Origin: an uncultured Dehalococcoidales bacterium
GTDB taxonomy: Bacteria > Chloroflexota > Dehalococcoidia > GIF9 > UBA5629
Direction of reading: 5' to 3'
Length of the DNA stretch: 64,000 nucleotides
Assembly (NCBI GenBank): GCA_964437795.1
Contig: CAYTIC010000001.1
Coordinates: 86,864 to 150,863, forward strand
In this document: piece after piece, positions 1 to 64,000 of the stretch
Position numbering within the stretch: the stretch's first letter is position 1
Layout: each line of letters begins with the position of its first letter
Program-made: the position numbers and the translations under genes
The notes under the pieces: model-generated
The model's input: only the letters and a program-made list of their open reading frames with translations
Database searches by the model: none
Told to the model about the DNA's origin: nothing

Positions 1-318
1 TTCTTGAATATCCCCTTCCAACCCCAGCCAGAAGACACGTGCCCGTTGAGGACCGGGGAAGAAGCCCGTACCCCCGGTAGATAGATGCATGGGGCTGTAT
101 GTTCTTACAACACCGGCGGCAGCTTCTTTGACCGCTTCAAGACGTCCATGATCGACATTGCCTAGAAATTTAAGAGTCAAATGGATGGCGCCGGGATCAA
201 CCCATTTAACGCACCTCAACCGGGCTGCGCCCAACCCGGACTGGTAGTCCTTCAATCTTTCAATCAGTTCAGCGGGCAGCTCTACGGCTATAAACGACCT
301 GACGGGCTCTCCGTTCAT
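1..318 (-). CDS. thpR: RNA 2',3'-cyclic phosphodiesterase (ThpR/LigT, 2H phosphoesterase family), N-terminal part; gene runs off the left window edge
   Basis: Own translation of the minus strand from ATG at 318: MNGEPVRSFIAVELPAELIERLKDYQ...GAIHLTLKFLGNV...; the HLTL (H-x-T-x) motif is typical of 2H enzymes. Absent from the ORF track because no stop lies in the window. Confidence 0.55.
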   Translation of the reverse strand, partial: MNGEPVRSFIAVELPAELIERLKDYQSGLGAARLRCVKWVDPGAIHLTLKFLGNVDHGRLEAVKEAAAGVVRTYSPMHLSTGGTGFFPGPQRARVFWLGLEGDIQE

Positions 319-326
319 TTGTATCT

Positions 327-1175
327 CTATTTATCCTCCAGGTTAAACAGCCGTCCCGCATTACCGCCCAGCATATCATTCACCTCGGCCGGGCCAAGCC
401 CCGACTCCCTGATATGGTTTATCACGCGCTGCTGGCTCAGCAGCGGCCAGTCGCTGCCGAAGAGGATCCTCTCAGTGCCGCCCACAACGGCTATTGACCT
501 GTAAACCTCAGGCCTGTACAGGAAGGGTACGGCCGCGGTGTCATACCAGGTGTTTGAAAGCGCTGCCCTGACCTCGGGCATGAGCCCGTAAAAAGGCAGC
601 CCGCCTCCGAGATGAGCCAGAATGATCTTCAATTTTTTAAAAGCTACAATGAACCTGTAGACGATATCAGGCGTATTGCTGCCCTTTCCCGGATACTCGT
701 GCCCCACGGGTTCGGAGACATGCAGTGACAGCACCATATCCAACTCTGTCAGACGATCCATCAGGGGCCTCATAAGTTTTTCATCGCACAGGTCGAATCC
801 CTGAACATCGGGGCGCAGCTCGCCCACACCCTTCATTCCTCCCCTGCTGCATCGTTCCAACTCTTCAAGAGCCTTCTCACCCTCACAAGGTTGAACGGCA
901 CAGAGACCGATAAGCCTGCCGGGGTACTTACCGAGCGATTCCATTATGTAATCGTTGCTGCGCACACACATATCCTGGCCGGACCAGCCTATGTTCTGAA
1001 CAACCGATATGCCTATACCCTGCTCATCCATGCTGCGGATGAGCTCCCCGGCCGTGCATAACCTGGCCTTTGGATTATCATAGAGAAGGCCGAAACAGCG
1101 GTCGGACGAGCAGTACTGGTCTCGCCCCTCTATTACGGCCGGGCTGAAGATATGCGTGTGAGAATCTAGTATCAC
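327..1175 (-). CDS. TIM-barrel metal-dependent hydrolase (Amidohydro_2-like)
   Basis: 282-aa ORF. N-terminal MILDSHTHIF (HxH metal ligands) and C-terminal FGSDWP. Its stop lies 9 nt before the thpR start. Confidence 0.7.
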   Translation of the reverse strand: MILDSHTHIFSPAVIEGRDQYCSSDRCFGLLYDNPKARLCTAGELIRSMDEQGIGISVVQNIGWSGQDMCVRSNDYIMESLGKYPGRLIGLCAVQPCEGEKALEELERCSRGGMKGVGELRPDVQGFDLCDEKLMRPLMDRLTELDMVLSLHVSEPVGHEYPGKGSNTPDIVYRFIVAFKKLKIILAHLGGGLPFYGLMPEVRAALSNTWYDTAAVPFLYRPEVYRSIAVVGGTERILFGSDWPLLSQQRVINHIRESGLGPAEVNDMLGGNAGRLFNLEDK

Positions 1176-1247
1176 GTCCAGAATTATAGATTAGCCGGCC
1201 CGTATTAACAATGCGTGGCGCCGGTGGGGCCGGTCAGGTCAACAAAA

Positions 1248-1276
1248 TGGACATGCAAATCTCAGTAGCCTATAAT
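1248..1276 (+). promoter_or_regulatory. sigma70-like promoter for the transketolase pair
   Basis: TGGACA (1248-1253), exact 17-nt spacer, TATAAT (1271-1276). About 80 nt upstream of the ATG at 1356. Confidence 0.5.
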
Positions 1277-1355
1277 AAATCAATTTCAAGCTGAATAGCC
1301 GGGGCATCACAGATTCCGATATATTACGTGAGTCCCGGGGCGCCTGCCGCTTCCT

Positions 1356-2174
1356 ATGACCGATTATAGTATTGAAGACCTCGAGGCCATTGCCCGCAAA
1401 CTGCGACGGCATGTTATTACCATGATCTCCACGGCAGGCAGCGGTCATCCCGGCGGATCGCTGTCGGCGGCTGACATAGTCACAGCATTGTATTTCCGTG
1501 TTATGCGGCACGATCCCGCCAACCCACACTGGCCCGACCGCGACCGTTTCATCCTCAGCAAAGGCCATGCCGCCCCCGTTCTATATGCCGCGTTAGCGGA
1601 ATGCGGTTACTTTCCGATAGATTGGTTGACTACTCTCAGGAAAACAGGAACCTGCCTGCAGGGGCATACCGACAGCACACTTACGCCGGGAGTCGACATG
1701 TCAGCTGGCTCGCTGGGCCAGGGCCTTTCCGTGGGCATCGGCATGGCGCTGGCAGCCAGGCTGGACAAAAGGGTCTACCGCACCTACGTTTTACTGGGCG
1801 ACGGCGAATGCCAGGAGGGGCAGGTCTGGGAAGCGGCCATGTTCGCCCCCAATTACAAATTGGACAATCTCACTGCCATCGTCGATTACAACGGCCTCCA
1901 GCTTGACGGCTTTACCCGGCAGATTATGGACCTCGAGCCTTTTGTTGAGAAGTGGCGCTCCTTCAAGTGGGAGGTGCTGCAAATCGACGGTCACGATATG
2001 AAGCAGTTGATTGAAGCCCTGCAAAAGGCGGGGCAGGTTAAGGGCAAGCCCGTGGTCATTGTGGCAAAAACCATCAAGGGCAAGGGTGTGTCATTCATGG
2101 AAAACAATGTCGATTATCATGGCAAGGCCCCGAATAAGACTGAGATTGAAACTGCGCTGAGGGAGCTGGCATGA
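1356..2174 (+). CDS. transketolase, N-terminal (TPP-binding) subunit of a split enzyme
   Basis: 272 aa. GSGHPGGSLS and GDGECQEGQVWEA thiamine-diphosphate motifs. 4-nt ATGA overlap with the next ORF. Confidence 0.85.
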   Translation: MTDYSIEDLEAIARKLRRHVITMISTAGSGHPGGSLSAADIVTALYFRVMRHDPANPHWPDRDRFILSKGHAAPVLYAALAECGYFPIDWLTTLRKTGTCLQGHTDSTLTPGVDMSAGSLGQGLSVGIGMALAARLDKRVYRTYVLLGDGECQEGQVWEAAMFAPNYKLDNLTAIVDYNGLQLDGFTRQIMDLEPFVEKWRSFKWEVLQIDGHDMKQLIEALQKAGQVKGKPVVIVAKTIKGKGVSFMENNVDYHGKAPNKTEIETALRELA

Positions 2175-3118
2175 ACGGCTATTCCGAGCTCACAACACGC
2201 GAAGCATTCGGCAAAGCGATAACCGAACTCGGGGGCCAGGACCAGCGCATTGTAGTGCTGGATGCAGACCTGTCGCGCTCTACCATGACAAAATACTTTG
2301 CCCAGGCCTTTCCCGAACGCTTCATCCAGTGTGGCCTGGCGGAACAGAACATGATAAGCATAGCCTCGGGCCTGGCGACCTGCGGAAAAATTCCTTTTGC
2401 CAGCACGTTCGCTGTTTTTGCCTCCAGCAGGTGTTTCGACCAGGTGCGCATGTGCGTGGCTCAGCCGCGGACAAATGTGAAGGTAGTCTCCACACACGGC
2501 GGCATCACGGTGGGTGAGGACGGCTCCTCCCACCAGGCCATAGAGGATATCTCGCTCTACTGTTCACTGCCCAATTTTAATGTCGTGGTCCCTGCTGACT
2601 CCATAGAGACCGTCGAGGCCATCAGGTTGGCAGCGGCCACTGAAGGACCATTCTATGTCAGGCTGGGCCGCTCGAAAACCCCCGTGGTATACACATCCGG
2701 TTGCAGCTTTGTTTTAGGTAAAGCCGATGTTCTTCGCGAGGGAATGGACGCGACCATCATAGCGATCGGCATCATGGTGTACAAGGCCATGGAGGCGGCT
2801 GACACGTTGGAAAAATCGGGTATCAAATGCCGTGTGCTTAACATGTCCAGCATCAAGCCTGTAGACCGCCAGGCTATTGACGACGCAGCCGCCGAGACTG
2901 GAGCGATCGTAACGGCCGAGGAGCATTTGCTGCACGGGGGCCTTGGCAGCATTGTAGCCCAGGTTTTAGCAGCGGGCATTCCGACGCCGCTTGCGTCACT
3001 GGGCATAAAAGATACATACTGTAAGTCGGGCAAGCCCGAGGATCTGCTCGAGGCCAACGGGCTGACGGCAGGAGATATCGTTAACGCCGTTAAAAGCGTA
3101 TTGGCCCGTAAGAGGTAG
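2171..3118 (+). CDS. transketolase, C-terminal (pyrimidine-binding plus C-terminal domain) subunit
   Basis: 315 aa. Contains FIQCGLAEQNMISIASGLA and THGGITVGEDGSSHQAIEDI. Translationally coupled to the N-terminal subunit. Confidence 0.85.
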   Translation: MNGYSELTTREAFGKAITELGGQDQRIVVLDADLSRSTMTKYFAQAFPERFIQCGLAEQNMISIASGLATCGKIPFASTFAVFASSRCFDQVRMCVAQPRTNVKVVSTHGGITVGEDGSSHQAIEDISLYCSLPNFNVVVPADSIETVEAIRLAAATEGPFYVRLGRSKTPVVYTSGCSFVLGKADVLREGMDATIIAIGIMVYKAMEAADTLEKSGIKCRVLNMSSIKPVDRQAIDDAAAETGAIVTAEEHLLHGGLGSIVAQVLAAGIPTPLASLGIKDTYCKSGKPEDLLEANGLTAGDIVNAVKSVLARKR

Positions 3119-3168
3119 TGGCGATATAATAATCGGACCGGCTGATAGTCGGCACAGCCGTTCAGCCA

Positions 3169-3996
3169 GTGGCAAATAATATGGAAAATGATCTTCGAAC
3201 GGCGTTTTTAAACAAGGAGAGGGCAGAGCTCTTTCTCAGCAACCTGGAGAAGCTGCGCAACGATAAAGCGATAAACGAGCTATCTTACACAGCGCTCAAG
3301 ACCGAGTACTCGGTTAACCTGCAACACGCGCAGATAAAGATCGACCAGGTCAAGCAGGAGTTTAGCAAGAGACTATTATTGCGGTCGCGCCAGCTCGGCG
3401 TATTCAAGCAGGAGATAGCCAATCTTGATGCCCGCTTCAAGGTAGGGCAAATGCCGGCCGATGCCTATTTGAAGCTGATTAAAAATCCGCAGAAGAAGGC
3501 CGGCGATCTGGAGGAACAGATCGCTCACCTTAACTCGTTGATTGATGCCAAGGGTTCCGCCGAGGTATCGGTGCCGGAATCAACGGGCCTGGCATCCCTG
3601 TTATCATCCCGTTTGCGCCGGGGCGGCAGTCAGCCTGATGCCATGCCCGCCCACCTGGCGTGGACACCGCCGTCAGCCCCCGAGCAGCCGGTGGAAGTGC
3701 CTCCGGCGGACGTCCCGGATACCACCAGCATCTCAAGCCTTCACATTTTGCCGGACCGGGCCTATCCGGGCAGTTCCATCGGCATAATTGCCACGGTTAC
3801 CAATTCCGGCCGCGAGAAAGTCCAGCACAGGGCGGAGTTCAAGATCAACGGCAGGATAGAGGCCATTAATGATGTCAGCATCGATCCGGGTAATAGCCAT
3901 GAGGTCACTTTCATGACCGTGGGTGGGATCCCCGGAGATTATGTAATATCAGTCGACAATGCGACGGGCATGCTCAGAATCATGCCCCCGGCTTGA
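3169..3996 (+). CDS. hypothetical protein with a coiled-coil-like N-terminal half, a Pro-rich linker and a C-terminal Ig-like (CARDB-type?) segment
   Basis: 275-aa ORF. Start uncertain (GTG 3169 or ATG 3181). The C-terminal IIATVTNSGREKV...SHEVTF...GDYVISV resembles CARDB-like beta-sandwich domains. Confidence 0.4.
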   Translation: MANNMENDLRTAFLNKERAELFLSNLEKLRNDKAINELSYTALKTEYSVNLQHAQIKIDQVKQEFSKRLLLRSRQLGVFKQEIANLDARFKVGQMPADAYLKLIKNPQKKAGDLEEQIAHLNSLIDAKGSAEVSVPESTGLASLLSSRLRRGGSQPDAMPAHLAWTPPSAPEQPVEVPPADVPDTTSISSLHILPDRAYPGSSIGIIATVTNSGREKVQHRAEFKINGRIEAINDVSIDPGNSHEVTFMTVGGIPGDYVISVDNATGMLRIMPPA

Positions 3997-4012
3997 CCGC
4001 TGCTCACCTGAG

Positions 4013-4744
4013 ATGAAAACACGCATAGTAGCCCTGCTTATTGCCTTCGCCGTGCTCGGCAGCCTGATTGCCGTAGCGCTCTACAGCAACCTGGCCATAT
4101 ATATTTCCATTATAGCCATCGGGCTGGCCCTGGCGCTGCAGAAATACGTGGCCAGCTATTTCGGCTACTTCATCATCGTCTTCTCCAACATGCTGCACGA
4201 AGGGGACCGCATCAGGATCGACAGTTATAAAGGCGACGTCAGGCATATAGGCGTATTCTTCCTGACGCTGGACGAGGTGGGTGAGGACGAGAAATTGGGA
4301 GGGGAACTTACGGGCAAAATACTGAGCATACCCAACCTGATTGTGCTGGACAAGCCGGTGCTCAATTTCTCCAAGAGCTACGAGAAGAAGGGCAGGACAT
4401 TGCAGTGCGACTACATCTTTGATGAGATCAGGATCCCCATATCATCCGACAGCGATATCGCCCGCTCGGCCATCCTGCTGGAGGAGATCATCAACGAGGA
4501 GGACGCCGAGCACCTGGTTCAGTCCAAGGAAGTATTCCGGGAGAATTACCCTGCATTCCTGCATGAGGCTGAGAATAACATGCGGGTACTGATACACGTG
4601 GATGAGCAAAGGATCTGGCTGAAGGGCAAGTTCGTCGTGCCTTACAAGATTAGGAACGAGCTGCGCACCAAAATGTATCTTCTTTTCCTGGAGCGCGCGG
4701 CACAGGAATCCAACATCAAGCTGGCCTCAACTCTACTTTCATAA
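4013..4744 (+). CDS. small-conductance mechanosensitive channel (MscS) family protein
   Basis: Start moved to ATG 4013 (MKTRIVALLIAF...). Two or three N-terminal TM helices, then GDRIRIDSYKGDVRHIGVFFLTL, the MscS beta-domain signature. Confidence 0.6.
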   Translation: MKTRIVALLIAFAVLGSLIAVALYSNLAIYISIIAIGLALALQKYVASYFGYFIIVFSNMLHEGDRIRIDSYKGDVRHIGVFFLTLDEVGEDEKLGGELTGKILSIPNLIVLDKPVLNFSKSYEKKGRTLQCDYIFDEIRIPISSDSDIARSAILLEEIINEEDAEHLVQSKEVFRENYPAFLHEAENNMRVLIHVDEQRIWLKGKFVVPYKIRNELRTKMYLLFLERAAQESNIKLASTLLS

Positions 4745-4808
4745 AAGGGGGAAAGTGCCGAGGGAGGGACTTGAACCCACACTCCCGTGAGGGAAGCGGA
4801 TTTTAAGT
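4745..4808 (-). repeat. displaced 3' fragment of tRNA-Leu(TAA) plus 11-12 nt of flank; distal att-type direct repeat of island 1
   Basis: 53 nt (4756-4808) are identical to 6944-6996, running from the tRNA 3' end to the anticodon loop. The flank aagggg(g)aaag also matches, with one G indel. Confidence 0.85.
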
Positions 4809-4932
4809 AGTTACAGCTAATCTCGTTGTTAACAAGCTTCATCTGTATCTTACTCTTCAATTCTTCAGTAATTTTCCTCTTACCATTACCCAGCATAGTA
4901 ATATAAGCTCTTGAAACTCCAAGTTTTTCCGC
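4809..4932 (-). pseudogene. remnant of an XRE-type helix-turn-helix gene
   Basis: Own translation gives ...AEKLGVSRAYITMLGNGKRKITEELKSKI..., which matches the XRE pattern LAeklGvSrsyIsqlEnGkr.ps.e. It is preceded by an in-frame TGA with stops in all other frames, and it runs into the tRNA fragment. Confidence 0.35.
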
Positions 4933-5236
4933 TCACGATGCAAAGTTTTTATCTTTCAGCTATGAGCGAGTGCAATTTTGTGCAAAAAGGCTACAAGTGA
5001 GAGTGCTGGGAGTATTCCCCGAACTCTTATTTGAGAGTAAAAAGTTAATTCCAACTATACAGCAGTTGATGGTCAGAGGTTAATGCAGCTTCGGCTTCAA
5101 CGATGGATAATGGAGGACTCTAAGTCAGAGTGCTGCTGTTACTGGGGGTAAGATCACCCTAATCTAAGAATAATAGCTCAACAAAATACACATTAAGAAA
5201 ATGGGATAGAGTCAAATTCTAGGTATCTGGTTGCAG

Positions 5237-6337
5237 CTATTTGCTAATCAGTTTTTTACGAACAAAACTAGTCATGGGCTTTTCCACGACTAAATACGCA
5301 ATATAACCTGCGAATATTGAACATATAACGAGGGCAAGAATCAGCAAGTCAATATGTATAAATCTATCGAGACCTGCAAATTTAAAAATATAAGCAAAAC
5401 CTGGTAATGCAAAAAGCTGAAATAAATATATTGAGTAAGAAGCATCTCCAGCCTGCTCCATAGATCTAACTAGCCAATTATCCGGTAAGCTACGAAACAG
5501 GGAAACGATAGCAGCGAATATTAATGCTAAAGGTATACCCCATAACAATAGCCTTTGTGAGTACAGACCAAATCCGAAACTCAGACTTTCCGGGAAGTAT
5601 ATTATTGTCAACATGAGCACTAATCCACCTACAGAAAGAAGGACATAAGAAACAGATTTTGATAACCAATGGCTCCGGCGGAAAAAATAGCCGATCCATA
5701 TGCCAAAGACAAATTCAAGAAGTATCCAGCTGGTGTTCTGAATCAACAATGGAAAGGTGAAGGAATAGAGGCTTCCAATAACAGAGCTAAGTAGGAAGAA
5801 AATAGTAATACTTATAATTGCGATATGAATTCTGAAAGATAATAGAATGGCAAATATAATATAGAAATACATTTCGTAATTTAAAGTCCAGCCTACGAAT
5901 AATAGAGGCAATTGTCTACCCAGCGGATCAATTGCTGGAATAAAAATGTAAGAACAAATAATCCATTTCCAGTCAAGATATGGAGCATTATTAAATAAAC
6001 TGGGTGCAAACACAAGAATAATTAATGCTAGCGATGTATATACCCAATAAGGTGGGACAATTCTGATCAACCGGTGCTTCATGAATTGCAGGGGTGAACC
6101 AGCTATCTTGAACTTGTCAAAAGAGACCCATACCATAATAAAACCCGATATTATGAAAAATAGGTCAACACCACAAAATCCAAGCTGCCTTAAATGCTGG
6201 AAGGAGAAAATCACGCGGTTCTGATAAATGTCGGAGAATGCTATAGCCGCTCTTTGATCTGCGTGAGCTGCAATTACAGCGGAAGCCGCAAAGAAACGCA
6301 TAATTTGAACTACAGGTAATTTTCTACTTCCAATCAT
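5237..6337 (-). CDS. membrane-bound acyltransferase family 3 (O-acyltransferase) protein
   Basis: 366 aa and about 10 predicted TM segments. The N-terminal IMRFFAASAVIAAHA and ...GVDLFFIISGFIM are typical of Acyl_transf_3. Very AT-rich codon usage. Confidence 0.75.
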   Translation of the reverse strand: MIGSRKLPVVQIMRFFAASAVIAAHADQRAAIAFSDIYQNRVIFSFQHLRQLGFCGVDLFFIISGFIMVWVSFDKFKIAGSPLQFMKHRLIRIVPPYWVYTSLALIILVFAPSLFNNAPYLDWKWIICSYIFIPAIDPLGRQLPLLFVGWTLNYEMYFYIIFAILLSFRIHIAIISITIFFLLSSVIGSLYSFTFPLLIQNTSWILLEFVFGIWIGYFFRRSHWLSKSVSYVLLSVGGLVLMLTIIYFPESLSFGFGLYSQRLLLWGIPLALIFAAIVSLFRSLPDNWLVRSMEQAGDASYSIYLFQLFALPGFAYIFKFAGLDRFIHIDLLILALVICSIFAGYIAYLVVEKPMTSFVRKKLISK

Positions 6338-6613
6338 TATTGTTCTAATTTACCTTATATTGGAAAGATTAAAGCACATTCCTGAATTTAAAGTCCAGTA
6401 AAAAGCCACAAATCAGATGGTCTATGCTCATATCTGGCTTTGAGAACATTGACTTGAAAAATATTTTCTGCGAGAGCAGATGATACGTTCAATTTCTATA
6501 GTAGAGCAAAGCTGTGTAGAGTACCCCTACTGGATTCTACTCTACTGTAGACGAGTCTAATTGGAAGAGTATAGTTCCGATCTACTCTACTCAATAGAAA
6601 CTCAGGACAGCTA

Positions 6614-6930
6614 TTAAGCAGATATTAACAACAGAGCAGGATTATCATCGATGTAGTCATATCTTACCAGCCAGTTTACAAAAGCTCTGATAGCTCTGTA
6701 GTAGGCGTGCTTCCCACCTAATCCACAGCTACGAATAGATATGAAGTAGTTGATACTTTCCGGAGTGAGAACGCGGTTGTTAACAAAGGGTATCAGGTAG
6801 GTTTTGTAGAAATCAATGGTATTGGGAGACAGACCTTGTCTTCTGGAATCCAGAAACTTTGTTAACAAGTCGAAGCTAAGTTTGTTAACAACTTTGTTAA
6901 CACAGATATGATTTGTAGCTGTAGATTGTA
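6614..6930 (-). pseudogene. tyrosine integrase, N-terminal SAM-like domain only (catalytic domain missing, no clear start codon)
   Basis: ...SFDLLTKFLDSRRQGLSPNTIDFYKTYLIPFV...GGKHAYYRAIRAFVNWLVRYDYIDDNPA* matches the phage-integrase N-terminal core-binding domain. The ORF stops where the catalytic domain should begin. The upstream part of track ORF 6614..7012 is simply tRNA-Leu read in frame. Confidence 0.6.
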
Positions 6931-6943
6931 GAGAAGGGGAAAG

Positions 6944-7026
6944 TGCCGAGGGAGGGACTTGAACCCACACTCCCGTGAGGGAAGCGGATTTTAAGTCCGC
7001 CGCGTCTGCCATTCCGCCACCTCGGC
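6944..7026 (-). tRNA. tRNA-Leu(TAA), type II with long variable arm, no encoded CCA
   Basis: Hand-folded: acceptor GCCGAGG/CCTCGGC, anticodon stem GCGGA/TCCGC with loop CTTAAAA, variable arm CCC-TCAC-GGG, T-loop TTCAAGT (one T-T mismatch in the T stem). Confidence 0.85.
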
Positions 7027-7033
7027 ATTTTCT

Positions 7034-7109
7034 TGGAGGCGGCGAGCGGAGTCGAACCGCTGTATAGGGGTTTTGCAGACCCCCGCCTTAACCACTTGGC
7101 TACGCCGCC
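7034..7109 (-). tRNA. tRNA-Cys(GCA), CCA encoded
   Basis: Acceptor GGCGGCG/CGCCGCC, anticodon stem GGGGT/ACCCC with loop CTGCAAA, T arm AGCGG-TTCGACT-CCGCT. Confidence 0.9.
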
Positions 7110-7123
7110 ACGTAAATAAAAAA

Positions 7124-7198
7124 TGGAGCGGAAGACGGGGCTCGAACCCGCGACATCCTCCTTGGCAAGGAGGCATTCTACCACTGAATTACTTCCGC
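7124..7198 (-). tRNA. tRNA-Gly(GCC), CCA encoded
   Basis: Acceptor GCGGAAG/CTTCCGC, anticodon stem CCTCC/GGAGG with loop TTGCCAA, T arm GCGGG-TTCGAGC-CCCGT. Confidence 0.9.
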
Positions 7199-7226
7199 TC
7201 GCTCAACTATTAGTATATATTCAATT

Positions 7227-7314
7227 TGGTGCCGAGGAGGAGATTTGAACTCCTACGGGCTTACGCCCACCACCCCCTCAAGATGGCGTGTCTACCAGAT
7301 TCCACCACCTCGGC
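7227..7314 (-). tRNA. tRNA-Leu(GAG), type II, CCA encoded
   Basis: Acceptor GCCGAGG/CCTCGGC, anticodon stem CCATC/GGTGG with loop TTGAGGG, long variable arm, T arm AGGAG-TTCAAAT-CTCCT. Confidence 0.9.
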
Positions 7315-7391
7315 TGGCAGGGGTGGCAGGATTCGAACCCACGACACGCGGTTTTGGAGACCGCTGCTCTACCAGGCTGAGCTACACCCCT
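7315..7391 (-). tRNA. tRNA-Trp(CCA), CCA encoded
   Basis: Acceptor AGGGGTG/CACCCCT, anticodon stem GCGGT/ACCGC with loop CTCCAAA, T-loop TTCGAAT. Confidence 0.85.
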
Positions 7392-7672
7392 AAATTATAC
7401 TAAAAATATAAACTTTTTAAAGTGCAGTAAATCTTACAATAGCAGGTGAATATTGGCAAATGCCCGATGCCCTATCTCTGTAAAATTTTTCATGGCACTA
7501 TTTGAACAGATCAGTCACCTGCACTTTCATATAATTATTTCTCAAACTTCATGTTATATTCATAATTGTTCATTATAATCTCGGCGTTATACATTGGATT
7601 TTACGTATAGCATTTACCTGCGAACAGGATTACGTTATATTCTTCTTCGTTGGGATCATCAGGAGGATCAAA

Positions 7673-8938
7673 TTGAGAAAAACACTTCTATTAAGCCTTG
7701 CTGTAGTCATGTTGTTAGCTGGCGCCTGCACCTCTTCAACTGCACGACCGACACCGGCGGAAACACAGATTCCATCCCAACCCCCGCCGGCCACTGTTCC
7801 AGACCAGACGGTAACTCCCGCTTCCGGACAGGAACGGCTCCCCGAGCCAATAATTACCAATAACTCGGTAGAAATTTGTCTGAACAGCAGATATTCTGAG
7901 CATGGCCTCACCGGCACTGCCAGCGACCGGCAAATGTCTAATATTTTATGGGCCGCGGGTAAGGCACCGGTCACCGGGACATATCGCAATATCTATATAG
8001 CTACACCAAAAGGGGAATACTCATACAACCCCGGCACACACTCGCTGAATCAATATTCCGACCAGAAAGTGACTGACTATAATAATATTTTCACCAGTTT
8101 GAACGACAGGGCTTTTGTGATCAACTGCGATAGTAATCTACCCTTCGATACCGGCGTTGCCTATCAGCTAGCTATTCTGTCGTCTGTGTCATTGGGTAAA
8201 AGCAGCGAACCGGCCGTGGCAAACTGCCCGGTGATGACAAGCCTGCACTTTGGCGTACAGGGGGTGAGGGAGTTGACCCCCGAGCTGGTGGCACATTCCT
8301 CCGTGCCGCAAAGCGATCCCGGATGGCTGCCGGACCCATCAACAAATGGCCTGAATAAACTTGAAGATGTACTGGCTAATTTGAAGTATGTCACCAGGTT
8401 TTCCTCGGAAAACTTAACTCTGCAGCAGACATCTCAACTACTGTGGGCGGGCTACGGCTGCACTCCCCATCTGGCATTTGCAGGTCAGAGAGGTTTAACG
8501 GTACCTTCAGCCTCGGCCAGATATTATCTGACAGGTGAAATCTATCTGGTTAACGAAAAGGGAGTCTACCGCTACCAGAACAGGAATCCTAAAACAGACC
8601 TGACAACCGTAGACCATCGAATCGTGCCCATAAATACCACCGACGTAAGGGAACAACTGCGAGCTGCTGTCAGCAGTCTGCCACAGGCGCCGTGCTACAT
8701 AGTACTCTGCCTCCCCAAAACCGGTTGGCGTATCGCGGCAGAGCAAGAGTTTGCACTCGAAGAGGCGGGGTTTGTTGCCGGTAATGTTCTTCTCCAGGCA
8801 TCCGCTATCGGTTTGGGATGCAACTTCGAGACCACCTTGACCTCTGATGAGCAAACGGGCATTCAGAAATTGACCGGTATACCTTCTTCAGACACGCCAC
8901 AGGTCATCATCAGCATAGGCGGATTAGCCACTAAATAG
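7673..8938 (+). CDS. probable lipoprotein with two nitroreductase-fold (SagB/ThcOx-like) halves
   Basis: TTG start 8 nt after the AGGAGG-like caggagga. Signal MRKTLLLSLAVVMLLAGAC followed by a Pro/Thr-rich linker. The C-terminal half has QLLWAGYGCT...GLTVPSASARYYL..IYLVNEKGVYRY, typical of SagB-type nitroreductase domains. The N-terminal half is a weaker copy (SNILWAAGKAP...YIATPKGEYSY). Confidence 0.55.
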   Translation: MRKTLLLSLAVVMLLAGACTSSTARPTPAETQIPSQPPPATVPDQTVTPASGQERLPEPIITNNSVEICLNSRYSEHGLTGTASDRQMSNILWAAGKAPVTGTYRNIYIATPKGEYSYNPGTHSLNQYSDQKVTDYNNIFTSLNDRAFVINCDSNLPFDTGVAYQLAILSSVSLGKSSEPAVANCPVMTSLHFGVQGVRELTPELVAHSSVPQSDPGWLPDPSTNGLNKLEDVLANLKYVTRFSSENLTLQQTSQLLWAGYGCTPHLAFAGQRGLTVPSASARYYLTGEIYLVNEKGVYRYQNRNPKTDLTTVDHRIVPINTTDVREQLRAAVSSLPQAPCYIVLCLPKTGWRIAAEQEFALEEAGFVAGNVLLQASAIGLGCNFETTLTSDEQTGIQKLTGIPSSDTPQVIISIGGLATK

Positions 8939-9025
8939 AACCATCTATGGAATCGTCGTCTCATGCCCCTCTCAACCTCCCGCCGGCTGAACAGATTCCG
9001 GTTTGCCGCAATTATTAAAAATTTG

Positions 9026-9101
9026 TGGTACCCCTGGTGCGAGTCGAACGCACGACACGCGGTTTAGGAAACCGCTGCTCTATCCACTGAGCTACAGGGG
9101 C
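9026..9101 (-). tRNA. tRNA-Arg(CCT), CCA encoded
   Basis: Anticodon stem GCGGT/ACCGC with loop TTCCTAA, T arm GTGCG-TTCGACT-CGCAC, acceptor GCCCCTG/CAGGGGT (G1-T72 wobble). Confidence 0.85.
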
Positions 9102-9110
9102 ACGTCTCCG

Positions 9111-9761
9111 TTAACGCATACGCCGGACCCGGAAACCTTCAGGCGTTATATAACTGCCTTTGCCGGGCTCTTCAGCTGAAGGCTCCTTGCCCTCTCTGCG
9201 AACCGCGACTTCCTTGCCGCCCGTCGGCAACTCGGCTTTGGCCCTGGGTTTTCCGCTGTCCCGGGCTAACAAAACACCCTGTGGTGTCCTGGCCGGACCC
9301 TCGACTGTCTCCTCTTCTTCGGATGGCTTCTCAAGACGTCTCAAGGGCACCCTGCCGTCATCAGCCCTTAACTCGGACCTGGGCAGTTCCCTGGGCCTGA
9401 GCACCCTGCCGGTGCGGCCATAGCCGCGCAGCATCCTATCCTCGGTCACAGCAGGCTCTTCAATAGCAGCAACGGGGGCAGGGGCAGAAGGAGGCGGAAG
9501 CGCGCCGGTTTGGCGCATATCATTTAAGGTGGACTCCAGATCCTTGATCAGGTCGGTCAGCTCGATGGTATCGGCCTCCTCTTCCTCGGAGGCCCAGCTC
9601 TCGATCTCGGTGGCGTAATGCTGTAGTTTGAAGCTGTGTTGCTCAAGCTGTTTGATCCAGTCAGCCAGTTCCTTGGAAGCGTTCTGGATGTCGGGAATCT
9701 CAGTTTCAAGCAAATTCTTGATTAAATTCTGAACCGCGCTTTTTCTCGGCTTTGCAGCCAT
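9111..9761 (-). CDS. hypothetical protein (helical acidic N-terminus, disordered Arg/Glu/Pro-rich C-terminus)
   Basis: ATG at 9761 lies 6 nt after GAGG. No recognisable motif. Confidence 0.4.
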   Translation of the reverse strand: MAAKPRKSAVQNLIKNLLETEIPDIQNASKELADWIKQLEQHSFKLQHYATEIESWASEEEEADTIELTDLIKDLESTLNDMRQTGALPPPSAPAPVAAIEEPAVTEDRMLRGYGRTGRVLRPRELPRSELRADDGRVPLRRLEKPSEEEETVEGPARTPQGVLLARDSGKPRAKAELPTGGKEVAVRREGKEPSAEEPGKGSYITPEGFRVRRMR

Positions 9762-9860
9762 TTTCAACCTCGCTTTAACGGCCCGTACAATGATTCACAA
9801 TATCGTGACCGTAAGAAATTATAACAACGCACATGTACCAATGCAATGCGGGGAGGCAGA

Positions 9861-10118
9861 TCAGGCCTTGCGGACAAACACGTGATACTTGCCCGCAACC
9901 TCCTCAATGCCCAGGAACTCGTTGCCGGTCATCTTGGACCAGTTCGGCATGTCCTGCTTGATACCCTCATCATCAGCCACCACTTCCAGCACCTGACCCG
10001 GCTGCATGATCTTAATCTGTTTCGAAGTATTGACGATCGGCATGGGACAGTATAGCCCGATACAGTCGATGGTTATATCAGGTTTAAGGTTCTGCTTGAC
10101 ATTCTCTATCTCAGGCAT
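9861..10118 (-). CDS. tusA: TusA/SirA-family sulfurtransferase
   Basis: 85 aa. DCIGLYCPMPIV carries the conserved Cys-Pro-x-Pro active-site motif. Confidence 0.8.
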   Translation of the reverse strand: MPEIENVKQNLKPDITIDCIGLYCPMPIVNTSKQIKIMQPGQVLEVVADDEGIKQDMPNWSKMTGNEFLGIEEVAGKYHVFVRKA

Positions 10119-10132
10119 AAGGTCCCTCCCCT

Positions 10133-10339
10133 TTATTTAAGGGGCTTACCGCAACTGTGGCAGACAACCAGCGTTTCCTCCATAATGAGTGCGCCGCAGT
10201 TATTGCAGCGGCCGAAGCTCACCTTGCAGACCTCGCAGAACGGATTTTCGGCCAAAACGAGCTCCACGTCGCAGTATGGGCAGGTGCAGCGGCAGATCAG
10301 GGGTTTCTTTTCTTTATCATGTTTCGCAGGCATGTTCAT
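10133..10339 (-). CDS. small Cys-rich zinc-ribbon protein
   Basis: 68 aa with four CxxC-type pairs (CRCTCPYC, CEVC, CNNC, CHSC). Overlaps the 3' end of iscU. Confidence 0.5.
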   Translation of the reverse strand: MNMPAKHDKEKKPLICRCTCPYCDVELVLAENPFCEVCKVSFGRCNNCGALIMEETLVVCHSCGKPLK

Positions 10340-10754
10340 CCTCCTCCGGTTCTTCTTTATCCGTAAGTCCGGGAATATCGATCTTGTTCTTTATGGCATA
10401 GTCTTTTATGGCCTTGTGCAGAGCCTGTGCACCCAGGTTGGAACAGTGCATCTTGTTCTTGGGCAAGCCCTCCAGCTCCTTGGCCACCAGCGCAGGGGTC
10501 ACGGTCAGCGCCTCCTGCAGTGTCTTGCCCTTGACCAGGTCGCTGACCATGCTGGAGACGGCGATGGCTGCCCCGCAGCCGAAGGTCTTGTATTTCACAT
10601 CCTCGATCCGATTGTCCTTAACTTTTATGTAAAACGTCATCATGTCACCGCACACCGGGTTCCCAATCTCACCTACACCGTCTGCGTCGGCAATCTCACC
10701 CACATTGTGCGGGCTCATAAAATGCTGCATTACTTTCTCGCTGTATACAGGCAT
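10317..10754 (-). CDS. iscU: IscU/NifU-type Fe-S cluster scaffold
   Basis: The three scaffold Cys motifs are present: NPVCGD, FGCGAAIA, HCS. Start set at the ATG (MPVYSEK) 6 nt after AAGGGGTGA. Confidence 0.85.
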   Translation of the reverse strand: MPVYSEKVMQHFMSPHNVGEIADADGVGEIGNPVCGDMMTFYIKVKDNRIEDVKYKTFGCGAAIAVSSMVSDLVKGKTLQEALTVTPALVAKELEGLPKNKMHCSNLGAQALHKAIKDYAIKNKIDIPGLTDKEEPEEDEHACET

Positions 10755-10759
10755 AGCTA

Positions 10760-11944
10760 TCACCCCTTCTGTTCTTTGAGATATTTGGAATACAGTGGAG
10801 ACATCTGTCTCAGGCGGTCTACCACCTGCGGAAGTTTTTCCAGTACGTAGCTAACATCTTCTTCGTTGTTGTCAGGCCCCATGGTAAACAGCATGGACCC
10901 CTGGGCCAACTCGTGGTTGATCCCCATGGCCAACAGCACGTGCGAGGCTTTGAGCGCACGTGAGGTACAGGCCGAACCGCTGGCGGCCGCAATGCCGTGG
11001 CTGTTTAGCAGCATGAGTATGGCCTCGCCTTCGATAAAACGCAGGCAGAAGCTGGCATATCCCGGCAGCCTGTTAATCGGATGCCCCGTAAGGGTTGAAT
11101 GTTCGATCCTGCTCAGTACCCCCTCGATCAACATGTCGCGCAATCCGGACAATCGCTTCATTCTTCCCTCGAGGTCGCGTTTGGCTATTTCTGCAGCTTT
11201 GCCCAGTCCTGCGATAGCCGGAACGTCCTCGGTCCCCGGCCTTCGCCCGCCTTCCTGTATGCCCCCATCAAGCAGAGGCAACAACCTGACCCCGCGCTTG
11301 ATCCATAGAGCGGCACTGCCGCGAGGTCCGTTGAACTGATTGCCCGCCAGGCTGAGCGCATGCACGCCGAGCTCTTTGACATTAACCGGTATGTTTCCGG
11401 CGCTGGCCACGGCATCGGTATGGAATACTGGGCCGTCCTTTGACAGACCGGCGGCTATCTCTGCGATAGGCTCGATGGTACCGACCTCGCCGCTGGCGTG
11501 CATAACCGACACCAGGATAGTGTCGGGCCGGACAAGCTTCATAACCTCGGCAGGGTTGACCACACCGTTAGAATCAACGGGCGCCAGGCTGACCTCGAAT
11601 CCTTCTTTCTGCAGCGTGCGCGTGGAGTTCAACACTGAGAAGTGCTCGATGGCGGACACGACTATGTGCTTTCCCTTTTCGGCCCTGGCCCGGGCGATGC
11701 CTTTGATCGCCATATTGTTGGCCTCCGTGCCGCTGGATGTGAAAACGACCTCTTCGGGAACGCCCCCGATCAGCGCGGCGACCTGCTCCCGGGCGCCCTC
11801 AACAGCTTCCCTGGCCCCATCTCCCCAGTCGTGTAAAGACTGCGGATTGCCGAAAACTTCGCCCAGGTATGGCAGCATGGCCTCCCTGACCTCGGGCAAT
11901 AAAGGCGAGGCGGCAACATTGTCCATATAAACCTTTCTCATCAT
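10760..11944 (-). CDS. NifS/IscS-family (class V aminotransferase fold) cysteine-desulfurase homolog with the PLP-lysine motif substituted
   Basis: 394 aa with family motifs HTDAV, GGIQE, RPGTED and the active-site loop SGSACTS. Where the family has S-G-H-K-x-x-G-P-K-G, this protein reads A-G-N-Q-F-N-G-P-R-G. Confidence 0.75.
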   Translation of the reverse strand: MMRKVYMDNVAASPLLPEVREAMLPYLGEVFGNPQSLHDWGDGAREAVEGAREQVAALIGGVPEEVVFTSSGTEANNMAIKGIARARAEKGKHIVVSAIEHFSVLNSTRTLQKEGFEVSLAPVDSNGVVNPAEVMKLVRPDTILVSVMHASGEVGTIEPIAEIAAGLSKDGPVFHTDAVASAGNIPVNVKELGVHALSLAGNQFNGPRGSAALWIKRGVRLLPLLDGGIQEGGRRPGTEDVPAIAGLGKAAEIAKRDLEGRMKRLSGLRDMLIEGVLSRIEHSTLTGHPINRLPGYASFCLRFIEGEAILMLLNSHGIAAASGSACTSRALKASHVLLAMGINHELAQGSMLFTMGPDNNEEDVSYVLEKLPQVVDRLRQMSPLYSKYLKEQKG

Positions 11945-11989
11945 TCACCACTACAATAAATAATAATGTAACTTCGGTCTATCTGAAAA

Positions 11990-12901
11990 TCAAAGGGCCA
12001 GCATTTTATCAACGGCCGAGAGCGCACGCTCCCGCACATCGGCCGGCACCTTCACTTCCGGCTTCATATCCTCCAACGCCCAGAGCACCTTCTCCAATGT
12101 TATCTTCTTCATGTTGGGACAGACCGCCTTCAACGTTGCCGGGACGAAAGTCTTGCCCGGGTTCTCTTTTTTAAGCCTGTGCAGTATGCCTGTCTCAGTT
12201 CCGATTATCATGACTTTAGCACCTGAAGTGGGCGCATAACGCAGCATACCACCGGTGCTGAGTACCTCGTCTGCGACTTCGGTCACTTCCGGCCGGCATT
12301 CGGGGTGAACCAGGGCCACAGCACCCGGGTACTTCTTTTTCTGATCGATGATATCCTGCGCCTGTATCTTGACATGGGTAGGGCAGAAGCCCGGCCACAG
12401 GACCATGGGCCTGTTGAGCCTGGTCGCTACGTAATGCCCGAGATACTGGTCGGGTATGAAAAGTATTTCCCCTTCACCCATGCTCCGGACCACGTTGACC
12501 GCGTTGGCCGAGGTGCAGCAAATGTCGGACTCGGCCTTAACCGCCGCCGACGAGTTGACGTAGCATACGACGCGTGCCCCCGGCAGCTCCTTTTTTCGGG
12601 CGACCAGTTGTTCCTCCGTAATCATATCGGCCATGGGACAGCCGGACTGCGCATCGGGCAGCAGCACCAGGCTATTGGGAGACAGGATGGAGGCCGTCTC
12701 AGCCATGAAATGCACGCCGCAGAAGACAATTACCTCAGCCTTCACCTCGGCCGCTTTGCGGCTCAACTCAAGCGAATCACCGACGAAGTCGCCGATGTCC
12801 TGTACCTCCGGGCGCTGGTAGTTGTGCGCAAGGATGACAGCACCGCGTTTTTTCTTCAATTCGAGTATCCTGTCGATCAGTTCCTTGTTTTTGTTATCCA
12901 T
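11990..12901 (-). CDS. nadA: quinolinate synthase
   Basis: 303 aa. ILAHNYQRPEVQDIGDFVGDSL plus three-domain repeat features including the conserved Cys residues. Confidence 0.85.
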   Translation of the reverse strand: MDNKNKELIDRILELKKKRGAVILAHNYQRPEVQDIGDFVGDSLELSRKAAEVKAEVIVFCGVHFMAETASILSPNSLVLLPDAQSGCPMADMITEEQLVARKKELPGARVVCYVNSSAAVKAESDICCTSANAVNVVRSMGEGEILFIPDQYLGHYVATRLNRPMVLWPGFCPTHVKIQAQDIIDQKKKYPGAVALVHPECRPEVTEVADEVLSTGGMLRYAPTSGAKVMIIGTETGILHRLKKENPGKTFVPATLKAVCPNMKKITLEKVLWALEDMKPEVKVPADVRERALSAVDKMLAL

Positions 12902-13487
12902 TTCCTTCTCGTACGTACAGGCGAGCTATCTCGATGGCCGTCCTGACCACGCTCACAGCATCGTTTCCCAATGCCACGAAAAGCGGCTCCTTGCCCCAGC
13001 CATCACCCTCGTAAAAAAGGTCCGGCACCCTGCCGCTGCGGCCGGCAAGCTGCTTTATCTTCCAGGGCATGGACTTGCCATCGGCTTTTGACACTTCGCC
13101 CGGCTCCCTGGTACGGTCGATCCAACCGAATGCCAGCTTCTTCGCGCGGGCGTATTTCTTCACGACCTTTATGATATCGTCGTTGCATTTAAAATTTATA
13201 CCTGCATTGACTTCCGGATTGTACTTCCTGGCCTCCATGATCAATCGCGCCATGTGGTCCGAGGCACCCCACTTTGGCAACCCCGAAGCCCTGGGAAATC
13301 CATTTACCACCGTTATCCTGCCGTCAATAGCGGCTGCTTCTGTAGATTTGCCGGCGCCGGGCAGGGCGTACACTATATTGACGCGCACCTCGGGCATGAG
13401 CATAGAGAACTCCCTGCAGCGCTGAAGCCTTTCCACCGCCAGGCAGAGATTGCCTATAACAATTTCAGCTGCATTTTTCTTCTTCAT
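12894..13487 (-). CDS. ThiN-type thiamine-phosphate synthase domain protein
   Basis: 197 aa. MPEVRVNIVYA...AAIDGRI...WGASDHMARLI resembles the archaeal/Chloroflexi ThiN domain. 8-nt overlap with nadA. Confidence 0.5.
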   Translation of the reverse strand: MKKKNAAEIVIGNLCLAVERLQRCREFSMLMPEVRVNIVYALPGAGKSTEAAAIDGRITVVNGFPRASGLPKWGASDHMARLIMEARKYNPEVNAGINFKCNDDIIKVVKKYARAKKLAFGWIDRTREPGEVSKADGKSMPWKIKQLAGRSGRVPDLFYEGDGWGKEPLFVALGNDAVSVVRTAIEIARLYVREGNG

Positions 13488-13490
13488 AGG

Positions 13491-14513
13491 TCAGCCCTCG
13501 ACCGCGCTGAAATAGGCCGGCCAGAACGGGTCTGCCAGTACCGGCATCAGCTTCTGTTTTTTCCCCGACTTCCTGATGAACAACCTGTCGCGCGCAGTGA
13601 TCTCCCCGATGTCCCAGGCGGCTATATTCTTCTTTTTCAACCTGGCGATGATCTTGCTGCTATTTGCAGGGGAAGCGGTGATTATCAGAGTGCCTTCGCT
13701 GATGGAGATCAGCGGGTCGATCTTAAACGCCCTGCAAACGGCATCCACTTCATCCGGCACCACGATCCTGTCCTCATATAATGTCACGCCCAGCTTCGAG
13801 GCTGCTGCAATCTCGTAGACGCCGTTTAGCAGCCCTCCTTCCGTGGCATCATGCATGGCGTGCGCCAGCGGCGCCGCCGTGAGCGCATCCTCCACCACAG
13901 TCATCTGCATCAAATATTTCTTGGCCTTTGTCACGGTGCTCCTTCCCAGCTTTTTTGTCAGTGATTTGGCTGCCTGCCATACCAGCAGTCCGGTCGCTTC
14001 GATGGCCGGCCCCTTGGTCATGATCACGCGATCACCCACCCTGGCATTACAGGCCGGCGTAATCTGCTCCCTCTTGCCTATGCCCATCACCGTGCAGCCA
14101 CCGTTCAGCGGATAGGCAATGCCCGGGTAGATGCAGGTATGGCCGCCGATAATGGCGATGTCCAGTTTCTTGCATTCCTCATCCACCTGCCCCCATACCA
14201 TATCCATAACGTCTTCGTCCGTGCCCGGCGGGAACATCAGGCAGATGGTCATATACCTGGGTTTGACGCCCAGAACAGCTACATCGCTGGCGCAGATGTG
14301 CACTATTGCCCAGCCGAAATAGGGCATTATCACGGGCATTGCGAATGTCGGGTCCTCGGCAATAACCATGACATCGCCGCCGGGCAGGTCGATGACCGCC
14401 GCGTCCACGCCGTGCTGAGGGCCTATGAATACCGATTTGTCTTTCTTGCCCAGCCTCGACAGGATCATCCGGTCGAAAGTGGCCCGGTCCAGCTTGCCTA
14501 CTTCAGGTAGCAT
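13491..14513 (-). CDS. AIR-synthase-related protein (PurM/ThiL/HypE superfamily)
   Basis: Start set at the ATG (MLPEVGKL) 6 nt after GAGGAG. GVDAAVIDL...VIAEDP and the IIGGHT motif are typical of this ATP-binding fold. Confidence 0.6.
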   Translation of the reverse strand: MLPEVGKLDRATFDRMILSRLGKKDKSVFIGPQHGVDAAVIDLPGGDVMVIAEDPTFAMPVIMPYFGWAIVHICASDVAVLGVKPRYMTICLMFPPGTDEDVMDMVWGQVDEECKKLDIAIIGGHTCIYPGIAYPLNGGCTVMGIGKREQITPACNARVGDRVIMTKGPAIEATGLLVWQAAKSLTKKLGRSTVTKAKKYLMQMTVVEDALTAAPLAHAMHDATEGGLLNGVYEIAAASKLGVTLYEDRIVVPDEVDAVCRAFKIDPLISISEGTLIITASPANSSKIIARLKKKNIAAWDIGEITARDRLFIRKSGKKQKLMPVLADPFWPAYFSAVEG

Positions 14514-14584
14514 TACAATCTCCTCACGCGATTTAATGAGATTATAATACATTCGGCGGATCGTTTAATCAACCTGGTTGGTAT

Positions 14585-15256
14585 TCAATTGTTGAGGATT
14601 TCGCCGTCCCTCAGCCGGACCATCCTGTCAGCCCTGCCCGCCAGATCCATATTATGGGTAACTACGATCAGCGACAAACCTTTGGCATTCAATGTTTTAA
14701 ATAGTCCATATATCTTCTCGGATGTTACCGAATCGAGGTTTCCGGTCGGTTCATCGGCCATGATGATGCGGGGCTCGTTGACCAGCGCCCTGCCGATGCT
14801 CACCCGCTGCATTTCACCGCCGCTGAGCTGATGCGGTAAATGGCGCGCACGGTGCGACAGCTCCAGCATGTCCATGATCCCATTAATCCTGTCCTTATTA
14901 ACGGGTTTCCTGCTAAAAAGCAGAGGCAGCTCTATGTTCTCCTCGACAGTGAGAGTAGGCAACAGAAGGAACTGCTGGAACACGAAGCCGATGCTGCCGC
15001 GCCGCACCCTCACCAGGTCGCGTTCTTTCAACCCGGCTGTATCCCTGCCTTCCAGGGAGATACTGCCGGAACTGGGAGTCTCCAGCAATCCTAGCAGGTG
15101 CAGCAGGGTGGACTTGCCCGACCCCGAGGGGCCGACGATCGACACAAACTCGCCCTTGCCAACCGAGAAATCGACGGCCTTGAGTGCGTGCACCTGCTCG
15201 CTTCCCCTGCTGTAGCTCTTGGCCAAACTTTTTGCAGAAATTATTACGTTATTCAT
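14585..15256 (-). CDS. ABC transporter ATP-binding protein (MacB/LolD type)
   Basis: Walker A GPSGSGKST, signature LSGGEMQR, Walker B IIMADEPTGNLD. ATGA overlap with the permease stop. Confidence 0.85.
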   Translation of the reverse strand: MNNVIISAKSLAKSYSRGSEQVHALKAVDFSVGKGEFVSIVGPSGSGKSTLLHLLGLLETPSSGSISLEGRDTAGLKERDLVRVRRGSIGFVFQQFLLLPTLTVEENIELPLLFSRKPVNKDRINGIMDMLELSHRARHLPHQLSGGEMQRVSIGRALVNEPRIIMADEPTGNLDSVTSEKIYGLFKTLNAKGLSLIVVTHNMDLAGRADRMVRLRDGEILNN

Positions 15257-16422
15257 TCCAGGTCGCTCCTCATGGCTTCCATAGGCGTCAGGCGGGCGCA
15301 CTTAACCGCAGGATAGATGGCGCACAAAAGGCCGATCGCCAGGGCGAAGCCGATGCAAACTAATACCAGCATGGGATCAACGCTGATCAGCTCACCTCCG
15401 GGGGAATAGGGGATCACTCCCCGTACGAAGCTCTCCACCAGCTTCGATCCACCCACCGCTACAACCAGTCCCACAGCACAGCCGGCCAGCGTGATAATTA
15501 GCGTCTCGATAACGATCAGCCGTGACACGTCCCAACCGGAGGCCCCTACAGCTTTCATCATGCCGAACTCCCTGGTCCTCTCGTTAACTGACATTATCAA
15601 CGTGTTGATGATGCCGACGGCGCTGATGAAAAGGGCTATGATAATCACTGAGAAGAGCAGTGCCTGTGCCGAGCCAACCAGGTTCATGATCGTGCCCATT
15701 ACCTGCGTCATCGTGACCACCTGTATATCGGGTATCTCCTCGAGCTTCTTCGATATCTCACTTATTCTGGAGATGTCCTTGACCTTGATGGCTATGGTGG
15801 TAAGCTGGCCTTCCTTGCCGAAGATGCGCTGTGCCTGATTGAGCGGCAGGAAATGGAACTCATCGTCCTGGTTGCCCGTGCGCTCCAGTATGCCGACAAT
15901 GGTGGTAGGCTCCTTGTTGGGCCCGAAGTCGAGCACCTGACCGATCTTGAGGTTTTCCTTTTCGGCCAGGCTGCGGCCCACAATCATGACGCCCGTTTCA
16001 TCGTCTTTAAAATACCGCCCTTCCACCTTCCACCAGGGCTTTAAAGCCTTTTGCTCCTCAATATTGATGCCATAGACTATGTGCGGCTTGTCGTCCTTGA
16101 AGAACTGGTGCAGCAGCATGGGGCTGGCTACTTCGATACCGTCTATTTTGCTTACCTGGTCGAGGTCTGCATACGACAGGTACTTCGGTATTACACCGCC
16201 GTGGATGATAAGAGAGGCCGCCTCGTAAGGACAGCCCTTGGGCACGGCCAGCATGTGTATACCCAAACTGCCGAGTTCCCCACCAAGCTGGCGTTCGTAA
16301 CCGGCATTAAATGAGAGCAGGCTGAAAAGGACGGCGATGGCGATGGCCACGCCGGCCACTGTGAGCCCGGTCCGCACATGCCTGCGCATAAGGTTTTTGG
16401 CTGCCAGACTGAATATATTCAA
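15253..16422 (-). CDS. ABC transporter permease, FtsX/MacB family
   Basis: 389 aa. One N-terminal TM, a large extracytoplasmic domain and three C-terminal TM helices, with the FtsX motif ...ERTREFGMMKAVGAS. Confidence 0.8.
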   Translation of the reverse strand: MNIFSLAAKNLMRRHVRTGLTVAGVAIAIAVLFSLLSFNAGYERQLGGELGSLGIHMLAVPKGCPYEAASLIIHGGVIPKYLSYADLDQVSKIDGIEVASPMLLHQFFKDDKPHIVYGINIEEQKALKPWWKVEGRYFKDDETGVMIVGRSLAEKENLKIGQVLDFGPNKEPTTIVGILERTGNQDDEFHFLPLNQAQRIFGKEGQLTTIAIKVKDISRISEISKKLEEIPDIQVVTMTQVMGTIMNLVGSAQALLFSVIIIALFISAVGIINTLIMSVNERTREFGMMKAVGASGWDVSRLIVIETLIITLAGCAVGLVVAVGGSKLVESFVRGVIPYSPGGELISVDPMLVLVCIGFALAIGLLCAIYPAVKCARLTPMEAMRSDLE

Positions 16423-16434
16423 ATAACCACCTTC

Positions 16435-16926
16435 CTAAAAATCAACTTTTGTACCGATCAGGTACACATCGCTGCCCTCGGTGATTACCCTGGCAGTGAC
16501 CTTGGCGTAAGACCCCTTTCTCTGGGGAATTACCAGGTTGCTGGGATTCAAATCGATATAAATGACGGCGTTGCCGTCCTTAAGAGTAAACCAGCACCCC
16601 GACGGGCATTCGCTGGCTATTTTGCCATCCACCACCACGGTCTTTCCGCCGAATCCTTTGGGATCCTGCAGGATGTCCGCGATACGAACGGCCTGCGTTG
16701 AGACTATTGATGGAGGCGCCCCGGTCGATGAAGTGCCATTATCGGCCGCACCGCCGGTGACTGGATTCCCTGCATTACCGGTCGGTGAGGTAGACGTGGT
16801 CTTCGATGGGACCTGCGTGGCGGGCTGCTGCTGGACGGGAGGGCTGATAGCCGGCTGGGAACACCCAATTAACAACGTTGCAGCCAGCAATACCAGCAAC
16901 ATCCCCGCGAATATTTTCATTTTCAT
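16435..16926 (-). CDS. lipoprotein of unknown function, first gene of the ABC operon
   Basis: Signal plus lipobox LLIGC, a Pro/Thr/Ser-rich linker, and a C-terminal roughly 90-aa beta-rich domain with CPSGCWF. Confidence 0.5.
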   Translation of the reverse strand: MKMKIFAGMLLVLLAATLLIGCSQPAISPPVQQQPATQVPSKTTSTSPTGNAGNPVTGGAADNGTSSTGAPPSIVSTQAVRIADILQDPKGFGGKTVVVDGKIASECPSGCWFTLKDGNAVIYIDLNPSNLVIPQRKGSYAKVTARVITEGSDVYLIGTKVDF

Positions 16927-17127
16927 ACATACATCTCCTTGGTCTACGTTAAAGTGAGAACTGCCTATTTAAACAGGCGGCTTGCATAGATATTAAATGG
17001 CCTTAAGGCCTTCGTCAATTAAGGTAATGATATATGGCGATTATGAATTCCGTATGAAAATCGGCCCAATTATTGGTGAAGCCGGAGACATTAAATAAAA
17101 CCCTGTTTTCCTGTATAATCGGTTCGT

Positions 17128-17994
17128 ATGGACGCCATTAGCATCGCGACAAAGCTTATCGGCCTTTACAGCAAAAAGGCCCTCTCAGGCAGCGGTCAGA
17201 AAATCAAGGTAATCAGCCTGGAGGACAGCCGTACTGTTGCTTTGCGCAGCGGCCTTATACCTCTGCAAACTGAAATAGTCTGCTTCGAAAACAGTGTTAT
17301 CCCTATGCGCTACCTGCGCAACATGGGCACTATCGGCATCGAAGGGCAATTGAAGCTACTGCGCTCTACTGTGGCGGTCTGCGGCGCCGGCGGCCTGGGA
17401 GGCACCGTTATCGAGCTGCTGGCCAGGCTTGGTGTCGGACACTTAGTGATAATCGATAACGGCAGGTTCGTGGAAAACAACCTTAACCGCCAGATCATGT
17501 CGGAGGAGAATGTCCTGCGCAGATCAAAGGTGAAGGTAGCCGCCGAACGCGTCAGGCGCATTAACTCCGCGGTGGTTGTAACGGAGCGCCCGGCCTATAT
17601 CGATGATCCCAGCGTGGACAGGCTGCTGAAGCAGGTGGATGTCGTAGTGGATGCACTCGATAGCCTGGCCACGCGGCTGGTAGTTGAGGCAGCCTGCCGG
17701 AGGCTCGGGGTTCCTTTTGTACACGGCGCCATCGCAGGCTTCAACGGCCAGGTGATGACGGTGCTGCCGGGCGACAAAGGTCTTGCCGCCATTTACGGCC
17801 CCGGACGTGACAGCAGCGGCCTTGAGGCCATCACGGGCAACCCGCCCGCCACCGCTGCCGGCATCGCCGCCTGGGAGGTACAGGAGGTAATCAAACTGGT
17901 CACCGGTACCGGGACCCCCGTGCGCAACCGGCTGCTCTTTTTGGATTTCACCGACGGCAGCATGGACGAGATACCACTGGCGCAGGATATTTGA
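17128..17994 (+). CDS. ThiF/MoeB/HesA-family E1-like adenylyltransferase with a roughly 59-aa N-terminal extension
   Basis: VAVCGAGGLGGTVIELLARLGVGHLVIIDNGRFVENNLNRQ (nucleotide-binding Gly-rich loop plus the NLNRQ motif). No SD precedes the ATG. TATAAT sits at 17114-17119. Confidence 0.75.
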   Translation: MDAISIATKLIGLYSKKALSGSGQKIKVISLEDSRTVALRSGLIPLQTEIVCFENSVIPMRYLRNMGTIGIEGQLKLLRSTVAVCGAGGLGGTVIELLARLGVGHLVIIDNGRFVENNLNRQIMSEENVLRRSKVKVAAERVRRINSAVVVTERPAYIDDPSVDRLLKQVDVVVDALDSLATRLVVEAACRRLGVPFVHGAIAGFNGQVMTVLPGDKGLAAIYGPGRDSSGLEAITGNPPATAAGIAAWEVQEVIKLVTGTGTPVRNRLLFLDFTDGSMDEIPLAQDI

Positions 17995-18281
17995 GCATGG
18001 CAACAGTCAATATGAGGTTTGTCGGCCCATGGCGCCTTTATATGGGCGTGGAGAGGTTCACTCTCCAGGCCGACACAGTCGAGGACGCCCTCGAACAGGT
18101 TGAGGCGGCCTACGGCCACAAGTACCATGAGCGATTGCTGAAGGGAGGCATCACGGACAAGCGCAAGATAGGCGGTGACAGCAATATCCTGGTCAACCGC
18201 GTCCATATCAGGCAGCTGGCCGACCACAGCCTCAAGGACGGGGACAGCATCGACATCATACCGCGCTTCGTCGGAGGCTGA
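17991..18281 (+). CDS. MoaD/ThiS-family ubiquitin-like sulfur-carrier protein
   Basis: 96 aa ending ...DGDSIDIIPRFVGG* (C-terminal Gly-Gly). 4-nt overlap with the E1-like gene. Confidence 0.7.
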   Translation: MSMATVNMRFVGPWRLYMGVERFTLQADTVEDALEQVEAAYGHKYHERLLKGGITDKRKIGGDSNILVNRVHIRQLADHSLKDGDSIDIIPRFVGG

Positions 18282-18369
18282 CGAAGATCAACGTACGCTG
18301 CGGCCATGTAGTAACCCGATTTCTTTAGTGATAGAATAGGCGGAACCAGAGATTTGCAGGGAGTGTACT

Positions 18370-19872
18370 ATGTCTGCCAGAGAATACATCCTCTCCATAG
18401 ACCAGGGCACCACAGGCAGCGCGGCCATCCTTTTCGACCGTGATGGCAAGCCGGTTGCCGATGCAGACGTCGAGACCAGGCAGATATTCCCCAACCCCGG
18501 CTGGGTTGAGCACGACCCCAACGAGATCTATCAAACCTCGCTCAATGTAGCGCGCCAGGCCCTGGCAAAGGCCGGGGTCAAGCCATCCTCCATAGCGGGC
18601 ATCGGCATAACCAATCAGCGCGAGACCACCATAATCTGGGACAAGAAAACGGGCGAGCCTATCAGCAACGCCATAGTGTGGCAATGCCGTCGTACGGCCG
18701 GCCTGGTGGAAGACCTGAAAAACCGGGGGGTCGGGCAGACCATCTGCGATAAGACGGGGCTCATCCCCGATGCCTATTTCTCGGCCACCAAGGTACGCTG
18801 GATCCTCGATCATGCAAAGGACGGTCAGAAACGGGCCGAATCAGGCGACCTGCTCTTCGGTACGGTCGACTGCTGGCTGGCCTGGAAATTAAGCGGGGGC
18901 AAAGCGCATGTGACGGACTATGGCAACGCCTCGCGCACCATGCTTTTCAACATCAATACCCTTCAGTGGGACAAGGACATCCTATCGACGCTCAATATCC
19001 CGGCGGCCATCCTTCCCCGCGTCATCCCATCCAGCTTCAGTTATGGAGAAACGGCGGAGGGTATTTTCGAAGGGGCCCGCGTGCCGCTCTGCGCCATAGC
19101 CGGCGACCAGCAGGCGGCGCTCTTCGGGCAGGCCTGCTACAACCCGGGCATGTCCAAAAACACCTACGGCACGGGTTCATTCATCCTCATGAACAGCGGC
19201 GAGAATCCGATCATCTCCAAACGGGGACTTCTTACCAGCCTGGCCTGGGGGCTGGACAATAAAGTCAATTACGCGCTGGAGGGCAGCATATTCATCACAG
19301 GGGCTGCCATACAGTGGCTGCGCGACGGGCTCAAGATTATTCAAAACGCATCCGAGAGCGAGGCTCTGGCCCGCTCGGTGGACGATAACGGCGGCGTCTA
19401 TTTCGTGCCCGCCTTCGTCGGCCTGGGTGCGCCCTACTGGGACATGTATGCGCGAGGTACCATGATGGGGATCACGCGCGGCACCACCAGGGGGCACCTG
19501 GCCAGAGCTACGCTGGAGGCCATCGCCTTCCAGGTCAGGGATGTTATAGACACCATGAGGTCCGAGACCGGCATCGGCATACCGGTGCTGCGCGTGGACG
19601 GGGGAGGTACTTCCAACTCCTTCCTCATGCAGTTCCAGGCCGACGTCATGAATGTTCCCATCCAGGTGGCCGCCATACCTGAAACAACGGCGCTGGGCGT
19701 GGCCTACCTGGCGGGTCTGGCCGCGGGCCTATGGAAGAACAAGGAGGAGATAGCTGGAAAATGGCGGTCATCGGCCACATTTGAACCGGGCATGTCGGCC
19801 GACCGGCGTGAGAACCTTTATGCCAATTGGAAGCGTGCGGTGGAAAGGGCAAGGGGCTGGGCAATAAATTAG
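18370..19872 (+). CDS. glpK: glycerol kinase
   Basis: 500 aa. [31 protein letters not shown], and FGQACY...KNTYGTG. Confidence 0.9.
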
Positions 19873-19886
19873 ACTGAAGGTGCAAT

Positions 19887-21488
19887 ATGAAAAGGGATTT
19901 TAAAGCGATTGCAGGAAAAACTTTCGATGTCATCGTGATAGGCGGCGGTATAGTCGGCGCAGGCGTAGCGCGGGATACCACCTTGCGCGGCCTGGATACA
20001 CTGCTGTTGGAGAAGGATGATTTCGGCTCGGGTACCACCTCGCGCTCCACCAGGCTGATTCACGGCGGGCTGCGCTACCTCCGTCAACTCGAGTTCGGCC
20101 TGGTAAGGCAGGACCTCAGCGAGAGGGAGGTGCTGCTGCGCATAGCGCCTCACCTGGTCTACCCGCTGTCCTTCTTCATCCCCATACCCAACCTCAGCCT
20201 CAACGTGGCTATGTTTCTGGGCACTACGCTCTACGATGTCATTTCCTTCGATAAGACACTGCCCAATCATAAATATTTAAATAAAGCCAAAACGCTGGCC
20301 CAGGAACCCGGATTGCAGGTCGAGGGACTGCAGGGCTCGTACGTTTACTCTGACTGCGCCATACCGCTGACGGAACGGCTCAACTGGGAGAACGCGCTGT
20401 CCGCTGCCGAATACGGGGCCACCGTGGTAAACCACGCAAAGGTCACGGCCGTCCTGCGTGAGGGCGACCGTATAACCGGCGTGGAAGTAAAGGATGAGAT
20501 CAGCGGGGAAGTGCTGCAGGCCAGGGGTAAGCTGGTAGTCAACGCAGCAGGCCAGTGGGTAGACATCATCAAAGAGATGCTGTTCAAAGACAAACCGCCT
20601 TTCCTGCGGCGCACCAAGGGAGCGCATATTGTAATACCACAGGTGTCGAAGCATGCTCTGGTGCTCTTTTCACCTCGTGACGGCCGTCTCTTTTTCGTAA
20701 TCCCCTGGGAGGGCTTCTCGCTTGTGGGCACCACGGATACGGACTATAAAGACGATCTAGATGCAGTCTATGCCACCAGGCAGGACGTCGAATATATACT
20801 TGAAGGGCTTCACCTTGCCTATCCCGATGTCGGGATCGACGACGTTCACTATGCCTATGCCGGATTGAGATCATTGGCGCTCAAGCCTGGAAAGTCAGCC
20901 TCGGATACTTCGCGCAGCCACGAGATCATCGACCACACCAAACGCGATCATCTTGAAGGCCTGGTGAGCATACTGGGCGGTAAGATCACGGCCTACCGCG
21001 CGGTGGCTAAGGACGCCGCCGACATGGTCTGCCGCAAGCTGGGCAACAAGTCGCGCTGCCTCACCAGCGAGAGGAGCCTGCCGGGAGCGCCGGCGCTGAA
21101 GCCCGCTGAGATAACCGATCTGGCTGGAAGAGAGAGCCTGTCAAACCTGACAGCCACGCACCTGTCCCGCATCTACGGTTGCAGGAGCGGGGAGGTCCTG
21201 GCCATGGCCGGTGACGATAAGTCCGGCCTGCGGCCGCTCAGCCCGGGAGGGCCCGATATCCTGGCGCAGGTCAGGTACGCTGTACAGAACGAGACCTGCA
21301 TGACGGTCGACGATTTCATGGTCAGGCGCAGCGCGGTCGGCTTTCGCAAAGATTTGGGTTATGATGCGGTAACCGCGGTTGCCGATGAGATGCAGAAGCT
21401 GTTGGGCTGGAGCGACGGGGAAAAGAGCCGGCAGGCGCAGGCCCACAACGATAAGGCGGCGCTGACAAGACGCTTCAGGAATCCCTGA
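19887..21488 (+). CDS. glpD: FAD-dependent glycerol-3-phosphate dehydrogenase
   Basis: 533 aa. DVIVIGGGIVGAGVARD, SGTTSRSTRLIHGGLRYL. Lies immediately downstream of glpK. Confidence 0.8.
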   Translation: MKRDFKAIAGKTFDVIVIGGGIVGAGVARDTTLRGLDTLLLEKDDFGSGTTSRSTRLIHGGLRYLRQLEFGLVRQDLSEREVLLRIAPHLVYPLSFFIPIPNLSLNVAMFLGTTLYDVISFDKTLPNHKYLNKAKTLAQEPGLQVEGLQGSYVYSDCAIPLTERLNWENALSAAEYGATVVNHAKVTAVLREGDRITGVEVKDEISGEVLQARGKLVVNAAGQWVDIIKEMLFKDKPPFLRRTKGAHIVIPQVSKHALVLFSPRDGRLFFVIPWEGFSLVGTTDTDYKDDLDAVYATRQDVEYILEGLHLAYPDVGIDDVHYAYAGLRSLALKPGKSASDTSRSHEIIDHTKRDHLEGLVSILGGKITAYRAVAKDAADMVCRKLGNKSRCLTSERSLPGAPALKPAEITDLAGRESLSNLTATHLSRIYGCRSGEVLAMAGDDKSGLRPLSPGGPDILAQVRYAVQNETCMTVDDFMVRRSAVGFRKDLGYDAVTAVADEMQKLLGWSDGEKSRQAQAHNDKAALTRRFRNP

Positions 21489-21534
21489 GTGTGAACGTAT
21501 CTACCCGCATATGTATGACCGCTGAGGCCGGGAT

Positions 21535-23070
21535 GTGAGCAACAATATAGCGCAATTCCTGGACAATAACGTCCTTCAGTTCGGCGAATACAAACAGCTC
21601 ATATACCTGGGAGAAGGCCATGAACAGTCCTTTTCCAACAGGCAAATACTGGAAAACGCGCGCTCCCTGGCCACCGGGCTTCGCAGCAACGGCCTCAAAA
21701 AGGGAGATATCGTAGGTTCAGTCCTGAGCAACATCCCGCAGATACCCGAGATAATCAACGGCGTGCACAGAATGGGCGGCGTGTATATGCCCATCATCTT
21801 CATGCTCACCCCCCAGGAGATAGGTTACATCCTTAAGGATTCCCACTGCAGTGTGATCATCACCGAGGACAAGCTGCTGGATAAGGTGATCGAAGCCAGC
21901 CGGGATATCGACACGTTAAAAACCATTATCCTGATCGGCAAAGGGTCCGGCAGCCGCATTGTGGATTATAACAAGTATCTGCACGCCGGTGATGCCGACG
22001 GTGACTTAACTGATGTGGATAATAACGACCTGGCCATCCTGATGTATACCTCTGGGACCACGGGCTATCCCAAGGGAGTCATGCTTAGCCACCATAACAT
22101 GTACAGCCAGATGAAGGCCGGCATCGCGGTGTGGGGCAGCGACAAAGGAGAGGCATTGCTGACAACGGTGCCCATGAACACCATTTACGGGGTGATAAGC
22201 TGCCTTGAGGGATACCTCAGCGGTTTTGTTAACATCCTCATGCCTCCCTTCGATCCGCGCAGGGTGATCGACGCCGTGGGCAAATACAGCGCCAGCGCAC
22301 TGCCGGTGGTGCCGGCCATGCTCAATTTCATGCTGCTGGTGTGGGACCCCATCACCGATGATTTTTCCTCGCTGGACCTTCTGATATGCTCGGGCTCACA
22401 GCTTCCCCTCGATACTCTCGACAAGGCTCAGCAAACTTTCGGAGTGGAGATCACGCAGGGTTACGGATGCACCGAGGTCGGAGGAGCCATCTCCCGGCAA
22501 CGGCTGGACTGGCCGCGCAAGCCCGGCAGTTGCGGATTCCCCATACCGGGCCTGACTGTGAAAATCATCGACGATGACGGCCGGGAGGTAAGCCGCGGGC
22601 AAAGCGGGGAGATTATCTGTAAAGGCCCGATGGTAACATCGGGATATTTAAACAAGCCGAGGGAGACTTCCGAGGCGATCAGGGGAGGCTGGTTCCACAC
22701 GGGCGACCTGGGACGGCTTGACGATGACGGCGAGATATATGTAACAGGGCGTAAAAAGGACATCATCATCAAGGGTGGACAAAATATAGATCCCGGCGTG
22801 GCAGAGAACTGGCTCTACCAGCATCCCGCGGTGCTGGAGTGCGCCGTGATCGCCATTAAGGACGACAAGTACGGAGAGGAAGTGGCTGCCGCAGTGGTGC
22901 TGAAGCCCGGGTGCCGGGCCAGCGAAGGCGAGATCACGGACTATTTATTAAAGCATATGCATCATTTCTACGCGCCCAAAAAAATATTTTTCATGGAGAC
23001 GCTGCCCAAAACAGGCATCGGCAAGATCAGAAAGAAGGATATCAGGCGAATAGTCGACCGGGCCCATTGA
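21535..23070 (+). CDS. AMP-dependent acyl-CoA synthetase/ligase
   Basis: 511 aa. AMP-binding motif LMYTSGTTGYPKG, GYGCTE, and the C-terminal GKIRKKDIR. Confidence 0.8.
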   Translation: MSNNIAQFLDNNVLQFGEYKQLIYLGEGHEQSFSNRQILENARSLATGLRSNGLKKGDIVGSVLSNIPQIPEIINGVHRMGGVYMPIIFMLTPQEIGYILKDSHCSVIITEDKLLDKVIEASRDIDTLKTIILIGKGSGSRIVDYNKYLHAGDADGDLTDVDNNDLAILMYTSGTTGYPKGVMLSHHNMYSQMKAGIAVWGSDKGEALLTTVPMNTIYGVISCLEGYLSGFVNILMPPFDPRRVIDAVGKYSASALPVVPAMLNFMLLVWDPITDDFSSLDLLICSGSQLPLDTLDKAQQTFGVEITQGYGCTEVGGAISRQRLDWPRKPGSCGFPIPGLTVKIIDDDGREVSRGQSGEIICKGPMVTSGYLNKPRETSEAIRGGWFHTGDLGRLDDDGEIYVTGRKKDIIIKGGQNIDPGVAENWLYQHPAVLECAVIAIKDDKYGEEVAAAVVLKPGCRASEGEITDYLLKHMHHFYAPKKIFFMETLPKTGIGKIRKKDIRRIVDRAH

Positions 23071-23102
23071 GCATATCGACGCGGTATAGCGGCAGGGCAT
23101 AT

Positions 23103-23132
23103 CCCGGCCATCTATCAATTGCCGGGCTTTTT
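23103..23132 (+). terminator. possible rho-independent terminator after the ligase gene
   Basis: CCCGGC (23103-08) pairs with GCCGGG (23121-26) across a 12-nt loop, followed by C-TTTTT. Confidence 0.45.
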
Positions 23133-23161
23133 CGATATTATTTATATAAGGAGGTACGGAT

Positions 23162-24928
23162 ATGAGAAAAAAGGTGCTGGCGATCACCGCCCTTTTAACC
23201 ATTGTCCTCAGCCTTGTGCCCGCCGGCGTGGCTATGGCGGCAAGCATGAGCTCCACCATGGGTACCAGCGGGGTTGAAGTGACCATTATCGGTCTCACCG
23301 ATGGAAATTCATACAAGATCAAGTGGGACGCGGAGACATACAAGCAGGGGGTGGTGGGAAGCGACGATAGCGTATTTTTCGTGGCGCCACAATCGTACGG
23401 AGGCCAGCACACGGTTACCGTGGAAAGCCCCACCGGCAGCCAGGTGTTCACGGGCTACTTCGTCATCATACCCAGCTTAGCCGTCGACCCCAGTTCGGGG
23501 TCCGCCGGCACCAGTATCAATGTAGTCGGCCACGGCTTTGGCGTGAGCGAGAAAAACATCGCGGTAACCTATGACGGAACGATAGTAAAAAGCGGCATCT
23601 CAGCCGATGAGGACGGGAACTGGAGCACCACTATCACAACTCCACCCTCCTCCAGGGGAGCCCGCAGCGTAGACGCATCAGGTGATTTCACCAAGGGTTC
23701 CGACGTAGCCGACAAGAGTTTCAGCATCAGCCCCGTGGTCAAGATGGATCCCTTAGCCGGCGGCGTTGGAACGCAGGTAACCATCACGGCCACCGGGTTT
23801 GCCACGGCCGAGGGCGGAATCAAAGTGCTCTACTCCGGCAAAGAAGTGAGGTCTAATATAACCGCCGAGGTCAACGGGTCCTGGAGCACATCGTTTGCCG
23901 TTCCTCCTTCCACCAGGGGCAGCCATATAGTCAACGTTCTGGGCAATACCACTACAGCCCAGGACATACCCGATATGATCTTCACGGTGTCCCCGGCTGT
24001 AACCATCAGCCCATCCAGCGGCGCTGTAGAGGACAGCATCAAGGTCGTCGGCAGCGGCTTTGCCAACAACGAAACCTCCATCGAGGTCACTTTCGACGGC
24101 ACATCCATCGAGAGGAGCATACTGGCAGACAATGACGGCAACTGGACTGTAAACGCCAAGGTGCCCCCCTGCGGCAGCGGGCCGCACACGATCACAGCCT
24201 ACGGCAGGATCACCCCCGCTTCTGATGTAACTCCAGCCACCTTTACCACGCAGTCGGTGCTCACCATTGTCCCCAAGAGCGGCAATGTCAAAGACGAATT
24301 GAGGGTAACAGGGTCCGGCTTCAACGCCGGCAAGGATTTCTCCATTTCCTACGACGGCAATCCCATTGCCAGCGGATCGGTTAACGAGTCGGGCAGCTTC
24401 CAGGCCATCTTCAAGGCGCCGGGCGGCAAAAGCGGTTCGCTGGTCCTCACAGCTACCGACACAAAGGGATCAACGGCCTCCACCACATTCACCATGGAGA
24501 CTAACGCGCCCGAAATCCCACAGATCGCGTCACCCAAGGACGGCGCTACGGTCGGCTTCATGGGCGACACCAAGATTGGTTTCAAGTGGAGCGATGTGAG
24601 CGATCCCAGCGGAGTTACTTACGACATAGAGGTGAGCGAGGGGTCCAATTTCGCCAAGAACCTTGTCTCCCACACCAAGCTGGTCGATGCCAAGTACACG
24701 CTGACCGAGGCCGAGGCGCTGCCCAACGGGGAATACTACTGGCGCGTGAGAGCCGTGGACGGCGCCGGCAATGCCAGCGACTGGACCGCTGCCACCGCGG
24801 TGAAGGTTGGTTTCGTGACCACCAATACCCTGGTATTCCTGGGAATCGGCATTGTGGTGTTGTTGATACTCATCATAGTTTTGCCCAGGGCACTCAAGAA
24901 GAAGCGCCCCAAGGGCGAATGGGATTAA
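23162..24928 (+). CDS. membrane-anchored surface protein with five Ig-like (IPT/TIG-type) repeats and one Fn3-like module
   Basis: AAGGAGG RBS and a signal peptide. Repeats of about 88 aa follow the pattern SP..G..G..v.V.G.GF......I.VtYDG..v.......dGnWst....P.s.rG.h.v. C-terminal TM LVFLGIGIVVLLILIIVL plus KKKRPK. Confidence 0.7.
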   Translation: MRKKVLAITALLTIVLSLVPAGVAMAASMSSTMGTSGVEVTIIGLTDGNSYKIKWDAETYKQGVVGSDDSVFFVAPQSYGGQHTVTVESPTGSQVFTGYFVIIPSLAVDPSSGSAGTSINVVGHGFGVSEKNIAVTYDGTIVKSGISADEDGNWSTTITTPPSSRGARSVDASGDFTKGSDVADKSFSISPVVKMDPLAGGVGTQVTITATGFATAEGGIKVLYSGKEVRSNITAEVNGSWSTSFAVPPSTRGSHIVNVLGNTTTAQDIPDMIFTVSPAVTISPSSGAVEDSIKVVGSGFANNETSIEVTFDGTSIERSILADNDGNWTVNAKVPPCGSGPHTITAYGRITPASDVTPATFTTQSVLTIVPKSGNVKDELRVTGSGFNAGKDFSISYDGNPIASGSVNESGSFQAIFKAPGGKSGSLVLTATDTKGSTASTTFTMETNAPEIPQIASPKDGATVGFMGDTKIGFKWSDVSDPSGVTYDIEVSEGSNFAKNLVSHTKLVDAKYTLTEAEALPNGEYYWRVRAVDGAGNASDWTAATAVKVGFVTTNTLVFLGIGIVVLLILIIVLPRALKKKRPKGEWD

Positions 24929-24969
24929 AGAATAACAGGTCTTTTCTTTAGAAGCATTAATAGCAATAG

Positions 24970-25005
24970 AAAAGGATGGATTGTCTTGTGACAATCCATC
25001 CTTTT
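24970..25005. terminator. strong hairpin, probably a bidirectional terminator between convergent genes
   Basis: Perfect 16-bp stem AAAAGGATGGATTGTC / GACAATCCATCCTTTT with loop TTGT, flanked by T-rich sequence. Confidence 0.7.
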
Positions 25006-25080
25006 CTTTATATCTACTAGTGGGATAGGTCAACAACGTTCCAGGGATCAGTATTTCCCGTAAAGGTACGCTTCCAATTA

Positions 25081-26184
25081 TTAACCCTTAGTTAGTTCGC
25101 TCAAAGCTGAAAGAAGGCTGGTATTCAACTGCCGCCAATCGCGTGGCGGTACCGGGGCGTTATTCCTTGCTACCAGCCTCAACGATCCCGTCGGGCAGGT
25201 AGAGTTGCATAGCCCGCAGCCGATGCACTTGCTATTATCGAATAATAATTCGTCGTCGACGACCGTCAAAGCTTCCATGGGGCATCGCTCCACGCAATCG
25301 CCGCAGGTGATGCAGCTTTCTGCGTCAAACGAGGTAATAAACCCGGAAACGGCCGCGGAGCCTTTCATGTTATATTTCTTCATGCTCTGCAGTATGCCGC
25401 AGTGGCAGGAGCAGCAGTTACAAACGAACTGAACATATTTACTCATGTTGCTGGAACAGTGAACCAGGCCGGCCTCCTCAGTACGGCGCAGGATTGCCCT
25501 CGCCTCCTCTTTGCTGATCAGCCTGCCGAACTTCCTCTCGGCCATAAACCTGGCATCGGGTCCGAACCCCATGCAAACGTCCTTAGGCTTGGTGCAGGGG
25601 CGCCCCAATAGTTCGCCGTGGTGACGGCAGTAGCAGGTGCCCACGGCGATATACTCCGCTTTGTCTATGTATTCAGAGACCTTGTCATAGGTATGTATTT
25701 CAAAAGTCGCGGGTATCTCTTTTTCTACTGTTATCACGCGCGCAACGGGGAAGGGGATGGGTGTCACATCAGGGTCGGAACTCACTCTATCCAGGGCATG
25801 AAAATAGTCTTCGAAGAGGTACGCCAGCTTAACGGCCCGTTCGCTCACGTCGCCGCTGAGAAACTGCATCTCAAAAACGCCGGGCAACAGCGGCAACAGG
25901 CTGTAATAGCGGACGTCGTTTTTATCAAAGGTGTATACGAGGCCCTTGTCAGCCATCCTCTCAAGATGCGCTTGCACAGGAGCGGGAGCTTTACCCGCCT
26001 TCTCAGCGATTTCGGCAGCGGAAGCGGGAGTAATAGGCATGACCACCGCCAGATCTGCCTCTTCCTGTGAGAATAAATAATCGATAAGCGCAAAAAGTTC
26101 AGGGCTCTTGATAGCAGGCATCGATCCGCCCCGCATCTGAATGGCCACCCTGAGATTCTCATATTTATGATCCGGCATCGTCAT
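25081..26184 (-). CDS. Fe-S protein: N-terminal winged-helix-like region, a Cys-rich middle and a C-terminal 2x[4Fe-4S] ferredoxin domain
   Basis: 367 aa. CITCGDCVERCP and CIGCGLCNSTCP, plus CYCRHH..C..C and CNCCSCHC clusters. The N-terminal ...EIAEKAGKAPAPVQAHLERMADKGLVY looks like a wHTH. Confidence 0.55.
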   Translation of the reverse strand: MTMPDHKYENLRVAIQMRGGSMPAIKSPELFALIDYLFSQEEADLAVVMPITPASAAEIAEKAGKAPAPVQAHLERMADKGLVYTFDKNDVRYYSLLPLLPGVFEMQFLSGDVSERAVKLAYLFEDYFHALDRVSSDPDVTPIPFPVARVITVEKEIPATFEIHTYDKVSEYIDKAEYIAVGTCYCRHHGELLGRPCTKPKDVCMGFGPDARFMAERKFGRLISKEEARAILRRTEEAGLVHCSSNMSKYVQFVCNCCSCHCGILQSMKKYNMKGSAAVSGFITSFDAESCITCGDCVERCPMEALTVVDDELLFDNSKCIGCGLCNSTCPTGSLRLVARNNAPVPPRDWRQLNTSLLSALSELTKG

Positions 26185-26215
26185 ACCTCAACATTATTGA
26201 TTATCGGGAAATGGA

Positions 26216-26292
<77 letters not shown>

Positions 26293-26304
26293 GGACCACA
26301 TGGC

Positions 26305-26333
26305 ATTTTATCAACGGTAATATCGATAGTCAA
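26305..26333 (-). promoter_or_regulatory. sigma70-like promoter of tRNA-Val
   Basis: On the minus strand: TTGACT (26333-26328), 17-nt spacer, TAAAAT (26310-26305). It ends 12 nt upstream of the tRNA 5' end. Confidence 0.65.
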
Positions 26334-26360
26334 GAACAGAGAGTCTGCCACGGCGGGCGT

Positions 26361-26591
26361 CTATGTTTTGGTCGACAGCTTGGCGTTGCCCGTCAGCGAA
26401 ACGTGGACGTTGCTGCCGCACTTGGGGCAGGTCACTTCGATTGTGATGACCGGCTGGCGCATGACCCTTTCTATGAGCGTGGATACCATAGTATCGAGCT
26501 GGTCGATGCGCTTATACATCATCTCGAGGCGTTTTTCCATTTGAGCCAGCTTATCAAGCTGGTGCTCGGCTTCTTCGAATTTCTTATCCAT
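26361..26591 (-). CDS. hypothetical small protein (coiled-coil plus C-terminal half zinc ribbon)
   Basis: 76 aa. Helical heptads followed by CPKCGS. Confidence 0.4.
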   Translation of the reverse strand: MDKKFEEAEHQLDKLAQMEKRLEMMYKRIDQLDTMVSTLIERVMRQPVITIEVTCPKCGSNVHVSLTGNAKLSTKT

Positions 26592-26679
26592 CTCCCGCTA
26601 TCCGCTCTTTTACTCTACTAAAGAAATAGAGAGGAGAAATCGCGGATTCCTCCTCTCGGCAATTCCCTTTATCCCGCGT

Positions 26680-27003
26680 TCACAGGCTCTTTTCCTGGAC
26701 CCCCATGGAATTGAGCTCGTCCCGGTCTTCCTTGATCTGTGTGTCAAGCAGGCCGGTCATCTTGGATTCCAACCACTTCTTGTAGGCTTCCTTGGCCTGC
26801 GGTGAATTTCTAACTGCGATCTTGGCGGTCTCCCATTCCTCCACGAAGAGCTTCCCCAGCGTTTCGTCCTTAAGAGGGAACTCTACGTCCATCAACGCCT
26901 CTGCCCGCTCGATTATCCTGTTCATAACCGCCCTCTTGAGGCGGTCGATCGAAAGCAGCTCCTGATCTTCGTAAGGCCGTGAAACAAATTGCTCAGTTGC
27001 CAT
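26680..27003 (-). CDS. hypothetical protein
   Basis: 107-aa helical, acidic ORF. GGAGG-like sequence upstream (gaacggaggtcgtactg). Confidence 0.4.
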   Translation of the reverse strand: MATEQFVSRPYEDQELLSIDRLKRAVMNRIIERAEALMDVEFPLKDETLGKLFVEEWETAKIAVRNSPQAKEAYKKWLESKMTGLLDTQIKEDRDELNSMGVQEKSL

Positions 27004-27118
27004 CAGTACGACCTCCGTTCATGCTTTTACTCACCTTATAATATTCTGCTGATTATGCAATGTCAAGCCATATAAATATCTCGTCGTTGTGAAGGCATCG
27101 AAGCAATCCCAGAATGCT

Positions 27119-27147
27119 TTGACATCCCTATGGCTGCGGGCTACAAT
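27119..27147 (+). promoter_or_regulatory. sigma70-like promoter of tRNA-Gly(TCC)
   Basis: Consensus TTGACA (27119-24), 17-nt spacer, TACAAT (27142-47). The tRNA starts at 27160. Confidence 0.7.
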
Positions 27148-27159
27148 GAGTCACTGTTC

Positions 27160-27234
27160 GCGGGAGTAACTCAGCGGAAGAGTTCCTGCCTTCCAAGCAG
27201 GGTGTCGCGGGTTCGAATCCCGTCTCCCGCTCCA
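27160..27234 (+). tRNA. tRNA-Gly(TCC), CCA encoded
   Basis: Acceptor GCGGGAG/CTCCCGC, anticodon stem CCTGC/GCAGG with loop CTTCCAA, T arm GCGGG-TTCGAAT-CCCGT. Confidence 0.9.
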
Positions 27235-27683
27235 TAGATTGCGTTATAGAGTTCCGGTAAATGGGACGCCAGGTTATTATATTCCATCAGGCCCTGCAGG
27301 CAATTGTTACGCGCCAGGTCAATCATCTTATACGACAAGGACAATTTCATTCTCGCCGGTTGGTCGTCCTTCATCGTATACCCGAGCCAATAACGACTTC
27401 GGAACTCCGCGCCACCTGCGACGCGGCGGAGTATAAACTCTATGACGGCTTATTTTGCCGCCATGGTTTTATCTCTTAATTCCCGTGACTTGCTGTAAGG
27501 ACAAACTCCCTGTTTTCGTGAGGGTAGTGCCAGTCAACCATCTCACCAGATCCCTCATGTAGAACTTCCCTGGAAAAGCAACTCTTTTTCCGGTAGAACT
27601 TTTTTATTCGGGTAGAGATTGAAATCGATATTAACCGAATACTTTGATGCGGCTACGCATAGGAAATAGCCCAACCCTATTTT

Positions 27684-28472
27684 TCAATAAAAGACCGAAC
27701 CGGCGCATACATTAATTGCCTGTCCCGTTATGCCTTTCGCCTGATCAGACGCCAAATAAACCGCCGTATCGGCAATTTCTTCCGGCTCAATCAGCCGTCT
27801 CTGAATGGACATCGAAAGAACTTTTTCAGTAAGAACAGCTTCTCTCGTCAAGCCGGTGAGTCTTACAACCTCATCCAGGATCATTCCTTCCCCTGTCAAC
27901 ATATCTGTGTTTACAACACCCGGGCATATGGCATTAACAGTTATCCCGGATAAACCCAGAACTCCCAGTTCTGCTGCGAGTGTTCGCGTTAGGCCGATTA
28001 CCCCATGTTTGGATGCACAATAGGCAGAGTTTGTCACACTGGCCTGTTTGCCGGAAATCGAAGCTATATTAATAACTCTACCTTTACCAGCTTTGATTAT
28101 GTGCGGCATCACAGCCTTGGTAACGTTATATGTACCAAACAAATTTACTTCTATGGTATTACGCCAGATAAAGTCTTCTGATTCCCATAGAAAATAGCGC
28201 TTTCCTACAACGCCGGCGTTATTTATCAGGATTTCGATTTTCCCGTATTTGTCGATGATCTGTTGAATGCAGGACTGTATCTGCTCCGGTCGGGTAACGT
28301 CTAAAACGAGACCAAGTGTATTGTGCCCGATCTCAGTAGCGGTCTTTTGAATATCTTTGTTAACGTCGCCGATAACAACGGTTGCCCCTTCCCTTGCAAG
28401 TGCCGAAGCTATCTCCTTTCCAATGCCTCGATAGGCGCCGGTAACGAGCGCTACCTTACTGCTTAACATCAT
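27684..28472 (-). CDS. short-chain dehydrogenase/reductase (SDR)
   Basis: VALVTGAYRGIGKEIA (TGxxxGIG) and YCASK (YxxxK). Confidence 0.8.
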   Translation of the reverse strand: MMLSSKVALVTGAYRGIGKEIASALAREGATVVIGDVNKDIQKTATEIGHNTLGLVLDVTRPEQIQSCIQQIIDKYGKIEILINNAGVVGKRYFLWESEDFIWRNTIEVNLFGTYNVTKAVMPHIIKAGKGRVINIASISGKQASVTNSAYCASKHGVIGLTRTLAAELGVLGLSGITVNAICPGVVNTDMLTGEGMILDEVVRLTGLTREAVLTEKVLSMSIQRRLIEPEEIADTAVYLASDQAKGITGQAINVCAGSVFY

Positions 28473-28495
28473 TCGATATCCACCTCGATTATTGA

Positions 28496-29602
28496 TTATT
28501 TCACTTTGATCCTTCGTTTGGCATCAATCCCCATCAGTTTGGCCAGGTTAAGGCCGAATATCTTCCGGCGGTCTTCCTCAGTAATCGCCGGATAGCCGTA
28601 ATCCTTCTGCATGTCTTCAGGAATTTGAAATTCTCTCAATCCTTTAACCGCCACGCCCATTTGAACTGAAAATCCAGCGTAATCCGTGCCCCAAATAATC
28701 TTGTCGGGGCCAACCCAGCGCAACGCCTCACCGATAATCCTGGCGAATTTCCGCGGCTGTACTATGGCCCATGGTATTAAGAGCGAAAGGCAAGGATACA
28801 CGTTGGGATGCCCCATGGCCACCATGTTTAAGTCATCACAATACGGATAGCCCATATGGAACGCAACGATCTTCAGATTCGTGAAATCACGTGCCACGTC
28901 ATCGAGTTGGATGGGTAGGGCATACTTGCTCTTGCCAGGCGGGACCCAGCAAAAGCCCGTATGGATATCGAGCACAATGCCAAGTTCCTCAGCTTTCTGA
29001 TAGAACGGCCACAAATCTGGATCATTGATATAAGTGTCCTCAGGAGGATAAAACTTGAAAATCTTGGCGCCTTTTTCCTTAACCCAGTATTCGAGGTCCC
29101 AGATGGCGTTTTTAACTCCCCTGTGCTTTATTGGAGAAACATTTGGCTGGTACATGAACCTGTCAGGGTTAGATTCAACCACCTTGGCCATATCGCCGTT
29201 GGTCATCCAGCGGCTGCTGTACCCCGTCGTATCCATCATCGCCTCCGGCAGTAAACAGCCTATGTCCACGCCATACTTGTCCATCGAACGCAGCAGACTG
29301 GCAGGATCGGCGTTCTTTTCAATTTCCCATGGCTCGATCTCCTGAACTATTTCCGCAGGAGCTCCAGACATCAGAGGTCGGCCGATGCTCTCGATGGCTT
29401 TCCACCACATTTTCACGCCGGGATAATGATTGATTGGCCCCATATCGCCAATCAGATGTGATTCCGGATCAATTTTAAAATAATTGTCTTTTTCTACCTG
29501 TTTTGCTGCCACGTGTTCCTCCTTATAATTGCTTGATTTATTTAGCAATTGTTCGGCATAATTTCCCGTTGACACACCGGCATTTCTATACCGGTGTGTC
29601 AA
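28496..29602 (-). CDS. Amidohydro_2-family TIM-barrel hydrolase/decarboxylase-like enzyme
   Basis: 368 aa. ...DIHTGF..., ...AFHMGYPY... and WGTDYA resemble the metal-ligand pattern of the PF04909-type family. Confidence 0.6.
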   Translation of the reverse strand: MTHRYRNAGVSTGNYAEQLLNKSSNYKEEHVAAKQVEKDNYFKIDPESHLIGDMGPINHYPGVKMWWKAIESIGRPLMSGAPAEIVQEIEPWEIEKNADPASLLRSMDKYGVDIGCLLPEAMMDTTGYSSRWMTNGDMAKVVESNPDRFMYQPNVSPIKHRGVKNAIWDLEYWVKEKGAKIFKFYPPEDTYINDPDLWPFYQKAEELGIVLDIHTGFCWVPPGKSKYALPIQLDDVARDFTNLKIVAFHMGYPYCDDLNMVAMGHPNVYPCLSLLIPWAIVQPRKFARIIGEALRWVGPDKIIWGTDYAGFSVQMGVAVKGLREFQIPEDMQKDYGYPAITEEDRRKIFGLNLAKLMGIDAKRRIKVK

Positions 29603-29611
29603 GCGGATAGG

Positions 29612-30886
29612 CTACATATGGAAAGGTGGGGGTGGGGGAGGTAATTTAGCATAAGTATGAGGCACTACAGGTCCGACCCTCCTCTTGGGGAACAATTCCG
29701 GGTCATATTGTTCGTAGCCAAGTTCGGGATTGACCGAGCATCTCGGGGGATTGCCTACAACCGTGATCAGACACATGCAGTCTCTTTTACACTCAGCTAC
29801 TTTCTTGCCCGCTTTAACTTTATTCGGCCAATCTGGATCGGCCAGTGCCTGTCTGCCCAGCGATATCATGTCGCAAGCACCTTCGGACAAGGCTTTTTCG
29901 GCAACGTCCAGATTATTGACACCGGGGACAATGACCGGTATTTTAAGTACTGATTTAATTTCCTTTGCTTCCTTGAGAAGATGTTCTTCTACATGCTTGA
30001 TTGAACCCGGGGCGAAATAGTCGAGCGCCTCGTATGATCCGTCTGACAAATGGAGATAGGCAACGCCCAATTCTTCCACTTTCTTGGCCACGATTTTGAC
30101 TTCGTCTATCGTGATACCATCGGGCATGTGTTCCTGTGCGCTCATCCGTATGCCAACCGGCACGGCATCGCCCACGGCCGTGATCGCAGCTTGAGTGACC
30201 TCCAGCAGGAACCTCATCCGGTTTTCCAGGGAACCGCCGTACATATCGGTCCTCTTGTTGGAGCGGGGAGACAGGAATTGGTGTTCCAGGTAACCGTGGG
30301 GCGCATGGATCTCGATGCCGTCAAAACCAGCATAGACGGCCCTTCTGCAGGCCATGCCATACTCGTACACTTCTCTCTTGATCTCCTCGATCGTCATTTC
30401 CCTGGGGACCGGATTGTGTTGAGATATCTCCGCAACAACGCCAGGCATAGTTAGCAGGAAATCCACCATTTTCTTAGGCATTCTCTCTGGTGTCATTTCC
30501 ATAGGTATACGGGAAGGTGCCGGTGACGGCGATTTATCCAGTGCATGCCCCTGCCTGCCGAACCCGATGCTCAACTGGCAAAATATCTTGGCTCCAAAGT
30601 TGTGAACGGCCTGCGTCATCATGTACAGGCCGGGAACGAAGGACTCGTCATATAATAAAAGATTACGGTGATATACGTAGGGGGCCGCCAGCTTTGTTGC
30701 AATCACTGCGCCCGTAATAATCAGGCCAAAGCCGCCCTTCGCCCTGCGCGCAAGGTGCGCCATATCCTGCTGTGTGGCATACCCATCCTGCGTGGAATAT
30801 GTCATGTTCATAGGGGCCAGTGCAATCCGGTTGGGAATTTCCACATGCCTGATATGGATTGGATCAAAAAGTCCTTTCTCTGCCAT
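29612..30886 (-). CDS. Old-Yellow-Enzyme-family FMN oxidoreductase with a C-terminal Cys cluster (enoate/dienoyl-CoA-reductase-like N-terminal module only)
   Basis: Start moved to MAEKGLFDPI. NRIALAPM, HAPHGYLEHQFLSPRSNKRTDMYGGSLENR and C-x3-C-x-C-x10-C near the C-terminus. No FAD/NAD(P) domain. Confidence 0.7.
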   Translation of the reverse strand: MAEKGLFDPIHIRHVEIPNRIALAPMNMTYSTQDGYATQQDMAHLARRAKGGFGLIITGAVIATKLAAPYVYHRNLLLYDESFVPGLYMMTQAVHNFGAKIFCQLSIGFGRQGHALDKSPSPAPSRIPMEMTPERMPKKMVDFLLTMPGVVAEISQHNPVPREMTIEEIKREVYEYGMACRRAVYAGFDGIEIHAPHGYLEHQFLSPRSNKRTDMYGGSLENRMRFLLEVTQAAITAVGDAVPVGIRMSAQEHMPDGITIDEVKIVAKKVEELGVAYLHLSDGSYEALDYFAPGSIKHVEEHLLKEAKEIKSVLKIPVIVPGVNNLDVAEKALSEGACDMISLGRQALADPDWPNKVKAGKKVAECKRDCMCLITVVGNPPRCSVNPELGYEQYDPELFPKRRVGPVVPHTYAKLPPPPPPFHM

Positions 30887-30950
30887 TTGTAACCTCTCAA
30901 AATTTCTTAATATTATTGATATAGATAAATTTAGCACCGATTGCGATATA

Positions 30951-31367
30951 CTATGCGCTTGTTTGCGGCTTGAAAACGGGCAGGCTGATTAAATCAGTGC
31001 AATCCCTGAAAGTTACCTCCACATCCATGCCTATTTTTACGTCTTCCGGCTTGCACTCAACTATGTTGGTCATCATATGAATGCCTTCTTTCAGTTCAAC
31101 TATAGCCAATACATAGGGAAGATCAGGTGCAAAGACCGGCTCAACGCCACCCATCGTAACCGTCATTGCATGGACCTTGCCCCTTCCGCTGACTTCTTCC
31201 CAATCAAGGTTGCTGGACCAGCAGTAAGGACACACCTTGCGAGGATAAAAGATCAGCTTGCCGCAGTCACTGCATTTCTGCATGACCAGTCTGTGCTGTT
31301 TGGTTGCTTCCCAGAACTTCTTGCTCCATGGAGTAATCTCCGGAAGCGGCTTGGTATATGTATTCAT
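30951..31367 (-). CDS. DUF35-type OB-fold/zinc-ribbon protein
   Basis: 138 aa. CSDCGKLIFYPRKVCPYCWS rubredoxin-like knuckle followed by an OB-fold region. 4-nt overlap with the thiolase-like gene. Confidence 0.75.
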   Translation of the reverse strand: MNTYTKPLPEITPWSKKFWEATKQHRLVMQKCSDCGKLIFYPRKVCPYCWSSNLDWEEVSGRGKVHAMTVTMGGVEPVFAPDLPYVLAIVELKEGIHMMTNIVECKPEDVKIGMDVEVTFRDCTDLISLPVFKPQTSA

Positions 31368-32545
31368 TTAAGGTCCCTCCCAAATATCTCAATAATCATA
31401 TTCATGCCTGATCCGCCAGAACAGTTCATCAGTACGTGTTTGCAGTTCTTAACCTGCCGTTCACCGGCCTTACCCATCAGCTGGCGCGCAGTTTCCACCA
31501 GGTAGGCAAAACCTACGCCAGAACCCGTGTGACCGCGGGACAGGGCGTCACCGATGGTAGAGCACGGCAGCTTCCCTCCCGGCCAGGTATTGCCTTCCGC
31601 AATGAAACGCACGGCTTCCTTGCCATCCTTGCACACGCCAAGAGCCTCCAGTAGAACGGGCATAAGGATCGGATACGCGCAGTAAAGTTCCAGTATGTTC
31701 ATATCCTTGATCGTAAGCCCAGCCTGTTTGAATGCATCCTGGGCAGCCTGCTTAGACTGCATTAACATCGTGTCATCGGTTCGCTGGGTCATTGTTGCCT
31801 GTAAATAGCGGGCGCCTTCTCCAAGTTTATACACAGGTGTCTTGCAGATCCTTTTCGCTATCTCGGGTGAAGTTACAATCAGTGCCCCACCGCCGTCAGC
31901 CAGCATATTGCACTCCATAGAATGCAATGGTGTGCTGATCATCTTGGTTGACAGCACCTTCTCCACGGTCAGTGGTTTGCGGTACATGGCATTGGGGTCG
32001 AGCTCTGCCCACTTCCTGAAGGCCACAGGAATTGAGGCCATCTCTTCGGCTGTTATGCCATAGTGTTGCATAAAACGGGCCGTATTCATGGCCACCATGC
32101 CGTTATATGTGGTGCCAAAGGGATATTCCCATTCCATGGACATCCCGGCTGTGGCAAAGGTATGGATAGTCACGTTGGGGTCAATGCTGGTGTACTTTGA
32201 AGCATGCATGATCAGAACAATCCTGGCGATGCCGTTGGTTATCCAGTGTTCCGCCATTCTGAGCAGGTTGGCGGATGTTGAACCTCCCCCATTCACTGTT
32301 ACCATGTCCCGGCATCCTTTAAACCCCAGCTCCTCCGGCAGCTTGCCAAAGACCAGTTCGGAGTCAAGCTTGGGCTGGCCTACTGCCGGTGAACAGATGA
32401 CTCCTTCTATCTCATTTTTATTAATTCCGGCGTCATTGACAGCTTGCATGCACGAGTCATAGATAATGTCCCATTCATGCCGCTCGGGATACCACCCCGT
32501 AGGAACCTCACCTATGCCTACAATTGCTATTTTGCCTTTACTCAT
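31364..32545 (-). CDS. SCP-x/thiolase-superfamily protein lacking the nucleophilic cysteine (Ltp2-like aldolase candidate)
   Basis: 393 aa with thiolase-like architecture (...SRGHTGSGVG..., NCSGGSG). At the position where the paralog 41386..42633 has NVENACAGAS, this protein reads TVNGGGSTSA. Confidence 0.65.
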   Translation of the reverse strand: MSKGKIAIVGIGEVPTGWYPERHEWDIIYDSCMQAVNDAGINKNEIEGVICSPAVGQPKLDSELVFGKLPEELGFKGCRDMVTVNGGGSTSANLLRMAEHWITNGIARIVLIMHASKYTSIDPNVTIHTFATAGMSMEWEYPFGTTYNGMVAMNTARFMQHYGITAEEMASIPVAFRKWAELDPNAMYRKPLTVEKVLSTKMISTPLHSMECNMLADGGGALIVTSPEIAKRICKTPVYKLGEGARYLQATMTQRTDDTMLMQSKQAAQDAFKQAGLTIKDMNILELYCAYPILMPVLLEALGVCKDGKEAVRFIAEGNTWPGGKLPCSTIGDALSRGHTGSGVGFAYLVETARQLMGKAGERQVKNCKHVLMNCSGGSGMNMIIEIFGRDLK

Positions 32546-32611
32546 AAATCACGATCCTCCATTTAATAATCTATTGCATGATTACTTCGTTAGCCTGCTG
32601 AAATTACCTCA

Positions 32612-33430
32612 CTATTTGGCCTTCCATACCGGCTGTCTTTTCTCCATGAAGGCTATAGGGCCCTCAACAGCGTCCTCGGTCCCCGCGACAAGACTGCCAG
32701 CCGACCTTTCCAGCGCTAATGCAGCATCGATGTCGGCAATTTCAATACAATTGTTAAAAACCATCTTTGCCATCCTGACCGCCACCGGCGATTCGCCGGC
32801 TATCTTTTTGGCTATTTCCATTACGGTCTTTTCCAGTTCACTGAAGGGTACAACCTTGTTTACAATCCCCAGTTCAAGCGCCTCGTGCGCTGTAATGCGC
32901 CCGGCAGTGAGCAGAAGCTCCTTGGCCTTACGCACCGGCATCGACCGGGCAAAACGCACGATTCCACCCGACCCCGGCAGGATACCCAGGCCCACCTCGG
33001 TGATGCCAAACATGGCATTCTCTGAAGCTATGATGAAGTCACATGCCAACGCATATTCGAGGCCGCCGGCATAGCAGTAACCGTTTACAGCCGCGATGAT
33101 CGGTTTTTCCATCCTCTCCATCAGTCGGTGCGATTCATAACACACGTTGCGCAGATAATTGTAAGTGCCTAAAGATGTACCTATTCCCTCAAATGGAATA
33201 GAAAAATCCTGCCCCGAGGAGAACGCTTTGTCACCACTGCCCGTCAAAATGACGACCCTCGTCCCGCTATCGGCCTGGGCGTCAAGCAGGCATTCACGCA
33301 ACTCGATAAGCATCGGCGCATGCATAGCATTACGCCTTTGCGGGTTGTTGAAAACAATGCGGGCGATGAAATCCTTCTTCTCATAGATTATGTACTTGTA
33401 ATTAGCTTCAGCCATTTTGACCTCCATCAA
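32612..33430 (-). CDS. enoyl-CoA hydratase/isomerase (crotonase family)
   Basis: RRNAM, AAVNGYCYAGGLEYALACD, ITEVGLGILPGSGG. The start may be the internal ATG (MAEANYKY). Confidence 0.8.
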   Translation of the reverse strand: MMEVKMAEANYKYIIYEKKDFIARIVFNNPQRRNAMHAPMLIELRECLLDAQADSGTRVVILTGSGDKAFSSGQDFSIPFEGIGTSLGTYNYLRNVCYESHRLMERMEKPIIAAVNGYCYAGGLEYALACDFIIASENAMFGITEVGLGILPGSGGIVRFARSMPVRKAKELLLTAGRITAHEALELGIVNKVVPFSELEKTVMEIAKKIAGESPVAVRMAKMVFNNCIEIADIDAALALERSAGSLVAGTEDAVEGPIAFMEKRQPVWKAK

Positions 33431-33442
33431 TGTAACTAATAC

Positions 33443-34606
33443 TTAAAAGGATCTCGGCAGCCCCATCAGTTCACCGATGAAATTGCGGGCCATCTCGTTG
33501 CTGATCGGTGCGAAGGTGAACTGACGGGCGTCACGGAAGTAGCGTTGTATATCGCTCTCCGCCATCACGCCGGCGCCCGCGAAAATCTCCATGGCATTGG
33601 TCGTAGTCTTAACAGCGGCCTCAGACGCGCACACCTTGGCGGCTGCAGCTTCGAAATAGCATGGCTGATCCTTTGCAAACAACCATGCCGCTTTGTAGGT
33701 CATCAGCCTGGCAAGCTCGATCTCGATCGACATGTCGGCAAGCCAGTGCTGCAACACCTGGAATTGTCCGATAGGCTTGCCGAAGGCAGTCCTGGTCTTG
33801 GCATAATCCAGGGCAAGTTCAAACGCACCCTGGGCAAGGCCCACTGTCGTGGCCGCACAGACGATCCGTTCGGGATTTAGCAGTGTAATCAACTGGAAGA
33901 ACCCGTTGTTGAGTTGCCCCAGCAGGTTCTCTTTAGGCACCCTGACATCTGTGAAAAATACTTCATTGGCGCCTGAACCCCGCATACTGATTTTATGCAG
34001 CGGACGAATCTCGACACCCGGGCTCTTGAGATCTATGATCAGAAGTGACATTGCGCGATGCCGTTTGGCAGCATCTTTATTTGTGATCACCAGGGTCATA
34101 ATATAAGGTGCCACATGTGCTCCTGTGATGTATATCTTTTGACCATTTACTACAAAGTTATCACTGTCTTCTACGGCCGTGGTCCTTAAAGCGCCCAGCA
34201 AATCTGTCCCACCGCCCGGCTCGGTGAGACCGATGCAGAAACCTGTTTCAGCTTTGGCCATCTTTGGCAGGTATTCTTTCTTCTGCTTTTCATTTCCGTG
34301 GGCCTCAATCAGCCGGACGAACATGCCGCCGCCCAGGCCAAATGCTGCGGCCGGAGAACGGCGGCTCACCTCTTCGATGATGATAATCTCATCGACGAAA
34401 TCCCCCCCGGTCCCGCCATACTCGCCTGGGAGCTGGCAAGAGGTAAGGCCTAATTCAGCAGCCTTGAGGTGTATTTGATACGGCATCCAGGACATGCTTT
34501 CATCGGCATCCCACTTGCGGACAAATTCGATTGGCAGCTCACGATCGACGAACTCGCGCACGGTTGCGCGCAACATCTTTTGGGCTTCACTGAATTCAAA
34601 ATCCAT
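33443..34606 (-). CDS. acyl-CoA dehydrogenase
   Basis: 387 aa. GLTEPGGGTD, and the C-terminal catalytic region ...IFAGAGVMAESDIQRYFRDARQF. Confidence 0.8.
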   Translation of the reverse strand: MDFEFSEAQKMLRATVREFVDRELPIEFVRKWDADESMSWMPYQIHLKAAELGLTSCQLPGEYGGTGGDFVDEIIIIEEVSRRSPAAAFGLGGGMFVRLIEAHGNEKQKKEYLPKMAKAETGFCIGLTEPGGGTDLLGALRTTAVEDSDNFVVNGQKIYITGAHVAPYIMTLVITNKDAAKRHRAMSLLIIDLKSPGVEIRPLHKISMRGSGANEVFFTDVRVPKENLLGQLNNGFFQLITLLNPERIVCAATTVGLAQGAFELALDYAKTRTAFGKPIGQFQVLQHWLADMSIEIELARLMTYKAAWLFAKDQPCYFEAAAAKVCASEAAVKTTTNAMEIFAGAGVMAESDIQRYFRDARQFTFAPISNEMARNFIGELMGLPRSF

Positions 34607-34654
34607 TTTTCTCCTTTATACAACTATAAATGTGAGCAACTAAAAAGGGCCGCA

Positions 34655-36253
34655 TTATTGTTTGACTGGCTTGGCCTTGTATTTCTCCCTCACATCTTTG
34701 CGCAGCAATTTGCCCACCGCGGTCTTGGGGAGAGGATCCGGACTGAACTCGATGATTTTGGGACATTTATAGCCGGCCAGGTGCCTCCTGGTAAAATCAA
34801 TAATCTCTTTTTTTAATTCCAGCTCTTTGCCTTTGTATTTATTACTATAGTCTGTCTTCAGATAGATTTCTGCCAATACCTTTTCACCCCACTCCAGGTC
34901 CGGCACCCCGATCACGATTGCTTCTGAAACCGCGGGGTGCTTGTACAAAACATCCTCCACCTCAAACGGGTAAACCTTTTCCCCGCCGCTTTTTATCATA
35001 TCCGAAGCCCGGTCGGCCAGATATATAAACCCGTCCTCGTCAAAACTGCCTATATCTCCTGTATAATACCAGTCTCCTTTTTTTACTTTCCTGGTTTTAG
35101 CTTGATCTTTCCAGTATTCCTTCATGGTTGACTTGCTTTTAACTATGACTTCGCCGATCTCTCCCGTTTTGCATTCATTGCCCTTGTCATCCACGATCTT
35201 TATCTCGCTGACGAGGGAAGGCCTGCCAACCGATTTAAGCCTGCGTAACTCTTTTTCTGTCCCCTCAATCACGTGATCCTTAGCCAGAAAGGTAGTCCAG
35301 GGTCCACCCTCGGTTGCACCATAACCCTGCGCAAGGATTCTTCCAAATTTCCGAATACACTGCTTGAGTACTTCGGAAGGCATGGGGGCACCGGCATAAG
35401 AGAAGGACGTAATACTGCTGAGATCATATTTATCAATGTCGGGGTCGTTGACAAGCCAAAAATACACGGTGAGCACAGCATTCATATGGGTAATCTTTTC
35501 CTTTTGGATCGCTTCAAAAATCTTCTTAAGATCAGGACGGTTGACCATAACGACCTTATCACCGGTGAAGTGGAGAGTCAGTATTGGCCATAACGAAATA
35601 TGGAAAGCAGGTAAAATAAAAAGGGTAGCGTCATCATCGCTTGTAGCTATGCCGGTTTTCAGGTTACTGAGGACGCATCCCAATGTATAGGTCATAAGAC
35701 TACGATGCGTTAAAACTGCCCCCTTGGGTAATCCGGTGGTTCCCCCGGTATACATGAGCATGGCAGTATCGCTTTCTTTTATAGCAACCTTGGGTTCTTC
35801 GGGTGATCCCTTTTCAACCAGGTCCTCATAGGAAATCATGCCCGGGACCTTGTCAACGGCGCTGATGTAATATTTGATATTGTTCAAAGCCGGCTTTAGA
35901 GCCTCTACCGTATCTTTGTACTCAGGGCCGATAATCAGGCCGACGGAATCGGAATGGAGGATGATGTGTTGAAGCTCGCTGGGATGCAATCTGAAATTTA
36001 AAGGTACAGGAATTATGCCTGTCTTTGCCATGGCATAGTAGAGCTCTACAAACCTGTGGCAGTTCTCCATCAATATGGCAACGTGGTCACCCTTATTCAG
36101 TCCCATACCTTTCAAAGAGTTCGCAAGCCGGTTAATCCTCTCGTTAAATTGTTTCCAGGTATACCTTACTTCACCATAACCGGAGCACACCATGCAGATT
36201 TTATTCGGGTCTAGCCTGGACCACCTGGTTGGGATGTCACCAAGTATTTCCAT
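34655..36253 (-). CDS. AMP-dependent acyl-CoA synthetase/ligase
   Basis: MLMYTGGTTGLPKG, GYGATEGG, WYYTGD, GKLLRKDVR. Confidence 0.8.
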   Translation of the reverse strand: MEILGDIPTRWSRLDPNKICMVCSGYGEVRYTWKQFNERINRLANSLKGMGLNKGDHVAILMENCHRFVELYYAMAKTGIIPVPLNFRLHPSELQHIILHSDSVGLIIGPEYKDTVEALKPALNNIKYYISAVDKVPGMISYEDLVEKGSPEEPKVAIKESDTAMLMYTGGTTGLPKGAVLTHRSLMTYTLGCVLSNLKTGIATSDDDATLFILPAFHISLWPILTLHFTGDKVVMVNRPDLKKIFEAIQKEKITHMNAVLTVYFWLVNDPDIDKYDLSSITSFSYAGAPMPSEVLKQCIRKFGRILAQGYGATEGGPWTTFLAKDHVIEGTEKELRRLKSVGRPSLVSEIKIVDDKGNECKTGEIGEVIVKSKSTMKEYWKDQAKTRKVKKGDWYYTGDIGSFDEDGFIYLADRASDMIKSGGEKVYPFEVEDVLYKHPAVSEAIVIGVPDLEWGEKVLAEIYLKTDYSNKYKGKELELKKEIIDFTRRHLAGYKCPKIIEFSPDPLPKTAVGKLLRKDVREKYKAKPVKQ

Positions 36254-36404
36254 TACATTACCTCCACATTATTCATTGCTATTTGATCTGGCCGCCTCAG
36301 TTAAATGTATCTATACCGTTACCCGATTCAATATGACAATTTTCCGCTTCCACATATATAACAACAAGCCACCCAAAGCTTGAGTTAAACCTGATTTTAG
36401 TTTC

Positions 36405-36965
36405 TTATTTTTTCGGCCTGATAGATCTGTGAGGTTCCTTAAAACCTGATATCTGCCGCATAGCCTCTTCCGCCCATTCCAGGAAAAGCTTATCCTGCTT
36501 TATCGCCAGATCACCGATAAGCAGCCAATAGAGTACGTCCAATTCGCTGCCTTTCAAGTTTTTCTCTATCGCAATGGTAGCTTCTGTCTCATAATATTGA
36601 ACTTCATTTTTAATCTGTGCAGCATAGGATCTTATGTTCGCAATCATATATTTTTTGTCGACACGACTTGCATACCACATTTGCATCAAATGGGGTTCAC
36701 GACTTGCCTCCACCTTCATAGGGGTTTTCAACCACTTCTCCAGTACACTACGTCCCGACTTTGTAATATGAAAAACATTTTTATCTGGATATTTCTTTTG
36801 ATTAACCCGCTTGTACTCCACCAACCCGTCCTCTGCCATCCCATTAAGTTGCCTGTATACAATACTTAACGTAGGCCTGACTGTTTTAAAAAACATCTTG
36901 TGAAGCTGATATCCTGATTTTGGCCCATAGCTCAGAAACCCCAGTAATCCATGTTTCAACGACAT
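36405..36965 (-). CDS. PadR-family transcriptional regulator
   Basis: 186 aa. The N-terminal wHTH LLGFLSYGPKSGYQLHK...VYRQLNGMAEDGLVE is typical of PadR. First gene of the island operon. Confidence 0.75.
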   Translation of the reverse strand: MSLKHGLLGFLSYGPKSGYQLHKMFFKTVRPTLSIVYRQLNGMAEDGLVEYKRVNQKKYPDKNVFHITKSGRSVLEKWLKTPMKVEASREPHLMQMWYASRVDKKYMIANIRSYAAQIKNEVQYYETEATIAIEKNLKGSELDVLYWLLIGDLAIKQDKLFLEWAEEAMRQISGFKEPHRSIRPKK

Positions 36966-36993
36966 ATTAATCTCTCACCAGTTAAATTCTTAG

Positions 36994-37053
36994 TTCAGTA
37001 CTGTACTAGTACAGTACTGAACATATACTACTACTGTTAAATTTTGTTGTCAA
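36994..37053 (-). promoter_or_regulatory. padR promoter with an overlapping perfect 28-bp palindromic operator
   Basis: On the minus strand: TTGACA (37053-48), 17 nt, TAGTAT (37030-25). Then TTCAGTACTGTAC-TA-GTACAGTACTGAA (37021-36994), which is its own reverse complement, covers the expected TSS 29 nt before the padR ATG. Confidence 0.55.
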
Positions 37054-37327
37054 GTCCATTCATTATGTTTATTAGGCGGGTACGGGGGTACTTCTTGACG
37101 CTGTTTTTCAGCTTTGATATATTGGCGAGTTTTACGGTTGTTCCACTTCTGGGGGATGCTTCATTTCCATGCAAAATAAAGCCAAATACTTGCCCCACAG
37201 GCAAGTGTGCTAAAATTAGGCAAGTAAAGTGATGGGAGGGCTGAAAACAGCGACAACCTGCCTGCTTGAATTTTCAGGCGTTTTTTTCGGATTATTACGA
37301 TCAAAATCGGTTTAAAATCGGGTTATT

Positions 37328-37373
37328 CCTTCCAAGCAGTGTGTCGCGGGTTCGAATCCCGTCTCCCGCTCCA
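37328..37373 (+). repeat. displaced 3' fragment of tRNA-Gly(TCC); distal att-type repeat of island 2
   Basis: 45/46 nt identical to 27189-27234 (G27201 versus T37340). Confidence 0.85.
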
Positions 37374-37457
37374 ACAGTTTCTAAATCTGCCCTGTGCGAC
37401 AGATAATTTATGTCTGAACACCCTGACCGAAAAGCTTCCTCCAATATTTTCAATATA

Positions 37458-38549
37458 CTAACCATAGAATCCGAAATCACTAATAGCCTTTGTCAGCATG
37501 TAGAAATTGTACGGCGGCGTTGACGGCGGCGTCTCACAGGCCGTCATGAGGATATACCCATTGGGAGCATCTTTGCCGGCCTGGATACATCCTTTAGCGG
37601 CCTGATAGACCTCATCGGCAGTCCCGCCGGCAACAAGTGACGTGCTGAGATTGCCGGCAATAATATGGTTTGAACCGAAGTATTTTATTCCATCCTCAAG
37701 GCTGACCTGCTGCCCCAGGCTGACGATACCGGGATCGCCCATAGGCACCTGGCTCCATAACGGCAGGTTCTTGTTCTGCTCTCCACATATATGGCATAAA
37801 ATATACTTAACGCCCAATCCCAGTATCTCCTTGTGCAGTTTATGCTGGTCGGGCAACACGAATTCTTCGAAATGTCGTGGCGATATAATGGAGTTGGCGG
37901 CAAGGGGTTCCCATATTTGCACCAGCAGTCGCTTTGTGCCGAAAACCTTGACCCATAGCCTGGCCGCGCTCAAGATATGATCGGCCGCCAGTTGCACAAC
38001 CCTGTGAACCGCTTCCGGCTCCTTGATGATCCACTTGCACAGATTTGTTACACCACAGATGTTGCCTGCCGTGGTAAATGCGCCGCCCACTACCAGGCTG
38101 ATAAGACAGCCCTGGCTTTCCTGTATTCTGGAAAACTCCAGCGCCTTTGGAAGACAGCCTGCTGTCTGCGGATCCGGAAGCCTGAGCTTATCTATGTCAT
38201 CAAGCGACTGTACAGGGTAGCGTTTACTTCGGGGCGATTGGACCGAATCGCTGTTCGGGAACTCAACTTCCCCGCCGAACTCGCTCGTCCCATAGACAGC
38301 ACTGCCGAAAAATGGATCCTGGTCGTATCCGTACATTTGCTGCGTCCAAAGCTGGGCATCGAAACTCCGCACAGGTTCGCTGTACACCGTACCTATAGGA
38401 TACCCGACGTTTTTAGCGCTGAAACCCAGTGAAAAGGGGAAAAAAGGCACACGGTCGATTTGTTTCCCGTTCAAAAGAGAGTTTACCCGTTCGATGGATG
38501 TCATTTTATCCCTGTTATTCATTAAATTCAGGCTAGTATCCATCAACAC
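37458..38549 (-). CDS. uroporphyrinogen-decarboxylase-family protein (MtaA/CmuA-like methyltransferase type)
   Basis: 363 aa. IDRVPFFPF... N-terminus and overall URO-D-like pattern. No corrinoid protein is adjacent. Confidence 0.55.
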   Translation of the reverse strand: MLMDTSLNLMNNRDKMTSIERVNSLLNGKQIDRVPFFPFSLGFSAKNVGYPIGTVYSEPVRSFDAQLWTQQMYGYDQDPFFGSAVYGTSEFGGEVEFPNSDSVQSPRSKRYPVQSLDDIDKLRLPDPQTAGCLPKALEFSRIQESQGCLISLVVGGAFTTAGNICGVTNLCKWIIKEPEAVHRVVQLAADHILSAARLWVKVFGTKRLLVQIWEPLAANSIISPRHFEEFVLPDQHKLHKEILGLGVKYILCHICGEQNKNLPLWSQVPMGDPGIVSLGQQVSLEDGIKYFGSNHIIAGNLSTSLVAGGTADEVYQAAKGCIQAGKDAPNGYILMTACETPPSTPPYNFYMLTKAISDFGFYG

Positions 38550-38923
38550 CTCGCACTTGCTAATCTTATCTCAGCTTTATCCAATACATATTCTCTCAAA
38601 TGGGGCATTTTCTATCAATACTTAGGCCTATAAACTGCAGGAATAAACACTCTGCCCAACCAGCGATCAACCTTAATTTTATAGCTAACAAACCCGAGAC
38701 TATAACAGCTTTAAATGAATCCCGCATAAAACCCGGTAATCCTTGCTGCGCAAGGACTCTAATATTAGATACTGTCGGGTACACTGACTCTTTTGTGATT
38801 GCTGTATTCCAAGCGTATAATTCTAAATATCCGTTGATGACCCTGATTGATGCGGTTGGCGAAGTGCAAAACGAAGACAAAATATTCCCCTGAAATACAG
38901 TCTATATAGGAGGTTCAAAAACT

Positions 38924-39424
38924 ATGAACACCCCTGAAGAAAAACAGAAACGCGAAAAGCCAGTACTTGACTTGCCGGACATAAACGAAGTGGCGGACAA
39001 GTTATTAGAACAGGGTAAAATATCGAATATGCAGGCTGCCCAGCTTAAAATGTGGTATTCAGCCATGCCTGATATAAATTCCGGCAGCGCAAAATTTGAA
39101 GCCTGGAAGAAAGCGCGGCCCGATATAGATGTACCGGGACTATTCACCCCCGGAGAAGGATCAAAGCCAATACTTGATTTGCCGAGCTTGAGTGAAATGG
39201 CGGAAAAGATGGCCAAAGATGGTGTAAAGCCTATCCTTGATATGCCGGACATGAACGAAGTGGCGGATAAGCTGTTTGAACAGGGCAAAATATCCAATAT
39301 GCAGGCTGCCCAGATCAAAATGTGGTATTCAGTCAAGCCGGATAAGAATGCGGGCCTGGCGAAATTTGAAGCCTGGAAGAAAGCGCATCCTGCTATAGAT
39401 ATTCCCGGCCTGTTCCCGGAGTAG
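38924..39424 (+). CDS. hypothetical protein built from an internally duplicated 63-aa unit
   Basis: Strong RBS TAGGAGGT. Residues 12-74 and 102-164 are near-identical (KP[VI]LD[LM]PD[IM]NEVADKL.EQGKISNMQAAQ.KMWYS...AKFEAWKKA.P.ID.PGLF), with a partial third copy at residues 81-101. Confidence 0.6.
   Translation: MNTPEEKQKREKPVLDLPDINEVADKLLEQGKISNMQAAQLKMWYSAMPDINSGSAKFEAWKKARPDIDVPGLFTPGEGSKPILDLPSLSEMAEKMAKDGVKPILDMPDMNEVADKLFEQGKISNMQAAQIKMWYSVKPDKNAGLAKFEAWKKAHPAIDIPGLFPE
38957..39415 (+). repeat. tandem intragenic duplication (two 189-nt units 270 nt apart plus a partial unit)
   Basis: The DNA of 38957-39145 and 39227-39415 aligns with high identity by eye (for example gaagtggcgga.aag, atatgcaggctgcccag, aaatttgaagcctggaagaaagcgc). 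Confidence 0.7.
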
Positions 39425-39504
39425 GCAAACTGACCCGGCAACTGTAGCGAAAATTAAGTCCACTGGATAGCCCAGCCATGGTTAATAATGGCCGGTTGCG
39501 AAAT

Positions 39505-39807
39505 TCATTCTCCCAGTGGTTTGCCGCTGATAAGGTAGAAAATCAGCGACGCAATCGTAAATAATACCGGTACACTCAGGACCGCAGCAATCACTATTAA
39601 AGCCACCAACCAAAAGCCCTTCGGTTTAAATCTCAGTATTACCCCTATTATGCCGAGGACGAGGCCTGCGATAAAGATAAGCAGGCCTATGATGTCCGTA
39701 TCTATACCAAAGTAATGATAGAGCGGAATGACCAGCAGGAATGTGACTATCCCTGCCGCCATTATTATCAGGGCCGCGGTTATCAGCTTTCCAAATCGCT
39801 TCACCAT
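39505..39807 (-). CDS. small integral membrane protein (3 TM)
   Basis: 100 aa, almost entirely hydrophobic helices. Confidence 0.5.
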   Translation of the reverse strand: MVKRFGKLITAALIIMAAGIVTFLLVIPLYHYFGIDTDIIGLLIFIAGLVLGIIGVILRFKPKGFWLVALIVIAAVLSVPVLFTIASLIFYLISGKPLGE

Positions 39808-39868
39808 ATCATCCTTCCTGTTATCTTTCTAATTACCTTCTTCCGCCTGTAACACGAAAACGGTATAT

Positions 39869-40489
39869 CTAATCAGGACGCAGCCCTTTCATGATAACGA
39901 TAAAGGCTTTTTCAGTTTCTTTGATCAGATCAAACCGGCCTTTGACCAGGCACCAATCGTAGATCACGCCACGAACACAACGGAGCATAATGCGCGTGAT
40001 ATCGTCCCTGCTCAAATCCGTACGCAGTTCTCCCCTGTCCTGCCCTTCCTCAACCAGCTTCTGAAGTATCTTGAATAAGGCCCTTTTTTCTGAGGCGATG
40101 GAGGCGGTTTTTTTATTCAGGTTTATCTGAGCACGATAGCTCACCTGGATAATGTCGATTCCCATGCCGTTGCTGTAATCGACGGCCTTCCTTCCCAACA
40201 GAAACAGCTTCTCCACTACGCTTTTGTGCGGGCCCAACTCAGCCGTCGCGTATTTGTCATATATTTGGTCAGCGACCAAAAAGAGATCTATTATGACCTG
40301 GTCTTTGGACTTGAAATGATCGTAGAAAGCGCCTTTGGAGACACCGGCCTTCTCGCAGATGTCATCCACGGTAACTTTATCGTATCCCTTCGAATAGAAA
40401 AGCTTCAACGCCGTGTTGTAGATCTTCTGGTGAGTGGCAATTGCCTGCTTCTTGCGGCTGTTTATCTCATTTCTAGTCATTACAAGCAA
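39869..40489 (-). CDS. TetR/AcrR-family transcriptional regulator
   Basis: IYNTALKLFYSKGYDKVTVDDICEKAGVSKGAFYDHFKSKDQV, the canonical TetR HTH. Confidence 0.85.
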   Translation of the reverse strand: MLVMTRNEINSRKKQAIATHQKIYNTALKLFYSKGYDKVTVDDICEKAGVSKGAFYDHFKSKDQVIIDLFLVADQIYDKYATAELGPHKSVVEKLFLLGRKAVDYSNGMGIDIIQVSYRAQINLNKKTASIASEKRALFKILQKLVEEGQDRGELRTDLSRDDITRIMLRCVRGVIYDWCLVKGRFDLIKETEKAFIVIMKGLRPD

Positions 40490-40519
40490 TTCCCCGATAA
40501 CGTGTGTTTCAACGTGATT

Positions 40520-40548
40520 ATTCTATCTATATACCTGCTATAGTTCAA
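40520..40548 (-). promoter_or_regulatory. candidate sigma70-like promoter of tetR
   Basis: On the minus strand: TTGAAC (40548-43), 17 nt, TAGAAT (40525-20), about 30 nt upstream of the tetR ATG. It is followed by CACGTTgaaacaCACGTT repeats that could be the operator. Confidence 0.45.
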
Positions 40549-40589
40549 CTCCTTAAATGAGCCCTTCTATCGATTAAACACGTCAACCG

Positions 40590-41351
40590 TTAATATACGA
40601 ATAAGCTGAAACCTCCGTCTGCGATAATGTTAGCCCCGGTAATGAACCTGGCCCTTTCGGACGCGAGGAAAGCCACGATATCCGCTACATCCTGCGGCTC
40701 ACCGAATCTGCGCTGAGGAGTCCTTTTGATCAAGCGTTCCCTCATATCGGTGCGTATCAGGTCGCTCATATCTGTGTCAATCACGCCCAGAGTCAACGCA
40801 TTTGCGGTTATATTGAAGCGCGCCCCTTCCAATGCCGCGGTTTTGGCCAGCGATACAAGCGCACCCTTGCTGCAGGAATAACTGCACTGGCCGAAGCCGC
40901 CTAACTCACCCGTGAGCGATGAGATATTTATGATCCTGCCCCAATTACGCTCGATCATTGATCCCATGCACTCCCTGATCCAGTAATATGGTCCCGACAG
41001 GTCGACACTGATCACGTTCTCCCAGGGGGTGAACTGCTCCTGGTGCAACAACCCCAGAGTGACGATGGCCGCGTTGTTGACCAGGATGTCCACCGGGCCG
41101 AGCTCTTTGCGTATTCTTGAAGCGGCGGACCTGACCGCTTCAGAATTGCCCTGGTCAACACCCACAGCGATGGCCCTTCTGCCCAGGTCCTTTAACTCCT
41201 TTGCAACCGATTCCGCCAGCGCCAGGTCGATATCGACACAGGCTACATCGGCGCCTTCCTGCGCCAGGGCAAGCGCGATCGCCCTTCCGTTACCGCGTTT
41301 CCTGGCGGTACCCGTCACCAGCGCTATTTTGCCTTTCAACTCAAGGTCCAT
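40590..41351 (-). CDS. short-chain dehydrogenase/reductase (SDR)
   Basis: ALVTGTARKRGNGRAIA and YSCSK. Confidence 0.8.
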   Translation of the reverse strand: MDLELKGKIALVTGTARKRGNGRAIALALAQEGADVACVDIDLALAESVAKELKDLGRRAIAVGVDQGNSEAVRSAASRIRKELGPVDILVNNAAIVTLGLLHQEQFTPWENVISVDLSGPYYWIRECMGSMIERNWGRIINISSLTGELGGFGQCSYSCSKGALVSLAKTAALEGARFNITANALTLGVIDTDMSDLIRTDMRERLIKRTPQRRFGEPQDVADIVAFLASERARFITGANIIADGGFSLFVY

Positions 41352-41385
41352 GTTGTTAACTCCGATAATTTAGACTGAACGACGG

Positions 41386-42633
41386 CTATTTTTTTAGTCT
41401 CTCGAGAATATGGACGCACATGGCGGCCTCCTCGATACCGATATTGCCGCCGCCGTTCTCCGCCAGCCCGATGCGCGCACCCTCTACCTGTCTCTTTCCC
41501 GCATCACCCCGAAGCTGGGTGACCAGTTCGTAGATCTGCGCCAGGCCCGATGCACCGATCGGATGTCCGCGGCATTCGAGTCCTCCGCTGGTATTGATGG
41601 GCTTACCTCCCCCGATCATGGTAGCGCCCGATTCCGCAAACGGCCCGCCTTCTCCCTCAGGACAAAAGCCCATTACCTCGGTCTGATGCAATTCGGCCCA
41701 GGCCGTAGCGTCGTGCAGTTCGGCCAGGTCGATATCTTTTGGCCCTAAACCTGCCGCCTTGTACGCCTGTTTGGACAGCCGCTCGCCGATGTCTTCACCG
41801 TTCAAATCCCGGTCGCTGCCCTGCCCGAGCACCGAAGCGCGGATTTTGACCGGACGCGCATCTTTCAATTTCTTCAGGAATTTCTCCGAACAAACGATGG
41901 CGGCGGCCGCTCCGTCACCGACAGGCGCGCACATGGCACGTGTCAAAGGATAGGTAACCGGCTTATCCGCCAGCACCTCTTCCACAGTCATCTCGCTCTG
42001 ATACTGCGCCAGCGGGTTGAGCGACCCGTGGCGGTGGTTTTTCGAACAGACCACGGCAAGCTGTCGCTGGGTGGAATGGTATTTATCCATATGCCACCTG
42101 GCGCCCATGGCGTAGGCGTCCATAAAAACGCTTCTGCCCTCACCGGGTTTACTGCCGTCCTCGGGGATGGTGATTTTAAAGGTCTTGCCGATCTGCTGGA
42201 GCTCGTCCATGTGCTTCTGGAAGTTCTCTACGTCCATGGCGGCGGCGTACGCGCTCAACGACAGCAACTTATCCGGGCTGGTGATCTTCTCCGATCCGAC
42301 GACCAGGATAAGGTCATGTGCACCCGCCTGGATATCCATATGCGCGAGATAAAGCGCCGTGGATGCTCCGGCACAGGCATTTTCGACGTTTACCACAGGT
42401 ATCTTATCCATGCCGATCCCGCGTACGATTACCTGTCCGCGTATCGAATGCTGGTTGGCGAACATGCCCCAGAAGGAATTTGAGAAGTATACGGCCTCCA
42501 CGTCTCTGGCAGCCAGGTTCGCGTCTTCAAGTACAAGCTTAATAGTCTCTTCCGCCATGTCCCTGACCGTCCTGTCAGGGTACTTGGCAAAACGGATCAT
42601 CCCGACGCCGGCGATATACACGTTTGGCATCAA
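41386..42633 (-). CDS. SCP-x-type thiolase (catalytic Cys present)
   Basis: 415 aa. NVENACAGASTAL, GHPIGASG, ENGGG. Confidence 0.8.
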   Translation of the reverse strand: MMPNVYIAGVGMIRFAKYPDRTVRDMAEETIKLVLEDANLAARDVEAVYFSNSFWGMFANQHSIRGQVIVRGIGMDKIPVVNVENACAGASTALYLAHMDIQAGAHDLILVVGSEKITSPDKLLSLSAYAAAMDVENFQKHMDELQQIGKTFKITIPEDGSKPGEGRSVFMDAYAMGARWHMDKYHSTQRQLAVVCSKNHRHGSLNPLAQYQSEMTVEEVLADKPVTYPLTRAMCAPVGDGAAAAIVCSEKFLKKLKDARPVKIRASVLGQGSDRDLNGEDIGERLSKQAYKAAGLGPKDIDLAELHDATAWAELHQTEVMGFCPEGEGGPFAESGATMIGGGKPINTSGGLECRGHPIGASGLAQIYELVTQLRGDAGKRQVEGARIGLAENGGGNIGIEEAAMCVHILERLKK

Positions 42634-42654
42634 TTCAGCCCCCCCGATATGAAA

Positions 42655-44211
42655 TTAATTAACCCCTCTGTCCGAACCCTTCCAGTATGGCGCTCTCAAG
42701 GTCTTTTTATCAACCTTTCCAATAATTGTCAAAGGCAGGCTGTCTTGAATGACGACCTTTTTAGGCTGCGCGAATTTGGCCAGCTTGCCCCGGCAGTACT
42801 CTTTGATTTCCGCCTCGTCCAACGTCCCGTTTGGCACGACGACGGCGGTGACGGTCTCACCCCACTTGTCGTCAGGTACACCGATAACCGAGACCTGTTT
42901 CACCCCGGGATGCTGGCTGATTACAGCCTCCACCTCGGCGGGATACACATTCATGCCGCCACTGATGATCATGTCCTTTTTTCTGTCCATTATGTAAACA
43001 TAACCATCTTCATCCATGCGGCCCATATCCCCCGTATGCAGCCAGCCGCCTCTCAGGGTCTCGGCTGTCACATCCGGCTGATTGAGATACTCCTTCATCA
43101 AATAGGGGGAACTGACCAGTATCTCTCCCAGTTCACCCCTGGGCAATTCCCGGTCCTTGTCGTCGGCAATTTTTACCGTCACCATGATGTCGGCCTTGCC
43201 GCAACTCTTAAGCAGCTCGGGATTCTTTTTCGCCTCCAGATGATCCGCTACTGAAAGGGCGGTGATCATGTTGGGACATTCGACCAGCCCGTATTTCTGG
43301 ATGAGTATCGGGCCGAATGCCTGCAGAGCCTCTTCCAGCCGGTTGGCCTGTATCGGAGAGGCGCCGTAAAAGAGCGATTTAAGCGAGCTCATATCATATT
43401 TTTGCTGTTTCAGGATGTCCAGCATGACATAGATAATGGTAGGTACCAGGAACAGTTTGGTGACTTTCTCTTTTCCCACCAGCTCCATCAGCTTGAAAGG
43501 ATCGAACTGGCTCTCGATGATGAATTTAGCCCCCATACAGGCGCCGCTGTATAGTTGCCATCCTGCAGAATGCGACAAGGGGGTCATCAACAGGAAAACG
43601 TCATCCGATTCCATGAAACCCAGCGCGCAATGCGCCAGTATATTGAGCGCCAGCGTAAATTGAGTGTGGACAACTCCCTTCGACCTGCCCGTCGTCCCAC
43701 CGGTATATACGATCAGACATTCGCTGTCGGCGACCACATTCTTTTCAGGATCCTTGTCGGATTTTCCCTTGATGAACTCCTCGAATGTAACATTCTCTTT
43801 TTCCCCGGGTGAATTGATGACAACTATCTTTTTAACGCCGGTCATGCTGCTCTTGAGCTTCATAATCCTCTCTTTCAAGGACGCGTCCACAAATATCACT
43901 TTTATGCTGGCATCGCTGATGATATAAGCGATATCCGTATCACCCACCATCATATTAAGCGGGCTGTAGGTAGCCCCCGACTTATAGATACCGAAGGCCA
44001 GGATCAGCAGCTCGAAAGAATTGGGCAGCATGGTGGCCATCCTGTCGCCCGGTCCGAAACCGGCCTCATTAATAGCGTTGGCGACACGGTTGGATGCCAG
44101 ATCGATCTCCTTGTAGGTATACTGCTTGTCTCCGAACTTAGCCAGAACCCGCTTGCTGTGCTTTTTTAATGCTGTTTTCAACAGTGCCTGGAACGTCAGG
44201 TCTTCCCTCAT
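42655..44211 (-). CDS. AMP-dependent acyl-CoA synthetase/ligase
   Basis: LIVYTGGTTGRSKG, KYGLVE, WLHTGD, GKVDKKTLR. Confidence 0.8.
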   Translation of the reverse strand: MREDLTFQALLKTALKKHSKRVLAKFGDKQYTYKEIDLASNRVANAINEAGFGPGDRMATMLPNSFELLILAFGIYKSGATYSPLNMMVGDTDIAYIISDASIKVIFVDASLKERIMKLKSSMTGVKKIVVINSPGEKENVTFEEFIKGKSDKDPEKNVVADSECLIVYTGGTTGRSKGVVHTQFTLALNILAHCALGFMESDDVFLLMTPLSHSAGWQLYSGACMGAKFIIESQFDPFKLMELVGKEKVTKLFLVPTIIYVMLDILKQQKYDMSSLKSLFYGASPIQANRLEEALQAFGPILIQKYGLVECPNMITALSVADHLEAKKNPELLKSCGKADIMVTVKIADDKDRELPRGELGEILVSSPYLMKEYLNQPDVTAETLRGGWLHTGDMGRMDEDGYVYIMDRKKDMIISGGMNVYPAEVEAVISQHPGVKQVSVIGVPDDKWGETVTAVVVPNGTLDEAEIKEYCRGKLAKFAQPKKVVIQDSLPLTIIGKVDKKTLRAPYWKGSDRGVN

Positions 44212-44459
44212 TTACATACCTCCATAAATTATTGCATACTATAGTCGCCGACTACAGTTGCTTTATTTGCGAATATAATAAATGCTTTTAACCGATTTGT
44301 CAATGGGACAATATCGAAGGGGCGCCGCAGGTTCGCATCACGTCTTTTGTTCTATTTGGGTATAATATCAGCCGGCGCCATCGGTTTAGCCTTGCTGCCG
44401 AAGATTTCGCGATATACTGCGTACTATTCAACTGTATTTAAACTGGAGGAGAATCAACT

Positions 44460-45110
44460 ATGGAATCACCTATCGTAAAGGTCAAGATCCTGGGTATCTC
44501 GGGAACGCCGATAAAAGACGGCAACTGCGATAAGCTGGTGCAGACAGCTTTAAAGGCGGCGGCGGGTATACCGGGTGTTGAAACCGAGTTCGTGACGCTG
44601 GCGGACAAGAAGATTGCGGAGTGCAAACACTGCCAGTGGTGCGTAAAAAACAAGGCCAGGTGCAATATCAAGGACGATGTCCATGCCGTGCATGACAAGA
44701 TGTTCGCCGCTGACGGTATCATCATGGGAGGCCCGACCTATTGCCAGGTCTTAAGCACCCAGCTTCAGAATGTCTTTTTCAGGGGCAGGGAGGAGATATT
44801 TTTCGGGCACCGCTGTACCGGTAAGATAGGCGGCGCATTAACGCTCGGCTGGTTCGGCGTCGGCATGGAGTTTGCCCTGAAGGTCATCGAACAGATGATG
44901 ATGAGCTGGCAGATTGTCCCGGTAGCCAGGGGAAGCGCCATAGTTAGCACGTTCTGGCAGGGGGAGAAGGTCAGATACCAGGAGGGCGGCGTGCTGGCCC
45001 ATCCGGCAGGGGTATTCAGCGCCATGGGAGTCGGCACGTCTGTAGCTAAATACGCGCAAATGATGAAGTACGCTAAAGACGCGGGCGTGGGCCTGCCGAC
45101 TAAACCGTAG
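44460..45110 (+). CDS. iron-sulfur flavoprotein (Isf-like, NADPH-dependent FMN reductase fold)
   Basis: ILGISGTPIKDGN flavodoxin-like start and a compact C-x2-C-x2-C-x6-C motif (CKHCQWCVKNKARC), as in Isf-type proteins. Confidence 0.6.
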   Translation: MESPIVKVKILGISGTPIKDGNCDKLVQTALKAAAGIPGVETEFVTLADKKIAECKHCQWCVKNKARCNIKDDVHAVHDKMFAADGIIMGGPTYCQVLSTQLQNVFFRGREEIFFGHRCTGKIGGALTLGWFGVGMEFALKVIEQMMMSWQIVPVARGSAIVSTFWQGEKVRYQEGGVLAHPAGVFSAMGVGTSVAKYAQMMKYAKDAGVGLPTKP

Positions 45111-45138
45111 CCGGCATCCGGGTCCCGCTGAATTTTTG

Positions 45139-46284
45139 TCAGCCGGATGCGTTATCGACGATTTCAACTACATCCAGTATTTGAATTGAATCGCTCGCGC
45201 CCAGGGTGAGCACGGCGTCTTCAAACATCGTCATGCAATAGGGGCATGAAACGGCCAATACCTGTGCCCCGCTTTCCATCGCCTGCCTGACGCGCAGTTC
45301 GGCGAACCGCTCCTCTTTCTTCGATTCCAACCAGAGGCCGCCGGCGCAACCGCCGCAGCATAATGAATCTGCGTGATGGTCGGACATTTCTACCAGGTCC
45401 ACCCCCGGGATGCTGTGCAAAACATTGCGGGGCTCATCATAAATGCCCTGATACCTGCCCAGGCAGCAGGAATCGTGATAGGCAACCTTCTTTTGCGGGC
45501 CCTTGCCCAATTTAACGCTGCCCGCTTTTATCAGCTCATCCAAATACCGGACTATATGGATTACCTCGAAACCGCCGCCGAGCTCAGGGTATTCGTCCTT
45601 TAAAGTGTTGTAACAGTGCGGCGACCCTACCAATATCCTCTTGACGCCCGCAGACTTCAGTGTCTCTATGTTATTCGATGCCAGGCTGGTAAAAAGGCCC
45701 TCCTTGCCCGCCTTCCGTATGCTTTCCCCGCAGCAGGACAGGCCTTTATCGATTATGCCGAAATCCACGTTGGCCCTGCGCAGGACATTTATCATTGACA
45801 CGGCTGTTCTTCGGCACCTGACGTCATAAGCCTGATAGCAGCAAACATACATCAGCATGTCGGTATTTGTTGAATACGCAGCGACATTCAGGCCCCTTAA
45901 CCATTCAGTGCGCGCTTCGTCCGGCTCGCCCAGCGGATTGCCCACACCGGCCAGGTTGGAGGCCACCGTGCGCAGGGAGCGGGGTATCGCGCCCGCGCCT
46001 ACTTCAGAGATGACCCTTCTGAGCGACCTGATCATGCGGGGTATGTCCACGCCGCGCGGACAGGCCTGTGCGCACGATCTGCACCCCACACACTTCCATA
46101 TCTCCTCGTTACCGAAATCGATCAATCCCAGCTGGGCCTGATGCAGCAGGCTGCGAACACCCAGATGCCCGCCTATGTTCCACGGACATACAGCTGTGCA
46201 CAACCCGCACTGAAAACAGTGATCGAGGTCTGCGCCGCCCTGCTCCTTTATGGCATCAGTGATTTCCGGTGATATATCCACCAT
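45139..46284 (-). CDS. soluble HdrD-like (fused HdrC+HdrB) Fe-S/CCG-domain protein occupying the QmoC position
   Basis: 381 aa. CFQCGLCTAVCP and CVGCRSCAQACP, then two CCG-type Cys-rich regions (VCCYQ..SCCGES..PHC; DSCCLG..LCCGGCAGG..SCPYC). No hydrophobic segment. Confidence 0.7.
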   Translation of the reverse strand: MVDISPEITDAIKEQGGADLDHCFQCGLCTAVCPWNIGGHLGVRSLLHQAQLGLIDFGNEEIWKCVGCRSCAQACPRGVDIPRMIRSLRRVISEVGAGAIPRSLRTVASNLAGVGNPLGEPDEARTEWLRGLNVAAYSTNTDMLMYVCCYQAYDVRCRRTAVSMINVLRRANVDFGIIDKGLSCCGESIRKAGKEGLFTSLASNNIETLKSAGVKRILVGSPHCYNTLKDEYPELGGGFEVIHIVRYLDELIKAGSVKLGKGPQKKVAYHDSCCLGRYQGIYDEPRNVLHSIPGVDLVEMSDHHADSLCCGGCAGGLWLESKKEERFAELRVRQAMESGAQVLAVSCPYCMTMFEDAVLTLGASDSIQILDVVEIVDNASG

Positions 46285-46314
46285 CTACGCTGTATTCCTT
46301 GCGATCATCTGCAT

Positions 46315-48444
46315 TTACAGATCCTTATACGGGTTCGGCCCGATCTTCTCAATCCCGGTTAGAAACTCATCCAGAATGCCCGGCAGTGTGCCGTATTCCT
46401 CCACGGAAAGCTGCACTACACGCAGCCGCTCCGGCTCCAGCGCCAGCTTGTTAAGGGTATCCTGCATCTTTTGAATCCTGTCGTCGGCCAGCTCGCTGCC
46501 GGTTATGTTATGGCACTGATAGTCTCCACCGTATTTGCAGCCCACCATGATGATGCCGTCGAAACCGCTGGAGAGCGCATCGACGATCCAGACCATATTT
46601 ATCGATCCCAGGCACCTCACGGGTATGACCCTGATAAAGGGATTGAAGGCCATGCGCCCGGTACAGGCCATGTCCAGGGCGGGGTAAGCATCGTTTTCGC
46701 ACAAAAATGCTAGTATGCGCGGCTTGTCCTCTTCCGCCCCCGGCATCTGAATTGACTTGATCATTGATCCTATAATGTCAACCGAATAGTCGGCAAACGA
46801 AATAATCCTCTCAGGACACGCGCCCATACAGATGCCGCACCTCCTGCACCGCGTGGGATTGGGCAGCGGATTATACTTATCGTCCTCGTCATACATGCCG
46901 AAAGGGCACTCTTCAGTGCATCTCTTGCACTGGGTGCACCTGGCCATATAGAGGTCGGGGTAACTGGTATCGCCGGCCCTGGGATGCACTGACTCTCCCC
47001 TGGCAACCATTTCCACACATTGAATGGCCTTGACCACGGCGCCGTTTGCATCTTCACAGCTTGACAGGCTGTCTAAGGGTTGCCTGGCACAGCCGGCTGA
47101 GTAGACGCCTGTACGGCGTGTCTCATAGGGAAAACAGATAAAATGCGAATCCGGGAACCCGTATTTAAGCTCCGGCAATTCCGCGCCCTGCCTGTAGGCC
47201 AGGCTGAGCGCCGGCGGGGGTGACGGTTCAATGCCCGCAGCCAGGACCACCAGGTCGGCCTGTACAGTCACCTTCTCGCCCAAGAGAAGGTCCTGCATTT
47301 CAACCATAATGCCGTTTTCAGCGGCGGCCACTCCGGTTATCTCCGCCCTGGCCAGGTAAACAGACCCCGACTCCTGCGTATTTCGATAGAACTCCTCGTA
47401 CAGGGAAGGCGCGCGCATGTCCTTGTAGAAAATATAGGCCTTTGAATCGGCATTGCTCTTCGTTACGTAAACCGCCTGCTTGAGGGAGGTCAGGCAGCAG
47501 AAGGACGAGCAATACGGCAGATGGCTGTCGTCACGCTGCCCGGCGCACTGAATAAACGCCACGCTTTTTACAGGCTTGCCGTCCGACGGCCTTTTGATCA
47601 CGCCGTCGAAGGCCAATTGCTCCATTTGTACGTTGGTGATGATATCCGGGTGACTGCCGAAACCCAGGTGCGCCAGGCGTTCGGCATTATACGGCTGAAA
47701 TCCGGTGGCTTGAATAATGGAGCCCACCCTCAAAGATACGGCGCCGCTCGGACTCCTGAGAGAAACATCGAACATACCCGGCGAACCCTCGATCTTCTCG
47801 ACCTCCGCCGACTTGAATACCCTGATCAGCGGGTCGTTTTCCAGGGCGGCGGCCAGCGCTACAATCCCGGTGTCCTCCGGTTCCCGGTACGGGGGATGCT
47901 TTGGATATCCACGATATAGTTTCGTCATCCACCCGCCTAAAGAAGGGCTCTTTTCCACCAGGCACACCTCGTATCCGGCCCCGGCGGCGCCCAGCGCGGC
48001 GGTGATCCCAGTTATACCGCCCCCTATGACCAAAATAGTCTTGCTGATCTCGGGCAAATACGGTACCGCAGGAGATGTTTTGGCGATCCCGGCGAGGCCC
48101 ATCCTCAGGCAATCTTCCGCCATCATCTGCGTATCCGGATCGCCAGGCAGGTGGGACCAGGCCACCTGCTCCCTTAAATTCACCCTTTCCAGGATCACAG
48201 AACTATCGAAGGTGAAACATCCCTGTTTAACACGTGGCGAGCAGGCGCCTATCACCAGCCTGCAAGGACTGCCGGCAATGTCATCATCTATCGATAGCCG
48301 CCCATCTGCGCTGCACAGTGACGGATGGATCCGGCAAATGTCGGCTTTATATTCATTGACCGCCACTTCGCTCAATTTCTCGAGTGAAAGGGCCTCCCCG
48401 ATGCCGCACCCGCTGCACAAATATACGGCCAGTTTATTTGCCAT
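46315..48444 (-). CDS. qmoB: QmoB-like HdrA-family flavoprotein with C-terminal MvhD-like domain
   Basis: Start set at MANKLAVYLCSGCG. FAD fold ILVIGGGITGITAA, ferredoxin motifs CTQCKRCTEECP and CRRCGICMGACP, and the C-terminal ILAFLCENDAYPA...VRCLG...GCKYGGDYQCH (MvhD type). Confidence 0.75.
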   Translation of the reverse strand: MANKLAVYLCSGCGIGEALSLEKLSEVAVNEYKADICRIHPSLCSADGRLSIDDDIAGSPCRLVIGACSPRVKQGCFTFDSSVILERVNLREQVAWSHLPGDPDTQMMAEDCLRMGLAGIAKTSPAVPYLPEISKTILVIGGGITGITAALGAAGAGYEVCLVEKSPSLGGWMTKLYRGYPKHPPYREPEDTGIVALAAALENDPLIRVFKSAEVEKIEGSPGMFDVSLRSPSGAVSLRVGSIIQATGFQPYNAERLAHLGFGSHPDIITNVQMEQLAFDGVIKRPSDGKPVKSVAFIQCAGQRDDSHLPYCSSFCCLTSLKQAVYVTKSNADSKAYIFYKDMRAPSLYEEFYRNTQESGSVYLARAEITGVAAAENGIMVEMQDLLLGEKVTVQADLVVLAAGIEPSPPPALSLAYRQGAELPELKYGFPDSHFICFPYETRRTGVYSAGCARQPLDSLSSCEDANGAVVKAIQCVEMVARGESVHPRAGDTSYPDLYMARCTQCKRCTEECPFGMYDEDDKYNPLPNPTRCRRCGICMGACPERIISFADYSVDIIGSMIKSIQMPGAEEDKPRILAFLCENDAYPALDMACTGRMAFNPFIRVIPVRCLGSINMVWIVDALSSGFDGIIMVGCKYGGDYQCHNITGSELADDRIQKMQDTLNKLALEPERLRVVQLSVEEYGTLPGILDEFLTGIEKIGPNPYKDL

Positions 48445-49705
48445 TTGACCGCCCTTTCCTGACCGACCCAATAGCCTTCAAAACTGCGCCCGTCGCGTCT
48501 CTGACCGACGATCCCACGTCCATCGGCCTTTTCACGCATCCCGCGGCGTAAATACCCGCCAGGTCGGAGACCATAAATCCGCAGGAGTCTTTGCCGGGTC
48601 CGGCGGGCAGCCAGTCCGTCGCTGCAGGGACCATTCCCGTGGCCAGCACCACCATGTCCACCCTTTGCCTGACCATTTTTCCCTGCTCTGTATCCTCAGC
48701 TTCGACGAAAAGGTCGTTTGTTGCGGGGTCCTGCTTTATGCGTGATACCTTCCCGCGAAGGAACGACACCCCTTGCATATCCTGAATCCGACGGTAAAAA
48801 TCCTCCTGCGTACCCTGGGCCCGCAAGTCGATGTAATAGATGGCCACCCGGGCATCCGGATTGTGCTCCTTAATATAAGTTGCCTGCTTAAGCGAAGCCA
48901 TGCAGCAGACGCCCGAACAGTAGGACAGGTGGTTTACGTCCCGGGAGCCCGCACACTGCACGAATGCGATTGAGGATACCTCTTTTCCGTCCGACGGACG
49001 CACCAGGCGCCCGTCACGCAGCCCGGCGCCTGATGCCAGCCTCTCCATCATCATATTGGTGATTACATTGGGATAAACGCCGAAGCCGAGCCGGTTCAGC
49101 CGGGCTGCATCATAAGATTCCCAACCCGTGGTCACTATAATCGATCTGCAATTGACCGTGACCACCTGCTCTTCCATCTGCAGGTCGATAGCCCCGTAAC
49201 GGCAGGCGGAAACGCATTTTGCGCAATCGCTGCCCGTACAGGCATCTTTATCCACGGTATATGTCGGAGGATATGCCTGCACATGCGGCAGGTAAATAGC
49301 TTTAGTGTTGTCCCACCCGTAGTTGAAATCGTTCGGCCTTTGGACCGGGCAAACCGTTTCACATTCGCCGCAGGCCGTGCAATTATCGTTCACCATGCGC
49401 GGCAGCAGCCGGACCGATACCTTGAAGTCTCCCTCACTTCCCTCAACAGCCTCCACCATAGCCATGGTGAAAACCCTGATTCCCCGATTAACCTTGATCC
49501 GCTTGAAATTGAGCTCGAGGCCGCAGGCCGGGGGACATAGTTTGGGGAAATAGCGGCTCATCCTGACGGCCTTCCCTCCCAGGAAAGGCTCCTTCTCAAG
49601 CAGGATGATCTTGTAACCTATCTCGACCGCCTCAACCGCCGCGGCTATCCCGCTTACACCGCCGCCCACTACCAGGATATCGGTTGAAACAGCAGTCTGT
49701 TGCAT
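48434..49705 (-). CDS. qmoA: QmoA-like HdrA-family flavoprotein
   Basis: 423 aa. ILVVGGGVSGIAAA, CTACGECETVCP, FVQCAGSRD..SYCSGVCC. Confidence 0.75.
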   Translation of the reverse strand: MQQTAVSTDILVVGGGVSGIAAAVEAVEIGYKIILLEKEPFLGGKAVRMSRYFPKLCPPACGLELNFKRIKVNRGIRVFTMAMVEAVEGSEGDFKVSVRLLPRMVNDNCTACGECETVCPVQRPNDFNYGWDNTKAIYLPHVQAYPPTYTVDKDACTGSDCAKCVSACRYGAIDLQMEEQVVTVNCRSIIVTTGWESYDAARLNRLGFGVYPNVITNMMMERLASGAGLRDGRLVRPSDGKEVSSIAFVQCAGSRDVNHLSYCSGVCCMASLKQATYIKEHNPDARVAIYYIDLRAQGTQEDFYRRIQDMQGVSFLRGKVSRIKQDPATNDLFVEAEDTEQGKMVRQRVDMVVLATGMVPAATDWLPAGPGKDSCGFMVSDLAGIYAAGCVKRPMDVGSSVRDATGAVLKAIGSVRKGRSNGK

Positions 49706-49720
49706 AGAGCGCCAGCGTTA

Positions 49721-51610
49721 TCAGCCGACCAATGGGATAACGTCCTTCTTAAATACCGACCATTTGCCGGAAGCGGGGTCCCACCTGCAATTGACGAAAC
49801 ACTTCCAGTTGCTGTCGTCCAGCCGGGGTACATCCGCCCGGAAATAGTAGCCGGGCCACCTGGTCTCTTCCCTGAAGAGCACCGAACGGATATGTGATTC
49901 GGCCTGCCACAGCCGGTGCTGGTTTTCCCAGCAGCGCATGAGCTCGTGGAGGTTTTCGGCCGCCAGTTTTTCCGCATCTTCGCGCAGGAAATCCAGCAAT
50001 TCAAGGCCCTTCTCCAACGAGAGCTTATTGGTCGTAAACTGGGTAGTTGCGCCCCCTGCGTACTCATCCATGATCTTCTGCAGCCGTACCATGAACTGCT
50101 TCGGCTTGAGATAATTTTCGCTGACATCCGGATTGTCGGTAAGTTTGCCGTACTGGTCAAACAGTTCAAGCGGTTTGAAAAGGCGTTTCTTAAGCGCTTC
50201 AACCTGCGCAGTATCGATGTTCGGCTGCTCCGGATGATCGACTATATAGGCGATGGATGCTTTAGCAGCGATCCTGCCTTCGCAATGCGAGCCGTCGGAG
50301 AACTTATGGCTGGATGCGCCGGACGCGTCGCCTGCGCAGAATATCCCTTTCACGGTGGCCATACGGTTATAACCCCAAAAATACTCTTTGGGTGACAGGT
50401 CTTCCGGTCCGCTGACCCATGCGCCCGAAGCGCCTGAATGCGAACCTATGAAATATGGTTCGCAGGCCTGTATTTCTGAGGGCTTTTCCTCGGGCTGCGT
50501 ATTGGTCCCCGCCCAGAGAATGGCCTGCGATATTGTCATATCCAGAAAATCTTCCCACGCTTCCGATTCGACCTCTTTCATGCGTTTTCGCCGTTCTTTT
50601 TCATCGCTGATGGCGGAGAGCATCCTGGCAATTGCTTCATCAGTTCGCATGTACATAGGGCCCTTGCCTTCATTTTGGTCCAGCATCATCAGGTAATTTC
50701 GCAGGTTGGCGGGGATGGGCTTGGACGATCCGTACGGCCCCCAGTTCTCCAGGTCTTTCTTGCGCTCCGACATGTAATCCTGGCCGAGCGCATTGGTAGC
50801 TATAGACTTGAAAAGAAGGAACCATGCGCCGACGGGCCCATAGGCGTCTTTGAAACGAACCGGGATAAAACGCACTTCCTGGCACGTCATCTCGCAGCCG
50901 CTCTTCAAAGTAAAATAGGCGCTTGAACCGCTGTTGAAGGGGGGATACCAGCTCCTTCCCTGCCCTTCACCTACCGAGCGGGGCCGGAATATGTGCACTG
51001 CACCGCCCATGGCCACCAGGACCGCTTTAGCCTTGAATATGTAGAACTTGTTCTCGCGTGTGCTGAAGCCGACAGCTCCTGCAACCCTGTCTCCATCGAT
51101 AAGCGGCTCTACTATGAATACCCGCTCATAGATATTATTTTCGCCAATAGTTGCCAGCGCGTTGCGGGCCGCCTCTGCAACAATGTTTTTATACGATTCA
51201 CCGTTGATCATGACCTGCCAGCCGCCCTCGAATACATAGTCGCCTTTATCGTCTTTCCAGATGGGAAGGCCCCACTTCTCGAAGAGGTGCACCGTGCTGT
51301 CCACGTGCCGCGCGATATCGTATACAAGGTCCTCGCGGGAGATGCCCATCAGGTCGTTCCTGACATAGCGCACGTAGTCTTCCGGGGTCTTGTCCCTGCT
51401 CTTCATGCCGACATACATATTGAGAGCGGAAAGCCCCTGTGCGACCGCGCCGCTGCGCTCGATGGCAGCCTTGTCGACCAGCGTCACCTTCAGGTTGTGC
51501 CTCTTCGCCCAGTAAGCGGCTTCGACCGCGGCGCCGCAGGCCGCCATGCCGCCGCCGATGATAAGCAGGTCGGTGTTTACTTCTACCGTCTGTATTTCTG
51601 ACATGAACAA
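49721..51610 (-). CDS. aprA: adenylylsulfate (APS) reductase alpha subunit
   Basis: 629 aa. DLLIIGGGMAACGAAVEA FAD fold, with length and sequence typical of AprA, directly after aprB. The true start may be the ATG at 51604 (MSEIQTV). Confidence 0.85.
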   Translation of the reverse strand: MFMSEIQTVEVNTDLLIIGGGMAACGAAVEAAYWAKRHNLKVTLVDKAAIERSGAVAQGLSALNMYVGMKSRDKTPEDYVRYVRNDLMGISREDLVYDIARHVDSTVHLFEKWGLPIWKDDKGDYVFEGGWQVMINGESYKNIVAEAARNALATIGENNIYERVFIVEPLIDGDRVAGAVGFSTRENKFYIFKAKAVLVAMGGAVHIFRPRSVGEGQGRSWYPPFNSGSSAYFTLKSGCEMTCQEVRFIPVRFKDAYGPVGAWFLLFKSIATNALGQDYMSERKKDLENWGPYGSSKPIPANLRNYLMMLDQNEGKGPMYMRTDEAIARMLSAISDEKERRKRMKEVESEAWEDFLDMTISQAILWAGTNTQPEEKPSEIQACEPYFIGSHSGASGAWVSGPEDLSPKEYFWGYNRMATVKGIFCAGDASGASSHKFSDGSHCEGRIAAKASIAYIVDHPEQPNIDTAQVEALKKRLFKPLELFDQYGKLTDNPDVSENYLKPKQFMVRLQKIMDEYAGGATTQFTTNKLSLEKGLELLDFLREDAEKLAAENLHELMRCWENQHRLWQAESHIRSVLFREETRWPGYYFRADVPRLDDSNWKCFVNCRWDPASGKWSVFKKDVIPLVG

Positions 51611-51623
51611 TATCCCCCGGATT

Positions 51624-52076
51624 TCAGTCCTTTTTTAACGTCGGTAATTTTTCGATGCCCAGTGATTCTGGCTCAGTGAACAACAGCGGGCTTTTCAATT
51701 CGTCAGCCTCAGGCGCTGTATTAAAGCCCCCGTCCGGAACCGCCGAGCCCTCGGGAGTGGTGCGGGTGCGAAACTTAAAGCGCTTGATGGCGCCGTTTCT
51801 GAATTTCACGGTCCAGATGATGCTGTCGCTGCCTCTCAGAGGTGTAACACTCGCTCCAAGGGGCACGAAATCCGCGTATCCCCTGACGGCTATAGCCTGC
51901 TGAGGGCATATCTTTACGCAGCTATAGCATTCCCAGCACATGGAAGGGTCGCGGTTGAATGCCTTCTGCGTCTCTCCATTCAGGGCCATCAGGTCGTTGG
52001 GACAAATGTACTGGCAGGCTGTCTTATCCTTGCCTTTGCAGCCGTCACATTTACTGATGATTACAAAACTCGGCAT
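51624..52076 (-). CDS. aprB: adenylylsulfate (APS) reductase beta subunit
   Basis: 150 aa. Hallmark N-terminus MPSFVIISKCDGCKG, CQYICPNDLM, CWECYSCVKICPQ. Confidence 0.85.
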   Translation of the reverse strand: MPSFVIISKCDGCKGKDKTACQYICPNDLMALNGETQKAFNRDPSMCWECYSCVKICPQQAIAVRGYADFVPLGASVTPLRGSDSIIWTVKFRNGAIKRFKFRTRTTPEGSAVPDGGFNTAPEADELKSPLLFTEPESLGIEKLPTLKKD

Positions 52077-52091
52077 ATCCTTATTCCTTAT

Positions 52092-52916
52092 TTACATATA
52101 GCCCAGGCCGCGCAAGCGTTTCATCATCTTTTCCTTGTCCTGCCGCCGGCCCGCTCTCTCCGTCGTGTGTTCAAGGTCCTGCTCCCAGGCAGGAACGCCC
52201 GGGGCCGCTATGGCGCTGGTGGTCTTTGCTCCCAGCGATCGATAGCCTTTTTCGTACAGTATGCAATAGGGTATTTTAAATACCTGATACGTGTTCCATA
52301 GCTCTCTCTCCGAGAAGTGCAGTATGGGCTTAATGCGCGTATGCTGGGGGATCAGGTAGGCCGCTTCTTTTACCTCGAAATAGTCGTCCTCGGCACGGGC
52401 GTTCTGCTCGTCCCTCCGCAAACCCTGGAAGATCGCCTTGACCCCGTTCTGTTCGATATACACGTTGAACATGACCGTTTTCATCAGGTGATTGCCGGTA
52501 TATGATTCAGCCTCGAAGGGAAATGTATCTTCCTTGTAGTCTATGCGCTTGAGTTCAGCCTGGTTTCTCTCGTTTAAATCCTTGACCTTGACGATGTTAT
52601 TCAGCTTGCCGCCGGCGGCCTTGATAACATCATCGTTGCGCATCCATGTCAGATCCAGCTTCCATTCCGCCGCATAGCGGTCCATGAAATCGTGTATCTC
52701 GTCGAAGGTATCGAACTCGTCTATCGTCATGACTTTGGGGACCTTTATTTTGTCCTCCTGGCAGACCTGGCGAATAATCCACAGCGCAAGCGTGCTGTCC
52801 TTGCCACCCGTCCAGGTGATAGCAAGATCATCCAGCTTAAACTTGCCGAATGACTCCCTGACTATTGCCTTCGACTTGTCGATCAGTCCCGCGCATTCTT
52901 TTTCCATACTGGCCAT
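52092..52916 (-). CDS. CysD-like PP-loop enzyme (PAPS-reductase/sulfate-adenylyltransferase-subunit-2 family)
   Basis: 274 aa. PP-loop ITWTGGKDST, GLRRDE, and a CysD-type C-terminus TTERAGRRQDKEKMMKRLRGLGYM* (compare E. coli CysD ...[26 protein letters not shown], from memory). Confidence 0.65.
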   Translation of the reverse strand: MASMEKECAGLIDKSKAIVRESFGKFKLDDLAITWTGGKDSTLALWIIRQVCQEDKIKVPKVMTIDEFDTFDEIHDFMDRYAAEWKLDLTWMRNDDVIKAAGGKLNNIVKVKDLNERNQAELKRIDYKEDTFPFEAESYTGNHLMKTVMFNVYIEQNGVKAIFQGLRRDEQNARAEDDYFEVKEAAYLIPQHTRIKPILHFSERELWNTYQVFKIPYCILYEKGYRSLGAKTTSAIAAPGVPAWEQDLEHTTERAGRRQDKEKMMKRLRGLGYM

Positions 52917-52932
52917 TATCGGTCCCCCTTTT

Positions 52933-54138
52933 TTACTTTATCCATCTTTTTATCCTTGGTTTGAGCCTGGATTGCAGCCTTACTGTCTCCTTTGAAGACT
53001 GTGCAATATCGTGCAACTCACCCGGGTCGTCCTTGAGGTCATACAGCTCCCAGCGGTCCGGTTCCGCCCTGTAGATCAGCTTCATGTCGCCTTCCCGGCA
53101 GAAATACACATCCTTATTGATGTCGCCGCCTTTGACGCTTTTATTGTCGATGGCCTCACCGAAGGCGCCCTTTTCAACATATGCCCCCACGGGCAGCAGT
53201 GATTGTCCCTGGAAAGACGCCGCCGGATCGATACCGAAAAGGTGGAGAATAGTGGGCGGAATGTCTATGCTGCTGACCAGGCTGGAGCATACACCGCTTG
53301 AATCCGCCCCGTATATCAGCAACGGGACATCGATCAATTCCGCATACAGCTTGTCGTCGTGCGACAGCCCGCCGTGCTCGTTAAACTCATCCCCGTGGTC
53401 GCTGGTCATGATGACGGTGGTGGAATCGAGTATATGCAAATCCTCAAGCGATTTAAATAACGACTGTACGTAAGAATCCACCTCGCGGACGTGCACGTCA
53501 TACAGCCGTTTCAGCAGTGTTACCCTGGCGGGATCCGAGACGTCCCTCTTGAGCAGAGTATCCTCAAACAGCGCATACATCTCGTCCTGGCTGATCTTAA
53601 TTTCGGGGTCTACCATGTCTACATAGCTTCTTTCCGGCATATAAGGCTCATGCACGTCCATGTAATGAAGCCATAAAAAGAACGGAGCATGGTCTTTCTT
53701 CTTTACATAGGACGAAAGCCACTGCACTACCTTGTCATTGATCGTGTAACCCCGCACATATGACAGGCGTTCATCTTCGAGATCGTCGTCCAGGGAGTCA
53801 TAGAACACGTCCCATCCCCGGTCCCAGCCCAGCACGGAGCTGCAATAGGGATTGGAATGGAACCCGGCGGTGTATATGCCGGCTTTTTGCAGTACCTCCG
53901 ATACTATGGAGCGCCGGGGCGCCAAACCTTCGGGCTTACCGTAATCCAGGTAGTACCCCGAGCACAATATGGCGGGAAACGACGCCTGGGTATAAGGACC
54001 GGCGCTCTGGCTCCCGGTAAATACTATGCTGCGGTCTTTGAGGGAGTCGACGAACGGGGTTAATCCCCTGGTATTACCATACAGCCCGAATACATCCTTC
54101 CGGGTTGCATCCAGTGTAATCAAGACAACGTTTTTCAT
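52933..54138 (-). CDS. sulfatase/alkaline-phosphatase-superfamily enzyme without a canonical formylglycine motif
   Basis: 401 aa. NVVLITLDATRKD metal site, MTSDHGDEFNEHG, and a WELYDLKDDPGE tail typical of PF00884. The nucleophile region reads SAGPYTQASFPAILCSG instead of C/S-x-P-x-R-xxxx-TG. Confidence 0.65.
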   Translation of the reverse strand: MKNVVLITLDATRKDVFGLYGNTRGLTPFVDSLKDRSIVFTGSQSAGPYTQASFPAILCSGYYLDYGKPEGLAPRRSIVSEVLQKAGIYTAGFHSNPYCSSVLGWDRGWDVFYDSLDDDLEDERLSYVRGYTINDKVVQWLSSYVKKKDHAPFFLWLHYMDVHEPYMPERSYVDMVDPEIKISQDEMYALFEDTLLKRDVSDPARVTLLKRLYDVHVREVDSYVQSLFKSLEDLHILDSTTVIMTSDHGDEFNEHGGLSHDDKLYAELIDVPLLIYGADSSGVCSSLVSSIDIPPTILHLFGIDPAASFQGQSLLPVGAYVEKGAFGEAIDNKSVKGGDINKDVYFCREGDMKLIYRAEPDRWELYDLKDDPGELHDIAQSSKETVRLQSRLKPRIKRWIK

Positions 54139-54168
54139 AGTGATAATTGATTGAAAAAGGGGCCGGAC

Positions 54169-55497
54169 TTAATATCCCAGCCGTTTCATCCTTGTTTCCA
54201 TCTTCTTCTTTTTATCGGCGCTGCTTGCTGCCGGACGTGCTGCCTGTGTTGCAGGGGCAGACTGGTCGGTGGCTATTTCGCTGGAGGCCTTGCCCTTCAC
54301 CAGCGTCCCGGCCGTGCTGCCGGAAATCGGCCTTGCCTGGGGGTTGAACGCCTCCGGCCCGTACAGCCTGTTCCACATGTCGAGTTTTTCCGAGTCAAGC
54401 TTTCTGCCCTGCAGTCCCGGGTAGTCCGGATCATAGCGGTGGCAGCGGAATGTGCAGTTGCTCAGGCCGTAAGGTGAAAGGGTATCCCTGTGGTTATAGA
54501 AAGGCACTATATATTCCCAGACGATTTCGCCTGTGGTGGTAACTTCGAAGAAACGCCCCATCCCGCCTTCGCACACCAGCGTATTGCCGTTGGGCAGCCG
54601 TTCACAGCCGCCGATATAGGTCGTATTGAAATCTACGGGGTTCTCTTCCCTGAACTCCCACTCGACCTCGTTGGTTTTGGGGTTCACTTCAACGACGCGG
54701 CTGCCGTCCGGCGGGAAGTAATCAACGTTGTACCTGTTGTTATTGAGCACCAGTATGTTGCCGTTATCCAGCAGCGTGGGGTTGTGCGGCATAGAGAGGA
54801 AGCCTTTTCCCCAGCGCCACTTGAAATCGCCGGAACTCCTGTCGATGATAAAAAGGTTGTCGCAGCCGAAAGAACATAACATGATGTCGCCGTTGGGCAA
54901 TTCCTCGAGTGAATTGAGGCCCACCCATGCCAGGCGCATCTGCAGCGGCGCGAAACAATCGAGCTCGAGGTCGAAGTGCTGATAACCCAGCCATTCCCAG
55001 GCTATTTTGCCCTGCGGGGTGATCTCCTGTATTACGTTGCCGTGAAGAGGTATGTCAATGCCGAGGATGCCTTTAGGAGACACGCCGCCCTGCACTTTGG
55101 CGGCTATTTCTTCCGGAATCGGGACGTACTTCATGATAAGCGTATTGCCGTTCTTGCTGCGCTTGCGATCATGGGCGTCCATGTTTTCATCCTCGTATTT
55201 CCAGACCACATTGCCGTCCCAGTCCAGTTCAACGACGCGTTTTGCCACAGTCGGTATCGATGAAGGAGGCGCTCCCACGTCATCCAGGGCACACAGGATA
55301 TTCCCGTTGGGAAGCAGGTCCGCATGCAGGCGCACCCACCCCGGCAGTTTCCAGCGGTGAACGAAACGTCCCTGCATATCGATCAGCCAGGTATTGCCCG
55401 GTACCTGTGTCATTGGGCTGAACAACGTGAAGCCGGGATATGCTTTGTGTGGTTTATACTCGGTAACCGATTGTAATGCTCTTCTTGCGGATGGCAT
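54169..55497 (-). CDS. arylsulfotransferase (ASST)-like beta-propeller protein, cytoplasmic, with a low-complexity linker and a CysD-like C-terminal tail
   Basis: 442 aa with no signal peptide. Repeated blade motifs LPNGNIL, KNGNTLI, LPNGDIML, LDNGNILVLNN and LPNGNTLV recall the Arylsulfotran family. The C-terminal 60 aa are A/S/P/Q-rich and end KKKKMETRMKRLGY*. Confidence 0.55.
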   Translation of the reverse strand: MPSARRALQSVTEYKPHKAYPGFTLFSPMTQVPGNTWLIDMQGRFVHRWKLPGWVRLHADLLPNGNILCALDDVGAPPSSIPTVAKRVVELDWDGNVVWKYEDENMDAHDRKRSKNGNTLIMKYVPIPEEIAAKVQGGVSPKGILGIDIPLHGNVIQEITPQGKIAWEWLGYQHFDLELDCFAPLQMRLAWVGLNSLEELPNGDIMLCSFGCDNLFIIDRSSGDFKWRWGKGFLSMPHNPTLLDNGNILVLNNNRYNVDYFPPDGSRVVEVNPKTNEVEWEFREENPVDFNTTYIGGCERLPNGNTLVCEGGMGRFFEVTTTGEIVWEYIVPFYNHRDTLSPYGLSNCTFRCHRYDPDYPGLQGRKLDSEKLDMWNRLYGPEAFNPQARPISGSTAGTLVKGKASSEIATDQSAPATQAARPAASSADKKKKMETRMKRLGY

Positions 55498-55544
55498 ATG
55501 ACATATCCTCCTCTCAGTATTAAAAATCGTTATTGCTGAACTTA

Positions 55545-55573
55545 AATCTATTACTTTAAATGAGGATTGGCAA
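55545..55573 (-). promoter_or_regulatory. candidate promoter of the eight-gene sulfur operon
   Basis: On the minus strand: TTGCCA (55573-68), 17 nt, TAGATT (55550-45), about 45 nt upstream of the ASST-like ATG (SD GGAGG). Confidence 0.4.
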
Positions 55574-55693
55574 TACTCAGGCCGTGGTATTTTAGAAAAC
55601 GGTTGTGGCGTGGACCGGCATCACTATGTAGCGGGAAACGGGCTGCCGGAACACTGATTCAACTACTATCGGAGTATTATGCGGGGGAACAGG

Positions 55694-56335
55694 TCAATAA
55701 TGAGCTATCAGCCAGGCCGCCGCTTCACCGCGTGTGTGCAGACACACCTTCTTCATCACGTTTCGCATATGCACTTTGACCGTATTCTCCGATATCGAGA
55801 GCGTCGCAGCTATATCCTTATTGACATGGCCTTTGCCGACCAGCGCGAGGACTTCCCTCTCCCTGTTAGTCAATAACGGCACACGGACATGCACCTTTTT
55901 CTGCAGGCTGTCGAACGTATGCAGTACGCTGTTTGCCATTTGCGGGGAAAGCACCAGCTCACCGTCGGCGATCAGGGTAACGGCCTTCACCAGGTTTTCA
56001 AGGGTTATGTCCCGGGTTACATAACCGGACGCTTCGTGATGAATAATCGTGCCCAGGTCCTGTTGCTCTTTGGGCCATCCGAACACGAGTATTTTCACAT
56101 CGGGCATGTCACGGTGGATAAGCGATATCACCTCGTCATAGGTACAGGCCCTTATCTCGGAGTCGATCAGCACCACATCCGGCTTTTCGCGCTGGGCAAT
56201 TTTGACCACCTCGAATCCCGTGCTGCATACTCCCACGACGCGGATGGCCGTGTCGGATTCCAGCAGTTTCGGCAACGCTTTACAAATAATGTCCATAGTA
56301 TCGGCAACTATGAGCTTTACCGCTGTGCTAACCAA
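55694..56335 (-). CDS. NarL/LuxR-type response regulator with an atypical receiver domain
   Basis: Start set at the TTG 8 nt after GGAGG. The C-terminal LTNREREVLALVGKGHVNKDIAATLSISENTVKVHM is a LuxR HTH. The receiver has A-D instead of D-D, keeps VVLIDSE, has VFGWP instead of S/T, and GYVTRD instead of K. Confidence 0.7.
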   Translation of the reverse strand: MVSTAVKLIVADTMDIICKALPKLLESDTAIRVVGVCSTGFEVVKIAQREKPDVVLIDSEIRACTYDEVISLIHRDMPDVKILVFGWPKEQQDLGTIIHHEASGYVTRDITLENLVKAVTLIADGELVLSPQMANSVLHTFDSLQKKVHVRVPLLTNREREVLALVGKGHVNKDIAATLSISENTVKVHMRNVMKKVCLHTRGEAAAWLIAHY

Positions 56336-56531
56336 TCTGCTTTCCTCCTGCCGTTCAACGACAGCATAATACCATGGTATTAGTGGCGTAAACAATATGT
56401 CAAGTAATATGTATGACGTTACAGGTTATATTGACTTACATTCAAATTCTCAATCTAACCCCCTATTGGTATTGCCAATCCCGCCATTAAGGTTTAGATT
56501 TTATTGTAAATCGGGGAGACAGGAGGGACAT

Positions 56532-57821
56532 TTGAGCGAAATAAAGCAGAAGTATAAAGTGGGCGGCAGTGGAGCGGTCTTCGTACTCATCATTCTATTC
56601 CTCCTTTATATCCTGAACTTCGCCGACCGGGCCATAGTGGCAATCGTGCTGCAGCCGATGAAGGAAGCGCTGCAGTTGACCGATGCCCAGGCGGGGGCGA
56701 TGCAATCCATTTTCCTGCTGGGGGCAGGTCTGCTGATGATTCCCGGCGCCATCTTTGTAGAAAGGTGGAGCCGCCGCAAGATGCTGGGCATTATGGCCCT
56801 TATCTGGAGCGTGGCCACGTTTGCCACCGGCCTGGGCACAAAATTCTGGCATATCATGTCGGCCCGGTTCGTGGTCGGCATCGGTGAAGCGGGCTATAAC
56901 CCCGGCGGCACCGCCTGGCTGTCCCTGGCTTTTTCCAAGAAGGTCCGGGGCAGGATACTTGGTTTATTCCAATCGGCGGCCCAGGTCGGTATGGCTGTAG
57001 GACTGATAATAGGAGGCCTGATAGTCACGCAGACCGGCGATTGGCGCATGCCGTTTTACATTTTTGCCATACCTGGAATTATATTGGGCATAATCACCTT
57101 CTTTCTGCCCGACTATGCAACGGTAAGGGAAAAAGGCGAAGCCGTTTTCAACAAGAAGTTTTTCTCCGAGGTGCTCGGCCTCTTCAAGATTAAGACGTAT
57201 TCCCTGAACATCATAGCCCAGTGCCTGTTTGCCTTTATCAGCATGACCATTCTGGGCTGGCTGCCCGCCCTGCTCATGAGGGCCTACAATATAGACGCGT
57301 TTCAGGCAGGCACAATTAACGGCCTGACAAGCCTGATAGTCCTGATCGGCGCGCCCCTGGGCGGCTTCCTGGGTGACAGGTGGCAGGCAAAGAAACACGG
57401 GGGCAGAGCTTACTTTATGGTAGTCGCCATGCTTGCTTATGCGATTGCGGCGACACTCATGATACTGTCTACTAATTATTCCCTGACAATCTACATCGTT
57501 ATGGCTTCGCTCGCTTCGTTTTGCTCTGCGCTGGCATTGCCGGGCCTTTTCGCCATCTGGACGGATGTACTGTCGCCCAAACACCGCACCACCGGTATCG
57601 GCATGGGCACCATGATTTCACTTGTCCTGGGCGCTGTGCCGGGACCGTTGTTTGTCGGTGCGGTATCCGATGCCCTGGGCGGAGGGGTCTTCGGCCTGAG
57701 AAGCGCATTCCTGCTGATGATGCCTGCGGCGTTTATAGCCACGATAATGTACTTCGTTATGTCCAGGTACTATCCCGCAGACAGTGCTAACATAAGCGAC
57801 GACGTCCTGGCAGAAAAGTAA
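56532..57821 (+). CDS. major facilitator superfamily transporter (anion:cation-symporter-like)
   Basis: Start set at the TTG after AGGAGGG. LNFADRAIVAIVLQPMKEALQLTDAQAG, and about 12 TM helices. Confidence 0.7.
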   Translation: MSEIKQKYKVGGSGAVFVLIILFLLYILNFADRAIVAIVLQPMKEALQLTDAQAGAMQSIFLLGAGLLMIPGAIFVERWSRRKMLGIMALIWSVATFATGLGTKFWHIMSARFVVGIGEAGYNPGGTAWLSLAFSKKVRGRILGLFQSAAQVGMAVGLIIGGLIVTQTGDWRMPFYIFAIPGIILGIITFFLPDYATVREKGEAVFNKKFFSEVLGLFKIKTYSLNIIAQCLFAFISMTILGWLPALLMRAYNIDAFQAGTINGLTSLIVLIGAPLGGFLGDRWQAKKHGGRAYFMVVAMLAYAIAATLMILSTNYSLTIYIVMASLASFCSALALPGLFAIWTDVLSPKHRTTGIGMGTMISLVLGAVPGPLFVGAVSDALGGGVFGLRSAFLLMMPAAFIATIMYFVMSRYYPADSANISDDVLAEK

Positions 57822-57858
57822 CGGACAGCGGTACCGATGCGGCCCGGGTGAATAACCC

Positions 57859-59520
57859 TTAGCCGGACTTCAACATCTCCCGCAGTTCACGTTTCAATAT
57901 CTTGCCGATGGCGCTGGTGGGCAGCGCATCCATAAATACGATTATCTTGGGCACCTTGTAAGGGGCTTCGCGCTGCCTGATGTAATCGCGTATCCTCTCC
58001 TTTTCAGACTCGGACTTCTCGATGCCCTCCTTGAGCACGATGGCGGAGGCCACCATCTCGTTGCCCGGCCGGTTGGGATCGGGAACGCCGATGGAGGCAG
58101 CCAGCGAGATATCGGGGTGCTCGATGATTATGTCATCAAGCTCGCGGGTGAATACCTTGTAGCCCGAGACGATTACCATGTCCTTGAGGCGGTCGACGAT
58201 ATAGATATAGCCTTCCTCGTCCATACGGCAGACGTCGCCGGTGTAGAACCACCCGTCTTTGAGGGCATTGGCCGTCTCCTCCGGCTTATTATGGTAACCC
58301 TTCATCACCTGCGGACCGCGCACCACCAGCTCGCCGGGCTCTCCCACGGGTACCGGCTCTTTGGTGGCGGGATCGACGATCTTGACCTCGGTATCGCCGA
58401 CGGGTAAACCGACCGAGCCGAACTTTCGCTTGCCGTAGCGGGGGTTGGCCGCGATGAGGGGACAGGTCTCGGTCATGCCGTAAACCTCGCTGAACTTGTC
58501 CTTGCCCACGATGTCCTCGAATCCCTTGAGATACTCAACGGGGAAGGGCGCCGCCCCGGCGATGCAGCCCCAGATGCCCGAGAAATCCAGCTCGCGGAAC
58601 TCAGGCTTCTTCATAAGTTCGAGATATATGGTAGGCACGGCCGTGAGCACGGTGGGCTTGTATTCCTTGATGCTCTTGATGATAAAGTCGTAATCGCGCG
58701 GGTTGGGCAGGGCAACCTGCGGCGTAGCCCACACCAGGCAGAACAGCCCGAGGAACAGGCCTGCCTGGTGAAAGAGCGGGAAGGGGCACAGTATGCGCTC
58801 CTGTCCCTTGACTGCGTCAACGTAGTTGCCCCACTGGATCATGTGGCGGACCACGTTGTTGTGCGTCAGCACAGCCCCCTTGGAGGGCCCGGTCGTGCCG
58901 CCGGTGTATTGCATCAGGAACGGCTCTTCGCCTTTGACCCTGATATTCACGGGATCGGCCGGGTACTCCTGCATGAGGTCGGTGAACCGGAATACCGGGA
59001 TGGGGGATTCGGGCAATTTGAGCGGCTGCGCATTGGGCAGAAAATCGCTGAAGCCCGTCAGCGCCATGCCCTTCAGTTTGACCTTGTCGATGACCTGGCT
59101 GATATTGCCCCAGAACACATCGAGCGCCAGCAGGAACTTGGCGCCCGAATCGTTGAGCTGGTATTCAAGCTCCCTGGGCGTCAGCAGCGGGCTGATGCCG
59201 GTAAGCACACAGCCTGCCCTGGAGATGGCCGGTATGGCGATATAGTAAGCGGGCAGGTTGAGCGAATACACCCCCACCACATCGCCCGGTTTCAATCCCT
59301 GCCTGATTAGAAAAGCGGCAAAACGGTTGGACAGCTCGTCGACCTGCCTGAAAGTTATCTCTTTCCCCATGTAATTCACCGCGGTGATATCCGGCACCTC
59401 GTTAACAGCTTCCAGGAAAAGGTCTGTGAACATCTTGTTCTCGGGGTAGTCGAAGTGGGCTTTCACGTGCGGGTCGAAGGACTTCTGCCAGAATTTACCG
59501 GCATAAGGATCACTCACCAT
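57859..59520 (-). CDS. AMP-dependent long-chain acyl-CoA synthetase/ligase
   Basis: 553 aa. LMQYTGGTTGPSKG, VYGMTE, WFYTGD, GKILKRELR. Confidence 0.8.
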   Translation of the reverse strand: MVSDPYAGKFWQKSFDPHVKAHFDYPENKMFTDLFLEAVNEVPDITAVNYMGKEITFRQVDELSNRFAAFLIRQGLKPGDVVGVYSLNLPAYYIAIPAISRAGCVLTGISPLLTPRELEYQLNDSGAKFLLALDVFWGNISQVIDKVKLKGMALTGFSDFLPNAQPLKLPESPIPVFRFTDLMQEYPADPVNIRVKGEEPFLMQYTGGTTGPSKGAVLTHNNVVRHMIQWGNYVDAVKGQERILCPFPLFHQAGLFLGLFCLVWATPQVALPNPRDYDFIIKSIKEYKPTVLTAVPTIYLELMKKPEFRELDFSGIWGCIAGAAPFPVEYLKGFEDIVGKDKFSEVYGMTETCPLIAANPRYGKRKFGSVGLPVGDTEVKIVDPATKEPVPVGEPGELVVRGPQVMKGYHNKPEETANALKDGWFYTGDVCRMDEEGYIYIVDRLKDMVIVSGYKVFTRELDDIIIEHPDISLAASIGVPDPNRPGNEMVASAIVLKEGIEKSESEKERIRDYIRQREAPYKVPKIIVFMDALPTSAIGKILKRELREMLKSG

Positions 59521-59668
59521 GCTGCAACCTCCTCAAACTATAAATCTGCCAGGATTTCTCTGTTTGTGCCCATCCAGTTTATCAAGGTTCTCTTATACAG
59601 TAAACATCAGCAGCCTTTGAAAAGGGGGTAAGGGTTTGCTATCATTCAAACCGCACTTGTAAAACCAT

Positions 59669-59899
59669 ATGGACCTGATAAAGACCCTCAGCAATGTCCT
59701 CGGCGTGATCTGCATCATTATCGGCGTTTTTCTGATACCGCTGAGCATCTGGTTTATTAAGCCGGCCATTAAAAACAAGGACAGGGTGTCCCTTGTCGTG
59801 GCGATCATTATCCTGGCCCTGTCAGCGGCCTGCTTCGTCGGGGCGTACATCATGTTTACAACCGGGCTGATTAAAATGGCCCCGACGCGGCTATACTGA
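59669..59899 (+). CDS. small membrane protein (2 TM), hypothetical
   Basis: 76 aa with two clear hydrophobic helices. No obvious RBS, so it is tentative. The antisense ORF 59593..59985 looks less protein-like. Confidence 0.35.
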   Translation: MDLIKTLSNVLGVICIIIGVFLIPLSIWFIKPAIKNKDRVSLVVAIIILALSAACFVGAYIMFTTGLIKMAPTRLY

Positions 59900-59906
59900 A
59901 ACTTCT

Positions 59907-60665
59907 TTAATAGACTGCGCCGCCATCCAGGAATATGGGGTGCCCCGATATGTAGCCGCCTTCGTCGGAGCACAGGAAAACACAAAGGTTCCCCACGTCA
60001 GCCGGCTGACAGATCCGTCCGAACGGCAGATTCCTGGCCAGTTCTTTCACTTCCATCCCCATTACGCCTTTGATCAGTCGTGCGCCCATATCGGTCTCCA
60101 CCAGGCCGCAGGCGATGGTGTTCACCCTGATATTGTGGCTTACCTCTTCCTTGGCCAGGCAGGAGGACAAGGCGTTGAGCCCTGCCTTGGCTACCGCATA
60201 GGGAGAATGCCCCGCCATGCAGCTGAAAGGGCTCACCGAGGATATGTTGATGATATCGCCGCGCTTCTGTTTCCTCAGTGCGGGCAGGGCTTCTTTAATG
60301 AAATAGAAGGCGCCCATCACGTGAATTTTGAAAAGCCGCTCCATCTCCTCCACTTCGGTATCGGCCACAAACCTCCCGCGTGAAGCTATGCCTGCATTGT
60401 TGACCAGTATGTCGATCTTACCGAACGTGTCGATTGTTTTGGCCACAACGGCCTTAACCTGTGCATAGTCGGTTACGTCGGCCTGTATCGACAGCGCCCG
60501 CCGTCCCAGTGCAACGATCTCCCCGTCAGTCGCTTTTGCCGCATCGGCATCGCGCCGGTAGTTGTACGCAATATCAGCGCCTTCCCCGGCTAAAGCGAGC
60601 GCTATACCTTTACCGATACCCCTGCCGCCGCCGGTAACCAGGGCTACCTTTCCTGATAATTTCAA
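59907..60665 (-). CDS. FabG-like short-chain dehydrogenase/reductase
   Basis: VALVTGGGRGIGKGIA, NNAG, YAVAK. Confidence 0.8.
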   Translation of the reverse strand: MKLSGKVALVTGGGRGIGKGIALALAGEGADIAYNYRRDADAAKATDGEIVALGRRALSIQADVTDYAQVKAVVAKTIDTFGKIDILVNNAGIASRGRFVADTEVEEMERLFKIHVMGAFYFIKEALPALRKQKRGDIINISSVSPFSCMAGHSPYAVAKAGLNALSSCLAKEEVSHNIRVNTIACGLVETDMGARLIKGVMGMEVKELARNLPFGRICQPADVGNLCVFLCSDEGGYISGHPIFLDGGAVY

Positions 60666-60678
60666 GACTGACCTCCTG

Positions 60679-63078
60679 TTAAGGCTGTAATATTAGAACC
60701 TGCGATAGTTCGCCTGTAGAAAGGAAATGTGTTGCCACCTGTTGTCCGTTTGCCCACATTTGCGCAAGGTCGCCGTAATACGGGCTTAAGAGCAACCCAG
60801 ATTGGCCGGGCGGACTCATGATAGTCGAGTTTTCCAGATCGGACATGTCCACTATAAGCCTGATGACGCCGCCGGAATCCATGGCATAGGGATTCTTGCT
60901 GTCCCACATGCCCGCATTGATAGTGAACCCATCACCGTTAGTCGGGATGGGGCTGAGGTTATAGAACCCAAGCTTACTGCCGAGGGGATGCTTGAATGTC
61001 ATCTGGTGGACCTTTCCCCATTGCCATTTTGAAGGATCCTGTCCCAGCCTGGCCGACAGCTCCGCTATGGCATCCTTCATGCTTTTCTTTATGATGTCAT
61101 CGCGGGTTTCCCTGATACCGGCCGTCGTGAGGTCATCGTAAAAGGGATTATTGTTATCGTTCACCATAGCGGTGAGCAGCCTGTCCGGAATATATATCTG
61201 GTAATCCTGAGTGATCTCTGCGTTCAATTTCGCACCGACCTTGTTTTCGAACGTATTCTGCACCATATACTTGTAGAACGCGTTGAAAAGCGTGGCCGCC
61301 GGGCTGTTAACGTCGGATGAATAGTTCCAGCCCTTAAACAGGCCCAGTGCCGGCTTCATATCGTCCATGCTGTCGCAGGCGGCCAGTACGAGCGGGACCC
61401 AGTATTGCGCCTCCACCGAGACGTTGTCCAACTGCATTTTCCTGATCTCATCAAAGGTGAACCTGTCCTTGCTCCCGACTATCTGCTGGAAGCGCAGGGC
61501 ACGCTCAATCATCCAGAAGTCAGTGATATGGTAGTCGACTTTTTTCGGGACGTTATTGAAAGACGCCACGTACCCCTGGCTCGGATTTAAATCGTATGGA
61601 AGTTTGTCGAAGGGGACATAGCCGGTCCAATCGTATTTGCCCTCGTCACCCGGCACAGGCAGAGTGCCATCGCCTGTCTTGCGCACGGGCGGGGATGCGA
61701 TATACTGGTAACCTATATTTCCATAAATATCGGCATAGCCGAAATTCAGCGTAGGTGTGCGCACCACGCTTAACGCACTGCGAAACTCATCGAAATTCCT
61801 GGCTTTATCCAACGCGATAAAACCTTCCATGATGCCGAGGTGAGGATGAAGGCCTACCCACATCATGGCGCAGTTGACAGGCGCCCTGGGCATTACATCG
61901 GATATGATAGGGCCATGCCGGGATATCCTGACCCGCAGTTTCTCTTCCCTGATCCCATCCTTACCCTTGACCCTGATGGTCTCATCAACTATCTTGAAAT
62001 TCTTATAACCGTCTTCGGTCAGGTATTGATCAGCGTCGGCGGGGTTTATCTTTTCGATGAAGAAGTCCATCTCGTCTCCCCTGCCGTTGGTGGTGCTCCA
62101 GGCGAAATAACGATTAAGCCCGAGCACGTTGATGGTAGGGGCGCCGGGTATGGAACCTCCCATCACGTCATAGTCGCCGCCCTTAAGGTGCACGAGGTAG
62201 AACAGCGCCGGTATGGTGGGAGCCAGGTCCGGGCTGCCTGTGAAAACGGCCTTCCCCGAAGCAGTACGTTTGCCGGAAAAGATCATCCAGTTGCTGGCGG
62301 CAGTATCCAGGGGGAAGGGACTATTGATATCACCGCTCCCGGTCACCGCGCCGGCAACCCCCGTCGCAGGACGATCAACACCGGATGTGGCAGGCGGAGG
62401 CGCGGCACCCGGACCGGATATCGTGGGCGCATCGGCGGGCACAATGGGGATGATCGTTTTCAGTATTTCGCTTCCGGCTGAGTTGCCGATTTGATTGAGA
62501 ATGAGCTCCGTATCCTTGGAACGGTTGAGGCTGTAGGCCATGAGTATCCCGCAGACCATGGTATCCTGGGGTTTCCATGTTTGAGGCTTAAACCCGAGGA
62601 TGGTGTATTCACTGGGAAGGTACCTGGCATTATCTATATAGGCATTGACCCCGCGGGCATAGGCATCCACTATGGATTTAGCGCCCGGTTCCAGTCCTGA
62701 ATATTCTTCTTCGGCGGCGCGGTAGAACCCGATCGTTCTGAAGTATTTATCCGTGTCAAGCATTATGTCGCCCAGCACCGACGAAAGCTCACCCCTTCCT
62801 GCCAGACGCGTCATATCCATCTGGAACATCCGCTCGCGGGCGGTGATATAACCCTGTGCGAAAAAGAGGTCCTCCTCGTTCTGAGCAAAGATATGTGGTA
62901 TGCCGTGCTCGTCGGTGCGTACTTCAACCCTGGCCGAAAGACCTTTTATGGTCTCGGTGCCGGAATATGCGGGCTGAGGAAGCCTGAATACTACCTGCAC
63001 GGCTATTGCTGCTATTATGACTAAAACAAGTATGACGCTCAGCGATATAATCAGTGCCTTGCCCTTTTTCGATTTCAC
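60679..63078 (-). CDS. penicillin-amidase (S45 Ntn-hydrolase) family protein, N-terminally membrane-anchored
   Basis: 799 aa. N-terminal TM ALIISLSVILVLVIIAAIAV. A Pro/Ala/Gly-rich spacer is followed by ...DTAA|SNWMIFSGKRTASG, the autoprocessing site with Ser nucleophile typical of PGA/AHL acylases. Confidence 0.75.
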   Translation of the reverse strand: MKSKKGKALIISLSVILVLVIIAAIAVQVVFRLPQPAYSGTETIKGLSARVEVRTDEHGIPHIFAQNEEDLFFAQGYITARERMFQMDMTRLAGRGELSSVLGDIMLDTDKYFRTIGFYRAAEEEYSGLEPGAKSIVDAYARGVNAYIDNARYLPSEYTILGFKPQTWKPQDTMVCGILMAYSLNRSKDTELILNQIGNSAGSEILKTIIPIVPADAPTISGPGAAPPPATSGVDRPATGVAGAVTGSGDINSPFPLDTAASNWMIFSGKRTASGKAVFTGSPDLAPTIPALFYLVHLKGGDYDVMGGSIPGAPTINVLGLNRYFAWSTTNGRGDEMDFFIEKINPADADQYLTEDGYKNFKIVDETIRVKGKDGIREEKLRVRISRHGPIISDVMPRAPVNCAMMWVGLHPHLGIMEGFIALDKARNFDEFRSALSVVRTPTLNFGYADIYGNIGYQYIASPPVRKTGDGTLPVPGDEGKYDWTGYVPFDKLPYDLNPSQGYVASFNNVPKKVDYHITDFWMIERALRFQQIVGSKDRFTFDEIRKMQLDNVSVEAQYWVPLVLAACDSMDDMKPALGLFKGWNYSSDVNSPAATLFNAFYKYMVQNTFENKVGAKLNAEITQDYQIYIPDRLLTAMVNDNNNPFYDDLTTAGIRETRDDIIKKSMKDAIAELSARLGQDPSKWQWGKVHQMTFKHPLGSKLGFYNLSPIPTNGDGFTINAGMWDSKNPYAMDSGGVIRLIVDMSDLENSTIMSPPGQSGLLLSPYYGDLAQMWANGQQVATHFLSTGELSQVLILQP

Positions 63079-63131
63079 CTGATCACCTCCAGTCTATAAT
63101 TGCCTGAGCTAAAAACGTCCCTGCATGACAT

Positions 63132-64000
63132 CTATCTTACATCAATGCTTTTGTTCGCTGCCGGGAAAACGTCCAGCATCACGAAGACCTGCGTTTTTGC
63201 CGGCAATGTTGTCGCAGCAGGTATGGACAGCGTGACGGACTTGAGGTTCCCGTCCGCGCCGGCCTGCATAGCAGTATTGGCCAGGTAGTCCATATAGACG
63301 GCCTCGGTCTTCTGGGGGTCCACCAGCAGCAGCGCGGCCCGGTGGCCGGTTATGGGATAGGAGACGCCGGGATCTACGCTAAATTCAGCCGTCACCTGTC
63401 CGGCGGCTTTTCCGTCCGACGGCTTGAAGTCGATCCCGGCCACGTGTACACCCTGCGGCGCGCGGTTGGCCGTTCCATCGTAGGGACGCGTTACGTATGT
63501 GCCGGAGACCAGCAGCTTCTGGTACCAGTTGTTGGCCAGGCCGGCGATTACCATGTACGGCCCGAATGTGGGTATACCGAGCGTATCGGTGTCTGCGAAG
63601 GCGGCAGCGTAAGACGTACTGCCCTCGGCGTCAAGGCGGCCCCTCAACTCGAAAAGGTTGAAAGGTATCTTGATGCCCGTGATGGCCATGGGGAAGTTCT
63701 GGTCCTGTAATATGAGATCGGACCCCAGGTAACATCCGTTCAGAGGTATGGCGAAATCGCCGGCGGGGTCCGCCATCAGGTTGCCTTTGTCGTCATGCCT
63801 GGCGCCGATGGCCCAGAGAATTAATTTGCCGCGGCCGTCCGCATCCGGCGCCGCTATGGCCACCGGCCCGATCAGCCAGTCGATATAGTCGAAACCTATC
63901 TGGTTGAGGCTGGGCAGCATGGTGGGAATGGGCGCCGCCAGGCGCGTCCATTCCAGGCCGGTCACCTTATCTTCCGCAATGCTTAAAGGCAGTGTCCCGG
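63132..64000 (-). CDS. hypothetical protein, 5' end beyond the right window edge
   Basis: The reading frame stays open from 64000 down to the stop at 63132 (checked by hand upstream of the GTG at 63965). No motif recognised. Confidence 0.4.
   Translation of the reverse strand, partial: GTLPLSIAEDKVTGLEWTRLAAPIPTMLPSLNQIGFDYIDWLIGPVAIAAPDADGRGKLILWAIGARHDDKGNLMADPAGDFAIPLNGCYLGSDLILQDQNFPMAITGIKIPFNLFELRGRLDAEGSTSYAAAFADTDTLGIPTFGPYMVIAGLANNWYQKLLVSGTYVTRPYDGTANRAPQGVHVAGIDFKPSDGKAAGQVTAEFSVDPGVSYPITGHRAALLLVDPQKTEAVYMDYLANTAMQAGADGNLKSVTLSIPAATTLPAKTQVFVMLDVFPAANKSIDVR

Follow-up and report, generated by a model that had tools for sequence, protein, structure and literature searches.

The window analysed here, a stretch of 64,000 nucleotides from an uncultured Dehalococcoidales bacterium, carries on its minus strand four closely packed genes in the order iscS*-iscU-znr-tusA. 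The first of them, iscS* (10760-11944, minus strand), encodes an IscS/NifS-type protein of 394 aa that has the class V aminotransferase fold and lacks the Schiff-base lysine; its relatives are annotated from the residue corresponding to Met7, which gives 388 aa. Family and fold are evident from the Pfam match to Aminotran_5 (PF00266, E-value 2e-62, residues 5-366). The best NCBIfam match is NifS with 465.8 bits, under the cutoff of 530.75, and the IscS equivalog models score 343-354 bits, under their cutoffs of 548-643. Matches in the PDB include 9wep (2e-126) and IscS2 from Archaeoglobus fulgidus (4eb5, 8e-113). The second gene, iscU (10317-10754, minus strand), encodes a scaffold protein of 145 aa (Pfam NifU_N, 1e-46) that scores above the equivalog cutoff of TIGR03419 NifU_clost (194.1 bits vs 187.9) and below that of the SufU model (73.8 bits, cutoff 92.5). 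All three cluster cysteines as well as the Asp and His are present, the sequence shows the motifs N-P-V-C-G-D and M-H-C-S, and Cys35, Cys60 and Cys104 are each kept in at least 96% of 72 homologs.

The third gene, znr (10133-10339, minus strand), encodes a double zinc ribbon of 68 aa with four CxxC pairs. Its Pfam match to Zn_ribbon_3 is weak and below cutoff, and an ortholog at locus L083 weakly matches DZR; the eight cysteines are 96-100% conserved in 26 orthologs, and the gene follows iscU in Chloroflexota and in one Clostridia MAG. A single-sequence AlphaFold model of mediocre quality (pLDDT 66) shows small all-beta Cys4 knuckles and, when compared with PDB folds, gave no match better than E = 1.5. 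The last gene, tusA (9861-10118, minus strand), encodes a sulfur carrier of 85 aa with a C24-P-M-P motif. It belongs to the TusA family (PF01206, 3e-24, 85.1 bits vs a cutoff of 28.6) and falls below the NCBIfam TusA equivalog cutoff (52.3 bits vs 78), hence it may be described as a TusA-family member that is not necessarily the TusA of tRNA thiolation. Cys24 is invariant in all 43 locus-linked TusA proteins.

The TGA of iscS* is separated by 5 nt from the ATG of iscU, the znr ATG lies 23 nt inside the 3' end of iscU, and 14 nt separate the znr TAA from the tusA ATG, with a purine-rich stretch just upstream of each start that by eye resembles a Shine-Dalgarno sequence. These junctions are as the first-pass annotation had described them. 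It had also called the genes translationally coupled; spacing and overlap agree with that description, whereas coupling itself is a suggestion drawn from gene spacing.

In an ungapped HMMER alignment the segment L-S-L-A-G-N-Q-F-N-G-P-R-G of IscS* stands opposite A-S-F-S-A-H-K-M-Y-G-P-K-G of solved desulfurases, and no lysine is found near the Schiff-base site. The MAFFT alignment places Q203 (codon CAG, 11336-11338, minus strand) at the position of K206, the PLP Schiff-base lysine of E. coli IscS. Both alignments confirm what had been read from the letters, namely that A-G-N-Q replaces S-x-H-K and that Gln occupies the lysine-equivalent position; likewise, the family motifs HTDAV, GGIQE, RPGTED and SGSACTS are all present, and the whole protein contains no H-K dipeptide. 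Further changes relative to E. coli IscS, according to MAFFT, are H205 to N202, S203 to A200, Q183 to A180, N155 to G and R354 to L. T76, H104, D180, T243 and C328 are kept, the last being the mobile-loop cysteine, Cys326 in the S-G-S-A-C-T-S motif of IscS*, and the loop region is as long as in lysine-containing (type I) homologs. The alignments thus support the view that IscS* lacks the Schiff-base lysine together with three more residues for catalysis or substrate binding (His205, Gln183 and Arg354), and catalytic loss can be considered well supported.

Fe-S biogenesis in most systems begins with a PLP-dependent cysteine desulfurase, according to reviews. The one characterised exception in the IscS family is A. 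fulgidus IscS2, whose sulfur source was left open (PMC8918507). This protein is inactive as a desulfurase, contains PMP and provides a Cys ligand to the [2Fe-2S] cluster on IscU (PMC7585200, PMC8918507), so that what the first-pass annotation states on a lysine-less, inactive, IscU-complexed archaeal IscS agrees with the literature. An (IscS-IscU)2 complex of this kind is known only from A. fulgidus (PMC8918507). The IscS2-IscU pair (AF0564/AF0565; PDB 4eb5, 4eb7, 4hvk, 4r5f) has the same type I IscS fold as IscS* (E = 8e-113). In both proteins the lysine is replaced, Gln183 has become Ala, His205 Asn and Arg354 Leu, whereas His104, Asp180 and the cysteine of the loop have been retained; iscU lies immediately downstream. 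Both loci also adjoin a persulfide-carrier gene, which belongs to the DsrE family in A. fulgidus and is tusA in the window. They differ in the replacement itself, Gln in IscS* and Asp in IscS2, and IscS*, unlike IscS2, has also lost Ser203 and Asn155; moreover, the operon in the window is bacterial (Dehalococcoidia) and includes the zinc-ribbon gene and tusA. Judged by residue signature and adjacent iscU, IscS* is predicted to be an inactive IscS of the A. fulgidus type. Another archaeal pair, IscS1-IscU1 of Methanosarcina acetivorans (MA0808/MA0807), formed inclusion bodies and is uncharacterised; a related ANME-2 locus (L057) reads tusA-dsrE-iscS*(SSND)-iscU.

The replacement is conserved far beyond the window. 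The 119 closest homologs covering the site, which come from Dehalococcoidia MAGs and are 69-100% identical, all lack the lysine, with 117 Gln, one Ser and one Glu, and Q-type motifs of related loci use CAG 30 times and CAA twice. Since none of the 119 has a lysine, purifying selection on a non-lysine site is indicated. For the same reason a sequencing error or pseudogene as the explanation of Gln203 was rejected. Residue statistics were collected over 216 lysine-less and 141 lysine-containing homologs. Among the lysine-less proteins the co-varying changes are Ala183 (195/216), Asn205 (176/216) and Leu or Val354 (202/216), while Cys328 and Asp180 are retained in all 216 and His104 in 213. The lysine-less form makes up 30 of the 150 nearest cluster representatives at 50% identity. 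A neighbour-joining tree, of which the deep nodes are unreliable, shows two separate lysine-less clades, one with 126 archaeal and one with 86 bacterial members; here the Q-type clade of bacteria and the D-type clade of archaea do not group as sisters, and the Fitch minimum is seven state changes. The two clades have derived residues in common at positions 12, 106 and 183, and the tree is compatible with a single loss of the lysine as well as with several.

No second Aminotran_5 gene, SufB or SufC is encoded in the window, and HscAB, ferredoxin and an A-type carrier (IscA) are absent from the Pfam assignments of its ORFs with 120 aa or more, in a scan that between 8 and 14 kb also took in smaller ones. 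A second, lysine-containing copy, for which a search had been suggested, does occur in a close relative: the MAG with a 90%-identical lysine-less copy (L001) also encodes a lysine-containing paralog (L050) in an mnmA-cysK-like cluster, beside mnmA. At L021 a lysine-containing paralog stands in tandem with the lysine-less copy. Because L050 is in the same MAG, the lysine-less protein is not the only IscS-type gene of that relative, and probably not the sole one in such genomes. Of the earlier proposal of a bacterial structural, non-desulfurase IscS, the catalytic loss and the A. fulgidus signature are supported.

What is new is the genomic context, since tusA is found beside lysine-less and not beside lysine-containing IscS. 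Counting loci with enough flanking DNA, a tusA gene lies within 3 kb and on the same strand at 42 of 48 lysine-less loci and at 0 of 22 lysine-containing gene copies (Fisher p = 4e-13, in a test that treats related genomes as independent). A TusA HMM search of 27 lysine-containing loci gave no match in any of them. The linkage extends over several phyla of bacteria and lineages of archaea, in which gene order differs: iscS*-iscU-znr-(dsrE)-tusA in Chloroflexota and a Clostridia MAG, tusA-iscS*-iscU in Nitrospirota and Desulfobacterota-type MAGs, and tusA-(dsrE)-iscS*, usually followed by iscU, in archaea (Ferroglobus, Bathyarchaeota, Hadesarchaea, ANME-2, Thermoplasmata). The first-pass annotation had left the role of TusA open, yet its linkage turns out to tell more about the locus than any other feature. 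A DsrE or DrsE_2 gene, its Pfam identity checked on one bacterial and one archaeal example, is present in 21 of 80 genome loci and also at L083 and L087. In A. fulgidus a DsrE-family gene lies 10 nt upstream of iscS2, and about 6 kb separate iscS2 from the closest tusA.

At six lysine-less loci tusA is missing from the neighbourhood (L021, L045, L047, L048, L051 and L064). Conversely, L033, L039, L044, L055 and L058 have tusA with no iscU nearby, and L048 has neither. Given these loci without iscU, Fe-S assembly may not be the sole output. A DsrE-family gene is absent from the window, the surroundings of the operon showed no rhodanese, and no obvious route for loading TusA is apparent in the window. 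Residues by which E. coli IscS contacts TusA (W45, E49, D52, R55, R220, R237 and others) do not distinguish the lysine-less homologs from those with the lysine, and so speak neither for nor against TusA binding. In the literature covered by our search, which did not include many subscription papers, no link of a lysine-less IscS with TusA or DsrE was found, and an earlier description is possible.

We propose that iscS*-iscU-znr-tusA encodes an Fe-S assembly module in which a desulfurase-dead IscS* works with IscU on persulfide sulfur supplied by TusA, a reading to which we assign a probability of roughly 0.5. IscS* would have given up PLP-dependent cysteine desulfuration within the module and would most likely still dimerise and bind IscU, as A. 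fulgidus IscS2 does. Its Cys326 may act as persulfide carrier, as the fourth ligand to a cluster forming on IscU, or as both. Sulfur would arrive as a persulfide on Cys24 of TusA, in many relatives after being passed to TusA by a DsrE-family protein, and TusA would hand it to Cys326 or straight to IscU. The zinc-ribbon protein might serve as an adaptor or supply metal or electrons.

An exchange of this kind has a precedent in the same two protein families. In the solved complex of E. coli IscS and TusA (PDB 3lvj), Cys328 and Cys19 are about 4 A apart (PMC2854127), which structurally establishes persulfide exchange in the direction from IscS to TusA. The TusA in the window has the Cys-Pro-x-Pro motif of the E. 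coli protein and, from a reading of the sequences, the two conserved Asp. In E. coli the persulfide is generated by an active IscS and taken over by TusA, which serves tRNA thiolation and Moco synthesis, and the genes do not form one operon. IscS* is presumed unable to make a persulfide, hence the flow would be the reverse of the E. coli relay. MnmA, in the relative's MAG, is paired with the lysine-containing paralog and not with the lysine-less module.

The gene upstream of the operon fits a role in Fe-S maturation. Quinolinate synthase, NadA, is a [4Fe-4S] enzyme, and nadA (11990-12901, minus strand; Pfam NadA 2e-122, above the NCBIfam cutoff) lies 45 nt upstream of iscS*. It adjoins lysine-less iscS-iscU at L001-L014, L024, L045 and L051 as well, the latter three being MAGs outside Chloroflexota and two of them unrelated lineages. 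The gene is treated here as context, and its product is a possible client of the module. Dedicated desulfurase pairs are known from Bacillus subtilis, NifS-NadA and YrvO-MnmA (PMC13066941), and a likeness to both is seen in nadA directly upstream of iscS* and in the second IscS-type gene of the relative beside mnmA; unlike in NifS-NadA, however, the NadA-linked copy here appears to be the catalytically dead one.

According to the model published for A. fulgidus, IscS* would be a purely structural, Cys-donating partner of IscU, clusters would be built from free intracellular sulfide, and TusA, DsrE-family and zinc-ribbon proteins would serve elsewhere, such as in thiolation pathways or the buffering of reactive sulfur. 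This hypothesis stands in the literature for A. fulgidus (PMC8918507), the residue signature of IscS* is identical to that of inactive IscS2, and MIS and SMS systems are able to use sulfide according to reviews (PMC13066941). The window furthermore encodes sulfatases and an AprBA-QmoABC operon, which make sulfite or sulfide metabolism plausible; the sulfur-metabolising operon invoked in the first-pass annotation is thus real, but nothing ties it to the iscS* operon. What this model leaves unexplained is the TusA linkage, found at 42 of 48 lysine-less loci and at no lysine-containing one, across phyla and gene orders. Were TusA an acceptor, a further sulfur source would be needed, because a dead desulfurase cannot load it. 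The conserved partners of lysine-less IscS appear to be the persulfide carriers TusA and DsrE-family proteins, and the comparative data do not point to free sulfide, a supply we consider unlikely though still worth weighing. That the loop cysteine is so strictly retained agrees with a TusA relay and with free sulfide alike.

Sulfur trafficking rather than de novo assembly is a second, rather improbable alternative, in which IscS* and IscU pass the TusA persulfide to enzymes that thiolate cofactors or tRNA, as SufU does for SufS, or repair oxidised clusters. It would account for the five loci that have tusA without iscU and for the location of the module among rubrerythrin, rubredoxin-like, flavodiiron and TrxR-like genes in several lineages. 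In the window the module comes after thiN and nadA, with a ThiF-type E1 gene close by. However, IscU is of the scaffold type, passing the NifU_clost cutoff and failing that of SufU, a [2Fe-2S] cluster is bound in the complex of A. fulgidus (PMC8918507), and MnmA in the relative has the lysine-containing paralog as its partner.

That IscS* is still a cysteine desulfurase, with PLP bound non-covalently or with another catalytic base, is very improbable. Asp180, His104, Thr76 and Thr243, which hold the pyridine ring and the phosphate, are still in place and A. fulgidus IscS2 still binds the B6 vitamer PMP (PMC8918507), but substitutions affect the lysine for Schiff base and proton transfer, His205, Gln183 and also Arg354, which binds the carboxylate, with no other lysine near the site in the ungapped alignment, and IscS2 is inactive, its D199K variant holding PMP and not PLP (PMC8918507). 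A decaying, non-functional paralog left after duplication of a working desulfurase, as the lysine-containing copies in the relative's MAG and in tandem at L021 might suggest, is hardly credible for an intact, full-length reading frame with hundreds of homologs whose conservation extends to identities as low as about 45%, an invariant set of Cys, Asp and His, a fixed substitution pattern and an operon structure conserved across phyla.

Returning to supply by TusA, the module resembles the minimal iron-sulfur system MIS (MisS-MisU in the classification of Garcia et al.), which is described with a cysteine desulfurase (PMC13066941). The likeness consists in an IscS-like and IscU-like pair without HscAB, Fdx and IscA genes in the operon, in the occurrence in anaerobes and archaea, and in the proposed use of sulfide. 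A lysine-less, TusA/DsrE-linked subset of MIS is not set apart in the literature consulted. If the proposal holds, the module would form a subtype of the minimal ISC-like machinery with a mechanism of its own, which may suit anaerobes that are rich in sulfur or under oxidative stress.

Proteins without the lysine are common, occur in bacteria and archaea, and are selectively linked to TusA and DsrE, a linkage that suggests how they obtain sulfur for Fe-S clusters. A route via TusA and DsrE, if correct, would answer how the A. fulgidus IscS-IscU pair obtains its sulfur and turn that question into a definable path from TusA persulfide via the IscS* cysteine to IscU. More tentatively, and with somewhat less than even confidence, lysine-less IscS (D-type in archaea, Q-type in bacteria) with TusA, often joined by a DsrE-family protein, might represent a widespread and ancient PLP-independent persulfide route to IscU. 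Annotation pipelines label hundreds of these lysine-less proteins as cysteine desulfurase, which they almost certainly are not, with consequences for the metabolism reconstructed for Dehalococcoidia, Nitrospirota, Bathyarchaeia and further uncultured anaerobes.

As for the remaining surroundings, an Rfam scan identified tRNAs only and no riboswitch upstream of the thiN-nadA-iscS* cluster, and a scan for promoters and terminators gave only weak consensus matches, one of them in the nadA-iscS* spacer. Upstream of nadA, thiN and an AIR-synthase-related gene (12894-14552, minus strand) are tightly packed, a context common only to the closest relatives (synteny with L002-L009 and L066). Downstream of tusA a protein of 218 aa without a Pfam match is encoded (9111-9767, minus strand); whether it is part of the module is uncertain, and a similar protein follows tusA in the relative L006.

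In an ungapped HMMER alignment the window IscS/NifS homolog reads L-S-L-A-G-N-Q-F-N-G-P-R-G where solved desulfurases read A-S-F-S-A-H-K-M-Y-G-P-K-G. The first-pass annotation had claimed that the PLP Schiff-base lysine is substituted, and this is borne out: A-G-N-Q is aligned over S-A-H-K, and the protein contains neither an H-K dipeptide nor a lysine close to the site. Relative to E. coli IscS, K206 is replaced by Gln (Q203 of the window protein), H205 by Asn, S203 by Ala, Q183 by Ala, N155 by Gly and R354, the substrate carboxylate binder, by Leu, while T76, H104, D180, T243 and C328 are retained. Judged by its sequence, the protein has lost the residues for substrate chemistry and kept those that hold the B6 ring and phosphate, as well as the sulfur-carrying cysteine. 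None of the NCBIfam desulfurase equivalog cutoffs was reached (best NifS, 465.8 bits versus 530.75). The closest solved structures (PDB 9wep, 9wew, 9wer, 9wfe, 9wf8, 9wfb, 9wfy) are point variants of one 406-aa lysine-containing 'cysteine desulfurase'.

Archaeoglobus fulgidus IscS2 (PDB 4eb5; motifs S-S-N-D and H-I-D-A-T-A-S) likewise has Asn in place of the His, Ala in place of the Gln and Leu in place of the Arg. It has Asp199 at the lysine position, PMP rather than PLP as cofactor and no desulfurase activity, and has been proposed to act as a scaffold partner giving one Cys ligand to the IscU [2Fe-2S] cluster (PMC8918507, PMC7585200); in the IscS2-IscU complex the cluster is ligated by the IscS cysteine (PMC8918507). 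The literature confirms the earlier statement on a lysine-less, inactive and IscU-bound archaeal IscS. Sulfide was hypothesised as its sulfur source, and cluster assembly without a desulfurase was termed an open question (PMC8918507, PMC7585200). On sequence grounds, the window locus is a bacterial member of this poorly understood group.

Sequencing error as the origin of the substitution is excluded, since the lysine-less state is conserved: among the 119 closest homologs covering the site (69-100% identity, nearly all from Dehalococcoidia MAGs) none has lysine and 117 have Gln, encoded in the Q-type motifs of related loci by CAG (30 times) or CAA (twice). A wider sample consisted of the 150 nearest 50%-identity cluster representatives from a library of 1.8 billion proteins. 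The lysine is absent in 30 of these, replaced by Q, T, R, S, L and others, and the loop cysteine is present in all 150. When 216 lysine-less were compared with 141 lysine-containing sequences, the lysine-less set had Ala at position 183 (195/216), Asn at 205 (176/216) and Leu or Val at 354 (202/216), and retained Cys328 and Asp180 (both 216/216) and His104 (213/216). In a neighbour-joining tree archaeal D-type (Asp at the site) and bacterial Q-type sequences form two large non-sister clades that have derived residues in common at positions 12, 106 and 183; one or several lysine losses both fit.

The window iscS (394 aa, 10760-11944; Pfam Aminotran_5, 2e-62) is followed in close succession, all on the minus strand, by iscU (10317-10754; NifU_N, 1e-46), a 68-aa cysteine-rich zinc-ribbon gene (znr, 10133-10339; weak Zn_ribbon_3 match) and a tusA-family gene (9861-10118; TusA, 3e-24). 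The junctions agree with those first reported: the iscU ATG lies 5 nt after the iscS TGA, the znr ATG 23 nt inside iscU, overlapping its end, and the tusA ATG 14 nt past the znr TAA. A purine-rich stretch ahead of each start appears Shine-Dalgarno-like. By the names of near-identical database proteins, the organism belongs to the Dehalococcoidia (Chloroflexota).

In a set of 80 genome loci encoding relatives, genes were annotated with the window proteins as queries and each IscS classed by alignment. A tusA gene lies within 3 kb on the same strand in 42 of the 48 lysine-less loci with enough flanking DNA and beside none of 22 lysine-containing gene copies (Fisher p = 4e-13, related genomes being counted as independent); a TusA profile HMM had no matches in 27 lysine-containing loci. 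The linkage holds through varied gene orders and many lineages: iscS-iscU-znr-(dsrE)-tusA in Dehalococcoidia, Anaerolineae and a Clostridia MAG; tusA-iscS(A-A-H-Q)-iscU in Nitrospirota, Thermodesulfovibrionales and Desulfobacterota-type MAGs; iscS-dsrE-tusA in Firestonebacteria; and, with S-S-N-D motifs, tusA-iscS-iscU in Ferroglobus placidus and a Bathyarchaeota genome, tusA-dsrE-iscS-iscU in Hadesarchaea and ANME-2, and tusA-dsrE-iscS in Thermoplasmata, without iscU nearby. Genes of the DsrE or DrsE_2 families (Pfam identity from one bacterial and one archaeal example) occur in 21 of the 80 loci, and also in L083 and L087. In A. fulgidus only 10 nt separate the end of a DsrE-family gene from the iscS2 downstream of it, and a tusA is about 6 kb off. 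The window has tusA and no DsrE-family ORF, and a DsrE-family gene is found at L001, a locus whose lysine-less IscS is 90% identical to that of the window. The TusA active-site cysteine is invariant (43/43) and the IscU ligands are conserved; residues of the E. coli IscS-TusA interface do not separate lysine-less from lysine-containing homologs. A full-text literature search of incomplete coverage found no link of lysine-less IscS with TusA or DsrE, and the conserved partnership is apparently undescribed.

What the analysis shows is a loss of the catalytic residues together with conservation and linkage of the IscS cysteine, IscU and TusA. In E. coli, IscS Cys328 and TusA Cys19 come to within about 4 Å for persulfide hand-over (PMC2854127), and DsrE-family proteins and TusA have been described as sulfur transferases that cooperate in sulfur relays (PMC11094781). 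We propose that TusA-borne sulfur would be delivered in place of the PLP step: some donor, putatively a DsrE-family protein where one exists, would load the TusA persulfide, whose sulfur could pass to Cys326 of the window IscS or to IscU. Free sulfide, the source suggested for A. fulgidus, is a less probable but plausible alternative. The reading of a TusA-IscU relay is limited by six lysine-less loci that lack tusA nearby and six that lack iscU (five of these with tusA). Through the TusA/DsrE-family partnership found by comparison, the open question of the sulfur source becomes testable.

The search for a second, lysine-containing desulfurase found no further Aminotran_5 gene in the window, nor SufB or SufC, and one in a relative: MAG CAZKOL01, which carries L001, also encodes a paralog (L050) that is 49% identical, reads S-A-H-K and has Gln183. 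The organisms therefore probably possess an active desulfurase. The earlier interpretation is supported in part: the protein is an A. fulgidus-type desulfurase without its catalytic residues, but probably not the sole IscS-type gene product of the genome, and the free sulfide and sulfide-rich lifestyle that were also proposed are hypothetical. In Dehalococcoidia metagenomes the lysine-containing family is as abundant as the lysine-less one, and at L021 the two types are arranged in tandem, an iscU belonging to each. At L050 (2382-5739) the lysine-containing iscS directly follows mnmA (tRNA 2-thiouridylase) and a PALP-family gene read as cysteine-synthase-like. The gene arrangement suggests that the active desulfurase is probably wired to tRNA thiolation and the Fe-S scaffold gene to the dead paralog and TusA, the inverse of E. 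coli. Since the iscS-mnmA pairing resembles B. subtilis YrvO-MnmA, tRNA thiolation may bypass TusA here.

Upstream of iscS, in the same orientation and closely spaced or slightly overlapping, lie nadA, thiN and an AIR-synthase-related gene (PurM superfamily, 13491-14552, minus strand; scoring under the ThiL, HypE and SelD cutoffs). The synteny of this last gene with thiN-nadA-iscS is kept among the closest relatives, and it may encode a divergent ThiL. NadA is a [4Fe-4S] enzyme, so its adjacency fits an Fe-S maturation output; nadA also adjoins lysine-less iscS-iscU in three more, non-Chloroflexota MAGs (L024, L045, L051), two of them from unrelated lineages. At L066 (3368-7184) two ORFs stand in place of each of iscS, thiN and the AIR-synthase-related gene, which may be an assembly indel artefact rather than gene decay. 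Downstream of tusA, a 218-aa acidic protein (9111-9767, minus strand) has no Pfam matches; in a relative (L006, 8653-9291) tusA precedes a protein with a very similar N-terminal region. Directly after the window's 218-aa gene, a tRNA-Arg(CCT) gene (9026-9101, minus strand) is the probable limit of the transcription unit; five further tRNA genes (Leu, Cys, Gly, Leu, Trp) cluster at 6943-7391 on the same strand. About 5 kb from the operon, a ThiF/MoeB-type E1-like gene (17128-17994, plus strand) encodes a potential user of protein-bound sulfur.

Which gene follows iscU depends on lineage: Chloroflexota have the double zinc ribbon there, Hadesarchaea a TRASH/YHS-type metal-binding protein of 51 aa (L087, 5546-5701) and A. 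fulgidus an HTH protein of 112 aa (L081, 7620-7958). The zinc ribbon was found only in Chloroflexota and one Clostridia MAG; its eight cysteines vary little or not at all across 26 orthologs, and a structure model with fold search gave nothing informative on its role. Genes for rubrerythrin, rubredoxin-like, flavodiiron (ODP and flavodoxin) and thioredoxin-reductase-like proteins flank the lysine-less module at L016, L020, L033, L039, L083 and L084, and these oxygen-defence genes hint at stress-linked Fe-S assembly or repair. Fur lies upstream of the module in L083, and a heavy-metal P-type ATPase downstream in L083 and L057.

The sulfur operon noted elsewhere in the window is present, but has no physical link to the iscS operon. 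In its domains, this minus-strand run (45139-55497) matches a dissimilatory-type APS reductase module: AprB (51624-52076), AprA (49721-51610), a QmoA-like protein (48434-49705), a QmoB-like protein (46315-48471) that includes an MvhD/FlpD domain, and a CCG plus 4Fe-4S protein (45139-46284). Before these come genes for a PAPS-reductase-family protein, a sulfatase and an arylsulfotransferase. The region 28496-44211 is dense in genes for acyl-CoA ligase, thiolase-like plus DUF35 (ChsH2-type), enoyl-CoA hydratase, acyl-CoA dehydrogenase, SDR and old-yellow-enzyme proteins, and regulators of the PadR and TetR families are also encoded there; this content suggests a beta-oxidation-like degradation of some acid.

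Follow-up and report, generated by a model that had tools for sequence, protein, structure and literature searches.

A probable relic of an integrative element in a tRNA-Gly gene carries a predicted CoA-dependent degradation operon in an uncultured Dehalococcoidia bacterium

Catabolic islands of the ICEclc type occupy tRNA-Gly genes of Pseudomonas and Burkholderia, span about 100 kb, and carry an integrase together with a conjugation system. The ssrA-associated islands of Dehalococcoides bear reductive dehalogenase genes, use the tmRNA gene as their target, and have kept their recombinase genes. In the Islander survey (Hudson, Lau and Williams 2015), an intact tRNA gene and its displaced 3' fragment delimit tyrosine-integrase islands, and fragments starting at the anticodon loop form the commonest class (PMC4383910). 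Decayed forms are described in streptococci, where CIMEs are relics of ICEs or IMEs that keep attL and attR (PMC5704250). With respect to cargo, the Rhodococcus cou pathway employs an amidohydrolase-superfamily enzyme for its last deacetylation step (PMC4737184).

Here we describe an island found in a 64,000-nucleotide stretch of DNA (the window) from an uncultured Dehalococcoidales bacterium. Positions 27235-37327 probably represent the remnant of an integrative element in tRNA-Gly(TCC), with cargo from low-GC Dehalococcoidia, that lost its integrase and attL arm by deletion and is now a fixed, CIME-like relic. As in ICEclc, a catabolic pathway lies in the 3' end of a tRNA-Gly gene and is bounded by a repeat of that end, but the island measures 10 kb and lacks both an integrase and a conjugation system. 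The ssrA islands belong to the same bacterial class and are likewise site-specific and marked by repeats of a small-RNA gene 3' end, whereas the target here is tRNA-Gly, the cargo differs, and a recombinase is absent. The islands of the Islander survey share the regenerated tRNA at one end, the displaced fragment starting at the anticodon loop at the other, and the foreign composition of the cargo; unlike them, the present island has only cargo pseudogene stumps, and no integrase gene, next to the tRNA. The retention of both att cores without integration and transfer genes is CIME-like. However, the island has neither relaxase or T4SS remnants indicative of ICE or IME ancestry nor tandem accretion with a live element, its host is a Dehalococcoidia bacterium, and its mobilisation in cis is doubtful because the attL arm appears deleted. 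Feature coordinates are collected in Table 1.

Table 1. Features of the tRNA-Gly island, its flanks, and the second islet (window positions).
Feature	Position	Strand	Evidence
tRNA-Gly island and flanks
Promoter-like site of tRNA-Gly(TCC)	27119-27147		promoter scan 11/12
tRNA-Gly(TCC), intact	27160..27234	+	ARAGORN; Rfam 66.3 bits
attL core, last 46 nt of tRNA-Gly through CCA	27189..27234	+	direct-repeat search
PhlG/DAPG-hydrolase-like pseudogene stump, C-terminal ~70 codons	27237..27449	-	Pfam PF18089 E=3.1e-10
CoA-transferase alpha-subunit pseudogene stump, first ~45 codons; frameshift and in-frame stop	27450..27588	-	blastn, tblastn
SDR	27684..28472	-	Pfam adh_short 2.6e-57; 66% aa identity to SDR of L019 operon
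Amidohydro_2 family enzyme	28496..29602	-	Pfam 5.8e-33; PDB relatives only distant (3irs, LigW 4icm)
Old-yellow-enzyme-type FMN ene-reductase	29612..30937	-	Pfam Oxidored_FMN 1.1e-71
DUF35/ChsH2-type zinc-ribbon and OB protein, partner of thiolase-like protein	30951..31367	-	Pfam PF12172, PF01796
SCP-x-type thiolase-like protein	31364..32545	-	Pfam Thiolase_C_1
Enoyl-CoA hydratase (crotonase)	32612..33430	-	Pfam ECH_1 2e-61
Acyl-CoA dehydrogenase	33443..34606	-	Pfam, three ACAD domains
AMP-forming acyl-CoA ligase	34655..36253	-	Pfam AMP-binding 5.5e-83
PadR-family regulator	36405..36965	-	Pfam PadR, Vir_act_alpha_C
Perfect 30-nt palindrome after padR promoter-like site; candidate PadR operator	36993-37022	-	opposite-strand self-match
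padR promoter-like site	37053-37025	-	promoter scan, sigma-70-like
attR, displaced 3' fragment of tRNA-Gly, T at 37340	37328..37373	+	direct-repeat search
Native 3' flank of tRNA-Gly, displaced 10.1 kb	37374..37429	+	L023 comparison
Second islet
Whole islet	4755..7026	-	blastn-short, Pfam, phmmer, tblastn
Perfect 54-nt repeat of tRNA-Leu 3' part	4755-4808	-	blastn-short
Acyl_transf_3 gene, GC 0.37	5237-6337	-	Pfam
Tyrosine-integrase N-terminal stump	6617-6931	-	phmmer; tblastn E 1e-14 to 1e-27
tRNA-Leu(TAA)	6943-7026	-	

The target gene is 100% identical to its counterpart in four relatives, all Dehalococcoidia contigs (L002, L006, L008 and L023). Its terminal segment recurs in the same orientation at the distal end of the island with 98% identity (45/46 nt), the sole mismatch being G27201 versus T37340; the chance expectation for a 26-mer out of this repeat is 0.00. 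The repeat covers tRNA positions 30-75 and has a sharp edge at tRNA index 30, a start point that precedes the anticodon by 3 nt and the anticodon loop by 1 nt. ARAGORN, Rfam, and the repeat search bear out the single-mismatch repeat described in an earlier sequence-only reading. That reading had named a degenerate second tRNA gene among the outcomes that would overturn it. At the distal copy, no tRNA is called by ARAGORN or Rfam, and the 29 nt ahead of that copy show no resemblance in alignment to the 5' half of the tRNA.

The island and any second copy of the repeat are absent from all of the tRNA-bearing relatives (4/4). In L023 and L002 the site is empty, because the tRNA is directly followed by sequence homologous to window position 37374 onward, and not to 27235 onward, which is the outcome that the proposed empty-site comparison had anticipated. 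This native-flank match is seen for these two relatives, but not for L006 or L008. The flank after 37373 shares 38/52 nt with that of L023 (chance 12.9±3.2), against 12/52 for the attL flank, and blastn extends the match to 84% over 102 nt. The empty-site relatives are only about 80% identical in DNA, and in every relative the sequence beyond the tRNA varies. Formally, these relatives may also have lost the island.

Composition separates the island from its host. GC is 0.483 in the island versus 0.541 in the host, and GC3 is 0.550 versus 0.680 (Mann-Whitney p=5e-6). Dinucleotide delta* (44.9 versus 19.4±5.4) and tetranucleotide distance (0.0195 versus 0.0074±0.0007) both fall outside all host windows. 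The AT-richness noticed by eye therefore persists after proper computation, but it is not limited to the island, since the low-GC zone passes the distal repeat and continues to about 40.5 kb. The island's composition fits the 0.47-0.51 GC of homologous operons in L011, L015 and L019. Homologous operons encode thiolase proteins that are 84-91% identical to the island's and lie in contexts without tRNA genes; in L048, the operon adjoins thrS-infC-rplT-pheST. The donor pool is likely to be Dehalococcoidia genomes of ~0.48 GC, in which the operon is ordinary chromosomal DNA. The locus thus combines an intact tRNA, a displaced 3' fragment, an unoccupied site in relatives, and a host-unlike composition, which are the hallmarks of tRNA islands, with the exception of an integrase gene inside (Pfam, tblastn with 12 integrases).

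The nine genes between the repeat copies all lie on the minus strand, and Pfam recovers every family assigned to them in the sequence-only reading. Together they are predicted to form a PadR-controlled, CoA-dependent operon of the beta-oxidation type, to which an ene-reductase and an Amidohydro_2 enzyme are added. The thiolase-like and DUF35 genes adjoin, with overlapping stop and start codons at 31364-31367, and this arrangement of an SCP-x-type thiolase fold beside DUF35 corresponds, by Pfam and PDB comparison, to pairs of the BbsAB or Ltp2-ChsH2 type (putative thiolase or aldolase). PDB relatives of the thiolase-like protein include the benzoylsuccinyl-CoA thiolase subunit BbsB (7pxp_C) and the lipid-transfer protein Ltp2 (6ok1), although similarity to characterised enzymes is distant and falls short of established orthology to CouO, BbsAB or Ltp2. 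The full set of CoA ligase, acyl-CoA dehydrogenase, crotonase, SDR, SCP-x-type thiolase with DUF35, and Amidohydro_2 enzyme resembles beta-oxidation-type pathways for side chains or rings that rely on a thiolase-like protein paired with DUF35 (BbsAB, Ltp2-ChsH2), as well as the cou pathway. The SDR probably performs the 3-hydroxyacyl-CoA dehydrogenase step. Relatives of the reductase belong to the OYE/YqjM class and also include 2-naphthoyl-CoA reductase (6qkg) and 2,4-dienoyl-CoA reductase (1ps9). We infer that the substrate belongs to the bulky alicyclic or aryl-substituted carboxylic acids.

Self-regulation, as suggested earlier, is supported by the region ahead of padR, where a sigma-70-like promoter is followed by a perfect palindrome that is unique in the window. 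The PadR domain and a palindromic candidate operator at the predicted promoter are consistent with a PadR-regulated operon. Exact copies of padR occur in four Logan contigs, and an exact copy of the acyl-CoA dehydrogenase gene is present in a Logan contig from SRR13723397. The description of the operon as complete does not hold, given that its CoA-transferase genes have decayed and it is incomplete relative to those of relatives.

This decay is visible at the left end. The 450 bp beside the tRNA had been read as free of an integrase and as holding only short, unconvincing open reading frames. The former stands, whereas the latter gives way to two identifiable pseudogene fragments, the 5' end of a CoA-transferase gene fused to the 3' end of a PhlG-like hydrolase gene. 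The PhlG-like stump matches positions 153-223 of the 223-position PF18089 profile; its last few codons and stop are missing, its frame runs into the tRNA, and its homologues P0121 and P0122 extend past the stump's junction with the tRNA. The CoA-transferase stump aligns with the start of the CoA_trans gene of L011 (blastn 72%; tblastn E=7e-8), and the order at the island's left end matches the intact SDR-then-CoA_trans order of L048. While both att cores are present, the island-side arm at attL amounts to 9 nt before the truncated hydrolase gene. Such a truncation has the appearance of a deletion scar, at the place where integrases commonly lie.

No integrase was detected in 27235-37327 by Pfam on all nine genes and both end regions. 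A tblastn search of the island with 12 tyrosine integrases as queries revealed no integrase remnant, the lowest E value being 0.28. Pfam returned only metabolic and regulatory families, with no recombinase, relaxase/T4SS or virion genes that would assign the island to the ICEs, IMEs or prophages. In the window, neither conjugation remnants nor a tandem element nor a third repeat copy was found. By the same Pfam and tblastn searches, integration and transfer genes have been lost, as in CIMEs. Because the island preserves nothing of an integrase, excisionase or transfer gene, we only infer that an integrase was once present. The loss proposed in the sequence-only reading is nevertheless backed by the tRNA-proximal scar, the absent remnant, and a tRNA-Leu islet that retains an integrase stump.

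That islet, located in the same window, is a parallel decayed case with the same repeat geometry and shows decay in this genome. Among the phmmer matches to its integrase stump, 10/10 of the longest carry PF00589, and tblastn covers only the N-terminal part of the queries, the stump being truncated before the catalytic domain. Elsewhere, tyrosine-integrase elements and prophages use the tRNA-Gly site itself. L038, which encodes an integrase, lies between two tRNA-Gly fragments whose first bases fall in the anticodon loop. In L032, the end of a prophage, a 50-nt fragment shares 98% identity with this tRNA-Gly. Another genome (L024/L025) has an unrelated cargo block that terminates in a tRNA-Gly fragment carrying the G-to-T variant as well, and no integrase lies within 6 kb of it. 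Simple post-integration mutation does not explain the shared T.

On the favoured reading, site-specific recombination of the tyrosine-integrase type would have placed an element in the 3' half of tRNA-Gly(TCC). The element would have carried a copy of tRNA positions 30-75, and the gene would therefore have been regenerated at attL, while the original 3' part and the native downstream flank were pushed 10.1 kb away to attR. The cargo operon would derive from a lower-GC (about 0.48) Dehalococcoidia gene pool. After integration, the integrase and the tRNA-proximal arm of the island may then have been lost through deletions that left the fused stumps of the CoA-transferase and PhlG-like genes. The outcome would be the present CIME-like relic, with both core repeats and no mobility genes. 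This order of events is our reconstruction from the present arrangement.

It is unlikely, though conceivable, that the island is a still-mobile cassette whose 46-nt cores are recognised by a tyrosine integrase encoded elsewhere (in a prophage, an ICE or the chromosome) that excises and integrates it, with tRNA-Gly(TCC) as the site at which interchangeable cargo modules dock in these Dehalococcoidia. The nearly intact cores fit this explanation, CIMEs are a documented category (PMC5704250), and phage-type integrases targeting this tRNA exist. The different cargo of L024/L025 fits it too, since a crossover 3' of that position would make the T part of the element in each case. However, the island-side sequences beside the two T-variant fragments have nothing in common, neither the island arm nor the T variant occurs on any viral contig, no intact integrase is present among the scanned window ORFs, and the second islet shows that decay occurs in this genome. 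The sequence-only reading had left the choice between a fixed island and one mobilised in trans; fixation is most likely, because the island-side arm at attL, where 9 nt separate the truncated gene from the tRNA, appears to have been deleted. A broader proposal, in which tRNA genes of this Dehalococcoidia clade act as docking sites for small integrase-less modules served by a shared integrase in trans, is quite doubtful. It arises because two modules lie in one 64-kb window and the G-to-T change is common to the unrelated cargo of L024/L025; if true, tRNA att cores would underlie a system of cassette exchange.

We consider it very improbable that the arrangement is ancestral, with an old tRNA-Gly island of the common ancestor lost from the seemingly empty relatives by recombination between the repeats. 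The T-variant fragment in another lineage and the variability after the tRNA in every relative could be read this way, but several independent, precise losses would be required: none of the 4/4 tRNA-bearing relatives has kept the island or a second repeat copy. Moreover, the composition is far from the host's and has not been ameliorated, and the operon is found elsewhere in non-tRNA, core-gene contexts. Hardly credible is the absence of any insertion, whereby the distal repeat would stem from a second tRNA-Gly gene that has decayed, or the join from chimeric assembly. The window probably stems from a metagenome assembly, and assemblies at k=31 break inside the repeat. Yet common metagenome assemblers use k-mers longer than the 46-nt repeat, and Logan assemblies of three independent sequencing runs (L044-L046) contain, with 100% identity, the same join of the island's right end and the T-variant repeat; they end inside the repeat and so support the right junction, not the left across the repeat. 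In addition, identity stays at 98% across the 46 nt and then falls abruptly to noise instead of decaying uniformly, no tRNA model scores at the distal copy, and the native flank begins exactly after it.

As a decayed remnant of a tRNA-integrated island, the locus is of an ordinary, already known kind and leaves the concept of genomic islands unchanged. Its significance is that it documents, with empty-site controls, an entire CoA-dependent degradation operon moving horizontally between lineages of uncultured Dehalococcoidia, whose metabolism is known almost only from genomes. The window also illustrates island decay in place, in one relic with an integrase stump and in one without. Finally, the regulator, its candidate operator and eight enzymes form a clean, testable unit for establishing what these abundant sediment bacteria degrade.

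Two direct copies of 46 nt from the 3' part of tRNA-Gly(TCC) delimit the island. One lies within the tRNA gene (attL, 27189-27234) and the other 10.1 kb away (attR, 37328-37373). A repeat search of the window confirmed this pair, first described in a sequence-only reading, at 98% identity (45/46), with G27201 versus T37340 as the sole difference. A 26-nt piece of the repeat has 0.00 expected occurrences in the shuffled window. The repeat starts at tRNA index 30, 3 bases 5' of the anticodon, and its end includes the encoded CCA. That reading had allowed for a degenerate second tRNA gene as the source of the distal copy, which can now be ruled out. Neither ARAGORN nor Rfam calls a tRNA at 37328-37373, and the 29 nt 5' of this copy show no similarity to the tRNA 5' half in alignment; the distal copy is therefore a sharp-edged fragment rather than the remains of a second tRNA gene. 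A third, degenerate tRNA-Gly fragment, which would be a sign of tandem islands, was looked for and is absent. The junction between the right island end and the fragment carrying the T variant is reproduced at 100% identity in three additional sequencing runs assembled in Logan (L044-L046), whose contigs end within the repeat, as expected of a k=31 graph.

Comparison with relatives locates the empty site. A scan with the left-flank protein, using one genome per species, retrieved Dehalococcoidia MAG contigs with DNA about 80% identical to the window. The tRNA-Gly is 100% identical in three of these (L002, L006, L008) and in an IMG/VR contig (L023), and synteny of all four with the window extends to base 27234 and then ends. 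It returns from 37328 onward in L002 and L023. Ungapped comparison with the 52 nt following the L023 tRNA gives 38/52 matches for the segment right of the distal copy, only 12/52 for that right of the proximal copy, and 12.9±3.2 for random 52-mers of the window. In blastn, 37328-37429 aligns to L023 with 84% identity over 102 nt, and the L002 flank agrees at 16/25 over its first 25 nt, although none of the four is a close relative and the sequence past the flank is different in each. Because the sequence after the distal copy matches the sequence after the tRNA in relatives, the flank native to the 3' side of the tRNA has been displaced by 10.1 kb, and the empty site anticipated by the sequence-only reading is found in L023 and L002. 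L006 and L008 also lack the island, with downstream flanks too diverged for alignment to the window. Two further contigs were not useful as controls: L003 loses synteny before the tRNA-Gly position and has no tRNA-Gly there, and L004 ends just past the syntenic block. Exact-protein look-ups of the flanking genes, seeking the same species with an empty site, returned either no record or short Logan contigs, of which those bearing padR end inside the repeat. The displaced flank was also considered as a terminator hairpin; this was rejected, since its fold is no better than that of shuffles (z=0.04), and it is called native flank only.

Some features of these contigs stand apart from the comparison. 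The best empty-site contig, L023 (1-9540), is classed as viral in IMG/VR and has nothing in common with the window upstream of the tRNA-Gly promoter, its content 5' of the tRNA being different. L008 carries an insert of about 2.3 kb (7630-9980), including a radical SAM protein, between tRNA-Val and a conserved left-flank gene; the window has no such insert.

Integrase genes of tRNA-integrated islands usually adjoin the tRNA end. No integrase was found by Pfam in any of the nine genes or in the two end regions, including six-frame fragments of 27235-27700 and 36950-37330 at E<=10. Queries in tblastn with 12 integrases (the tRNA-Gly-targeting enzyme of the phage-like element L038 and 11 homologues of an integrase stump at tRNA-Leu) gave a best E of 0.28 inside the island and no integrase remnant, in agreement with the earlier observation. 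A 363-aa ORF right of attR, considered as an integrase candidate, is URO-D-like by Pfam. The 450 bp beside the tRNA, previously described as holding only short, unconvincing ORFs, contain two identifiable pseudogene stumps. The CoA-transferase stump carries a frameshift and an in-frame stop, and its position after the SDR gene is the same as in an intact homologous operon (L048). The PhlG-like stump has lost its final codons and stop relative to its only database relatives, and its frame enters the tRNA; a search for an intact parent gene beside an att site returned two short fragments only. Such a truncation, 9 nt short of the tRNA, is a deletion scar.

The scar lies at the same place where a second islet, at tRNA-Leu(TAA), keeps an integrase stump. 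The last 54 nt of this tRNA, starting 3 bases before the anticodon, recur with 100% identity at 4755-4808, and the 2.1 kb between the repeats have a GC content of 0.37-0.40. The frame directly after the tRNA has 204 relatives in a library of 1.84 billion proteins. The ten longest all carry a Phage_integrase catalytic domain downstream of the matched stretch, and by tblastn only the first ~165 residues of those relatives are represented in the window. The frame is a tyrosine integrase cut before its catalytic domain. The Leu islet is thus midway in integrase loss, and at the Gly island this loss would be complete. A 366-aa low-GC ORF in the islet, also considered as an integrase candidate, encodes an acyltransferase instead.

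Coordinates and assignments of features in the window and of the T-variant fragments on two metagenomic contigs
Feature	Position	Strand	Basis or remark
Acyl_transf_3 gene	5237-6337		Pfam; sole acyltransferase between the tRNA-Leu repeats
Tyrosine-integrase N-terminal stump	6617-6931		105-codon frame directly after tRNA-Leu
tRNA-Leu(TAA)	6943-7026	-	
tRNA-Gly(TCC)	27160-27234	+	ARAGORN; Rfam ~66 bits
PhlG/DAPG-hydrolase-like pseudogene stump, last ~70 codons	27449-27237	-	PF18089, E=3e-10
CoA-transferase alpha pseudogene stump, gene start	27588-27450	-	72% DNA identity to L011; tblastn E=7e-8
SDR	27684-28472	-	Pfam
Amidohydro_2	28496-29602	-	Pfam
Oxidored_FMN	29612-30937	-	Pfam
DUF35/ChsH2-type	30951-31367	-	Pfam
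Thiolase-like	31364-32545	-	Pfam
ECH	32612-33430	-	Pfam
ACAD	33443-34606	-	Pfam
AMP-ligase	34655-36253	-	Pfam
PadR	36405-36965	-	Pfam
T-variant tRNA-Gly 3' fragment	L025 (Ga0315276_10011316) 6023-6068		
T-variant tRNA-Gly 3' fragment	L024 (Ga0315278_10130323) 1109-1154		

The composition of the island sets it apart from its host. At 0.483, its GC content lies below that of the rest of the window (0.541) and of related loci (0.55-0.58). GC3 of the nine genes ranges from 0.45 to 0.62 (mean 0.550), while 39 other genes stand at 0.680 (Mann-Whitney p=5e-6). By dinucleotide signature, the island lies at a distance of 44.9, versus 19.4±5.4 for host 10-kb windows (maximum 28.9), and the tetranucleotide distance 0.0195 versus 0.0074±0.0007. 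The AT-richness first seen by eye thus holds, but the low-GC zone also runs past the island to about 40.5 kb, across a URO-D-like gene and three unknown ORFs. This second low-GC segment (37374-39868; URO-D-like gene at 37458-38549, three ORFs without a Pfam match) is absent from L002, which has cupin, D-serine-dehydratase-like, thiolase, and peptidase genes between tRNA-Gly and a TetR gene, and no att repeat was found around it. One of its ORFs (38902-39441, 179 aa, no Pfam match) encodes an internally repeated protein, as a 190-nt stretch occurs twice within it at 82% identity, the copies lying 270 nt apart (38956-39415).

Homologues of the thiolase-like protein, with 84-91% identity, occur in operons of the same gene families on other Dehalococcoidia contigs. 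These operons have a GC content of 0.47-0.51, and no tRNA gene or att sequence was found at their loci; in L048, the operon adjoins thrS-infC-rpmI-rplT-pheST. Because homologous operons of low GC sit at such loci, the cargo resembles normal chromosomal sequence from a Dehalococcoidia lineage of lower GC, captured and then relocated. Gene order varies, with the ene-reductase following DUF35 in the window and directly following the ligase in L011, L015, and L019. CoA-transferase, SDR, and ABC-transporter genes come and go among the variants, so the family is modular. Two of the contigs, L011 and L012, share 99.9% identity starting 235 bp upstream of padR and differ completely to the left (breakpoint ~4700), where one has a PQQ beta-propeller gene and the other a Mg-chelatase-like gene. 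A rearrangement in that lineage or a break in the assembly, immediately before the operon, could account for this difference.

All nine minus-strand gene families named by the sequence-only reading were matched by Pfam. They likely define a pathway in which the ligase activates the substrate, ACAD desaturates it, the crotonase hydrates and the SDR oxidises the product, and the thiolase-like/DUF35 pair cleaves a C-C bond. Among the PDB relatives of the thiolase-like protein are a lipid-transfer protein and the benzoylsuccinyl-CoA thiolase subunit. The ene-reductase is similar to OYE/YqjM-class enzymes, to 2,4-dienoyl-CoA reductase, and to the OYE module of 2-naphthoyl-CoA reductase, and the Amidohydro_2 enzyme has only distant relatives among solved structures. 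Together, these two enzymes suggest a substrate with a ring or conjugated system. An amidohydrolase in such a pathway has precedent, because hydroxycinnamate catabolism in Rhodococcus uses an amidohydrolase-superfamily enzyme for the final deacetylation (PMC4737184). The island end at 36966-37327 contains a padR promoter-like site, a palindrome, and two terminator-like hairpins, with no coding remnant. The perfect 30-nt palindrome GTTCAGTACTGTACTAGTACAGTACTGAAC (36993-37022) lies directly downstream of the -10 element of that site, occurs once in the window and in none of the homologous operons retrieved, and is plausibly an autoregulatory PadR operator.

Anticodon-centred sites are the commonest class in Islander, where the regenerated gene and the displaced fragment mark the island ends (PMC4383910). 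Here, an integrative element whose attP contained tRNA-Gly positions 30-75 would have recombined with the chromosomal gene, and subsequent deletions would have taken away the integrase and the adjacent arm. As the attL arm seems gone, we consider the island fixed rather than mobilisable. Elements using the tRNA-Gly site exist. L038 (IMGVR_UViG_3300015370_000504), a phage-like element of 9.6 kb, encodes HNH, a large terminase, a protease-capsid fusion, a portal protein, and a tyrosine integrase. It is bounded by two tRNA-Gly(TCC) fragments (79-125 and 9686-9732) that start in the anticodon loop, with no full tRNA. Its integrase ORF crosses one of the fragments, and the element is possibly of satellite size and part of a tandem array. 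L032, the end of a prophage, carries a 50-nt fragment that matches the tRNA-Gly of the window at 98% identity.

The T-variant 46-mer also appeared in a metagenome scan, in a different genome (L024/L025) with a GC content of 0.43-0.49. There the fragment ends unrelated cargo (zinc-chelating, metallo-beta-lactamase-fold, HAD, radical SAM, and solute-binding proteins). No integrase lies within 6 kb of it, and neither an integrase nor a complete tRNA is present on the contig. The variant was considered as a natural tRNA allele with a compensatory change, which was rejected because the second change in L025, at index 27, pairs with 41 and not 42. With an anticodon-centred crossover, the T would be expected to have arisen by mutation after integration, and finding it twice would be a coincidence. 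If the crossover lies 3' of T, the variant would be element-borne, and both islands would have been delivered by elements with the same att core. The shared variant is also the basis for a reading in which tRNA genes serve as docking sites for integrase-less cargo modules moved in trans by a shared integrase. The island-side sequences of the two cases have nothing in common, and viral contigs scanned for the island right arm and the T-variant core gave no matches; we regard this docking scenario as a long shot. The interpretation as a metabolic island in tRNA-Gly that has lost its integrase is essentially right. The finding is real: a decayed tRNA-integrated island, and as such a familiar type of element, found here in a bacterial class that has received little study.

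Follow-up and report, generated by a model that had tools for sequence, protein, structure and literature searches.

A cysteine-less thiolase-fold protein and its DUF35 partner in a Dehalococcoidales operon form a candidate CoA-ester retro-aldolase

The window analysed here, 64,000 nucleotides of contig CAYTIC010000001.1 from an uncultured Dehalococcoidales bacterium, carries on its minus strand an operon that we describe from upstream to downstream. A gene for a PadR-family regulator (36405..36965; Pfam PadR) lies upstream of the operon, in which the genes for an AMP-forming acyl-CoA ligase (34655..36253; Pfam AMP-binding, 5.5e-83), proposed to activate the substrate, and an acyl-CoA dehydrogenase (33443..34606; Pfam and sequence comparison) with its catalytic Glu at the IVD/LCAD position (LNPER) are followed by that for a crotonase-type enoyl-CoA hydratase (32612..33430; Pfam ECH_1, 2e-61), the proposed source of a 3-hydroxyacyl-CoA. 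The dehydrogenase and hydratase genes lie directly upstream, on the same strand, of a gene for a Cys-less thiolase-fold protein of the SCP2/archaeal type (31364..32545, 393 aa; open reading frame and translation, Pfam, AF2 model), the proposed catalytic subunit of an aldolase; coordinates and Pfam matches thus bear out the preliminary description of this DNA, which had placed a dehydrogenase and a hydratase before the thiolase-like gene. There follow a stand-alone DUF35 protein (30951..31367, 138 aa) with a rubredoxin-like zinc ribbon and an OB fold, proposed as the structural partner subunit; a short OYE/FadH-like flavoenzyme that has four Cys in a C-terminal motif and lacks the NAD(P)H domain (29612..30937; Pfam Oxidored_FMN, 1.1e-71); an Amidohydro_2 metal-dependent enzyme (28496..29602; Pfam, 5.8e-33), whose real start is probably 30 codons 3' of the listed TTG; and, at the operon end, a classical SDR (27684..28472; Pfam adh_short, 2.6e-57). 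Promoter and terminator scans of the operon gave scores no better than those of shuffled sequence.

The stop codon TGA of the thiolase-like gene and the ATG of the DUF35 gene overlap by 4 nt, as ATGA (31364..31367, in the context AAATGAATA), and the same overlap was found in 16/16 related loci examined, suggesting translational coupling of the two subunits. The DUF35 protein, which contains CSDCGKLIFYPRKVCPYCWS, matches the Pfam profiles zf-ChsH2 (7.2e-17) and OB_ChsH2_C (1.4e-20), so that the reported 4-nt overlap with an OB-fold/zinc-ribbon gene holds in both coordinates and domain content. Its four zinc-ribbon cysteines (C32, C35, C46 and C49; 31221..31274, minus strand) are conserved in 85-86 of 90 homologues. 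An adjacent or fused DUF35 gene marks the thiolase-fold/DUF35 heteromers (Ltp2, Sal, BbsAB, the archaeal thiolase and PhlBC), and one is present here. Among solved structures, the DUF35 protein comes closest to its counterparts in the two aldolase complexes, first 9MYR_B (1e-26) and then 6OK1_B (7.6e-24), the match to the thiolase partner BbsA reaching only 7.4e-07. From the gene coupling and the homologous complexes, we infer that the overlapping genes probably encode the subunits of a thiolase-fold/DUF35 heteromer, which by analogy with Ltp2-ChsH2(DUF35) and Sal-Shy(DUF35) would be alpha2-beta2.

The window DUF35 is unfused, and an in-frame DUF35-crotonase fusion was observed in Desulforhabdus amnigena and in four metagenome contigs (L017-L020). 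Fusions of a MaoC hydratase to DUF35, ChsH2 and Shy, feed Ltp2 and Sal (PMC12329534, PMC11321319); the D. amnigena fusion parallels them, with a hydratase of the crotonase rather than the MaoC type. The fusion is limited to one lineage, its copies being 81-87% identical, and we count this against an aldolase reading. The characterised Cys-less, DUF35-partnered members of the thiolase fold are all retro-aldolases (PMC12329534).

Around Gly88 the thiolase-like protein reads KGCRDMVTVNGGGSTSANLLRM, and within it NGGGS (residues 85-89; 32279..32293, minus strand) puts Gly88 itself at the nucleophile position. The Cys-to-Gly replacement had been read from a hand alignment with a paralogue in the window (41386..42633); it was recovered with MAFFT on 242 sequences, where the paralogue Cys (VNVENACAGAS) aligns on Gly88, and independently with phmmer, which places there the nucleophilic Cys of both the Pyrococcus furiosus thiolase 7YVY (EAACASG) and the benzoylsuccinyl-CoA thiolase BbsB 7PXP (QSACSAG). 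Comparison with the aldolases agrees, Gly89 of Sal (9MYR) falling at Gly88 in the phmmer alignment. Gly88 is kept in 119/120 family clusters at 54-96% identity, and Gly87 is invariant; the loss is therefore fixed, and not a sequence error. The protein matches Pfam Thiolase_C_1 only (8.6e-35) and has no Thiolase_N match, while the paralogue matches Thiolase_N at 2.1e-16.

No Cys is invariant in the family, and C78, C32, C212, C289 and C375, all variable, were rejected as alternative nucleophiles. Cys375 was also rejected as the classical CxG acid/base Cys, since it occurs in only 11/120 clusters, the others having T, A or S; Cys289 was rejected as a shifted equivalent of Sal Cys304, since family members have G, L, C, I, V or A there. 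In place of the acid/base Cys of thiolases (HDCF or CxG), the family has Y-x-A-Y with an invariant Ala290, and the variable position 375.

Polar residues do remain at the site. The loop that bears the HDCF, YDHF or YDCY motif (as defined in PMC12329534) reads LYCAY (residues 287-291; 31673..31687, minus strand), with Tyr288, Ala290 and Tyr291 invariant in the family. In the phmmer alignments, Tyr288 falls on Tyr294 of Ltp2 and Tyr302 of Sal, which are catalytic bases proven by mutation (PMC12329534), and Ala290 stands in for Sal Cys304 and Ltp2 His296. A second segment, STIGDALSRGHTG (residues 329-341; 31523..31561, minus strand), was read residue by residue in the phmmer alignments and contains Asp333 (119/121 family clusters), Arg337 (121/121) and His339 (120/120). 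His339 lies in RGHTG, at the GHP-loop position of thiolases, which is also that of Ltp2 Tyr344 and Sal Gln352. By alignment, Asp333 and Arg337 are specific to this family. Altogether, five thiolase active-site loops hold the invariant polar residues Y288, Y291, D333, R337, H339 and N148. The search by alignment for replacement acid/base residues, proposed in the preliminary description, thus yielded a candidate base in Tyr288 and neither of the known acids: the absence of both Ltp2 Tyr344 and Sal Cys304 counts against an aldolase, as does the retained GH(T)G His, a thiolase-like trait.

The AF2 model (pLDDT 86.8, pTM 0.90) has the thiolase fold, with TM-scores of 0.8-0.89 by Foldseek to 7YVY, 4U4E, 6ET9, 5AB7, 9MYR and 6OK1; the duplicated alpha-beta-alpha-beta-alpha core is evident from TM 0.84-0.89 to 7YVY and 6ESQ. 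Fold search was rejected as a discriminator between aldolases and thiolases, every relative lying at TM 0.8-0.89. Sequence, profile and fold comparisons all place the protein no nearer to Sal or Ltp2 than to 7YVY, a genuine thiolase, which again counts against an aldolase. In an NCBIfam scan no model reached its cut-off, the lipid-transfer-protein/Ltp2 model PRK07855 scoring 180.5 bits where 469 are required, and among PDB sequence and profile matches Ltp2 (6OK1) ranked below 4U4E and below a real thiolase. Membership in the Ltp2 or Sal clade was rejected on signature residues, NCBIfam cut-offs and match ranking.

Seven of the genes form a conserved set (ligase, dehydrogenase, crotonase, thiolase-like protein, DUF35, OYE and Amidohydro_2) that we observed in Dehalococcoidia, Desulfomonilaceae, Dissulfuribacterales, Desulfobacterium and Desulforhabdus, Desulfobacterota among them. 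The order ligase, dehydrogenase, hydratase, cleavage enzyme that had been proposed for the pathway is conserved as this gene set. The ligase is present in most related sets and is elsewhere replaced or accompanied by CoA-transferases, and a PadR gene also adjoins the set in L002, L007, L008 and L012. A 3-hydroxyacyl-CoA dehydrogenase of the PF02737 type is absent from all gene sets compared. The gene set also contains no aldehyde dehydrogenase, a point against the aldolase, and in loci L004/L005 a canonical thiolase adjoins the thiolase-like/DUF35 pair, another such point. The SDR is accessory and outside the core: of the related loci, L006, L008, L014 and L028 alone have one within or next to the set. 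The window SDR is 78% identical to that of L008 (other SDRs, 33-51%), and its top family matches are 3-hydroxybutyrate dehydrogenase and FabG. Given the SDR of the window operon and some others and the canonical thiolase of L004/L005, an oxidative branch is conceivable. Conservation within the set is highest for Amidohydro_2, with 74-87% identity across phyla and 100% identity to a 338-aa protein (P0283); its fold is distant from LigJ, LigY, LigW and ACMSD, and PDB and fold searches gave no closer match. Searches with the dehydrogenase or the OYE returned matches of a generic kind and no substrate pointer, and literature searches on this gene combination and on cyclohexylacetate metabolism found nothing relevant.

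The two enzymes before the thiolase-like protein say more about the substrate. The crotonase keeps both catalytic Glu residues (GGLEYA and ITEVG). Besides LNPER, the dehydrogenase has F-A/S-P (F-A-P in the window) replacing the usual Y-E-G, as do all 13 orthologues from related loci. In isovaleryl-CoA dehydrogenase, such an arrangement leaves space for a tertiary beta-carbon (see also PMC11659651). The IVD-type active site should suit beta-branched substrates, and the earlier guess of branched or ring-attached side chains gains support from it. The IVD/LCAD-type base occurs as well in enzymes for long straight chains, which we count against this reading. The substrate is probably beta-branched, or bears a bulky or ring beta-substituent, in which case hydration would give an alcohol whose oxidation is impossible or unnecessary.

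Judged from sequence, the thiolase-like protein would most likely split a hydrated, fatty-acid-like CoA ester in a retro-aldol manner, performing the same kind of cleavage as two known steroid enzymes with different catalytic residues; that the pair with DUF35 is a putative CoA-ester retro-aldolase and not a thiolase is the reading we lean towards, with some reserve. In the pathway that we infer, a carboxylic acid would be activated by the ligase, or in some genomes by a CoA-transferase, desaturated at the alpha,beta position by the IVD/LCAD-type dehydrogenase and hydrated by the crotonase to a 3-hydroxyacyl-CoA, which would then be cleaved between C2 and C3, with neither oxidation nor CoA, into acetyl-CoA and a ketone or aldehyde. 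Tyr288 would take the proton from the beta-hydroxyl, held by the Gly87-Gly88 backbone, and His339, the ancestral oxyanion-hole His of thiolases, would stabilise or protonate the acetyl-CoA enolate; Tyr291, Tyr147/Asn148, Asp333 and Arg337 may shape the active site. DUF35 would be non-catalytic, buttressing the catalytic subunit and tethering the hydratase. The central idea of the preliminary description, a C-C cleavage that follows a hydratase, involves no thiolysis and is carried out by a thiolase fold lacking the Cys, with DUF35 as partner, thus finds support, all of it in silico. More tentatively, the family could be a third, independently rewired type of thiolase-fold aldolase, with the Tyr288/His339 pair, a new Asp333-Arg337 pair and the near-universal motif Asp lost. 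It might then supply the cleaving enzyme of a seven-gene pathway, widespread and horizontally shared among strict anaerobes (Dehalococcoidia, Desulfobacterota), for beta-branched or ring-substituted acids, working without oxygen, biotin/ATP-dependent carboxylation or an AtuA-like lyase and giving acetyl-CoA and a ketone, the ketone then being processed by the FeS-OYE and Amidohydro_2; we regard this fuller scheme as possible and rather doubtful.

The retained oxyanion-hole His339 and GG loops could also serve some other non-thiolytic reaction of CoA esters through an enolate-stabilising half-site: a malonyl-type or beta-carboxy decarboxylation, a synthetic aldol or Claisen-type condensation of a ketone with acetyl-CoA, a retro-Claisen hydrolysis or a PhlABC-like C-acyl transfer. 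The Cys-less TbSLP has weak malonyl-CoA decarboxylase activity (PMC12329534), although Sal has none (same source); the set includes an Amidohydro_2 of the decarboxylase/hydratase type, and some genomes have family-I CoA-transferases typical of oxo- or dicarboxylic acids. An acetone-induced thiolase/DUF35/hydratase trio in Desulfotomaculum arcticum (PMC8084838) would fit aldol addition of acetyl-CoA to a ketone. However, the invariant Tyr288 corresponds to the aldolase base, a 3-hydroxyacyl-CoA substrate is indicated both by the dehydrogenase-hydratase pair and by the fusion of DUF35 to the hydratase, and PhlC-type acyl transfer needs a Cys that the island protein does not have. We consider this group of reactions unlikely.

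Two further explanations hold that the protein either still is a thiolase or no longer is an enzyme. A thiolase would need an unconventional nucleophile (C78, C212, C32 or a residue of the partner) and would act after the SDR oxidises the 3-hydroxyacyl-CoA. His339 is the nucleophile-activating residue of thiolases, C78, C32 and C212 are each present in 93-97% of family clusters, and the window operon does end in an SDR resembling 3-hydroxybutyrate dehydrogenase/FabG, but most versions of the gene set have no SDR. C78, the KGCRD cysteine that the preliminary description had named as one that might take the nucleophile position, is Val in 4/121 clusters; it precedes Gly88 by ten residues and lies at the other end of the beta-strand, within an inserted stretch that most relatives do not have. 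Thr, Val or Ser takes the place of C32 in 6 clusters, and Gly that of C212 in 9; C212 occurs equally in true thiolases and in Ltp2, and is thus inherited and not a replacement nucleophile. With Ala290 and the variable residue 375 at the acid/base Cys positions, and with the DUF35 cysteines acting as zinc ligands, a thiolase is highly improbable. Loss of all the canonical catalytic cysteines would also fit a dead thiolase-fold scaffold that, with DUF35, organises the enzymes of the pathway, the hydratase among them. A scaffolding role of DUF35 is known from archaea, where it bridges thiolase and HMG-CoA synthase (PMC12329534), and the hydratase fusion is compatible with an organising role. Against such a pseudoenzyme, the polar residues invariant across the active-site loops are as expected of a working site, and in most genomes the gene set would otherwise have no C-C cleaving step; we find it quite improbable.

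The nucleophilic Cys is missing in 100/120 of the nearest 50%-identity cluster representatives, and a Gly/Tyr/His signature is the commonest among them (56/119); the island family falls in that class, with further changes. We know of no characterised member of this signature class and, to our knowledge, only two such Cys-less enzymes have been characterised, both in aerobic bacteria that degrade steroids. In this region of the superfamily, thousands of genes carry the annotation "acetyl-CoA acetyltransferase" or "thiolase family protein". If the protein proved to be an aldolase, a systematic misannotation could be put right, a well-studied fold would gain a new catalytic solution, and the key step of a conserved pathway of uncultivated subsurface Chloroflexota and sulfate reducers would be assigned. 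Such an enzyme would also provide an anoxic route for beta-branched and alicyclic acids, bearing on the turnover of isoprenoids, naphthenic acids and hydrocarbon metabolites in sediments. Since Desulforhabdus amnigena, which has the gene set, is in culture, the question is open to testing.

IpfDE of ibuprofen degradation, a thiolase-like/DUF35 pair that removes a side chain, may be a further parallel. The closest solved sequence to the island protein is 4U4E, a putative thiolase of Sphaerobacter thermophilus from structural genomics (6.5e-45 by phmmer, 2.3e-54 by profile). It shares the Cys loss (GGSS), the motif-loop Tyr (YDSF), the retained His (THPG) and an origin in Chloroflexota, but keeps the motif Asp and the GGG loop, and was crystallised without a partner.

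The steroid C3 side-chain aldolase Ltp2 (TcLtp2-ChsH2(DUF35) of Thermomonospora curvata, 6OK1) has a thiolase fold, Gly at the nucleophile position, a motif-loop Tyr (Tyr294, corresponding to Tyr288) and an obligatory DUF35 partner, and it cleaves a tertiary beta-hydroxyacyl-CoA without oxidation, its hydratase being physically joined to DUF35. The island protein is only about 27-29% identical to it, with Y-x-A-Y where Ltp2 has YDHF, His339 for Tyr344 and STIGD for the NTHGG loop. Moreover, the Ltp2 DUF35 forms the C-terminal part of a MaoC hydratase while DUF35 of the island type is free or crotonase-fused, and Ltp2 comes from aerobic actinobacterial steroid clusters while the island pair is from anaerobes, with no steroid genes nearby. 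Of the proposed Ltp2-like retro-aldolase, then, Gly88, Tyr288, the DUF35 partner and the hydratase coupling stand; the YDHF His, Tyr344 and Ltp2 membership fall away, and the thiolase His is kept. Sal, the bile-acid C5 side-chain aldolase (CtSal-Shy(DUF35) of Comamonas testosteroni, 9MYR), resembles the island protein in Gly89 (Gly88), Tyr302 (Tyr288) and Tyr305 (Tyr291), and releases acetyl-CoA from a 3-hydroxyacyl-CoA, its substrate being a secondary alcohol on a steroid. Its essential Cys304 is replaced here by Ala290, Gln352 by His339 and the oxyanion-hole Gln161 by Tyr147, and in its DUF35, which is joined to a MaoC hydratase, the zinc site is of the Cys3His type, whereas the island has a stand-alone Cys4 DUF35.

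The benzoylsuccinyl-CoA thiolase BbsAB (7PXP) and the archaeal acetoacetyl-CoA thiolase/DUF35/HMG-CoA synthase complex (6ESQ) share the SCP2/archaeal subfold (TM-score 0.82-0.89), a stand-alone DUF35 and an occurrence as gene pairs in anaerobes; unlike the island protein, their thiolases keep the nucleophilic Cys and HDAF and perform true thiolysis or Claisen condensation. TbSLP of Trypanosoma brucei (SCP2-thiolase-like, 5AB4-5AB7), recently proposed as an aldolase, is a Cys-less thiolase fold with the motif Tyr (YDCF), but it is eukaryotic, has no DUF35 partner, keeps the motif Cys and is only 22% identical. The same chemical problem is met on unrelated folds by HMG-CoA lyase and by the AtuA-like lyase ThnQS of the anaerobic naphthalene pathway; the "novel lyase" of that pathway was rejected as the same enzyme, since it is ThnQS. 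There, a tertiary 3-hydroxyacyl-CoA formed by ThnO, which has a small residue before its catalytic Glu, and a hydratase is cleaved by the lyase (PMC11659651, PMC12016498), which is needed because a tertiary alcohol is not oxidisable; the bond cleaved is a ring C-C bond beside the carboxyl group, unlike that in the reaction proposed for the island pair.

The thiolase-like gene (31364..32545, minus strand), an open reading frame of 393 aa, and the gene for a 138-aa DUF35 protein (30951..31367, minus strand) share the tetranucleotide ATGA, stop of the former and start of the latter, which is the 4-nt overlap noted in the preliminary description. Thiolase_C_1 (8.6e-35) is the sole Pfam domain match of the thiolase-like protein, unlike a paralogous thiolase of the window (41386..42633, minus strand), which also matches Thiolase_N. 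Pfam models for a ChsH2-type zinc ribbon (7.2e-17) and an OB fold (1.4e-20), together constituting DUF35, match the smaller protein, whose four zinc-ribbon Cys are retained in 85-86 of 90 homologues. Pfam annotation places directly upstream of the pair, on the same strand, a crotonase-type enoyl-CoA hydratase (32612..33430) and an acyl-CoA dehydrogenase (33443..34606), as had been said earlier, followed by an AMP-forming ligase (34655..36253) and a PadR regulator (36405..36965); an OYE-family flavoenzyme comes directly downstream, then an Amidohydro_2 protein and an SDR (27684..28472). The gaps between genes are 9-100 nt, and we therefore read the genes as a single operon.

The nucleophilic Cys of thiolases falls on Gly88 of the thiolase-like protein, whether the thiolase is the window paralogue (MAFFT, 242 sequences), the P. 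furiosus enzyme 7YVY or the benzoylsuccinyl-CoA thiolase BbsB (7PXP; both phmmer); a phmmer alignment puts Gly89 of the aldolase Sal in the same column. We sampled the family as 120 clusters at 54-96% identity, every one with a Thiolase_C_1 match only: position 88 is Gly in 119 of these and position 87 is Gly in all, so the proposed replacement of Cys by Gly is borne out by three independent alignments and by the family. The Cys of the KGCRD motif, C78, which the preliminary description named as the residue that could instead occupy the nucleophile position, is ruled out: it lies ten residues before Gly88, within an insertion absent from most relatives, and is Val in 4 clusters. C32, C212, C289 and C375 were likewise rejected as replacement nucleophiles, each being variable across the family, which has no invariant Cys at all; the acid/base Cys positions of thiolases are occupied by invariant Ala290 and by the variable residue 375. 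The one remaining cluster has Cys at 88 and keeps Y-x-A-Y, Asp333 and His339. This natural G88C variant could show whether the site still supports thiolase chemistry.

When 1.84 billion cluster representatives were searched exhaustively, 6468 relatives were recovered. Among known structures the best match was the Cys-less 4U4E (single sequence 6.5e-45; family profile 188 bits), followed in the single-sequence search by the real thiolase 7YVY (2.6e-38; 179 bits), the steroid aldolase Ltp2, 6OK1 (6.3e-35; 153 bits), Sal, 9MYR (5.5e-34; 176 bits) and BbsB (6.7e-31; 141 bits). The AlphaFold2 model (pLDDT 86.8, pTM 0.90), in which loops 136-144 and 336-338 have low confidence, superimposes on all five at TM 0.8-0.89, and no NCBIfam model reached its cut-off (best PRK06158, 245 bits vs 421). 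In the 119 nearest full-length representatives we tallied the residues at the nucleophile position, the first motif position and the GHP position. Gly/Tyr/His accounts for 56 and has no characterised example, while Gly/Tyr/Tyr (as in Ltp2), Gly/Tyr/Gln (as in Sal) and the Cys/His/His of true thiolases account for 8 each. Itself Gly/Tyr/His, the thiolase-like protein thus falls in the most populous class without the Cys and adds changes of its own; its membership of the Ltp2 or the Sal clade is rejected on signature residues, NCBIfam cut-offs and ranking.

In Ltp2 the base is Tyr294 of YDHF and the acid Tyr344, Sal uses catalytic Tyr302 and Cys304 of YDCY, and the corresponding SCP2 thiolase motif is HDCF (PMC12329534). 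We mapped these residues by reading phmmer alignments position by position, correcting chain 9MYR_A for a 24-residue tag offset. Four invariant residues of the family were placed in this way: Tyr288 (Ltp2 Tyr294, Sal Tyr302), Ala290 (Ltp2 His296, Sal Cys304), Tyr291 (Sal Tyr305) and His339 (Ltp2 Tyr344, Sal Gln352), the last being also the thiolase GHP-loop His. Tyr147-Asn148 correspond to Sal Gln161-Asn162, of which Gln161 is part of the oxyanion hole. The motif Asp, present at position 289 in 107 of the 120 related representatives, has given way in the family to a hydrophobic residue or Gly. The near-universal NT[H/N]GG loop has become S-T-I-G-D; Asp333 is found in 119 and Arg337 in all of 121 clusters. 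By this mapping and conservation, the aldolase base Tyr persists in the predicted active site, as does the ancestral His that stabilises the enolate; neither known catalytic acid is present, and an Asp/Arg pair has been gained.

Related loci were fetched via relatives of three different operon proteins. They have the same content in shuffled order (thiolase-like, DUF35, crotonase, acyl-CoA dehydrogenase, OYE, Amidohydro_2 and ligase), with CoA-transferases replacing or accompanying the ligase in some. The sources include Dehalococcoidia/Chloroflexota MAGs of the window's own lineage (85-92% identity), a 6-Mb genome, Desulfomonilaceae, Dissulfuribacterales, Desulfobacterium, several metagenome contigs and the cultured sulfate reducer Desulforhabdus amnigena. 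In 16 of 16 loci the thiolase-like and DUF35 genes overlap by ATGA, with the signature motifs retained. A classical 3-hydroxyacyl-CoA dehydrogenase is absent from every related locus examined, and the window, L006, L008, L014 and L028 are the only cases in which an SDR adjoins the set. Some versions are accompanied by TRAP transporters or DUF1302/DUF1329 outer-membrane proteins, which are linked to the uptake of carboxylates and hydrophobic compounds. The GC content of the window dips to 0.44-0.52 at ~26000..40000, vs 0.53-0.59 on either side; together with the occurrence of the set, in shuffled order, in distant phyla, this is compatible with horizontal acquisition.

The operon is flanked by genes for a URO-D-family protein of methyltransferase/decarboxylase-like fold (37458..38549, minus strand) and for a protein with a winged-helix and a 2x[4Fe-4S] ferredoxin domain (25081..26184, minus strand), neither of which belongs to the conserved set in other genomes. 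The Cys-containing paralogue, of SCP2/archaeal type, has an SDR (40590..41351) on one side and an AMP-ligase (42655..44211) on the other. Thiolases of this type usually have a DUF35 partner; no DUF35 gene for it was found anywhere in the window.

In D. amnigena (isolate genome and MAG) the thiolase-like gene is followed by a single in-frame ORF of 424 aa (L015, 5978..7252) in which a linker of ~35 residues joins DUF35 to a crotonase that retains both catalytic Glu. The uninterrupted fusion recurs in four metagenome contigs (L017, L018, L019 and L020; 81-87% identity, one lineage), and in the more distant L021, L024 and L028 the two are separate adjoining genes. DUF35 is likewise the C-terminal domain of the substrate-making hydratase in ChsH2, which serves Ltp2, and in Shy, which serves Sal (PMC12329534, PMC11321319), but the fusion here has arisen with an unrelated hydratase fold. 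By this analogy, no other contextual evidence argues as strongly as the fusion that the hydratase product would pass directly to the thiolase-like protein.

The acyl-CoA dehydrogenase has F-A-P in place of the canonical Y-E-G and so lacks the usual catalytic Glu; all 13 orthologues from related loci have F-A/S-P. A Glu is instead present in L-N-P-E-R in 13 of 13, at a site occupied by Gly, Asn or Gln in SBCAD, SCAD and others, and we take this site to be that of the catalytic base in isovaleryl-CoA dehydrogenase (Glu254) and LCAD (Glu261). Where the Tyr is exchanged for a small residue, a tertiary beta-carbon can be accommodated. A study of ThnO argues likewise (PMC11659651). Judged from sequence, the site thus favours beta-branched or bulky beta-substituted substrates. 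Hydration of such substrates would give tertiary alcohols, which are not oxidisable and hence require cleavage by a lyase.

The OYE-family gene (29612..30937, minus strand), a core member of the set, encodes an FMN TIM barrel with a C-terminal C-x3-C-x-C-x10-C motif (ECKRDCMCLITVVGNPPRC) that resembles the 4Fe-4S site found in FadH, NCR and BaiCD-type enzymes. The protein is short, however, and has no FAD/NAD(P)H domain; its best NCBIfam matches (FadH/OYE mycofactocin type and BaiCD) are far under cut-off. Translation may begin 17 codons after the listed GTG, with MAEKGLF... as the N-terminus. The Amidohydro_2 gene (28496..29602, minus strand) carries the metal signature E-x-H / H / H / D. A database protein of 338 aa matches it at 100% identity, and translation therefore probably starts 30 codons after the listed TTG. 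Its product keeps 74-87% identity across Chloroflexota, Desulfobacterota and Actinomycetota, far above its operon partners in Desulfobacterota and metagenome loci (thiolase-like 50-58%, DUF35 52-63%, the rest 34-47%, SDR up to 51%), and in fold it bears no more than a distant resemblance to LigJ, LigY, LigW or ACMSD (TM <= 0.62).

We consider it reasonably likely that the proposed thiolase-like/DUF35 complex, expected to be alpha2-beta2, is a retro-aldolase. The ligase would turn an acid into its acyl-CoA, the IVD-type dehydrogenase would give the 2-enoyl-CoA and the crotonase the 3-hydroxyacyl-CoA, whose C2-C3 bond the complex would cleave to acetyl-CoA and a ketone or aldehyde. Tyr288 would act as base on a hydroxyl held by the Gly87-Gly88 backbone, and His339 might, together with Tyr147/Asn148 and the loop at G377-G378, stabilise or protonate the enolate. 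What we observed directly are the sequence features, how far they are conserved, the coupling of the genes and the fusion; reaction, residue roles, subunit arrangement and type of substrate are deduced from these. Another kind of enolate chemistry, be it decarboxylation, a condensation run in the synthetic direction or retro-Claisen cleavage, is rather unlikely, though the retained His would suit it, as would the Amidohydro_2 protein, which the retro-aldol route leaves unexplained, and the CoA-transferases of some loci, presumably of glutaconate-CoA-transferase size. It also draws on a trio induced in Desulfotomaculum arcticum on acetone, an 'acetyl-CoA acetyltransferase', a DUF35 protein and an enoyl-CoA hydratase, reported with no role given and likened here by description (PMC8084838). 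Far less probable is a dead scaffold, given the invariant polar residues in every active-site loop, and, by a shade, least of all a thiolase with an unconventional nucleophile, as the family has no invariant Cys and the gene set no core 3-hydroxyacyl-CoA dehydrogenase.

The earlier observation on the pair as a whole is thus confirmed, and the retro-aldolase reading survives as a likely hydratase-coupled, non-thiolytic cleavage but not as an Ltp2-type family assignment. An aldolase role for a Cys-less, DUF35-coupled thiolase homologue would not surprise the specialist; what makes this a worthwhile and directly testable target is that the active site is distinct, the hydratase fusion arose independently, the uncharacterised Gly/Tyr/His class is broad and a cultured carrier is available. 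The anaerobic naphthalene pathway meets the same tertiary-alcohol problem with the AtuA-like lyase ThnQS (PMC12016498), and the gene set here would therefore be a different solution; in the thn operon of strain N47, known to us by description, a putative 'metallo-dependent hydrolase', ThnN, adjoins the dehydrogenase ThnO (PMC12016498). With Ltp2 and Sal the system shares the thiolase fold and the DUF35 partner, but it differs from both in its catalytic signature, in a crotonase in place of the MaoC hydratase, and in its setting within a conserved anaerobic gene set.
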